Origin: an uncultured Isosphaeraceae bacterium
GTDB lineage: Bacteria > Planctomycetota > Planctomycetia > Isosphaerales > Isosphaeraceae
Assembly (NCBI GenBank): GCA_937858365.1
Contig: CALLYK010000373.1
Coordinates: 1 to 17,863 of the forward strand
Reading direction: 5' to 3'
Length of the DNA stretch: 17,863 nucleotides
In this document: positions 1-17,863 of the stretch, piece by piece
How positions within the stretch are numbered: the stretch's first letter is position 1
How the letters are laid out: every line of letters starts with the position of its first letter
The notes under the pieces: model-generated
Told to the model about the DNA's origin: nothing
The model's input: only the letters and a program-made list of their open reading frames with translations
Database searches by the model: none
Position numbers and translations under genes: made by a program

Positions 1-78
1 CCCCACGTTGAGGAGATCCGCACCGAGGCAGGTCGGTGCACGGTCATCGTCGACGACGTACGGCTGGAAACCCGCTAG
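1..78 (+). CDS. Possible 3' end of an upstream gene. Frame 1 is open from nt 1 and reads ...PHVEEIRTEAGRCTVIVDDVRLETR before TAG at 76-78.
   Basis: Frame 1 is open from the window edge to TAG at 76-78. Codon third positions are strongly G/C, as in the other genes here. The stop lies immediately before the AT-rich promoter island. The fragment is too short to identify. Confidence 0.25.
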   Translation, partial: PHVEEIRTEAGRCTVIVDDVRLETR

Positions 79-80
79 GG

Positions 81-110
81 TTGACAAATTATCGCAAAGT
101 TTAATATAAT
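81..110 (+). promoter_or_regulatory. Sigma70-like promoter, TTGACA (81-86), 18-nt spacer, TATAAT (105-110), for the SPFH gene.
   Basis: Perfect -35 and -10 hexamers with an 18-nt spacer. They sit inside a roughly 50-nt AT-rich island (about 75-130) in an otherwise GC-rich sequence. The predicted TSS is near A117. An extended T-run (ctcttttttt, 131-140) follows. Confidence 0.55.
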
Positions 111-116
111 TTCGGC

Positions 117-281
117 ATGCGGTTTTGTGCTCTTTTTTTCGTCGCCTGCGCCTCTGCCCCTAGCCCGTCGTCCACGCCAACGCCCCCAACTCCGACCCCA
201 ACCCCGACCCCAACCCGGCACGGCCGCTCTCGTCCTCCACTCCGACGCCCGCTGAGGAAGGACCAAACCAATGAACATTAA
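117..281 (+). other. Candidate leaderless upstream ORF (54 codons) overlapping the SPFH gene start. Peptide: MRFCALFFVACASAPSPSSTPTPPTPTPTPTPTRHGRSRPPLRRPLRKDQTNEH.
   Basis: ATG at 117-119 is about 7 nt downstream of the -10 hexamer, so it coincides with the predicted TSS. The frame stays open to TAA at 279-281, which is 8 nt past the SPFH ATG at 271. A hydrophobic N-terminus is followed by a (TP)n, Pro-rich tract. Caveat: the C-rich composition lacks stop codons by chance. Confidence 0.2.
178..222. repeat. C-rich leader tract with tandem 11-mer CCGACCCCAAC x2 (about 193-214). The complementary strand carries five or more G3-5 runs (G-quadruplex-capable).
   Basis: The + strand reads cgcccccaactccgaccccaaccccgaccccaacccgg. 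The minus strand reads ccGGGttGGGGtcGGGGttGGGGtcggagttGGGGGcg. It lies between the promoter and the SPFH start codon. Confidence 0.6.
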
Positions 282-1935
282 CTGGCGCCAAATCGCGATC
301 ACGGGTGGCTCGGTCCTCGTGGCCCTCGTGGTCGTCCTATATGTGGGTGTTTGGCAGTGGATGGTCTGTCGCCACGAAGTCCCCGCCGGACAAAGTCTAC
401 TCCTGAACTATCGTGGACCGTGGCCATTTGGCAGCGTCCCACTGGCGTCTCCGGGCACGCTCGTCTCGGTGGACAAGTGGGGTCGTCCCGAGAAAGTCGG
501 CATCCTCGAAGTGATGCCCGGGCCGGGCCGGCACTTCTATTCCCCCTTGGAATATCGGGTCGAGTACGTGCCCGACGTACTGATCAAGCCGGGTGAGATC
601 GGCGTGGTCACCGCCTTGGTCGGCAAAGACTCCCCCGCGGGCGCCTTCGTCGCCGAGGAGGGCTTCAAAGGGGTGCAGCGCAAGCTGCTCACTCCCGGAC
701 GTTACCGGATCAACAAATACGCATATCAAGTCGAAGTCAAACCGATCTCAGCCTGCGTCGGGTCGGGGGGTGGGGTCGTTCGCGAGAAGGACTCGGCGAC
801 ATTGATCCCTCCAGGTTACGTAGGTGTGGTCACGAACAGGCAGCCCAAGGCGGGAGAACTCGCGGGCATTCAGCCCGACGTCCTCCAACCGGGCATCTAC
901 TACATCAACCCGGCCGAGAAGCAGCTCGACATCGTCAGCATCGGCTTCAACGAAACGACGCTCATGGTGGAGTTGGCCAAAGACAGGCAGGGCAAGACCC
1001 TCTTCGCGCCCAGGAACGAGACGGTGGTCGGCGGCGCCGTCGCCGAACTGCCGATCCCGCCCGACCCGGTTTATGTGGAAGGCAAAGGCATCCACTTCCC
1101 CTCCGTGGACGCATTCGACATCCACATGGACTTCACCGCGATCTGGGGCATCATGCCCGAACAGGCCCCCGACGTCGTCCGTCAGTTCGGCGAGCTGAAG
1201 GACGTGGATGAGAAAGTCATCCAGCCGCAAATCATGTCGATCTGCCGCTTGCAGGGTTCCAAACGAGGAGCGGTGGACCTGCTCGTGGGAGACTCCCGCG
1301 AGGCCTTCCAAACCGACACGGCCGAAGAACTCGACCGCGTGCTCGCATCGAAGAACCTCAAGCTGCTCTTCGGTCTGACTCGGCACATTTACGTCCCAGC
1401 GCCGGCGCGCGCCCGGATTCAGCGGGCCAAGATCGCCGAGGAGACCAAGCGCACGCGCGAGCAAGAGCAGCTCATGCAGAAGGCCGCCGCCGACCTGGCC
1501 GAGGCCAAGGAGAAAGTGCTTTACGCCGAGCGGCAAACCGAGGTCGAAACGGAGAAGATGGTGGCCGAGACCAAGGCCGAGGGAAGCAAGAAAGCAGCCG
1601 AGATCGCCGCGGAAAGCGAAAAGCTGACCGCCAAGATCGACGCCGAGACGGCCCAGGTCCAAGCGCAGATCACCAAGACGACCCGTGAGGCCGAGGCCAA
1701 GAAGGTCGAGCTCTCCAGCCAGGCGAAGGCCGAGCTCTCGCGCCTCCAGGTCCAGGCTTTGGGTGGTTCGGATGCCTACAATCGCTACATGTTCGCGGAC
1801 AAACTCCCGGAAGACCTGCGACTGGGCGTCTTCTACGCGGGCCCGGGCACCTTCTGGACCGACCTGAAGGGGTTCGAGCAAATCCTCACAGGCAAGCTCG
1901 TCTCCGACCAGATGGCCAAGCCGCCCGCCCGCTGA
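271..1935 (+). CDS. SPFH/band-7 family membrane protein with a flotillin-like C-terminal coiled coil (554 aa).
   Basis: ATG at 271 is preceded by GAGGAAGGA (254-262), 8 nt upstream. There is an N-terminal TM helix (ITGGSVLVALVVVLYVGVWQW). Three tandem beta-hairpin-like repeats follow (PGxxGVVT ... PGxYxINP), like the start of an SPFH domain. The canonical SPFH core is present (TLMVELAKD ... HFPSVDAFDIHMDFTAIWGI ... LASKNLKLLFGLTRHIYVP). The EA/K-rich coiled coil is flotillin-like (AKIAEETKRTREQEQL ... AEAKKVELSSQAKAEL). Confidence 0.7.
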   Translation: MNINWRQIAITGGSVLVALVVVLYVGVWQWMVCRHEVPAGQSLLLNYRGPWPFGSVPLASPGTLVSVDKWGRPEKVGILEVMPGPGRHFYSPLEYRVEYVPDVLIKPGEIGVVTALVGKDSPAGAFVAEEGFKGVQRKLLTPGRYRINKYAYQVEVKPISACVGSGGGVVREKDSATLIPPGYVGVVTNRQPKAGELAGIQPDVLQPGIYYINPAEKQLDIVSIGFNETTLMVELAKDRQGKTLFAPRNETVVGGAVAELPIPPDPVYVEGKGIHFPSVDAFDIHMDFTAIWGIMPEQAPDVVRQFGELKDVDEKVIQPQIMSICRLQGSKRGAVDLLVGDSREAFQTDTAEELDRVLASKNLKLLFGLTRHIYVPAPARARIQRAKIAEETKRTREQEQLMQKAAADLAEAKEKVLYAERQTEVETEKMVAETKAEGSKKAAEIAAESEKLTAKIDAETAQVQAQITKTTREAEAKKVELSSQAKAELSRLQVQALGGSDAYNRYMFADKLPEDLRLGVFYAGPGTFWTDLKGFEQILTGKLVSDQMAKPPAR

Positions 1936-1982
1936 CCGTGTGTCGACGGCCGGCGATTCGCTGACATTGGAACAATTGGCGC

Positions 1983-2025
1983 GGGGCGGCATGAGCACGG
2001 ACTTGTGATCATGCCGCCCTTTTCC
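1983..2025 (+). terminator. Rho-independent terminator after the SPFH gene. An 11-12 bp GC-rich stem has a 14-nt loop and a TTTTCCATTTCC tail.
   Basis: GGGGCGGCATGA (1983-1994) pairs with TCATGCCGCCC (2009-2019), followed by tttt (2020-2023). It lies 48 nt after the TGA at 1933-1935. On the other strand the flank is not U-rich, so it is mainly a + strand terminator between convergent genes. Confidence 0.6.
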
Positions 2026-2035
2026 ATTTCCTGGT

Positions 2036-3268
2036 TCAAGGCGTCGGTCCGCAGAGGGCCGCGACCAGGCTGCGAACGAACGGCTCCACGTCCGTGACCA
2101 AACCGATGGTCTGGAAGGTCCCTCGGTCCGTGAGTTTGGTCACGGTGGCCGGGTTGATGTCCACGCAGACGACCTTCACCCCAGCCGGCAGCAGGTTGCC
2201 CGTGGCGATCGAGTGCAGGGTCGTGGCGATCATCAGGCAGAACCCGACGCCCCCATGGATCAGGCGCCGCATTTCGGCCTGGGCCTTCAGGACGTCGGTG
2301 ATCACCTCCGGCAGTGGGCCGTCGTCGCGTATCGAGCCGGCCAAGACCATCGCCACGTTCTTTTGAACGCATTCATACATGATCCCTGACTTGAGCAGCC
2401 CCGCCCGCACGGCCGCGGCGATGCCGCCGGCGCGTCGGATGGTATTGATCGCCCGCAGGTGGTGTTCGTGACCGTGTTCCACCGCCTCGCCGCGATCGAG
2501 CGAGACCCCGAGCGAGGTGTTGAAGAGGGCCTGTTCAATGTCGTGCGTGGCCAGCGCGTTGCCCGCGAAGAGCACGTCCACCCAGCCGCCGCGAATGAGT
2601 TCGGCGACGTGCGCCGAAGACCCTGTGTGGACGATCGCCGGCCCGGCTACGAGCAGGACCTTCCTCCCTTCCGCGCGGGTCGCACGCATGAGGTCGGCCA
2701 CGGTTTGGAGGCTTGCCGCCTTGGGTTTTTCGCTGGAGACGTTCGAGTTCATGAAGCCGAAGACCTGGGCCTCGCGCGGCCGGTCGATCGGCACGACGCG
2801 CACGCCGCCATGCCCCACCACGAACGCCTGACCAACCGTGACGTCGGTCATGGGCACACACCAGGCGGTCTTGCGTTCGATGTCCACGGCGATGCCGCAG
2901 TCCATTTCCTGGTCGGCCACTTCAACCCAGCGACCGGCGAGACGCACCTGCGTGGGTTGGTTGGTCGTGCTGTAGAAAGCGTCGGGGAACGCGCCCGCGA
3001 TGTCGGCCGGCACCAGATGTGCGTCTTCGGGGTGAACAGGCATGGCGCCGTGTTCGACGAGGTCGCCCAAGATGTCGTCGAGTTGCGCGGCCGAGTCGGC
3101 CTGGACGGCGATGCGCGCGTAGCTCGCGTCCACGCGACGCGCCCCGACCTTGCACTCGCGGATCTCGAACGAGCCACCCATGAGGAGGATGCGGTCGAGG
3201 ATCTTGGGCAAGAGGAGGGAGTCGATCAGATGGCCGCGGACCTCGATTTCCTCGGAAACGCCAGGCAT
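2036..3268 (-). CDS. TIGR00300 / LOR-SDH bifunctional-enzyme conserved-domain family protein (about 410 aa). Possibly an archaeal-type NAD-dependent ornithine cyclodeaminase-like enzyme.
   Basis: The six-frame ORF runs to 3412. The likely true start is the internal ATG at 3268, preceded by GAAGGGGG 7 nt upstream. The N-terminus (MPGVSEEIEVRGHLIDSLLLPKILDRILLMGGSFEI) matches my recollection of the family's conserved N-terminus (GH[IL]IDS..LPK.LD.I...GG.F). A Gly-rich dinucleotide-binding-like region follows (KVLLVAGPAIVHTGSS ... VLAGSIRDDGPL). Family assignment is from memory, not a search. Confidence 0.55.
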   Translation of the reverse strand: MPGVSEEIEVRGHLIDSLLLPKILDRILLMGGSFEIRECKVGARRVDASYARIAVQADSAAQLDDILGDLVEHGAMPVHPEDAHLVPADIAGAFPDAFYSTTNQPTQVRLAGRWVEVADQEMDCGIAVDIERKTAWCVPMTDVTVGQAFVVGHGGVRVVPIDRPREAQVFGFMNSNVSSEKPKAASLQTVADLMRATRAEGRKVLLVAGPAIVHTGSSAHVAELIRGGWVDVLFAGNALATHDIEQALFNTSLGVSLDRGEAVEHGHEHHLRAINTIRRAGGIAAAVRAGLLKSGIMYECVQKNVAMVLAGSIRDDGPLPEVITDVLKAQAEMRRLIHGGVGFCLMIATTLHSIATGNLLPAGVKVVCVDINPATVTKLTDRGTFQTIGLVTDVEPFVRSLVAALCGPTP

Positions 3269-3356
3269 GACGGGCCCCCTTCGCGGGAATGGAAGTGGCC
3301 CGCATTGTAACCGACGAAGGCCCCGTGCTGGGTAGCTTGGACGATCAACGCCCCGT

Positions 3357-3701
3357 TCAAGGGCCGATGTCTTTGGCCGTGATCTTGCGTTGTTCAACCA
3401 TTTGATAGACACGCGATGTCAACGGGGTGAGGATGCCGAAGATCATGGTCCCGAGAAGCCCGGGCAGCCCCAGACCATACCAAACGCCGAATGGTTGACC
3501 CATGAGAAGGCCCGCCACACCGGCGCAAAAGAGGACAGCGCAGACCCCGGTCGTCGTCCACATGACCCCGGTGAGAAAGACACGCCCGCGACCGAGGGGC
3601 GCGAGCGTGCCCATCAAGGTCCCCATCACTCCTCCCGCGACCCCCAAGAGCGTTCCGGGGAGCCAACTATAACGGATCGCGTCGAACCAAGGTTCGCTCA
3701 T
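3357..3701 (-). CDS. Small integral membrane protein (114 aa, about 4 predicted TM helices), function unknown.
   Basis: Start ATG at 3701-3699 follows SD AGAAAGAGG 7 nt upstream. The start overlaps the upstream gene's stop (ATGA, 3698-3701). Gly/Leu/Val-rich hydrophobic segments include LLGVAGGVMGTLMGTLAPL, VMWTTTGVCAVLFCAGVAGLLMG and LGLPGLLGTMIFGILTPL. Confidence 0.55.
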   Translation of the reverse strand: MSEPWFDAIRYSWLPGTLLGVAGGVMGTLMGTLAPLGRGRVFLTGVMWTTTGVCAVLFCAGVAGLLMGQPFGVWYGLGLPGLLGTMIFGILTPLTSRVYQMVEQRKITAKDIGP

Positions 3702-4015
3702 GGCCTGACCTCTTTCTTCAAGTCCTTCCGATGGGCCTCGATCAATTCGCGGGCCGTCGCGGGCGCGAGACGTCCATCGGCCACGAGCACGCGGACCATG
3801 CGCTCGAACGGACCATCCACGGTGAGATCATCCGCGGCCTGGACCTTGGCGATGAAGCGGTCTAAACGCGCCCGCACGGTGGGATAAGAAACACCGTACT
3901 CCGCCGCGAGGGCCTTCAAGGAACCGGACGCCACCACGAAACGCTTGAGAAATTGCCAATCCTCGTCATCAAGCGCCTCGACCCAGCCGGGAAGCGCGCC
4001 GGTGTCTCGCCCCAT
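3698..4015 (-). CDS. DUF2089-like small HTH protein (sigma70 region-4/LuxR-like helix-turn-helix). It lacks the N-terminal zinc ribbon of longer DUF2089 proteins.
   Basis: The six-frame track starts at a TTG (4018). The ATG at 4015-4013 with GAGGA 5 nt upstream is the more likely start. The motif DDEDWQFLKRFVVASGSLKALAAEYGVSYPTVRARLDRFIAKV matches the conserved DUF2089 core as I recall it. It is translationally coupled to the downstream membrane protein. Confidence 0.55.
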   Translation of the reverse strand: MGRDTGALPGWVEALDDEDWQFLKRFVVASGSLKALAAEYGVSYPTVRARLDRFIAKVQAADDLTVDGPFERMVRVLVADGRLAPATARELIEAHRKDLKKEVRP

Positions 4016-4039
4016 CAAGGTCCTCGCGACTGTCGCCGA

Positions 4040-4100
4040 ACCGACCGCGTGTCTCTATCCTTCGCTTCAATAAAGTGAAAGTCAAGATGAATTTTCTGAA
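4040..4100 (-). promoter_or_regulatory. AT-rich island upstream of the DUF2089 operon containing TTGACT (minus-strand sense). It is a putative promoter region.
   Basis: The reverse complement reads ...aaaattcatcTTGACTttcactttattgaagcgaaggatagagac... There is no clean -10 hexamer at 17 +/- 1 nt. It is one of only a few AT-rich islands in the window and lies directly 5' of the gene start at 4015. Confidence 0.25.
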
Positions 4101-4104
4101 AGTT

Positions 4105-4130
4105 GGGGCCTTTTCGAGATGCATGGCCCC
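4105..4130 (-). terminator. Candidate terminator hairpin for the giant gene. GGGGCC and GGCCCC form a 6-bp stem around a 14-nt loop.
   Basis: GGGGCC (4105-4110) pairs with GGCCCC (4125-4130), about 29 nt past the giant gene stop (4159-4161) in the minus sense. The following minus-strand tail is AACUUUCAGAAAAUUC, only weakly U-rich. Confidence 0.3.
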
Positions 4131-4158
4131 GTCATTACGAAGAATGGGGACACGGCAT

Positions 4159-7100
4159 TCACTCGGCGAACTTCCACGGCCCCGAGATCTCGACGTTGCG
4201 GACGCGCGTGGTGGGACTGTCGGCCCAGCGGAAGAGGCCGAAACGACGTGGGGCCCCTTTCTCCAGTGGCGCTTCGCCGAGCCTTTTGCCATTCAGCGTG
4301 ATCGACACCTTGTCGCCCGAAAGCGTGAGGGAGACCCGGTCCCATTCCTTTTCCTTGAACGGGAGCGGTCCTTTGTCGAAGCCGCTGAGTTCGGCGGTGT
4401 TGCCGGGTGAGAGGTCTTCCTGGCCGGTGCCGGGGTCCGTCAGGCGGTGGAGCTGCACACCTTCGGGCCCGAGCAGGAAGACTTGGCCGCCGATCGCCGG
4501 ATGGACCGAAGAGGGGCCCTTCTCGCCCCGAGCCTCATACGTGATCGTCTCGCCGTCGGCCATAGGCCGAGAGTGGAAGAGAGCGGTCTCGTAATCGACG
4601 GACGCGTTGGGGGCTTGCTTCCCGAGGACCTCCGTGTTTTGGGACTGCCAGAAAGAAGGCCAATTCGTGCCGCTCGGTGATCGGAGACCACTCCAGTCCG
4701 TCCACGTTCGCGGGCCGCTAAGTGCAACGCGATCCGGCACGGTGGGTCCCCCTTGGATACGGACGTCGCGCAGGGCGCCCTGGCCCGTGGCCGCCGACTT
4801 GAGGAAGAGCCAGGGAGACGCATCGCGCCGGATCGGTTCGTTGACGACCTGATGATCGGCGAGGAAGAACTGACAGCGCCCCCCCTTCACGACCATCCGG
4901 AAGGGGAGAAGTCCCCGCGCCGGGTCAACGGGTGGGTCGAGCGGGATCGTCCGCACCGCACCTCCGGCCGTGGTGAGTTGGGCATTCTTGCCCTCGGCGT
5001 CCACTTGAAGCGAGGTCCCAGCGTAATCGACGACGACCTGGTCGTCGCTCATCCCCTCGAGTAGGGCTTGGAAATCGAAGTCTCCCGTCAAGGGCGTTGC
5101 GAGGTACAGCCGCTCGGGACCTTGACCGGGAACATGGGCGATTCGGTGGTCCCGCTCTGTCCAAGTTGCCGGAAGCGAAGTCAAACTCGCCGCCCTGCTC
5201 GAATCACGTGAAGCGGTGAGCCAGCGTGAGCTTGGCGGGGAAAGGGCCTCGCCTCGCGCCAGCCGATCGCGTTCGAACGCGAGTCGCAGGGCGTCCAAGG
5301 TCGCCGGCGCGACGTACGGCTCGGGTTGTCCTTGCTGGGGAGGCTGGTTCTGTCGCCGGATCGGTGTTTTGGGCCCATCCGGCGGTCTCTTGGCCCGTTC
5401 TTTCAGAGCGTCGGCCAGCGGCGCCGCCGCTTCCAGGAGGTCGCGATTTGGGAGGACGCCGGCCAGAGCGAGCATCTCGGCCTGGCGCCCTTCCAGGGGC
5501 GCTTGGGGCGGCAGGGCCTTCGTCGCCTTGGTCAACTCCGCGAGCGTCGCGCGGGCCTCGTCGTTCCGGCCTTGTGCGCTCGCCACCAGCGTGGTCAGGG
5601 CCATTTTCACGCGGGCTTGAGGCTCGTCCTTCACGGGGACAGCAGCGAACTTTTCCGCGAGCTCGTCGAGCTTGCCGGCCTCGCGCGCGGCCGCGATCAT
5701 GTCGAAAACGGGAGAACCGAAGGTGCAGCCTTCCGGCGAAAAGACAGGGTATCGAGCGATACGCACGGACTCATGGGAGGCGGAAGGCAAGACCCATTCA
5801 ACGAGGCGCCTGTGGCGTTCCGCGGCGGGAAGGCCCTGGATTTCCCGGAGGAAGTGGGGGGCGTCGGCGATGACCGGGTAATCGCCGATCCAGGCCGCGC
5901 GAACGAGGCGCGCCGCCGGGTCGGGCGCGACCGCCGGTTCAAGAAGGTTTGCCGGCAGGGTCGCAGGCCAATCGCCGGTCAAGGTCGTCGCTCGGACCTT
6001 CACGCGGGTTTGGTCCTTGAAGTGAAAGAGGCCGAAAAGGCGGTCGTTCGCGGGCTCCAGCGGTCGTTCGGCGATCACCCGACCGTTGAGCGAAAGTGAA
6101 ACGGACCCGTCGCGCAGCGCGAGTTTGACCTCGTTCCAATCGTCCGCCTTGAGGGGCAGGGGGCCGGGGCCTTGCTTGATCGCAGGATCGTCCGCGACGT
6201 TGTTGATGGGCAGGCCCGTGGGGTCAAGGTCGGCCTTGTCGGTGATCCAGTGCGCCCGGACCCGATCCGGGTCGAGCTGGAAGACCAAGCGGCCGAGCGC
6301 CGGATGGACCATCTCGGCGCCCGGGACGTAATGGAACTCATAGGAGAGCGTATCCCCATCGCCGAGGGGCCTAACGAACCGGAGCAGGCTGGGTACGGAG
6401 TCGTCGGCGAGCGAGCCGATCGCGCGGTCGATGCGTTGGCCAATGATCACGCCATCGCCGGCTTCCCAGTCGAAGACGCGAGGCGCCGGCTCAGCGCCGC
6501 GCCGCTGATAGATGGCCTGAAACTCCTCGTCCGCGTCCCGCGACGACCTGCGAAGGACCGCGTCCTTACGAGGCTTGACCCTTTCTTTGAAGAAACGGGC
6601 CGACCATTGGCGCAGGTCGTCCCCTTGCAGCAGCTTCACGACGCGAGGGACTTCCGGCCTGCCGTCGATCCTCAAGTCGAGGAATCGCCCACCGGTAGCC
6701 TCCAGCGCGATCCAGGGAGACGATGGGCCTTTGGCCTCGTGAATCAGGCGGCCGTCGATCAGGAAGCGGGTGTGTTCGGGAGCGACGTCGATCGTGAGGC
6801 GAGTTGGTCCGTTTGAGGTGTTGGTGGGCAGGGCAGGGGAGACCGACTCGGAATGCGGTCCGATCATGCCGGGGCCGGCGAGACTGTCTTGGTTTCCCGT
6901 CCCGCCGTCAAACACGTAGTGTTGGCCTGGGGTCAAACCAATCGACTGCCCGCCGTAACTGAGGAGGCCCTGAAATGTGCGGACGTCGATCCGAAAAGTC
7001 CCCGTGATCGGGACCGCGAAGAAAAGGCACGAGTCATCGGGAGCACCCACATGGCCGAGCACGTCCTCCGCGAGCACCCAGCGAGCGACTTGCCCCGCCT

Positions 7101-10100
7101 CCGGGTGCGTTTGCGCCATCTCGTGCGGGGCCGGCCGCCAGAGAGCCGGCAGAGCGTCCGTGGGCGGTTGCGGGCCGACATCGGGGCCCGACCGCGCGTG
7201 ATTGAGAAGAACGGTCATCGCGCGGGAATTGATGGTGTTGCCGATGCGTCCGGCCAGGAGCTGGGCCTCGTTCCTCAGCGCCGGCACGCGCGCGGCCTCC
7301 TGCACGAGGAGCGCCTCGGGCCAATCTCGAGGCGCCTGGGTTTGATTCAGTTCATTCAGATAGACCGTTTGTTCTTGGGGCGAGCTCTGTCTCTTCTCGC
7401 GTTCCTCGCGGGCCGCGATGATCACGGGAAGGGCCTCTTCAGGCCGGCCTCGCGCGATTGCGACCAGGGCAACCAAGGCACCGGCCTGTTCGACCTTGGC
7501 GTCGGCTGCGTTGCGGGCCTCTTCGGCGAGTTCTTCTAGCTTACCGGCCTCGCGCGCCGCGGCGATCAGGGCCCCACTCGTCGAGACAATTCCATCCACC
7601 GCTTGAGGAGGTTGGGCCTTGAAGACGGCAGGGGTCTCATCTGTTGGGGCCCCGCAGGCCAGGAAGCGCACGAGTTTCCGGTCGTTGGTCGGAAGCGTCC
7701 AGGTCCTGAGTCGTTCATACCGCTCGGCTGCGGGGAGCCGCGCGAGCAAGTACGAAAGGCGTTGCAATGCCGGCGCGATGCTCGGCTCGTTGTAAGGGAC
7801 GACGGGAAGGTCGGCGAACTTGCCGAGGGCGAGCAAGGCCTCGTCGAGACGGTCGGCACGCGCGTACTCCACGGCGACGCGCGCCAAGGCGGTCTTCACT
7901 GGACCCGCCGACTGTTCGAAACTCTGGTTCGGAAGCCTCGGTAGTTCCTCGATGGCCTTCTGGTAGTCGTCAAGAAGGGCCGAAGCGGCGTCGGCCTTGT
8001 TCTTCGCGAAGTAGTGCCGCGCCAGGGCGATGCTGAGGTCTCCACCGCCGGCCGTGATCTGTCCGGCCGTGTTGAGTCGCTTGATGGCCCGCGCCACCAC
8101 GAGTTCGGCCGCTTCCGCGCAGGTGGGCGTCTTCAGGGCGGGTAAGGCCGCGTGGCAGGCCAGTTCGGCCGTGTTTTGCAGTGAGTCTTTTTCCAAACGC
8201 GCGGCCAGGTCGGCCAGGCCCTTGGAAGCAGACACGGAATCATCGGCTTTGAGGGCCAACAATGTCCTAAGGACCTTCAGCGGCAATTCGGCCAGGGGTT
8301 CGGCCGCACGGGCCTCGATCCGGCGTTCCAGGTCTTGCCGGGCGTTCGCGCGTAACGCCCAGGTTGCCAGGATCGCGCCGACGCTTCGCGGCGACGTTGT
8401 TCTCGATGCGGCCAAGGAGCTCGGATATAGGAAGGCCTCGCGCGGCCTCGCCTCGGGCAAGACGACCTCGCGAAGCACCGCGTAAACGTCGGCGGGCGGC
8501 ACCTTCGCTTCGACCCAGGCTCGCTCCAGTGGAATGATCGCCTGGATGACCGACTCGGGGCCGGACGTCTGGGCCGGTTCGTTCTGACCATAAACGCTGA
8601 CCACTCTCGTGAGGCGAAGATTGTTCGGCTCCACGTTGATGGGCGTGATCGGCGGCCCGCCGCGCAGGGCGTCGCGCGTGGCCCGTAGAGAGAGGGCCCC
8701 CAGGCCGTTTTCAGCGGCCAGCTTGGCGACCTCAAGGGCCTGTTGAAACCGATCAGCCGTCGTACCGATGGCCTGGGGCTGACTCACAGTGGTGAACGTG
8801 GTTAGCGCTCCAGAAGTGCTCGAAATGGCGAGGGGAGCGGCCGTGGCGGGCGCGGCGGGTTGAAGCCTCACGGCAGCCACGGCCCTGGTCATGACGGCCG
8901 TCGCCGCCGGGGCTGGGACGGACGGCGGGGGTGGAGGCGGTGCCAGTGACGTGCCGCCTGTTGGGGCGGTACCACCCGTCTTGGACGGGACAAGGATTGA
9001 TTCCAGGAGTTCCGTCCAATACGCTTCCGCGCGGGCCTTGTCGCCGGATTCGAGTGCGAGCTGGCCCCACTCTCGCAGGATCGCTTGCGTCCAGATCGCG
9101 TCGGTCTGGCGACGCGCCGCCTCACGGGCCCGCACGGCAAGCGTCTCGCCGATGGGCCGGAGCGACTCGTTTTTCAAGCAGAGTCGGGCCACCGGCCAGA
9201 CCCCCAGCCATTTCGCGGCCACGTCGCGCTGGCGGCTGTTGGCTCGGGCCCCCTTGGGCAGTTCTTCCAGGGGCGACCGATCCACCAAGGTGATGAGTCC
9301 TTTCAGCGCCGAATCGATGCCTTCAGCCTTGCCTTCCGCGAACGCGGCCAGGGAAAGGGCGACGTGTGCGCTCAAGTCGTCCGGCTTCTCGCTCGCGAGG
9401 CGCTTGAGTTCGTCGTTGGCCTCCTTGAAGAGTCCCGGTGTCCTCACGGCGCCCGTCAAGGTGTCGCCGAGAAGGCTGATGAGCGTCGCGTTACGCAGGT
9501 CGCGTGGTTGAACGAGAAGGACCAGGTCGAGGGCCTCGCCATGAGGGGCCGTCGCCCCAACCGGCCAGACGAGGCTGCGCAACGTGCGTTCACGGTCCTC
9601 CTGCTTTTCTAGGGCCCTAAGGGCGACCTGGACTTGATCGCGAAGCTGTTGGCTGAATTGGTCTTGGCCCCCGAACATCGAGGCGGCCGCGTTCAAGGTC
9701 GACGTGTCGGCGAGGGCCCCGTTGTAGATCCGAAGGGAGTCGGCGGGGAAGCCTGCTTGGAGTAGGAGCATGCCTCGCGACATGGACGCGTTCACTCGGC
9801 GATAAGCCTGGTACGCGGGGTCATTCACGTAGTATTCGTCATTGAGTCGATCGGGCCGAAGCAGGAGTGCCCGGGCTTCTTCCGGCCGCTCCGTGCGCCG
9901 ATAAAGCTCGGCCAGGCGACGGGCGATCGTGTTCTCCATGTCGTTGGGATCATTCTTAAAGGTCGGAGTCGCGAGGGTCTCCTTGTACAGGCGCTCGGCG
10001 AGCGGCTGCGTGGCGGGGTCGTTTTCCAACTCTTGCCCGAGCGCCAGGACGGTCGAAGACGTTCGCGGCGAGTTCTCGTCCAAGAGGGCGAAGAGTTCCG

Positions 10101-13100
10101 CGATCGCTTGAGCGCCTTGGGCGGTCCGGCCCGCTCGGAGGTCGATGATCGCCCGGATGCCCTTGCCGCCGTACCATTCGGGCCAGCGTTTCGTCGCCTC
10201 GTCGATCTCCGCGGCGATGGCGTCGAGCTTTCCTTGTCGGTCGGCTACCTGGAGCAGTCGGGCGAGCATGGTCATCGACTGACCGTTCCTGGAATACGAC
10301 ATGATGTTGCTGTCGAGCCCCGACCACGGTGCCGGGGGCCCGGCGCTCGCCTTGGGAATGAGGTAGTCGTGAACGTATTCGTAGAGTTCGGGGAGTTCCC
10401 AAACCTCGTCGCTCGGGCTGTTTAACAACATCTCATAGCGCGAGTTAGGGAGAGACTTCCAGCCCTTCTTGAAGATCTCCAGCGACAGCTCGCGCGTGCT
10501 CGAGTCGTTTTCCAGCGACATCATCAGGTTGGTGATCGCGTACGTCTGACCACGCGCCATCGCCCGTAGGTCGAGGTCCCGAACCAGCGCGATCAACTCG
10601 TCACGCTTGCCGGCCCGCTGGAATGCCTGGATCATCTGATACGCATAACGGCCGAACTGCGCCGGGTCTTTCTTGATGGCGACGGCGTAATGCTCGGCCG
10701 CCGTGGCGAAGTCCTGGGCCTGATAGGCCGTGTTGGCAATCTGTTGACGGAGTGCCGCGTCGTCGGGACGGAGTTCCAGGAGCTTTTTCTGGACCTCCTT
10801 CACCTTGTCGCGCTTGCCGGCCGCGTTGTAGTACATCGAGAGGGTTTGATAGAGGCCGATCGAGCTCGGCGAGCGCGCGACCTGACTTTCCAGCCGCTCG
10901 ATCTGTTCATCGAGCTTGCCAGAGCGCGAGAGTAACTGAAGGGCCTGCATCTGGGCCGCGTCGATCGACCCTGAGACGACATACGGCTGGTTCGAGCGTT
11001 GCGGCGAGCGGCGCATGATTTGGTAGGCCACTTGCAGGGCCTCTTCCATGCGGTCTTGCCGCTGATATTGGGCCATCAAGTTGGCCAGGGCGTTAGGGTC
11101 GTTGCCCGATCGGCGGCGGGCGCGACCCAGCACGGCCTCGGCCAACTCGTGCATGCCAAGCTGGTGCATCTGCTGGGCGAGTTGGACTTGAGTGTTCGCG
11201 TCCAGACGCAGGCCGAAAAGGCGTTCCGCTGCCTTCCGCGCCCGATCGACGTTGCCGCCCAACACGGCCAGGCGCAAGGCCAGCAACTCGCGACGCTGCA
11301 TCAGCTTCTGGTCGGCCGGCTCGACGGAATCGACCAACGCGAGCGCTTCCAGCGGCTCGTTGCGATTGGCCCGCAGTTCCGCCAGCGAGAGCTTCATCTC
11401 CACGTCGTTGGGGACGCTCTCGACCACCGTCGTCAGATCGCGCAGGGCCTCGTCTTTCTCGTCGTTCCACCACTTGATGTAAGCGAGGGCCAGGCGCTCG
11501 TAGTTAGGGTCGCGCATCGCGGCCTTCAGGCGGTCCTCGAGGTGCTTGGTCAGGTCGCTCAGGACGTCGCCTTGGCGATAGACCTCATAAGCGTTCCGCA
11601 AAACGCCGATGGCGGCCATATCGAAATAGGCCCCAGGCATGGGGAAGTCCAAGTTGATAAACCGCGAGGTGTTCCTGCCCAGAGAGATCGACACGCCCTG
11701 CCGGTTCTGGAATGTGCTTGAGGAGGCGCTTGCGCCCTTGGCCCGGCGGGCCACTCGTTCGGGTGCGGAAAGGCCGTCCAGGGCGTGGTCCAGAAGGCGG
11801 AGCACGTCGGGCATCCGCTTGTTCTCGTAACAATGGCCCATCGCTTGGGTGAAGCCGTTCAGCGCCATGCTTACCATCGTCGCCCCGCTTGGTTGCCTAG
11901 CGGTCAGGGCCCGATCGTACTTGTCCGCGAGGACGATCAATCGGTCGATGTCGCCACGGGAGGCCGCGAGGTTGAGGGCCACACTCAAACTGGACGGGTC
12001 GTTCGCGCTTTCCGTCATTTCGCGATAGAGGGCCTCTTCGGCCTCAGTACGCTTGGCCCGCTTCAACTCGGTGATCAAGCTGTTCGTGACGGCCCCAGCC
12101 CATTCCGGTTCGCGCTTCCGGAGCGTCTCATAAGAGGCGACGAGGGTGTCGAGCTCGTCGTCGGGAAGGGGGGGCGTCCGATCGACGTTTCCCTGAGTGG
12201 GCACGGCCGCGCGCAAGAGGCCCGCCGAGGCCCCAGGGTTGGTCCGGCCGGCCACCGATTGCAAGAACGCCCAGAGGCACTGCGGGTCGTTGGGGGCCGA
12301 TCGTGCCAGGAGCAGCCCCGCTTTGTAAAATTCCTTGGGCTCGTTGCGCAGCGATGTCAGATAAAACCAGTCGCGGACGGCGCGCGGGTCGGCGTTGGGG
12401 GCCTCGGCCGCTTCACGCAGCTGCTTCAAGAGGGCCTCGTCGGTCTCGTCGCGCTGGGCGACCACCACGAGCCAGGCCAGCGCGGCTTGACGCGCCTGAC
12501 CGTAGTCGTAGGGCGCCCAGGCCCGGCCCGATTGTGACATCTGCATCGAGTAATTCGCGTAGCGTGGGTCGAGTCCGGTGGCGCCGCGGACCTCGTAGTT
12601 CTGCGCGGCGCGTCGATACATCGGGTTCGATGTGTAGAGTGACTGGTTCGCCTGGGCGAGCGCGCTGACACCCGCCGGACGACCGCCCGACGTCTTCTTC
12701 CGCGTCCTCTCGATCAAGTTCAACTGGTCATCGTCCACGCGGAGGGAGAGCAGGTCGCGGAAACGTTGGGACGACTCCTTCAGCCTCTCGGCTTGCTGAA
12801 GCGCGAAGGCCTCTCGGTAGAGAAGGTCCCAGTTGGCCGGGTCCTTGCGCAAGAGTTTCTCCGTGATCGAGAGCACCGTCTCGTGCTTGCCCGCGGCGAT
12901 GAGGCTGTCGATCGCCTGGAGGACCCGATGGACCTCGGCCTCGTCGTTGGCGACGGCCATCCAAACGTTCTCGGCCTCCGTGGTCTCACCGGCCTTTGTG
13001 TAGAGCGTGGCCAAGCGAGTCGTGCCGTCGAATCCTGGGGCCACATCGTTGATTTGCTTCTGGTATCGCGCGGCCGAGTTGAAGTCTCCCTCGGTCTCCG

Positions 13101-15609
13101 CCAGGTTGGAAAGCTGCTGAAGGAGCTGTGTGTCGCGAGAGTTGGCCGCGAGCAGGCTTTCCAACTGCTGACGCGCGGCCATATAGTCGCCGGCCGACGT
13201 GTACGCTTGCGCCAGGCAGGCCGCTTTCTCGCGTGGCTGCTGCTGAACGTCTCCCTCTTGAAAGGCCCGCTCAATGCGCGCCGTCAGGCGGTCGAACTGG
13301 TTTTGCTGAAGGTAGAGGTTCGCGAGCTTGGCCACGATGCCCACCTTGGCGTCGAGCGCGGGTGTCTTGTCGAAGGCCCGCCAATAAATCTCGATCGCTT
13401 CTTCCGTGCGAAACTGACCGGCGAGTGCGTCGCCCAGCGTGAGGGCGGCCTTGGGGTCGGCCTCGTTCAAGCGCGCCGCGCGGCGGAGGGCCTTCAGCCC
13501 TTCCTCGGACTCGCCCAACCCAAAGCAAAGCTCGGCGAACGCCTGGTAGTGTTCCGGATTGTTGGGGGCCGCGGCGAGCAGTTCGCGCCCCGCCTTCAGG
13601 GCCTCATCACGACGGCCAAGGCGAGCCTCGAGGCGAGCGATCGCGGTGAGGTGCTCGGTCCGCGCCCTACGGTCGATCGCGGCCAACTTGCGGAAGAGGT
13701 CGGCGGCGGCGCCGAGATTTCCCGACGATTCCTCGAAGCGCGCCGCGGCCACGTGCGCCGGGACCGACTTCGGCTCGAGTTCGATCGCCTTGCGGATCGC
13801 CGCGAGCGCGTCGGGGAGACGTTGGGCCGCCTCGTCATATCGTGCCAGTTTCAGGTATCGTTCCGAGGTCGCTTCCTTGCCGGCATTGAGTTCCCCTTTC
13901 AACGTCTCGATCATGGCGCCGAGCTTACCGCCGGCTTGCAGGTCCTTGATCCGCGCGGTGAGCACGGCCTCGCGCTGCTCGGGATCGTCGGCGAGCGGTT
14001 CGGCCGCGTCGAGCTCGGCGAGGGCCTCGTCGTAACGCTCCAATTGCGCCAGCAAGTCGGCGTGTTTGATGCGCGGCTCGAACGACTTCGGGTCCATCCC
14101 CACGGCCTCCGCGGCGACCTTCTCGGCCTCTTTCCTGTAGCCAAAGCCGGAAAGGACCTCGGCCAGGCGCGCCAGGTTTGGCGCTGTGCGGTTTGGTCCT
14201 TCAGCCATCGCCGACCAAGCGGTCAGGGCCTCCTCACCGCGCTTCTGAGAGTGCAGGTTTTCGCCGAGATACTCGCGGAATTGCGGGGCGTCGGGGGCCA
14301 GACCCACGGCCTTGCGATAGAGTGAGAGGGCCTCGTCGTTGAGTTCGGCCTTGCGGAAGAGTTCGGCCACCTGGGCGGCGACACCCGCGTCTTTGGGGCG
14401 GGCCTCCAGGAGCTTCCGCCATACGGTCGCGGCGGCCTGCTTGCGCTCGACTTCCGGCCGCGCGGGGTCGCGCAGAATCAAGCGGCCCCAGTCGCGGATC
14501 GTGTCGGGATTGCCGGGGTCGGTCTTGGCCATTTCCTCGTACTGGCCGGCGGCCTCGCCGAACTTCTTCTCGGCCACGAGTTGCTCGACCAGGGCCAGCC
14601 GAAGTTCCTTGCGCGAAGGGGCCAACTTGACCGCCGCGGTAAGGGCCTCGCGCGCCTCGGGGGCCCGCCCAAGCGACGCGAGCACGCGGGCCCGGCGCGC
14701 GATCGCGTCGATGTCGTCCGGGTGCTTCTTGATCCAGCCTTCGTAATAAGTGGCTAGGCCGTTTTGGTCGTCGTTGCGCAGGAAGACCTCTTCCACCTTG
14801 CGTCTGACCTCCTTATGCAGCCAGCTCTCGGGGTTGAGGTTGGCGAGAAGGCCCTCGAAGTCGGCGACGGCATCGGTCTTCTTGCCCAGGCGGACCTTCA
14901 AATCGGCGACCTCCATCTTGTATTGGACCTTGCGATACGGGTCGCGCGCGGCGGCGGCGAGTTTCTCATAACGAGGCAAGGCCAGGGCCGACTGCCCCTC
15001 CTCGGCGAGCGTCAGGGCGATCTGCTCGGCCACGCGCGCGTCTTCGGGGAACTGCTTTTCCAGCCGTTCCCAAACCTTGAGGGCCTCGGCATCGCGACGG
15101 GCACGCTGATGGACGCGGCCCAGGGCCTGATACATCTCCATCGAATCGGCGCGGGCCGGCTTGCGCGCCAAGGCCCGCTCGAAGGCGTCGACGGCCGCGT
15201 CGGGGCGACCCACCAGCACGAGTGTCTGACCCAGATAGAACGAAGCCAGGGCGTCGTCGGGCCGGGTCTTTTCGGCCTCGCTGAAGGCGGTCACGGCGGA
15301 CGCGTCACGCCCGCGTTGCGCCTCGATCAGGCCAAGGACCATCCACGAGGCGCCGTCTTTGGGGTCCTGCGCCGTCTTTTCTCGATAGCGCGCGGTGAGC
15401 TGGTCGAGCGTGCCCCGTTCGACATGGTAGCCGTAAACGCGATCCAGCGCGGTGCCGCGCTTGGGTGTTTTTTCAAGCAGGCCGACGAACCGGTCGACCA
15501 CCTTCGCCTCGCGTTCGGAATCGGCATCGTCTTGGCCGAAGGCCGCCAAGGTGGCCAAGACCGTCAGGCTAAGACCCGTCGACCACCATCGGGACGCACG
15601 AAGACGCAT
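4159..15609 (-). CDS. Giant secreted multidomain protein (about 3,817 aa). It has a signal peptide, a TPR-like solenoid of about 2,200 aa, a Pro-rich linker, an alpha-helical region of about 500 aa, and two tandem modules of about 600 aa. Each module ends in two LamG/DUF1080-like jelly-roll domains. The architecture recalls the Rhodopirellula DUF1581/DUF1583 paralog families.
   Basis: One uninterrupted minus-strand frame covers 11.45 kb. The track's start (15786) is a 5' extension. The ATG at 15609-15607 has AGGGAGGA 7 nt upstream and is followed by a Sec-type signal peptide (MRLRASRWWSTGLSLTVLATLAAFG|QDD). Nt about 15530..9000 hold degenerate 34-residue A/L/E/R-rich TPR-like repeats. The linker TGGTAPTGGTSLAPPPPPPSVPAPAATAV is at about 8885-8960. 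Each C-terminal module holds two domains ending in DUF1080-like motifs (SPWIALEATGGRFLDLRIDGRP, FGLFHFKDQTRVKVRATTLTGDW, SPWLFLKSAATGQGALRDVRIQGGP, FGLFRWADSPTTRVRNVEISGPW). Confidence 0.85.
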   Translation of the reverse strand: MRLRASRWWSTGLSLTVLATLAAFGQDDADSEREAKVVDRFVGLLEKTPKRGTALDRVYGYHVERGTLDQLTARYREKTAQDPKDGASWMVLGLIEAQRGRDASAVTAFSEAEKTRPDDALASFYLGQTLVLVGRPDAAVDAFERALARKPARADSMEMYQALGRVHQRARRDAEALKVWERLEKQFPEDARVAEQIALTLAEEGQSALALPRYEKLAAAARDPYRKVQYKMEVADLKVRLGKKTDAVADFEGLLANLNPESWLHKEVRRKVEEVFLRNDDQNGLATYYEGWIKKHPDDIDAIARRARVLASLGRAPEAREALTAAVKLAPSRKELRLALVEQLVAEKKFGEAAGQYEEMAKTDPGNPDTIRDWGRLILRDPARPEVERKQAAATVWRKLLEARPKDAGVAAQVAELFRKAELNDEALSLYRKAVGLAPDAPQFREYLGENLHSQKRGEEALTAWSAMAEGPNRTAPNLARLAEVLSGFGYRKEAEKVAAEAVGMDPKSFEPRIKHADLLAQLERYDEALAELDAAEPLADDPEQREAVLTARIKDLQAGGKLGAMIETLKGELNAGKEATSERYLKLARYDEAAQRLPDALAAIRKAIELEPKSVPAHVAAARFEESSGNLGAAADLFRKLAAIDRRARTEHLTAIARLEARLGRRDEALKAGRELLAAAPNNPEHYQAFAELCFGLGESEEGLKALRRAARLNEADPKAALTLGDALAGQFRTEEAIEIYWRAFDKTPALDAKVGIVAKLANLYLQQNQFDRLTARIERAFQEGDVQQQPREKAACLAQAYTSAGDYMAARQQLESLLAANSRDTQLLQQLSNLAETEGDFNSAARYQKQINDVAPGFDGTTRLATLYTKAGETTEAENVWMAVANDEAEVHRVLQAIDSLIAAGKHETVLSITEKLLRKDPANWDLLYREAFALQQAERLKESSQRFRDLLSLRVDDDQLNLIERTRKKTSGGRPAGVSALAQANQSLYTSNPMYRRAAQNYEVRGATGLDPRYANYSMQMSQSGRAWAPYDYGQARQAALAWLVVVAQRDETDEALLKQLREAAEAPNADPRAVRDWFYLTSLRNEPKEFYKAGLLLARSAPNDPQCLWAFLQSVAGRTNPGASAGLLRAAVPTQGNVDRTPPLPDDELDTLVASYETLRKREPEWAGAVTNSLITELKRAKRTEAEEALYREMTESANDPSSLSVALNLAASRGDIDRLIVLADKYDRALTARQPSGATMVSMALNGFTQAMGHCYENKRMPDVLRLLDHALDGLSAPERVARRAKGASASSSTFQNRQGVSISLGRNTSRFINLDFPMPGAYFDMAAIGVLRNAYEVYRQGDVLSDLTKHLEDRLKAAMRDPNYERLALAYIKWWNDEKDEALRDLTTVVESVPNDVEMKLSLAELRANRNEPLEALALVDSVEPADQKLMQRRELLALRLAVLGGNVDRARKAAERLFGLRLDANTQVQLAQQMHQLGMHELAEAVLGRARRRSGNDPNALANLMAQYQRQDRMEEALQVAYQIMRRSPQRSNQPYVVSGSIDAAQMQALQLLSRSGKLDEQIERLESQVARSPSSIGLYQTLSMYYNAAGKRDKVKEVQKKLLELRPDDAALRQQIANTAYQAQDFATAAEHYAVAIKKDPAQFGRYAYQMIQAFQRAGKRDELIALVRDLDLRAMARGQTYAITNLMMSLENDSSTRELSLEIFKKGWKSLPNSRYEMLLNSPSDEVWELPELYEYVHDYLIPKASAGPPAPWSGLDSNIMSYSRNGQSMTMLARLLQVADRQGKLDAIAAEIDEATKRWPEWYGGKGIRAIIDLRAGRTAQGAQAIAELFALLDENSPRTSSTVLALGQELENDPATQPLAERLYKETLATPTFKNDPNDMENTIARRLAELYRRTERPEEARALLLRPDRLNDEYYVNDPAYQAYRRVNASMSRGMLLLQAGFPADSLRIYNGALADTSTLNAAASMFGGQDQFSQQLRDQVQVALRALEKQEDRERTLRSLVWPVGATAPHGEALDLVLLVQPRDLRNATLISLLGDTLTGAVRTPGLFKEANDELKRLASEKPDDLSAHVALSLAAFAEGKAEGIDSALKGLITLVDRSPLEELPKGARANSRQRDVAAKWLGVWPVARLCLKNESLRPIGETLAVRAREAARRQTDAIWTQAILREWGQLALESGDKARAEAYWTELLESILVPSKTGGTAPTGGTSLAPPPPPPSVPAPAATAVMTRAVAAVRLQPAAPATAAPLAISSTSGALTTFTTVSQPQAIGTTADRFQQALEVAKLAAENGLGALSLRATRDALRGGPPITPINVEPNNLRLTRVVSVYGQNEPAQTSGPESVIQAIIPLERAWVEAKVPPADVYAVLREVVLPEARPREAFLYPSSLAASRTTSPRSVGAILATWALRANARQDLERRIEARAAEPLAELPLKVLRTLLALKADDSVSASKGLADLAARLEKDSLQNTAELACHAALPALKTPTCAEAAELVVARAIKRLNTAGQITAGGGDLSIALARHYFAKNKADAASALLDDYQKAIEELPRLPNQSFEQSAGPVKTALARVAVEYARADRLDEALLALGKFADLPVVPYNEPSIAPALQRLSYLLARLPAAERYERLRTWTLPTNDRKLVRFLACGAPTDETPAVFKAQPPQAVDGIVSTSGALIAAAREAGKLEELAEEARNAADAKVEQAGALVALVAIARGRPEEALPVIIAAREEREKRQSSPQEQTVYLNELNQTQAPRDWPEALLVQEAARVPALRNEAQLLAGRIGNTINSRAMTVLLNHARSGPDVGPQPPTDALPALWRPAPHEMAQTHPEAGQVARWVLAEDVLGHVGAPDDSCLFFAVPITGTFRIDVRTFQGLLSYGGQSIGLTPGQHYVFDGGTGNQDSLAGPGMIGPHSESVSPALPTNTSNGPTRLTIDVAPEHTRFLIDGRLIHEAKGPSSPWIALEATGGRFLDLRIDGRPEVPRVVKLLQGDDLRQWSARFFKERVKPRKDAVLRRSSRDADEEFQAIYQRRGAEPAPRVFDWEAGDGVIIGQRIDRAIGSLADDSVPSLLRFVRPLGDGDTLSYEFHYVPGAEMVHPALGRLVFQLDPDRVRAHWITDKADLDPTGLPINNVADDPAIKQGPGPLPLKADDWNEVKLALRDGSVSLSLNGRVIAERPLEPANDRLFGLFHFKDQTRVKVRATTLTGDWPATLPANLLEPAVAPDPAARLVRAAWIGDYPVIADAPHFLREIQGLPAAERHRRLVEWVLPSASHESVRIARYPVFSPEGCTFGSPVFDMIAAAREAGKLDELAEKFAAVPVKDEPQARVKMALTTLVASAQGRNDEARATLAELTKATKALPPQAPLEGRQAEMLALAGVLPNRDLLEAAAPLADALKERAKRPPDGPKTPIRRQNQPPQQGQPEPYVAPATLDALRLAFERDRLARGEALSPPSSRWLTASRDSSRAASLTSLPATWTERDHRIAHVPGQGPERLYLATPLTGDFDFQALLEGMSDDQVVVDYAGTSLQVDAEGKNAQLTTAGGAVRTIPLDPPVDPARGLLPFRMVVKGGRCQFFLADHQVVNEPIRRDASPWLFLKSAATGQGALRDVRIQGGPTVPDRVALSGPRTWTDWSGLRSPSGTNWPSFWQSQNTEVLGKQAPNASVDYETALFHSRPMADGETITYEARGEKGPSSVHPAIGGQVFLLGPEGVQLHRLTDPGTGQEDLSPGNTAELSGFDKGPLPFKEKEWDRVSLTLSGDKVSITLNGKRLGEAPLEKGAPRRFGLFRWADSPTTRVRNVEISGPWKFAE
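4162..5950 (-). repeat. Module copy 2 of the duplicated unit, forming the C-terminus of the giant protein.
   Basis: Motifs in the same order: ...LPAAERHRRLVEWVLP ... IAAAREAGKLDELAEKFAAV ... PLTGDFDFQAL ... SPWLFLKSAATGQGALRDVRIQGGPTVP ... TYEARGEKGPSSVHPAIGGQVFLL ... WDRVSLTLSGDKVSITLNGKRLGEAPLEK ... FGLFRWADSPTTRVRNVEISGPW. DNA of the paralogous segments 5659-5704 and 7528-7573 is about 80% identical by hand alignment. Confidence 0.5.
5951..7850 (-). repeat. Module copy 1 (intragenic, protein level) of the duplicated unit of about 600 aa in the giant gene.
   Basis: Order of motifs: ...LPAAERYERLRTWTLP ... IAAAREAGKLEELAEEARNA ... PITGTFRIDV ... SPWIALEATGGRFLDLRIDGRPEVP ... SYEFHYVPGAEMVHPALGRLVFQL ... 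WNEVKLALRDGSVSLSLNGRVIAERPLEP ... FGLFHFKDQTRVKVRATTLTGDW. Boundaries are approximate (+/- 100 nt). Confidence 0.5.
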
Positions 15610-15896
15610 CGTCTGGTCCTCCCTGTTCGCGGGGCATCGAGAGCGAGCGGCACCAGGCAAGGCCGCTTGTCCCCGAAGAGCATAGTCGTGGAGACGGGGC
15701 CAACGCAACGTAGCGGAAGCGGATTTCCCGAATCGACACGACCGGGGCCCATGTGCCTTCAGCATCGAAACAGTCCTGGGCGACATCGAGAAGTGGGAAA
15801 GGGCCCACCTGATTTCCTTTGACGGACGAATTCCGTCGGGGTAAGTTGTGACAAAATCGGAAACAGATTTCGCCTTCCCTAGCGGAGCATGCGTCG
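15610..15896. promoter_or_regulatory. Divergent intergenic control region (287 bp) between the giant gene and the MoxR operon. It holds candidate promoters on both strands and three GATTTC[CG] heptamers.
   Basis: Toward MoxR: TTGACG (15819-15824), 17-nt spacer, TAAGTT (15842-15847), then an AT-rich TTGTGACAAAATCGGAAACAGATTTCG. Toward the giant gene (minus sense): TTGCGT, 18-nt spacer, TATGCT at about 15680-15710. GATTTCC occurs at 15722-15728 and 15811-15817, and GATTTCG at 15866-15872. Confidence 0.4.
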
Positions 15897-16904
15897 ATGA
15901 CCAACACCGAGGAGGCGAAGGCCCAGCTTGACGCCTTCCGCGCCGATTTTCAGGCGATGCGCCGCGAGGTCGGCAAAGTCATCGTCGGCCATGAAGAGAT
16001 CATTGACGGCACGCTCACGGCCCTGATCGCGGGCGGCCACGTTCTGTTGGAAGGCGTGCCCGGTTTGGGCAAGACCTTGCTCGTCCGCACGTTGGCCGAC
16101 GCTTTGCATCTTAAGTTCCAGCGCATTCAGTTCACGCCCGACCTCATGCCGGCCGACCTGATCGGCACGAACGTCGTCCACGAGAGCGACGACGGCCGTC
16201 GCCGGTTCGATTTCCAGCCAGGCCCCGTCTTCGCGAACCTCGTCCTGGCCGACGAGATCAATCGGGCCACACCCAAAACGCAGTCGGCCTTGCTCGAAGC
16301 CATGGCGGAGAAGTCGGTCACGGTCGCCGGCAAGACACATCAGCTTGATCGCCCCTTCCTGGTGATGGCCACCCAAAACCCGTTGGAAATGGAAGGGACC
16401 TACCCGCTGCCGGAGGCCCAACTCGATCGCTTCCTGTTCAAACTCCTCGTGAAGTTCCCTACGGCGGGCGAGATCGAGGCGATCCTCAGCCGCACGACCG
16501 AGGCCGGCGAACCCAGGGCGGAGGCGATCTTCGACGGGCCGCGCATCCTCGAACTGGCCCGTCTGGCCCGCCAGGTCCCCATCGCCGACGAACTGCGGCG
16601 CTACGGCGTGACGCTTGTGCTGGCGACACATCCGGAAAGTGAACACGCGACGGAAATGACGAAACGTTTCGTCCGATACGGGGCCAGTCCGCGGGGTGCT
16701 CAAGCGATCGTCTTGGGGGCGAAGATCCGGGCGATTCTGGATCATCGTTATCATGTCTCGCGCGAGGACTTGCGGTCGGTCGCCCACGCGGCCTTGCGGC
16801 ATCGGATGATCCTGAACTTCGAGGGCCAGGCCGAGAACATCGAGCCCGACGACATCCTCGACGACATTATCGGGCGCGTGGAAGCGCCCGCCGTGGCAGT
16901 CTGA
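15897..16904 (+). CDS. moxR: MoxR-family AAA+ ATPase (335 aa).
   Basis: Walker A (LLEGVPGLGKTLL), Walker B (NLVLADEINRATPKTQSALLEAMAE) and sensor region (FLVMATQNPLEMEGTYPLPEAQLDRF) are present. The C-terminal helical lid follows. GGAG lies about 9 nt upstream of the ATG. Overall size and layout are typical of MoxR/RavA-like ATPases. Confidence 0.9.
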   Translation: MTNTEEAKAQLDAFRADFQAMRREVGKVIVGHEEIIDGTLTALIAGGHVLLEGVPGLGKTLLVRTLADALHLKFQRIQFTPDLMPADLIGTNVVHESDDGRRRFDFQPGPVFANLVLADEINRATPKTQSALLEAMAEKSVTVAGKTHQLDRPFLVMATQNPLEMEGTYPLPEAQLDRFLFKLLVKFPTAGEIEAILSRTTEAGEPRAEAIFDGPRILELARLARQVPIADELRRYGVTLVLATHPESEHATEMTKRFVRYGASPRGAQAIVLGAKIRAILDHRYHVSREDLRSVAHAALRHRMILNFEGQAENIEPDDILDDIIGRVEAPAVAV

Positions 16905-16937
16905 TTCTCCAACCATTGCCGAGGGCCCATCCGGCTC

Positions 16938-17426
16938 ATGAAGCGTCTTCTCGTCGTGATCGCCGTGGCCTCGCCGATGCTATGCGCCTCCTCCGTTGAG
17001 GCGCAGGTCGTGGACCCAACGATCCTTGAGGGCCTTCGTCGCCACGTGCCGCCCGAGCATCCGCTTCAAGACGACTCGCCGCCCAACGAAATCATCGAAG
17101 CACGCTTGCGCATCGCATCGCGTCAGTTCAATGCGGCGTTGGATCGCGTCTTTCCGTCATCGTCGTTGTCCAAGCCCGACCGGACGGCGGTATCGTCGCT
17201 TCTGGAGTGGTCGACCAAGTGCATGGAGGCCCGGTTGGAAGCGGCCGATCGCGACTCCGACCGCAAGGTCGCCTACGCGATCGAGGCGGCCCGCTTCCGC
17301 AAGATCGAGGGACTCGTCTTGGAGCGCTTGCGCGGTCCGGCAGCGTCGTTTTCCGCCGAGGACGCCGATCGCGTGGCCTTTCATCGCTTGGGTCTGGACC
17401 TGAAACAAGCCACCCTCGGCCGCTAG
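16938..17426 (+). CDS. Small secreted or periplasmic hypothetical protein (162 aa) inserted between moxR and the DUF58 gene.
   Basis: Signal peptide MKRLLVVIAVASPMLCASSVEA|Q. GAGGG lies upstream in the 33-nt gap after moxR. The mature part is helical and charged. No family was recognised. The frame carries many serine and arginine residues, and most codon third positions are G or C. Confidence 0.5.
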   Translation: MKRLLVVIAVASPMLCASSVEAQVVDPTILEGLRRHVPPEHPLQDDSPPNEIIEARLRIASRQFNAALDRVFPSSSLSKPDRTAVSSLLEWSTKCMEARLEAADRDSDRKVAYAIEAARFRKIEGLVLERLRGPAASFSAEDADRVAFHRLGLDLKQATLGR

Positions 17427-17451
17427 TCCCTTGGGACCTTTAGGAGAGCGC

Positions 17452-17863
17452 ATGGCCCTTTTCGGTTCGGACTTCCTGGCCAAGCTGGAATACCTCTCCC
17501 TGGTCTCCCGCCGGGTCTTTCAGGGGCAGGTCCTCGCCCAAAGGCGGACCAAGCAAATGGGGGGCGGCATCGAGTTCGCGGACCACCGCGACTACACCCC
17601 GGGCGACGATTTCCGGCACATCGACTGGACGGTCTTCGCCGCACTGCTGCGACAGGAACAATTGGCCGAAAAAGTCGGCTGGCAAAGGTCGTTATTTCTG
17701 GATGCCGAACAACTCCCGCACGAGGTGTATCACATCCCGCGCGAAACGAGTTGTCTCTTGAATACAAAAGTTTCCGGCAGCGGCTTGATCATCGGCCAGT
17801 TGTCCGGGGGCGTGACGATCCAACCCCGCGATGTGCTACAGCAGATTTCGACCGGACGCACAG
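17452..17863 (+). CDS. DUF58-like protein (classic MoxR partner), N-terminal 137 aa. It is truncated by the window end.
   Basis: ATG at 17452 follows AGGAGA 5 nt upstream and lies 25 nt after the previous stop. The hallmark DUF58 motif is present: GGGIEFADHRDYTPGDDFRHIDW (compare G.G.EF...R.Y..GDD.R.IDW). Downstream sequence fits less well (..RSLFLDAEQL instead of the usual LLLD.S.SM). A lower-GC patch occupies about 17690-17790. Confidence 0.55.
   Translation, partial: MALFGSDFLAKLEYLSLVSRRVFQGQVLAQRRTKQMGGGIEFADHRDYTPGDDFRHIDWTVFAALLRQEQLAEKVGWQRSLFLDAEQLPHEVYHIPRETSCLLNTKVSGSGLIIGQLSGGVTIQPRDVLQQISTGRT

Follow-up and report, generated by a model that had tools for sequence, protein, structure and literature searches.

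The window, as we term the whole 17,863-nt stretch of DNA analysed in the present study, is dominated by one gene for a real, probably exported planctomycete protein of 3,816 aa. Its tetratricopeptide repeat (TPR) part is the most conserved portion of the protein and a MoxR/DUF58/VWA cluster is conserved beside the gene, two observations that extend an earlier, sequence-only reading of this DNA. As our best explanation, held tentatively and at somewhat less than even confidence, we propose that the protein may be the TPR scaffold on which a Bat-like MoxR/VWA system relies in the periplasm, and that lectin-like heads are tethered to it.

A giant gene for a probably exported protein

The longest open reading frame (ORF) in the window is uninterrupted over 3,875 codons (4159..15786, minus strand). 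Its Met60 codon, the ATG at 15609, has a GGAGG 8 nt upstream and yields a product of 3,816 aa (418.6 kDa, pI 6.2) encoded by 11,451 of the 17,863 nt. The single protein of about 3,800 aa filling 64% of the window from a start at 15609, as the sequence-only reading described it, is therefore borne out, and the same start is used in P0155 (NCBI/ENA/Logan), an identical 3,816-aa protein whose record is the same 17,863-nt contig as the window. Features of the window are the following:

4159..15609, minus strand: giant gene, whole (ATG at 15609, stop codon at 4159-4161; 3,816 codons plus stop)
15535..15609, minus strand: predicted Sec-type signal peptide, residues 1-25 (rule-based n/h/c assessment and hydropathy)
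8998..15432, minus strand: TPR-like alpha-solenoid, residues ~60-2204 (Pfam TPR, hhalign, AF2, Foldseek)
8740..8997, minus strand: Pro/Thr/Ala/Gly-rich linker, residues 2205-2290 (composition, conservation profile)
7690..8739, minus strand: helical region H1, residues 2291-2640 (hhalign H1 vs H3 98.1%)
7153..7689, minus strand: module A helical domain H2, residues 2641-2819 (hhalign H2 vs H3 98.7%; module A/B alignment)
6634..7152, minus strand: module A beta-sandwich 1, residues ~2820-2992 (Pfam; homology to the modelled module B)
5950..6633, minus strand: module A beta-sandwich 2, residues ~2993-3220 (DUF1583_N at 3072-3216, E 3.9e-44; homology to module B)
5230..5949, minus strand: module B helical domain H3 and variable loop, residues 3221-3460 (module alignment, hhalign)
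4714..5229, minus strand: module B beta-sandwich 1, residues ~3461-3632 (AF2 strands 24-190 of the model; DUF1581 at 3571-3639)
4162..4713, minus strand: module B beta-sandwich 2, residues ~3633-3816 (DUF1583_N at 3673-3813; forms the C-terminus of the protein)
15897..16904, plus strand: MoxR (AAA_3) ATPase gene (Pfam AAA_3, 216.8 bits), divergent, 287 nt from the giant gene start
17452..17863, plus strand: DUF58 gene, 5' part, truncated where the contig stops (match to the first 20 positions of the Pfam DUF58 profile)

GC-rich DNA does give long shadow ORFs, such as one of 519 aa on the opposite strand, and the window is a metagenome-assembled genome (MAG) contig with an apparently imperfect far end. 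A chance ORF, an assembly chimera or a pseudogene is nevertheless effectively refuted and retains a negligible probability, given that a frame staying open for 3,875 codons would arise by chance with p ~1e-45 at the window's base composition, that dozens of orthologs are collinear with the ORF over its full length, that Pfam domain scores lie far over threshold and that structure models of the protein are confident. Scans for sigma-70 promoters and intrinsic terminators at both ends of the gene found none, and Rfam and tRNA scans of the window returned no matches. A motif check of the whole protein found no HExxH and only 11 Cys in all, in agreement with the sequence-only reading, in which no catalytic HExxH or Cys-rich motifs had been seen.

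The N-terminus reads MRLRASRWW, then GLSLTVLATLAAFG, then QDD. Residues 1-25, MRLRASRWWSTGLSLTVLATLAAFG, form a predicted Sec-type signal peptide ahead of the QDD: the n-region is basic, the core is hydrophobic (mean Kyte-Doolittle 2.1) and the cleavage-type site consists of small residues. Orthologs have equivalent N-termini ending A-x-A/G-Q. The signal is neither Tat-type nor of the lipoprotein kind, and a lipobox is absent because the first Cys is residue 695. Hydropathy revealed no second TM-like segment, and a soluble protein located in the periplasm is what this predicted signal suggests.

A conserved TPR superhelix and two tethered beta-sandwich modules

Several Pfam TPR families (TPR_19, TPR_14, TPR_16, TPR_8, TPR_2 and others) exceed threshold between residues ~80 and 1680, among them TPR_19 at 116.8 bits and TPR_14 at 98 bits, and profile-profile self-comparison with hhalign extends TPR-like repeats to residue ~1970. 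An AlphaFold2 (AF2) model of residues 1001-2200 consists entirely of helix-turn-helix units (~62 helices, mean pLDDT 80.6). Foldseek matched this model to Ski3, IFT139, Ctr9, TTC7B and the TPR domain of OGT with E values of 1e-12 to 1e-7. Long scaffolds of this type (Ski3, IFT139/TTC21B, Ctr9, TTC7B, the OGT TPR domain and Naa15) form a continuous TPR superhelix, as does the giant protein; unlike it, they are eukaryotic and cytoplasmic or nuclear, and the likeness is one of fold class only, with 11-17% identity and a TM-score <=0.2 over the full length.

A conservation profile of the family places the most conserved parts of the protein at residues 51-950 and 1451-1500. The majority-residue frequency is 0.61-0.76 across most of residues 51-950, with lower values of 0.49-0.56 at 501-600 and 851-900, compared with 0.32-0.56 in the beta modules. 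Relatives that consist of the TPR part only, lacking beta modules and ending at the linker, also exist, and one of these adjoins MoxR. Judged by this profile and by these relatives, the TPR part is the conserved core of the family and the carbohydrate-type heads are less conserved and dispensable in some relatives.

The linker, which contains PPPPPP at residue 2224, is one of the two least conserved stretches of the protein. It is separated from the first beta-sandwich by ~550 aa of helical domains (2291-2819), in which H1 contains the first copy (~2360-2517) of the helical domain found ahead of each beta pair. Two homologous modules follow (A and B, 27% identity, E 5e-39), each composed of a helical domain and two concanavalin-like beta-sandwiches. 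The boundaries of the first sandwich of module A were inferred from columns of invariant Trp and Pro in a 24-sequence alignment, and its last strands correspond to the Pfam DUF1581 match at 2947-3010. Residues 3401-3450, the variable loop of module B, show very low conservation, and the protein terminates in SGPWKFAE. The AF2 model of module B has two all-beta domains (pLDDT 85.7) whose nearest structures are DUF1080 proteins of concanavalin-like beta-sandwich fold; other structural neighbours of the beta domains include the lectin domains of the adhesins Aap and SraP. A TPR-like array of about 2,200 aa, a poly-Pro/Thr-Gly linker and four beta-sandwich domains in two modules had all been read from the letters alone: the first agrees with the Pfam matches, the hhalign repeats and a helical solenoid reaching ~2204, the second with residues 2205-2290, and the last with the A/B homology, the occurrence of DUF1581 and DUF1583_N twice each and the two sandwiches predicted for module B.

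A widespread planctomycete family

Membership of the DUF1581/DUF1583 family, previously put forward as a resemblance, is real: PF20407 (DUF1583_N) scores 250.6 bits against a gathering threshold of 22.9 in two stretches (3072-3216 and 3673-3813), and PF07619 (DUF1581) scores 81.4 bits against 27, also in two (2947-3010 and 3571-3639). PF07622, the DUF1583 C domain, gave no match even at E<=1 in C-terminal pieces of the protein; it is present in the paralogs P0001 and P0004 and in ~4,100-aa orthologs from Pirellulales and Planctomycetales. PF06439 (DUF1080) reached 13.2 bits (E 0.09) in module B only, under its gathering threshold of 26.8, whereas P0001 (40.5 bits) and Pirellulales orthologs (26.8-27.9 bits) attain it. 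The DUF1080 likeness suggested earlier thus holds for the fold but not for the PF06439 score, and the Pfam scan proposed earlier gave matches over threshold for TPR, DUF1581 and DUF1583_N but not for DUF1080 or the DUF1583 C domain.

An exhaustive HMMER protein search revealed the orthologs, and a 1,166-aa C-terminal query recovered at least four distant paralogs. Among the best 150 cluster representatives, at least 41 are 3,600-4,200 aa long and alignable end to end at 32-41% identity, most in a single alignment from residues ~2-41 through 3812 and four in two collinear pieces. Relatives are encoded at 371 genome loci; the 80 inspected are nearly all from Planctomycetota and include Isosphaeraceae, Gemmataceae, Pirellulales, Planctomycetaceae, Thermoguttaceae and Kolteria. 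Database annotations of the relatives read 'DUF1583 domain-containing protein' or 'TPR repeat protein'. On the strength of these alignments the giant protein is an ortholog within a widespread planctomycete family, already annotated and uncharacterised. Our literature search found nothing on DUF1583 or DUF1581 and no function for any member. The earlier view of an architecture outside any characterised family is accordingly upheld as regards characterisation but not as regards singularity, since the architecture recurs across hundreds of genomes of planctomycetes.

Giant orthologs, Singulisphaera sp. PoT WP_422924867.1 among them, have the entire 3,800-aa layout in common with the protein, at 32-41% identity. 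The short DUF1583 paralogs P0001-P0004 (1,700-2,000 aa) have the same tandem of helical domain, DUF1581 and DUF1583_N, twice over; P0001 is collinear with residues 2537-3812, and homology to the N-terminal part of the shorter paralogs starts at 2537. Unlike these paralogs, the giant protein carries a 2,200-aa N-terminal TPR solenoid and linker, and it lacks the PF07622 domain found in them and in the Pirellulales/Planctomycetales giants.

Two suggestions arising from the family survey were rejected. Occurrence in anammox bacteria was indicated by two MAG contigs labelled 'Kuenenia', which are probably mis-binned because their GC content of 54-56% far exceeds the roughly 41% of Kuenenia. A natural gene fission at the linker in the closest relative, locus L003, was discounted since homology runs upstream of the first ATG of the second ORF in another frame, which indicates a frameshift within one gene (assembly error or pseudogene).

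Linkage to a MoxR/VWA gene cluster

The divergent MoxR gene of the window is followed by a DUF58 gene, inside which the contig ends; over residues 1-87 the fragment shares 74% identity with its DUF58 counterpart in L003, where the same MoxR cluster stands next to the giant gene. A divergent MoxR gene lies within 700 bp of the giant gene in 31 of 43 assessable full-length loci, a further five have the cluster nearby in another arrangement, and the remaining seven show no linkage. Six of these seven belong to lineages with a second copy among the retrieved loci, and the unlinked copies look like duplicates. Gene order after MoxR in ortholog loci is DUF58, BatA_N+VWA and VWA+GATase1_like, the latter two having been seen in those loci beyond the point at which the window's contig stops. 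The place of a gene for a 497-aa TM/coiled-coil protein varies: in some loci it immediately follows the giant gene, in others it closes the MoxR cluster at the distal end, and it thus remains linked across rearrangements.

A MoxR-vWA-beta-propeller conflict system was also considered and is not supported: the bpMoxR model scored 50 bits compared with 216.8 for AAA_3, and the composition of the cluster is of the DUF58/BatA kind. The WD40 gene found downstream in Gemmataceae loci, a potential sign of such a system, is confined to that one lineage. PADLOC, which includes MoxR-vWA ternary conflict systems, returned no match when applied to the giant protein or to the DUF58, VWA and 497-aa proteins; MoxR gave a weak generic AAA match alone (mad8, 22.9 bits).

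MRP-type MoxR genes typically occur in operons with genes for DUF58, VWA and TPR proteins (PMC11834572), a large envelope complex formed by the vWF and TPR domains of Bat proteins has been proposed (PMC3557215), and a BatA-type protein has its VWFA domain on the periplasmic side (PMC5700661). The Bat/MRP clusters of Bacteroides, spirochaetes, Francisella and Riemerella contain the same set of MoxR AAA_3, DUF58, BatA_N+VWA and further VWA. The giant protein differs from the Bat TPR components BatC and BatE in being 10-15 times larger, soluble, equipped with a Sec-type signal and fused to lectin-fold modules, and its gene is divergent from the MoxR cluster, whereas Bat TPR genes lie within the operon. 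No Bat-specific TPR model in NCBIfam or Pfam matched it, and its best NCBIfam TPR matches are generic and under cut-off (PrsT, 162 bits vs 312). We know of no aerotolerance link for planctomycetes, and a literature search found nothing that connects a giant TPR protein with the Bat/MoxR clusters of planctomycetes.

Possible functions

Under the explanation that we tentatively prefer, the protein would be a Sec-exported, soluble envelope protein of ~420 kDa, from a planctomycete that is probably one of the Isosphaeraceae, whose N-terminal TPR superhelix (~2,150 aa, 240 kDa) provides, once exported, a long protein-docking platform. This platform would be the TPR partner of the divergent MoxR-DUF58-BatA/VWA-VWA(GATase1-like) cluster, itself probably the planctomycete version of MRP/Bat-type MoxR systems, and physical contact between the giant protein and the VWA proteins is what we infer from the gene linkage. 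A flexible Pro/Thr-rich linker may tether the two modules, each with a helical domain and two DUF1080-like concanavalin-fold sandwiches, which most likely bind a glycan or other envelope ligand and could thereby connect a VWA complex anchored in the membrane with the wall or the outer layers. Ligands of concanavalin-like domains may be proteins as well as sugars. A more far-reaching version, which we regard as rather unlikely, is that the giant TPR protein and the products of the MoxR-DUF58-BatA/VWA-VWA(GATase1-like)-497-aa genes constitute one envelope machine that all the planctomycete orders sampled have kept, in which the 240-kDa periplasmic TPR superhelix would be the core, MoxR would assemble or remodel it from the cytoplasm via the VWA proteins, and the lectin modules would attach it to the wall or outer layers in a manner that varies with lineage.

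A scaffold that works on its own in the periplasm or envelope and carries lectin heads, organising for example polysaccharide or wall assembly in the manner of BcsC, PgaA, AlgK or PrsT, would suit the architecture and the export signal; MoxR adjacency would then reflect shared regulation or history, not a common machine. Such a scaffold is also in keeping with the best NCBIfam likenesses, all under cut-off, to the PEP-CTERM TPR protein PrsT, PilW, LapB and PgaA, and with the absence of a MoxR neighbour at seven loci and in TPR-only relatives. We consider it possible but on the unlikely side, as the MoxR linkage is kept across orders at 31-36 of 43 loci in a phylum, Planctomycetota, that retains little synteny; moreover, the giant protein lacks a porin or beta-barrel domain, and neither the window nor the conserved flanks contain genes for polysaccharide synthesis or export.

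Two further functions might be assigned to the heads or to the cell surface, and both appear improbable. A carbohydrate-processing enzyme, whose DUF1080-like domains would catalyse 3-keto-glycoside lyase/hydratase-type reactions on a glycan of the envelope or the environment while the TPR rod does no more than position them, is favoured by the closest folds being DUF1080 proteins, by the relatives that pass the PF06439 threshold (26.8-40.5 bits) and by the catalysis demonstrated for the DUF1080 members BT2157 and AL2 (PMC8121099; bioRxiv 10.1101/2024.03.25.586180). The family examples BT3469 (PDB 4jqt, tandem DUF1080), 3hbk, 3imm and the enzyme BT2157 have a beta-sandwich fold as in module B. 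The giant protein departs from them in its sub-threshold score and in a genomic context that is not one of sugar oxidation, the window and conserved flanks having no GFO/MocA-type 3-dehydrogenase or sugar-isomerase genes; profile matches to solved DUF1080 chains span just a structural WN...NG strand motif, and the beta modules, besides being less conserved than the rest, are missing from some relatives. We infer ligand binding, not catalysis, for these modules. The signal peptide, giant size, PT-rich linker and tandem lectin-fold domains could also belong to an adhesin, either secreted or displayed on the cell, or to part of a surface layer, binding external glycans or prey/host surfaces; Aap and SraP are among the structural neighbours. 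Against such a role, Pfam and NCBIfam show no surface-sorting or anchoring domain, the C-terminus has no hydrophobic segment, strong conservation of the TPR core would be unusual in a surface-exposed adhesin, and the products of the linked genes are proteins of the cytoplasm and inner membrane.

Implications

Bat/MRP-type MoxR-VWA-TPR clusters are widespread and have no established mechanism, and planctomycete envelopes are unusual and little understood molecularly. The family described here offers a candidate TPR partner that is large, highly conserved and readily recognisable and that is linked by position to one MoxR/VWA cluster in several planctomycete orders. This linkage is the first testable clue to the job of the giant protein, turning a 'DUF' annotation into a concrete hypothesis in which the conserved TPR segments (~40-950 and 1451-1500) are candidate docking sites. 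Should this linkage have no functional meaning, the giant protein would be an ordinary, though very large, representative of a paralogous family that is uncharacterised. If instead the genes do specify one machine, we would be dealing with a hypertrophied Bat complex peculiar to planctomycetes, and with a candidate structural component of their unusual cell envelope.

Gene model and protein architecture

The dominant ORF of the window occupies 4159..15786 on the minus strand and comprises 3,875 codons, a stop-free run with a chance of ~1e-45 at the window's base composition. We place the start of the giant gene at 15609 (Met60 of the maximal ORF) because a Shine-Dalgarno GGAGG lies 8 nt 5' of it, a signal-peptide-like segment begins exactly there, ortholog N-termini coincide with it, and database gene calls agree, including P0155 (NCBI/ENA/Logan), an identical protein of 3,816 aa on a 17,863-nt contig, called independently with the same start. 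The gene is real and was correctly described by the sequence-only reading, which had proposed a single protein of ~3,800 aa filling 64% of the window; the present gene encodes 3,816 aa (418.6 kDa, pI 6.2) and covers that same fraction, and the chance that it is an artefact is very small. Antisense plus-strand ORFs of up to 519 aa within 4159-15609, such as 12766-14325 (+), are probably GC-rich shadow ORFs.

Segments of the giant protein
Residues 1-25: signal-like segment, MRLRASRWW-GLSLTVLATLAAFG followed by QDD, with a basic n-region, a hydrophobic core of 14 residues and a c-region of small residues
Residues ~60-2204: TPR-like solenoid (Pfam, profile-profile comparison and AlphaFold2)
Residues 2205-2290: Pro/Thr/Ala/Gly-rich linker, including PPPPPP
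Residues 2291-2819: helical region between the linker and the first beta-sandwich

On inspection, residues 1-25 have the n-, h- and c-regions expected of an export signal, consistent with the Sec signal suggested earlier, and contain no twin-arginine motif. The first Cys is residue 695 and the protein therefore has no lipobox; no second TM-like stretch occurs anywhere in it. Pfam TPR models score above threshold from residue ~80 to 1680, and profile-profile comparison of sub-alignments indicates TPR-type similarity of region 60-500 to 500-960 (97.7%), ~1055-1440 (94.8%), 1440-1700 (96.5%) and ~1790-1970 (95%). An AlphaFold2 model of residues 1001-2200, built from 13 aligned sequences with a mean pLDDT of 80.6, is made up of ~62 helices, each 12-18 residues long and paired as helix-turn-helix units; the sole interruptions are three short hairpins and a few disordered loops. 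Its PDB neighbours, Ski3, IFT139/TTC21B, Ctr9, TTC7B, the OGT TPR domain and Naa15, are likewise long TPR scaffolds. The solenoid has a mass of 240 kDa.

Residues 2650-3260 and 3261-3816 share 27% identity (E 5e-39) and thus form two homologous modules, A and B, each with DUF1581 and DUF1583_N matches in Pfam. AlphaFold2 modelling of residues 3440-3816 with 24 sequences gave two all-beta domains (pLDDT 85.7, pTM 0.85). In this module B model, the region matched by the short Pfam 'DUF1581' is made up of the strands that close the first sandwich, together with the connector between the two domains. A helical domain is present in three copies, at ~2360-2517, 2640-2790 and 3250-3410 (hhalign 98.1% and 98.7%). 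The whole protein lacks an HExxH motif and has only 11 Cys. Every element of the architecture described earlier, including the TPR-like array of ~2,200 aa, the Pro/Thr/Gly linker, the four C-terminal beta domains in two modules, the missing HExxH and the scarcity of Cys, is confirmed by this anatomy, which refines the description by adding ~550 aa of helical domains between the linker and the first sandwich.

Family membership and distribution

With the C-terminal 1,166 aa as query, an exhaustive HMMER search recovered 1,278 representatives of protein clusters (E<=1e-3). Lengths are bimodal in the best 150 of these, at ~1,500-2,000 aa and ~3,500-4,100 aa; the 41 long representatives among them align with the giant protein from its residue ~10-40 to 3812 at 32-41% identity, and all 41 have a signal-like N-terminal sequence. 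These long proteins are annotated at source as 'TPR repeat protein' or 'DUF1583 domain-containing protein', the latter including Singulisphaera sp. PoT WP_422924867.1 and Pirellulaceae HUE70745.1. A scan of one genome per species identified 371 loci encoding relatives, of which the best 80 are nearly all from Planctomycetota (Isosphaeraceae, Gemmataceae, Pirellulales, Planctomycetaceae, Thermoguttaceae and Kolteria), the closest being from an Isosphaeraceae MAG (56%). Four ortholog contigs (L069, L073, L049 and L055; GC 54-67%) are labelled Candidatus Kuenenia, Alcaligenaceae or Chitinophaga. These are probably mis-binned planctomycete contigs, based on GC content (54-56% in the 'Kuenenia' loci, Kuenenia having roughly 41%) and on the neighbours in L049, which are nearly identical to a Gemmataceae locus.

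The giant protein has Pfam matches to PF20407 and PF07619, which bears out the suggested DUF1581/DUF1583 resemblance and places it in the DUF1583 family; the DUF1583 C domain (PF07622) was not matched in it. The proposal of DUF1080-like domains holds at the fold level but not by PF06439 sequence score. Shorter paralogs (P0001-P0004) are collinear with residues 2537-3812 and have the order (DUF1581-DUF1583_N)x2 followed by DUF1583 C domains. No defence-system model matched. The family is known, annotated, widespread and uncharacterised; the literature searched contained no paper on DUF1583/DUF1581, in line with the earlier view that this architecture is not a named, characterised family.

Conserved linkage to a MoxR gene cluster

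Genes flanking the giant gene in the window
271-1935, plus strand: SPFH/Band 7 family gene, 554 aa
2036-3412, minus strand: 458-aa protein with Saccharop_dh_N and ArgZ-like C-terminal domains (PF21570, 330.7 bits)
3357-3701, minus strand: 114-aa membrane protein with several hydrophobic segments, overlapping the DUF2089 gene by 4 nt
3698-4018, minus strand: DUF2089 HTH gene, on the giant gene's strand and 140 nt beyond its 3' end, forming a small two-gene unit with the 114-aa gene
15897-16904, plus strand: MoxR AAA_3 ATPase gene, divergent, 287 nt from the giant gene
16938-17426, plus strand: 162-aa ORF between MoxR and DUF58, with a signal-like N-terminus, MKRLLVVIAVASPMLCASSVEAQ
After the 162-aa ORF, plus strand: start of a DUF58 gene, truncated by the contig end

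The region 15897-17863 comprises the first part of a MoxR-DUF58-BatA/VWA-VWA(GATase1-like) cluster conserved beside orthologs. Using flanking-ORF clustering and tblastn on 45 full-length ortholog loci, 43 of them assessable, we found MoxR on the opposite strand, within 700 bp upstream of the giant gene, in 31/43, normally followed by DUF58, a ~636-aa BatA_N+VWA protein and a ~875-aa VWA+GATase1_like protein. Five additional loci have the cluster nearby in a different arrangement; L003 (the closest relative) and L074 show the same linkage. Seven loci are unlinked. Six of these belong to lineages (Isosphaeraceae, Schlesneria) for which the retrieved loci include two copies, and at least two MAGs with an unlinked copy also carry a MoxR-linked one.

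The 162-aa ORF matches nothing in Pfam and lacks a homolog in all 80 related loci; MoxR and DUF58 are directly adjacent in L003. Several other loci have extra space between the two genes. The DUF58 frame in the window matches its L003 ortholog for the first 87 residues only, and the last ~150 nt (~17714-17863) diverge from L003, and GC content falls to 0.54-0.57 over 17601-17800; possible causes are misassembly at the contig end, a frameshift or a foreign-sequence junction.

Additional neighbours in ortholog loci
L021:22304-23797, plus strand, and about 7.3 kb upstream in L008: ~497-aa family with N-terminal TM segments, a long K/E-rich coiled-coil and a Cys-rich patch
L008:21449-24319, plus strand, and other Gemmataceae loci: 956-aa multi-WD40 protein, encoded next after the giant gene at a distance of 4-330 bp

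The ~497-aa protein, which has no match in Pfam or PADLOC, is encoded, depending on lineage, directly downstream of the giant gene (14 loci) or at the distal end of the MoxR cluster (14 loci); its occurrence at either position indicates that linkage has been kept through rearrangements. The WD40 neighbour is restricted to Gemmataceae-type loci. In the flank comparison, none of the DUF2089, 114-aa, ArgZ-like and SPFH genes recurs beside orthologs. The 2036-3412 product is a predicted arginine dihydrolase/LOR-SDH-type enzyme, and its gene appears unrelated to the giant gene. A 416-aa ORF at 748-1998, opposite the SPFH gene and with no Pfam match, looks like a GC-rich shadow ORF.

Conserved core and length variants

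Majority-residue frequency along an alignment of 24 orthologs peaks in the N-terminal TPR region (0.61-0.76 over the greater part of residues 51-950, with local lows of about 0.5-0.56 at 501-600 and 851-900) and again at 1451-1500 (0.74). It is just 0.32-0.56 in the beta modules, with minima of 0.24 in the linker and 0.18 in a loop spanning 3401-3450. Natural variants differ in extent: TPR-only forms of ~2,280-2,450 aa end exactly at the linker (L018, L042, L062, L072), ~2,750-aa forms end ahead of the first sandwich and have no beta modules (L034, L058, L074, the last still adjoining MoxR), the window's protein represents the ~3,800-aa form, and ~4,100-aa forms from Pirellulales and Planctomycetales (e.g., L021, L028, L036) carry an extra C-terminal DUF1583 C domain. 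The conservation profile and these variants together identify the TPR solenoid as the constant core and the lectin-fold modules as accessory.

In L003 the frame changes ~50 residues past the linker, within L003:16990-17290; gene fission was considered and rejected, the apparent split being a frameshift inside one gene. L070 and L017 contain several frame changes each. All three cases probably reflect misassembly or pseudogenised second copies, not fission.

Proposed function

The giant protein combines an export-type signal, a TPR solenoid, a flexible linker and four DUF1080-like concanavalin-fold domains, and its gene is positionally linked to a MoxR cluster. MRP-type MoxR ATPases typically accompany DUF58, VWA and TPR proteins (PMC11834572). 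A large envelope complex has been proposed from the vWF and TPR domains of Bat proteins, as has MoxR action on the VWA MIDAS site (PMC3557215), and in the BatA-type protein BB0173 the VWFA domain is on the periplasmic side (PMC5700661). We tentatively favour a model in which the exported TPR rod would be the periplasmic TPR partner of a MoxR-DUF58-BatA/VWA-VWA Bat-like system, with the tethered lectin-fold modules binding glycan or another envelope ligand. The neighbouring genes fit the Bat/MRP-type context, with the TPR part a putative counterpart of BatC/BatE.

An envelope scaffold acting independently is rather unlikely, although it ranks next. DUF1080 catalysis is documented elsewhere in the literature, but a DUF1080-type enzyme is improbable here, since the protein scores below the PF06439 threshold, partner genes for sugar oxidation are absent and the beta modules are dispensable; a surface adhesin has similarly slim prospects. 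Overall, the interpretation offered by the sequence-only reading is supported.

The searched literature contained nothing tying planctomycete MoxR/Bat clusters to a giant TPR protein, and within it the conserved MoxR/VWA linkage and the TPR part as conserved core appear to be new. Within its widespread family the giant protein is an ordinary member, yet one that now has a concrete and testable functional hypothesis.

Follow-up and report, generated by a model that had tools for sequence, protein, structure and literature searches.

Introduction

The closest described relatives of the protein analysed here are catalogued in Pfam as DUF1581 (PF07619) and DUF1583_N (PF20407), and they carry the same two families, in the same order, as both modules described below. 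A full-text literature search on DUF1583 returned only one incidental mention, in a cyanophage genomics paper. At the level of fold, the nearest systems are the DUF1080 proteins (PF06439), such as the tandem-domain BT3469 (4jqt) and 3hbk, followed by CBM66 (4b1m), legume-type lectins and tandem-repeat galectins such as galectin-8. CBM66 binds fructan termini. Concanavalin-A-like sandwiches can also be catalytic (GH16, PL7) or protein-binding (LamG, SPRY), and all of these types are among the structural hits of this study. A further comparison is offered by the Bat operons, which contain MoxR, DUF58, BatA/BatB (VWA) and the TPR proteins BatB/C/E; a membrane-associated complex assembled from the vWF and TPR domains of Bat proteins has been proposed (PMC3557215). 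MoxR, DUF58 and BatA/VWA genes are also present in the operon that neighbours relatives of the gene described here.

Results

The window (the whole stretch of DNA analysed, 17,863 nt; host genome 65% GC) has its longest open reading frame at 4159..15786 on the minus strand, which encodes 3875 aa according to the ORF list and its translation. The true start of this giant gene is probably Met60 at nt 15609, which would give a protein of 3816 aa. In full-length orthologues among those listed, the motif RFLxxLEKNPRRGTALDRVYGYHVERGTLD is located just after a hydrophobic N-terminus, and in the window protein it is preceded by MRLRASRWWSTGLSLTVLATLAAFGQDD. This N-terminus runs from a basic n-region through a hydrophobic stretch to AFG/QDD, and a similar signal-peptide-like N-terminus was observed in most of the ~3,800-4,500-aa orthologues listed. 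The following parts precede the modules.

15535..15609, minus strand: predicted Sec-type signal peptide or N-terminal anchor (~aa 60-84, read by eye from the sequence)
10579..15372, minus strand: TPR-rich helical scaffold (~aa 139-1736, Pfam TPR matches)
8761..8976, minus strand: Ala/Pro/Thr-rich low-complexity linker (aa 2271-2342; 17 Ala, 13 Pro and 12 Thr in 72 residues)

The scaffold was matched by TPR_19 (116 bits) and TPR_14 (97 bits), with TPR_16, TPR_8 and TPR_2 also above their cut-offs, and by TPR_CcmH_CycH and ARM_TT21_5th; NCBIfam matches of the giant protein to TPR proteins were all sub-threshold. An earlier note on this DNA had placed a pair of duplicated modules on a long TPR stalk, and the Pfam TPR region indeed precedes them. 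The two modules (M1 and M2) make up the last ~1,210 residues, about the C-terminal third of the protein, and are divided as follows.

5950..7791, minus strand: module 1, M1 (aa 2666-3279; module profile 870 bits)
7192-7791, minus strand: M1 helical part (~aa 2677-2865; secondary structure from the double-module model)
6634-7140, minus strand: M1 sandwich 1 (~aa 2883-3051; double-module model)
5977-6468, minus strand: M1 sandwich 2 (~aa 3107-3270; double-module model)
4162..5949, minus strand: module 2, M2 (aa 3280-3875; module profile 962 bits)
5257-5919, minus strand: M2 helical part (~aa 3290-3510)
4723-5223, minus strand: M2 sandwich 1 (~aa 3522-3688)
4183-4695, minus strand: M2 sandwich 2 (~aa 3698-3868)

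When aa 2501-3279 were compared with aa 3280-3875 by BLASTP, two colinear HSPs resulted: one of 387 columns in the beta-rich part of the modules (29% identity, E=3e-30) and one of 143 columns where the helical part begins (34%, E=1e-9). The Smith-Waterman score between M1 and M2 was 398, against 45.9 +/- 6.4 for 200 shuffles (z=55), while equal-length segments from the rest of the giant protein scored only 46-58. Global alignment of the two modules yielded 174 identities among 539 aligned pairs (32%). The tandem internal duplication of ~600 aa proposed in the earlier note is borne out by these values, and all six of its motifs were found in the same order in both copies. The boundaries that it drew lie less than 20 residues from the profile-placed ones. 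A search of the whole giant protein with the module profile and Pfam found no third copy.

The best-conserved stretch of DNA is located in the helical part of each module.

5659..5704, minus strand: M2 copy of the patch, encoding FDMIAAAREAGKLDEL
7528..7573, minus strand: M1 copy of the patch, encoding GALIAAAREAGKLEEL

The copies are identical at 37 of 46 positions, in line with the figure of about 80% noted earlier. They code for the family motif IAAAREAGKL[DE]EL, in which both module classes keep A2744, L2750 and L2753 at a frequency of 88% or more. Since this is the best-conserved motif of the family, strong constraint, one of two explanations originally offered for the 80% identity, accounts for it. 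BLASTN between the M1 and M2 DNA detected just two short colinear significant patches (50 nt at 84% and 38 nt at 84%), outside which the copies have diverged past detection. On the protein level, conservation reaches 80% or more in both classes at 47 columns, of which 46 have the same residue; among these are the polar R, Y, E, H, H, N, N and R of DUF1583_N.

Both modules passed the Pfam gathering scores of DUF1581 (27 bits; M1 46.6 bits at aa 3006-3069, M2 44.3 bits at aa 3630-3698) and DUF1583_N (22.9 bits; M1 147.7 bits at aa 3131-3275, M2 109.4 bits at aa 3732-3872), the DUF1583_N matches spanning positions 6-149 of the 150-position profile. The DUF1583 C domain (PF07622), which was found in relatives (P0064, P0015, P0028 and P0047), gave no Pfam match in the window protein; only 3 residues follow the DUF1583_N match in M2. 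PF06439 reached 13 bits (E=0.11) in M2 only, below its gathering score of 26.8 bits, while relatives reached 54-57 bits over the whole protein (E=1e-14 to 1e-15).

An AlphaFold model of M2 as a single module (pLDDT 79, pTM 0.68) predicts ~200 aa of helical structure and, after it, two beta-sandwiches of concanavalin-A type, the fold of the solved DUF1080 proteins; the alignments behind this model and that of the double module were shallow, with 16 and 25 sequences. Foldseek ranked 4jqt at the top (E=1e-12), with tandem galectins and laminin LG pairs next, and among solved folds the sandwiches came closest to DUF1080 "putative glycosyl hydrolases" and to CBM66. The PDB sequence search returned a marginal match to 3s5q (E=0.72). 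Sandwiches 1 and 2 within a module are homologous as judged by profile alignment (hhalign probability 97.8%, E=1e-12), so that the head holds four related sandwiches by two nested duplications. The double-module model retained a pTM of 0.70 over 1,200 residues, not below that of the single module, and the first 30 residues of M2, with a pLDDT of 45-64 when modelled alone, rose to 80-84 in the presence of M1. From these pTM and pLDDT values we infer that M1 and M2 pack as one rigid pseudo-heterodimeric head.

The module profile detected 1,568 representatives at the 50% identity level (E<=1e-3). The earlier note had suggested comparing orthologs for one versus two modules; each of the best 150 of these 1,568 has two and never more, four apparent three-module cases among them being split modules. 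Five giant ORFs with two modules each were found in Planctomycetales, Pirellulales, Pirellulaceae, Lacipirellulaceae and one further-unclassified Planctomycetota MAG; four of them are 3,800-4,170 aa long with the modules at ~aa 2600-3900, and the fifth is cut by a contig end. At most two modules were present in each of the recovered giant orthologues and ~1,800-aa paralogues. The DUF1581/DUF1583 double-module family appears restricted to planctomycetes, because all eight genome hits were Planctomycetota.

Among 116 two-module relatives, the best hit of M1 was an M1 in 116 of 116 cases and that of M2 an M2 in 115 of 116, the sole exception matching best a single-module fragment that is itself of M2 type. 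Mean bit scores were 257-281 within a class versus 159 between classes, and a neighbour-joining (NJ) tree split M1 from M2 with bootstrap 99/100. The median length of the inter-sandwich linker also differs, being 36 aa in the M1 class and 15 aa in M2. The within-class best hits together with the 99/100 split indicate that the duplication predates the spread of the family; as far as these sequences tell, it is ancient and fixed, with two orthology classes in Pirellulales, Planctomycetales and other lineages.

A recent duplication, the other explanation in the earlier note, or ongoing gene conversion between the copies might have left the 80% DNA patch, and the two short colinear patches at 84% over 50 and 38 nt would suit such events. 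Both are, however, highly improbable and are contradicted by a protein identity of about 30% overall, by the failure of blastn to detect the remaining DNA, by the same best hits and tree split, and by the window M1 itself, which is nearer to M1 of other lineages (33-38% identity) than to its own M2 (28%). The patch residues are, moreover, conserved family-wide and codon choice is narrow at 65% GC. It is less improbable, though still unlikely, that two single-module paralogous genes, diverged beforehand, were fused into the pair and that no intragenic tandem duplication took place. Single-module proteins of M1 type (L007) and M2 type (L002, L008) do exist, but they may be secondary losses, and L007 stops ~300 bp before its contig end, so that an M2 gene could follow. 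In every two-module protein examined, M2 directly abuts M1 in this order across differing architectures, for which a single event is the simplest explanation.

Upstream of the giant gene, the window contains counterparts of MoxR and DUF58, the first and second genes of a Bat-like operon found next to the giant gene in many relatives.

15897..16904, plus strand: MoxR-type AAA+ ATPase (AAA_3 216.8 bits and AAA_lid_2), divergent from the giant gene
17452..17640, plus strand: 5' end of a DUF58 gene, 63 codons (75% identity to aa 1-63 of the DUF58 protein from locus L083 by tblastn)

The DUF58 similarity ends abruptly at ~nt 17640, and nothing past aa 63 of the L083 query was matched by tblastn. 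The window itself holds MoxR and only these first codons of DUF58, after which it ends or diverges. In relatives, the operon consists of MoxR (AAA_3), DUF58, BatA_N+VWA and VWA/GATase1-like genes, five when full; about half of the related loci have the full operon beside the orthologue, and about half lack it. Of 67 metagenome loci that extend far enough upstream, 31 have a MoxR homologue (67-83% identity) next to the giant gene and in divergent orientation. The operon is likewise divergent and adjacent in L006, its tail lies just upstream and co-directional in L033, L058 and L077, and it is downstream of the giant gene in L005. The giant gene is thus frequently linked to a MoxR-DUF58-BatA/VWA-VWA operon.

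Discussion

The lectin-like fold makes bivalent binding or processing by the paired modules, as suggested in the earlier note, plausible, and the conserved residues are the same in both copies. The reading that we consider likely is that of an ancient, fixed, two-module and four-sandwich ligand-binding head, probably for glycan, carried on an exported TPR scaffold in the envelope. The N-terminal signal peptide would export the giant protein to the planctomycetal periplasm or cell envelope, where the ~1,600-aa TPR region may play a scaffolding role comparable to that of the TPR proteins in Bat operons. The two modules, packed into a single rigid head, would be differentiated and not redundant, and their four DUF1080/CBM66-like sandwiches could provide multivalent binding of a polymer, most probably a glycan from the envelope or from the substrate.

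The same fold would also fit a tethered carbohydrate-processing pair with catalytic sandwiches, akin to the 3-keto-disaccharide hydrolase of PF06439 or to GH16/PL7. Relatives match PF06439; GH16 glucanases, PL7 lyases and "putative glycosyl hydrolases" are among the structural neighbours; and the polar residues of DUF1583_N listed above are kept in both classes. However, the matched DUF1080 crystal structures are structural-genomics entries labelled merely "putative", the window protein falls below the PF06439 threshold, and its closest functionally defined neighbour, CBM66, is a binding module; we regard catalysis as unlikely. A similarly low probability is given to LamG/SPRY-type heads that dock the scaffold to protein partners, e.g., the VWA/MIDAS proteins of the operon, and not to glycans, for which the MoxR-DUF58-BatA/VWA-VWA synteny conserved in several arrangements speaks, as do structural hits to laminin LG, neurexin LNS and SPRY domains and to ryanodine-receptor regions combining solenoids with SPRY domains.

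Returning to the glycan-binding head, a bolder and tentative proposal, which we hold to be rather doubtful, is that the TPR protein with its obligate M1-M2 pseudo-heterodimer might be the missing scaffold/glycan-receptor subunit of a planctomycete-wide envelope machine that includes MoxR-DUF58-BatA/VWA-VWA. If true, Bat-like systems would gain a defined ligand-binding component.

Old copies in many distant planctomycetes, in families that Pfam already lists as domains of unknown function, mean that the duplication is an ordinary, old architectural feature of the family and not a recent event. What is worth keeping is a large family with two differentiated lectin-like modules (best 150 of 1,568), one subfamily of which is a colinear ~3,800-aa TPR protein, predicted to be exported and often linked to a MoxR/VWA "Bat-like" operon. 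This linkage and the fold lead to the concrete hypothesis that a costly, widely conserved planctomycetal protein binds envelope glycan, which bears on DUF1581/DUF1583 and on Bat systems.

Compared with known systems, the module pair here ends a protein with ~2,600 aa of TPR/helical sequence, unlike relatives in which PF07622 follows M2 (~4,100-aa giants and ~1,800-aa paralogues). With DUF1080 proteins the sandwich fold is common, whereas the window sequence scores sub-threshold and its modules have an extra helical region. The likeness to CBM66, legume-type lectins and tandem-repeat galectins is at the fold level, with sequence identity of ~9-13% (for galectin-8-type tandem galectins, Foldseek E ~4e-8 at 9-10%). 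A lectin-like double head on a TPR protein is not described in the Bat literature consulted. Bat operons combine VWA and TPR proteins; in the present case a separate protein of ~3,800 aa, transcribed divergently, would supply the TPR component.

The giant gene and its translation start

The giant gene of the window encodes a planctomycete TPR protein that ends in two paralogous modules, an old pair that is fixed in the family; each module is composed of a helical region and two DUF1080/CBM66-like sandwiches. The GC content of the window is about 64%, and the features of the gene, with the module boundaries given by the module profile, are as follows:

4159–15786, minus strand: giant ORF, 3875 aa, the longest ORF
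5950–7791, minus strand: module 1 (M1), aa 2666–3279
4162–5949, minus strand: module 2 (M2), aa 3280–3875

Pfam TPR matches are frequent across the N-terminal ~1,700 residues, and the region 4162–7850, for which the earlier note had proposed an internal tandem duplication of a ~600-aa module, corresponds to the C-terminal ~1,230 residues. Full-length orthologues are colinear with the giant protein from the N-terminus on, and in those listed the motif RFLxxLEKNPRRGTALDRVYGYHVERGTLD comes after an N-terminal hydrophobic stretch that resembles a signal peptide. The matching start in the window protein is Met60 (nt 15609; MRLRASRWWSTGLSLTVLATLAAFGQDD), after which a signal-peptide-like stretch aligns with the orthologue N-termini. 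This agreement suggests that Met60 is probably the true start, that the 59 upstream codons of the longest ORF (15610–15786, minus strand) are probably untranslated, and that the protein is probably exported. A 72-aa Ala/Pro/Thr-rich low-complexity stretch including PPPPPP (8761–8976, minus strand) separates the TPR part from the helical region preceding M1 and is probably a flexible linker. Many ORFs of 100–519 aa lie across the giant gene, antisense to it or in another frame (e.g., 12766–14325, plus strand); these are expected at 65% GC and exhibit no sign of being genes.

Homology of the two modules

BLAST of the whole giant protein on itself returned the identity match only, and the homology was detected once the protein was split in two. 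BLASTP of one copy against the other gave two colinear HSPs, one of 387 columns at 29% identity (E = 3e-30) and a shorter one of 143 columns at 34% (E = 1e-9). The local alignment score between M1 and M2 was 398, compared with 45.9 ± 6.4 for shuffled sequences (z = 55), and as a control, other segments of the giant protein scored just 46–58 against either copy. A pairwise alignment of the two halves, which the earlier note had named as a check, revealed clear homology, with 32% identity over 539 pairs in the global alignment. The tandem internal duplication was hence borne out by the BLASTP, shuffling, global alignment and profile results. The six ordered motifs read by eye from the sequence were all found in the same order in both copies, and the patch described as about 80% identical at the DNA level has 37 identical positions out of 46 and encodes IAAAREAGKL[DE]EL. 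A third copy was absent when the module profile was run across the giant protein, and upstream of M1 there were insignificant TPR-like matches only.

Age and origin of the duplication

The conserved patch had been ascribed to either a fairly recent duplication or strong constraint. The best match of M1 was the M1 of another protein in all 116 cases, and that of M2 was an M2 in 115 of 116, the single exception being an M2-type fragment. Mean bit scores were 257–281 within the M1 and M2 classes versus 159 between them, and a neighbor-joining tree placed all M1 apart from all M2 (bootstrap 99/100). A recent duplication was rejected because the two modules form separate classes and the window M1 is nearer to the M1 of other lineages (33–38% identity) than to its own M2 (28%). 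Judged from these sequences, the class structure points to one old event, which would have occurred before the family diversified. The constraint reading held, as the patch encodes the most conserved motif, and its DNA identity would reflect constraint on that motif. The M1 and M2 classes are equally well conserved, sharing 47 columns that are at least 80% conserved, of which 46 have an identical residue in both; such equal conservation together with systematic differences would be the pattern of two differentiated halves that are both functional. Fusion of two paralogous single-module genes would be another origin, for which the existence of single-module proteins of the M1 type and of the M2 type speaks, though we consider it unlikely and favor the single old duplication.

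Family distribution and architectures

At E ≤ 1e-3, the module profile recovered 1,568 representatives of 50%-identity clusters, 901 of which reach E ≤ 1e-30. A word-indexed protein search returned little: one match for M2 alone and five for the double-module alignment, the latter called “hypothetical protein” where named. The comparison of one versus two modules among orthologs, also suggested in the earlier note, showed that the best 150 of the 1,568 representatives have two modules each and none has more, four apparent triples among them being one module split into two matches; single-module proteins also exist. The architectures were classified as follows:

Class 1: giants of about 3,750–3,930 aa that end directly after M2, including the window protein
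Class 2: giants of about 4,100 aa with an additional ~235-aa DUF1583 C domain
Class 3: proteins of about 1,800 aa in which the DUF1583 C domain accompanies M1 and M2, some also having PD40, LamG or HEAT domains

All eight genome loci recovered belong to Planctomycetota (Planctomycetales, Pirellulales, Pirellulaceae, Lacipirellulaceae and Fuerstiella), five encoding two-module giants and three encoding single-module proteins of 740–1,200 aa. Giant genes are frequent in planctomycetes (PMC5177795); TPR and DUF domains are unmentioned in that paper, so that the window protein is untreated there. A full-text literature search for DUF1581/DUF1583 gave one incidental mention and no dedicated paper in the library searched. 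Both domain families are already catalogued and functionally uncharacterised, and the doubled arrangement is common to every high-scoring relative recovered. The internal duplication as originally stated is real but ordinary, and moderately interesting leads are provided by the family-wide fixed M1–M2 pair and the Bat-like operon linkage.

Fold of the modules and of the head

Both M1 and M2 match DUF1581 and DUF1583_N with scores above the Pfam gathering cut-offs. The AlphaFold2 model of M2 (pLDDT 79, pTM 0.68) consists of a helical region (module residues 10–231) and two beta-sandwiches (about 240–410 and 415–590), for which Foldseek gave 4jqt (E = 1e-12), followed by tandem galectins and laminin LG4-5 pairs. 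The model and the Foldseek result agree with the initial description of a helical region plus two jelly-roll domains. The window protein matched PF06439 weakly (13 bits), and a PDB sequence search with it gave a marginal DUF1080 match (3s5q, E = 0.72); its relatives reach PF06439 at E = 1e-14 to 1e-15. An hhalign comparison showed sandwiches 1 and 2 within one module to be homologous (probability 97.8%, E = 1e-12), so that the head, M1 plus M2, comprises four related sandwiches generated by two nested duplications. The inter-sandwich segment of M1 is longer and charged (aa 3052–3106; 6469–6633, minus strand; KERVKPRKDAVLRRSSRDADEEFQAIYQRRG), and part of it is helical in the model, at low confidence; class-wide, the median length of this linker is 36 aa in M1 versus 15 aa in M2.

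The 1,200-residue model of M1+M2 gave a pLDDT of 77 and a pTM of 0.70, no lower than the pTM of M2 alone, and the pLDDT of the first 30 residues of M2 changed from 45–64 alone to 80–84 with M1. This modelling, based on shallow alignments and judged from pLDDT and pTM, suggests that M1 and M2 may hold a defined mutual arrangement as a pseudo-heterodimeric head. No solved structure resembled the whole two-module arrangement (TM-score normalised to the query ≤ 0.12).

Genomic neighbourhood

The giant gene is flanked by the following genes:

15897–16904, plus strand: MoxR AAA+ gene, divergently upstream of the giant gene
17452–17640, plus strand: start of a DUF58 gene after MoxR, the first 63 codons matching relatives
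2036–3412, minus strand: ArgZ-like/LOR-SDH family enzyme (PF21570, 331 bits), downstream
271–1935, plus strand: Band 7/SPFH protein, downstream

Scanning metagenomes with the N-terminal motif gave 80 loci, of which 67 extend far enough upstream for the comparison. In 31 of these 67, a MoxR gene (67–83% identical) begins on the opposite strand no more than 1.5 kb away, and a divergent MoxR neighbour was also found at one genome locus; loci with a divergent Bat-like neighbour include L006, L011, L015, L016, L019, L020, L024, L027 and L083. At loci with sufficient sequence, MoxR is the first gene of an operon of five, comprising MoxR, DUF58, BatA_N/VWA, VWA/GATase1-like and a ~560-aa unknown protein. 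In L033, L058 and L077, the tail of this operon immediately precedes the giant gene in the same direction, and in L005 the giant gene has the ~560-aa homologue and the VWA/GATase1-like gene as its close downstream neighbours. About half of the loci are without Bat-like linkage. Since the linkage recurs in several different arrangements, it argues for a functional association between the giant gene and the Bat-like operon.

In the window, the interval from the MoxR stop to the DUF58 start is about 550 bp (16905–17451), compared with roughly 10–130 bp in most relatives, and contains a 162-aa ORF (16938–17426) with no Pfam match. Past about nt 17640, the DUF58 frame (17452–17863) is still open, with no DUF58 similarity and GC down to 0.54–0.57; the break may represent an insertion, a rearrangement or an assembly join. 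The neighbours on the downstream side of the giant gene differ between loci, with an ArgZ-like gene in the window, HAD and NorB in L001 and a xylose-isomerase-like gene in L005, and neither the ArgZ-like nor the Band 7/SPFH position is conserved among the related loci examined, so these genes were rejected as functional context.

Proposed role and comparison with Bat systems

We propose that the TPR region of the probably exported protein would scaffold partners, among which the VWA proteins encoded by the adjacent operon are candidates, and that M1 and M2 would form one rigid head whose four sandwiches could make multivalent contacts with a polymeric ligand, a glycan being the most probable one. 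The sandwiches might instead be catalytic, following a 3-keto-glycoside or GH16/PL7 model, which we regard as improbable; protein binding, following a LamG/SPRY model, is likewise doubtful. Glycan binding by the head is the reading preferred here. In the Bat operons of other phyla, the MoxR, VWA and TPR proteins are thought to form a membrane-associated complex (PMC3557215). Those operons combine MoxR and VWA with TPR proteins.

Follow-up and report, generated by a model that had tools for sequence, protein, structure and literature searches.

A giant exported TPR protein encoded beside a moxR-DUF58 operon as a probable part of a Bat-like envelope module in Planctomycetes

The analyzed window is a stretch of 17,863 bp that constitutes a whole Planctomycete contig. 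A preliminary description had assigned four genes to it, namely, a giant gene, moxR, a small open reading frame (orf162) and the start of a DUF58 gene, and all of them were confirmed with the strands and sizes given there (Table 1). The giant gene lies in a frame that is open from position 15786 to position 4159 of the minus strand. Its likely start is an ATG with the sequence GGGAGGA 7 nt 5′ of it, and alignments with orthologs begin at about this codon. The encoded N terminus (MRLRASRWWSTGLSLTVLATLAAFG followed by QDD) reads like a signal peptide, and the codon-position GC values of the gene (0.70/0.48/0.80) are of the coding type. The proposed secreted TPR protein of about 3,800 amino acids, divergent from moxR, is thus a minus-strand product of 3,816 aa with a predicted signal peptide, and the shared 287-bp region was found where it had been placed, between the start codons of the two genes.

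Table 1. Positions of genes, protein regions and intergenic segments in the analyzed window
Feature	Position	Strand	Description	Basis
Giant gene	4159..15609	-	Exported TPR/helical-repeat protein, 3,816 aa; two putative lectin-like modules at the C terminus	Single ORF, Pfam, homologs
Predicted Sec signal peptide of the giant protein	15535..15609	-	MRLRASRWWSTGLSLTVLATLAAFG	Sequence reading; hydrophobic N terminus conserved in alignment A2
TPR/alpha-helical region	8923..15435	-	N-terminal ~2,200 aa	TPR_19, TPR_14, TPR_16, TPR_CcmH_CycH and others (Pfam)
Pro/Ala/Thr-rich low-complexity linker	8764..8985	-	Joins TPR body to C-terminal part	Sequence ...TGGTAPTGGTSLAPPPPPPSVPAPAATAV...
C-terminal module 1	5968..7737	-	Helical segment, then two beta-rich domains (DUF1581-like, DUF1583_N)	Internal repeat; DUF1583_N at end
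C-terminal module 2	4162..5832	-	Layout as module 1; putative ConA-like/DUF1080-like beta-sandwich character	Pfam DUF1581 and DUF1583_N
Divergent intergenic spacer	15610..15896	.	287 bp between giant gene and moxR	
moxR	15897..16904	+	MoxR AAA+ ATPase; Walker A/B intact	AAA_3 217 bits, AAA_lid_2 59 bits (Pfam)
orf162	16938..17426	+	Small secreted protein, 162 aa	Coding-type GC3; hydrophobic N terminus
DUF58 gene, start	17452..17640	+	First 63 codons	Homology over residues 1-63; Pfam match over residues 44-63 only
Unmatched contig end	17641..17863	.	223 bp in place of the remaining DUF58 gene	No similarity found

The N-terminal ~1,700 residues of the giant protein matched many TPR families of Pfam; these matches were generic, and all of them fell under the curated NCBIfam cut-offs. 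Homologs were present at more than 90 loci, with 44 to 69% identity across the N-terminal 600 aa. The TPR/alpha-helical region was conserved in every homolog, including short forms, whose tblastn alignments stopped at approximately residues 1,700 to 2,240 and which terminate near the Pro/Ala/Thr-rich linker. At the C terminus, DUF1583_N (250.6 bits) and DUF1581 (81.4 bits) each matched in two stretches, and the scores of PF07619 and PF20407 above gathering level make the protein a member of the DUF1581/DUF1583 family. The two modules align with each other over ~600 columns at 27% identity (E value of 3e-41). The sole mention of DUF1583 in the literature searched was in a paper on cyanophage genomes.

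Module 2 gave a weak match to 3keto-disac_hyd (E value of 1.6e-4, 22.2 bits, under the cut-off), and a homolog (L130) scored just over the cut-off of this model (27.3 versus 26.8 bits), no single stretch being significant by itself. A profile of the C-terminal module (A3, 37 sequences) retrieved the DUF1080 proteins 4jqt, 3s5q and 3imm from the PDB, at E values of 2e-4 to 3e-3; the PDB search with the single sequence gave no match. The fold of a low-confidence model of module 2 (pLDDT of 48) matched tandem galectins and laminin LG4-5. A word-indexed search with module 2 returned no match, and the same type of search with the module profile returned only one 297-aa fragment (99% identical). The modules may thus have a ConA-like (DUF1080-type) character, which these E values and the model place at the margin of detection. 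No catalytic role can be inferred for them. Of the "LamG-like heads" described earlier, two such candidate modules remain, but they are located at the C-terminal end, and therefore are not heads, and they are optional in the family, being missing from some homologs.

The moxR product belongs to the MoxR family of AAA+ ATPases. Its AAA_3 match exceeds the cut-off of 27 bits severalfold, a lid domain is present, and the Walker A (GVPGLGKT) and Walker B (LVLADE) motifs are intact. The protein is 63 to 83% identical to orthologs that stand at the head of a five-gene operon. A scan of the 287-bp spacer for sigma-70-type promoters identified no site, and a k-mer comparison of 36 orthologous spacers yielded no 8-mer common to more than five of them. 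Gaps between giant gene and moxR at orthologous loci ranged from 159 to 2,023 bp (median, 379 bp). An Rfam search of the window gave no match, and a repeat search of positions 15500 to 17863 found only short pairs at chance level.

Wedged between moxR and the DUF58 gene is orf162, which had no match in Pfam or NCBIfam. Its family is rare (12 representative clusters at E values of ≤1e-3 among 1.84 billion), and its relatives adjoin genes for an RND pump or a glycosyltransferase. All 160 related loci lack orf162, and moxR and DUF58 are usually adjacent there. Given this absence and the unrelated contexts in which its family is found, orf162 is, as judged by gene content, a lineage-specific insert. 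A role as a core component, considered because of equal gene spacing in the closest relative (P0002), was rejected as the default reading on the same two grounds. The 162-aa signal-peptide reading frame noted at the outset is hence present, as is the normal adjacency that it disrupts, but the frame itself is not conserved as a component of the system.

The DUF58 gene is preserved for residues 1 to 63 only. This portion is nearly identical to the DUF58 protein of the closest relative (L001) and shares 68 to 84% identity with most close Planctomycete loci; as a fragment, it scored 22.5 bits against a cut-off of 23.4. In place of the MIDAS motif DxSxS, the sequence reads DAEQL. The 223-bp tail has a GC content of 56%, compared to 64% in the neighboring genes, and a weak codon-position signal. 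It matched neither the 160 loci nor the rest of the window nor PLSDB plasmids, and a comparison with the downstream operon proteins in all frames was likewise negative. Because only 223 bp of contig follow codon 63, where DUF58 homology is lost, the local operon may be interrupted. Either foreign or mobile DNA could have entered the gene at nucleotide ~17640, or the last 223 bp could be a chimeric join, so that the locus would not be a working system in this contig. The lost homology and motif, the composition of the tail and its lack of homologs point in this direction, as does the break of the assembly at 17863; orf162 represents an earlier insertion in the moxR-DUF58 spacer, where two other loci (L100 and L021) carry different ones. 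However, neither moxR nor the giant gene is disrupted, and both have strong coding signatures; the 223 bp showed no recognizable transposase fragment, target duplication or terminal inverted repeat, and the remaining operon may lie on a separate contig. We regard a degenerate locus or an assembly artifact as unlikely, albeit a serious contender; it is compatible with the assignment of the giant protein to a Bat-like module that we favor below. In annotations, the operon of this contig should be described as cut off at DUF58 and not labeled as a complete system.

The window holds no VWA gene, as it stops at 17863, but the earlier expectation that the moxR-DUF58 operon continues into VWA/BatA-type genes was confirmed at orthologous loci. 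The order of the operon in relatives is moxR, DUF58, BatA_N+VWA, VWA+VWA+GATase1-like and a gene for a 575-aa membrane coiled-coil protein. In L001, BatA (PF07584, the BatA N-terminal domain) scored 44 bits and VWA_2 scored 67 bits. The BatA_N/VWA protein was found by homology at at least 40 loci, DUF58 is full length near moxR at the orthologous loci, and each VWA-type operon protein of the relatives contains the DxSxS motif. Both membrane VWA proteins have hydrophobic segments at their N and C termini, and the 575-aa protein has them within residues ~94 to 236.

The association between the giant gene and this operon was followed from both sides. Starting from MoxR, 21 Planctomycete loci were informative (MoxR identity of ≥60% and ≥3 kb of sequence upstream); a giant homolog was located divergently upstream in 13 of them and was lacking in 8. 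Starting from the N terminus of the giant protein, the operon adjoined the giant gene at 45 of 80 metagenome loci. Adjacency of the giant gene and the operon genes is thus kept across many lineages and in five arrangements. In the most frequent of these (33/80), moxR-DUF58-BatA-VWA is divergent from the giant gene at a gap of 159 to 2,023 bp. A single clade (10/80) has the 575-aa gene divergently upstream, and in three of its members (L130, L136 and L142) moxR begins directly after the giant stop codon. The other arrangements were each seen at one locus, with moxR after the giant stop codon and the 575-aa gene not seen upstream (L094), the operon upstream and co-directional (L107), or the operon genes convergent and downstream (L153). 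The recurrence of the divergent pairing in Planctomycetota, which the preliminary description had named as a check, was in this way confirmed, and gene order supports the linkage well. It holds down to identities of 44% for the N-terminal 600 aa of the giant protein and 63% for MoxR.

More distant loci displayed a related layout. At one (L041), a true giant homolog (28% identity over 921 aa) lies upstream of moxR in the same direction. Upstream of moxR and on its strand, five loci of Verrucomicrobia type and one Lacipirellula locus have a frame that stays open for more than 2,700 aa and stops ~1.8 kb short of moxR; in L029, TPR domains are encoded in this frame, and a 609-aa gene resembling the 575-aa gene comes next. 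The Verrucomicrobia giant was rejected as an ortholog, as its similarity is at the TPR level only (24% identity over 319 aa); therefore, it is treated as a positional analogue.

These surveys also bear on the possibility that the giant gene and the operon are mere neighbors, with the giant acting on its own in the envelope or at the surface and the two units lying side by side because the gene order was inherited or a promoter region is shared. No operon gene was visible at 24 of the 80 giant loci, and as five of these (L096, L141, L146, L147 and L157) show flanks of ~1.2 to 2.4 kb or more on both sides, unlinked giant paralogs exist. Together with tandem paralogs (L155/L160 and L005), the MoxR orthologs that lack an upstream giant and a shared spacer in which no conserved motif was found, they favor independence. 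On the other hand, the linkage persists at the low identities given above and survives all five arrangements, while all other flanking genes vary: those of the window had no homolog in either set of loci, and at two loci (L004 and L081) different unrelated genes lie between the giant gene and the operon. The 575-aa gene, moreover, changes its position and still remains beside the giant gene (L152, the L130 clade and L029). In a tree of the giant N terminus, the divergent state occupied the deepest and the shallowest branches and was spread over the whole tree. On balance, we consider mere neighborhood improbable.

Since the giant and the MoxR operon occur together in dozens of Planctomycete genomes, the giant is probably an oversized scaffold part of a Bat-like cell envelope complex. 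We estimate at roughly 55% the probability that it represents the TPR component of a Planctomycete MoxR/DUF58/VWA/TPR ("Bat-like") envelope module, and we infer that the giant, MoxR, DUF58 and the VWA proteins work jointly. In such a module, MoxR as a cytoplasmic AAA+ ring and DUF58 as a VWA-like adaptor in the cytoplasm that carries a DxSxS MIDAS would act on the membrane-anchored operon proteins, that is, the BatA_N+VWA protein, the VWA+VWA+GATase1-like protein and the 575-aa membrane coiled-coil protein. On these membrane proteins, the VWA/MIDAS domains would face the periplasm. The giant would be exported via its signal peptide, and its TPR solenoid of ~2,200 aa could form a long scaffold and a docking site for VWA domains, with the two putatively ConA-like modules at the C terminus probably binding a glycan or some other ligand in the envelope. 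The complex would be assembled or remodeled with the energy of ATP hydrolyzed by MoxR. Since MoxR and DUF58 have no export signals, any effect on the exported giant must go via the membrane VWA proteins, and it is in this indirect sense that MoxR may service a periplasmic scaffold. A bolder version, to which we give little credence at present, is that the TPR protein (~2,200 to 3,800 aa), the 575-aa protein and MoxR/DUF58/VWA make up an ATP-remodeled, periplasm-spanning scaffold, specific to Planctomycetes (and possibly Verrucomicrobia), which would tie the cytoplasmic membrane to glycans of the cell wall or outer layer via the lectin-like ends. If this were true, the scaffold would count among the structural parts of the unusual Planctomycete envelope.

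The surveys show a conserved partnership in Planctomycetes between a MoxR/VWA operon and a single, very large TPR protein that is exported. Loci of the MoxR/DUF58/VWA/TPR ("Bat") type are widespread, and the giant is a concrete candidate for the structure that their MoxR and VWA proteins assemble or hold. The locus also gives a first genomic context to the uncharacterized DUF1581/DUF1583 domains. A direct test is possible, as one carrier of the locus, Singulisphaera sp. PoT (L004; NZ_CP186274.1, about 6.373 to 6.394 Mb), is in culture and its genome is complete.

The giant protein resembles DUF1581/DUF1583 proteins (PF07619 and PF20407) through the strong matches of both C-terminal modules and, through the weak ConA-like match, DUF1080/3-keto-disaccharide hydrolase domains (PF06439; PDB 4jqt, 3s5q and 3imm). 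It differs from both in having two such modules in tandem, joined to a TPR body of 2,200 aa. MoxR-vWA ternary conflict systems, which are reported in Planctomycetes (Kaur et al. 2020, PMC7159879), share a MoxR and vWA core with a large third component, but the proteins described here are exported or membrane bound. That the locus is such a conflict or defense system, with the giant as invader sensor, is very improbable: MoxR has a secondary match to the bpMoxR model of Pfam (50 bits), but AAA_3 lies far above it (217 bits), PADLOC returned one weak generic AAA match and nothing for the other six proteins, a scan of the giant, MoxR, orf162 and the L001 operon proteins with the general Pfam models found no peptidase, iSTAND, FtsH or effector domain, and the giant has a predicted signal peptide and BatA-type membrane VWA partners. 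Three-gene operons of MoxR, DUF58 (vWA) and the transglutaminase-like YebA (Zhang and Aravind 2012, PMC3495828) have in common with our system the core of MoxR and a DUF58-type vWA protein and a predicted action near the membrane. In contrast, neither L001 nor the window encodes a transglutaminase-like protein, and the partners are BatA-type VWA proteins and the TPR giant.

The locus is similar in composition to the Bat loci, which encode MoxR, DUF58, VWA and TPR proteins and for which a periplasmic complex has been proposed (PMC3557215, PMC5700661). BB0173, a protein of BatA type, is an inner-membrane protein with a periplasmic VWA domain (PMC5700661), and deletion of the Bat locus in Leptospira was without phenotype (PMC3557215). 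As in Bat loci, including their spirochete homologs (batI/moxR, batII/DUF58 and BatA-E), MoxR is followed by DUF58 and then by a BatA_N membrane VWA protein at the orthologous loci, and the cluster has an associated TPR protein. This composition agrees with the Bat-like system that was originally proposed; however, neither a BatD domain nor a BatE SH3 domain was found at E values of ≤1e-3 in the giant, orf162 or seven operon-side ORFs of L001, and "Bat-like" therefore refers to a similar set of components rather than to membership in the strict sense. The second VWA protein in the relatives comprises two VWA domains and a GATase1-like domain, and their operon ends with the 575-aa membrane coiled-coil protein. 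The TPR partner has 3,816 aa in the window instead of a few hundred, is usually encoded divergently, and carries two DUF1581/DUF1583_N modules of putative lectin-like character.

The window, a complete contig of 17,863 bp, encodes on its minus strand an exported TPR protein, here called the giant, that is paired divergently with moxR (see the table). The ATG at 15609 was taken as its credible start, with GGGAGGA located 7 nt upstream; the alignments of orthologs begin at the same position, and the N-terminus (MRLRASRWWSTGLSLTVLATLAAFG/QDD), read from the sequence, displays an n-region, an h-region and a polar pattern. Counted from this ATG, the giant comprises 3,816 aa and is separated from moxR by 287 bp, in agreement with the size and spacer claimed in the preliminary description.

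Features of the window and of related loci (L numbers), with coordinates in the respective sequence
Feature	Sequence	Position	Strand	Remarks
SPFH/Band 7 protein, 554 aa	window	271-1935	plus	
LOR/SDH + ArgZ-like (arginine dihydrolase-type) enzyme, 458 aa	window	2036-3412	minus	
Hydrophobic small membrane protein, 114 aa	window	3357-3701	minus	start overlaps DUF2089 gene stop by 4 nt
DUF2089 HTH regulator	window	3698-4018	minus	
Giant, open frame	window	15786 to 4159	minus	ORF scan
C-terminal modules of giant	window	5968-7737; 4162-5832		
Pro/Ala/Thr-rich linker of giant	window	8764-8985		
moxR	window	15897-16904	plus	AAA_3, 217 bits; Walker motifs intact
orf162	window	16938-17426	plus	
DUF58 gene start	window	17452	plus	
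Contig end after DUF58 codon 63	window	17641-17863		223 bp
Tandem giant paralogs	L005	6-548; 1911-8678		same strand
Frame of >2,700 aa	L025, L027, L028, L029, L034, L062	~1-8,300		same strand as moxR
575-aa gene	L152	19202-20500		
575-aa gene	L130	2526-4070		
575-aa gene	L107	1139-2593		
orf162 relative	L161	1328-1831		
orf162 relatives, tandem pair	L162	416-1473		
157-aa ORF between moxR and DUF58	L100	7974-8447		
Repeat-rich sequence between moxR and DUF58	L021	11000-11715		non-coding-looking

A MoxR-first scan, with each species represented by a single genome, gave 80 loci. A giant homolog was located divergently upstream of moxR in 13 of the 21 informative ones (MoxR identity of at least 60%, with 3 kb or more available upstream), and these 13 are labeled Isosphaeraceae, Pirellulales, Planctomycetaceae and unclassified Planctomycetota. 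A giant-first scan of metagenome contigs, for which the query was an alignment covering the first 600 residues of the giant, also yielded 80 loci. The moxR-DUF58-BatA-VWA operon was divergent upstream in 33 of them, with a gap of 159 to 2,023 bp (median, 379 bp); with near-duplicate loci present, these cases represent about 30 distinct lineages. In one clade (10 loci), the gene for a 575-aa operon protein was divergent upstream, and three members (L130, L136 and L142) additionally carried moxR after the stop of the giant. Single loci showed moxR directly after this stop with no 575-aa gene seen upstream (L094), the operon co-directional upstream (L107) or operon genes convergent downstream (L153). 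These linked arrangements add up to 46 entries from 45 of the 80 loci, L151 (575-aa gene divergent) being placed only within the 10 and L094 separately. No operon gene was seen in 11 loci with less than 2.5 kb upstream, which are not informative, or in the visible sequence of another 24. Five loci (L096, L141, L146, L147 and L157) lacked the operon despite flanks of about 1.2 to 2.4 kb or more on both sides; therefore, unlinked giant paralogs exist.

The divergent pairing proposed in the preliminary description is thus recurrent, these loci demonstrate linkage of the giant and the operon, and we regard their association as solid. In a neighbor-joining tree of the giant N-terminus, the divergent state was found on the deepest and shallowest branches, and the rearranged clade was monophyletic. 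Counterparts of the SPFH, ArgZ-like, DUF2089 and small membrane genes of the window were found in none of the MoxR-first or giant-first loci, and wide giant-moxR gaps were filled by differing unrelated genes (PadR and a monooxygenase in L004; a beta-helix protein in L081). Judged from sequence, the pattern of pairing is as would be expected from selection for linkage and not from inherited gene order. Tandem same-strand giant paralogs, of which only the first is paired with the moxR operon, were observed in L005 and in L155/L160 (both VFQT010000150.1).

The VWA/BatA-type genes anticipated downstream were found in orthologous loci, the contig of the window ending before them. In L001, whose MoxR is 83% identical to that of the window, moxR is followed by genes for DUF58 (292 aa), a BatA_N + VWA protein (630 aa), a VWA + VWA + GATase1-like protein (about 900 aa) and the 575-aa protein, which has no Pfam domain; this five-gene order recurs in dozens of loci. 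A Pfam scan of the L001 operon found neither BatD nor SH3 domains. DxSxS MIDAS motifs were present in DUF58 and in every VWA domain of the operon (motif search), and a hydropathy scan gave two N-terminal and one C-terminal hydrophobic segments for both the BatA-like and the second VWA protein. The hydrophobic segments of the 575-aa protein fall within residues ~94-236, ahead of a charged stretch that resembles a coiled coil, and this protein has a conserved C-terminal motif, IPxGHRQTIRxYFExIRP. Its gene tends to remain beside the giant in rearranged clusters (L152, the L130 clade and L029), and this retained adjacency hints at a direct partnership of the two proteins.

The copy of the system in the window is incomplete. 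Similarity to DUF58 ends after residue 63, and DAEQL is found at the MIDAS position in place of DxSxS. Codon-position GC was of the coding type for the giant, moxR, orf162 and DUF58 codons 1-63 and gave no coding support for the final 223 bp. This segment has a GC content of 56% versus 64% in the neighboring genes and had no match in the 160 related loci, the rest of the window or PLSDB. The break may represent an insertion junction or a mis-join (chimeric contig end).

The 162-aa secreted ORF described between moxR and DUF58 (orf162) is present in the window, but no homolog was found in the 160 related loci, in which the moxR-DUF58 distance was mostly about 50 to 200 bp. Its family is small (12 representative clusters at E ≤ 1e-3 among 1.84 billion in an exhaustive search). 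The closest relative, the metagenome protein P0002 (60% identity), is encoded on a 1,658-bp contig; a co-directional partial gene lies on either side of it, at the spacing seen for orf162 in the window. The family is also represented by a neighbor of a glycosyltransferase gene in L161 and by two tandem copies in L162, directly behind the 3′ end of what looks by eye like an RND-type transporter gene. Family members are small secreted proteins of about 150 to 180 aa; P0005 (429 aa) appears to contain three repeats of the family domain. Different inserts occur between moxR and DUF58 in L100, with an ORF for what by eye is presumably a GxxExxY-type protein, and in L021. The spacer seems tolerant of insertions, and we conclude from these sequence comparisons that orf162 was most probably inserted here and does not belong to the conserved gene set.

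Pfam assigned many TPR families across giant residues ~1-1,700 and, at the C-terminus, DUF1581 and DUF1583_N twice each, the linker lying between the TPR body and the C-terminal part. Self-comparison revealed two tandem C-terminal modules (27% identity, E = 3e-41). Their match to 3keto-disac_hyd was weak, and in the L130 homolog it reached 27.3 bits versus a cut-off of 26.8 with no individually significant stretch. A profile of 37 module sequences matched PDB entries 4jqt, 3s5q and 3imm at E values of 2e-4 to 3e-3, and LamG-type SHBG at about 0.5. The AlphaFold model of the module region was all-beta and poor (pLDDT of 48); its Foldseek matches were tandem galectins and laminin LG4-5 pairs. 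This marginal evidence from Pfam, profile and model suggests that the beta-rich module halves adopt a ConA-like sandwich fold of DUF1080 type. The "LamG-like heads" of the preliminary description were therefore roughly right in fold class, on marginal evidence, but the domains are C-terminal tails. Some homologs (for example, L018, L114, L143, L144 and L137) lack the C-terminal modules and end at about giant residue 1,700 to 2,240; thus, the TPR body is the constant part of the family. In L001, the TPR and module parts lie in overlapping reading frames, representing two genes or a frameshift. The metagenome protein P0001, a 297-aa fragment on a 977-bp JGI contig, is 99% identical to the last module, and therefore the organism of the window, or a very close relative of it, was captured elsewhere too, in a JGI metagenome.

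Among distant relatives, L041 carries a true giant homolog, co-directional and upstream of moxR. A same-strand open frame exceeding 2,700 aa, ending about 1.8 kb upstream of moxR, was seen in six further loci, five of Verrucomicrobia type and one of Lacipirellula. In L029 (Prosthecobacter), this frame carries TPR domains and no DUF1583 modules, and a gene for a 609-aa protein related to the 575-aa one follows it. Since similarity extends no further than the TPR level, the frame was treated as a positional analogue and not as a giant ortholog.

MoxR and DUF58 have no export signal, while the giant has a predicted signal peptide; therefore, the proposal that MoxR services a periplasmic scaffold needs an intermediary. 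As the most economical model, we infer three steps. The two compartments would be bridged by the membrane-anchored VWA proteins together with the 575-aa protein, and the periplasmic VWA/MIDAS domains would dock on the TPR solenoid of the giant. The lectin-like ends of the giant would then bind an envelope ligand, with MoxR and DUF58 powering assembly or remodeling from the cytoplasmic side. That the locus is instead a defense system of the MoxR-vWA conflict type is a weak alternative: PADLOC returned only a generic AAA hit, and the third components and effectors that define those systems (PMC7159879) were not detected by Pfam scans of the window proteins and the L001 operon proteins.

Clusters of MoxR, DUF58, VWA and TPR proteins are already known, being combined in Bat loci (PMC3557215, PMC5700661). 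A literature search found no description of a conserved 2,200- to 3,800-aa partner with DUF1581/DUF1583_N modules, and a single mention of "DUF1583", on cyanophage genomes; the association is testable. In Borrelia, the BatA-type protein BB0173 sits in the inner membrane and exposes its VWA domain to the periplasm (PMC5700661), and the hydropathy and motif results for the operon match this published picture.
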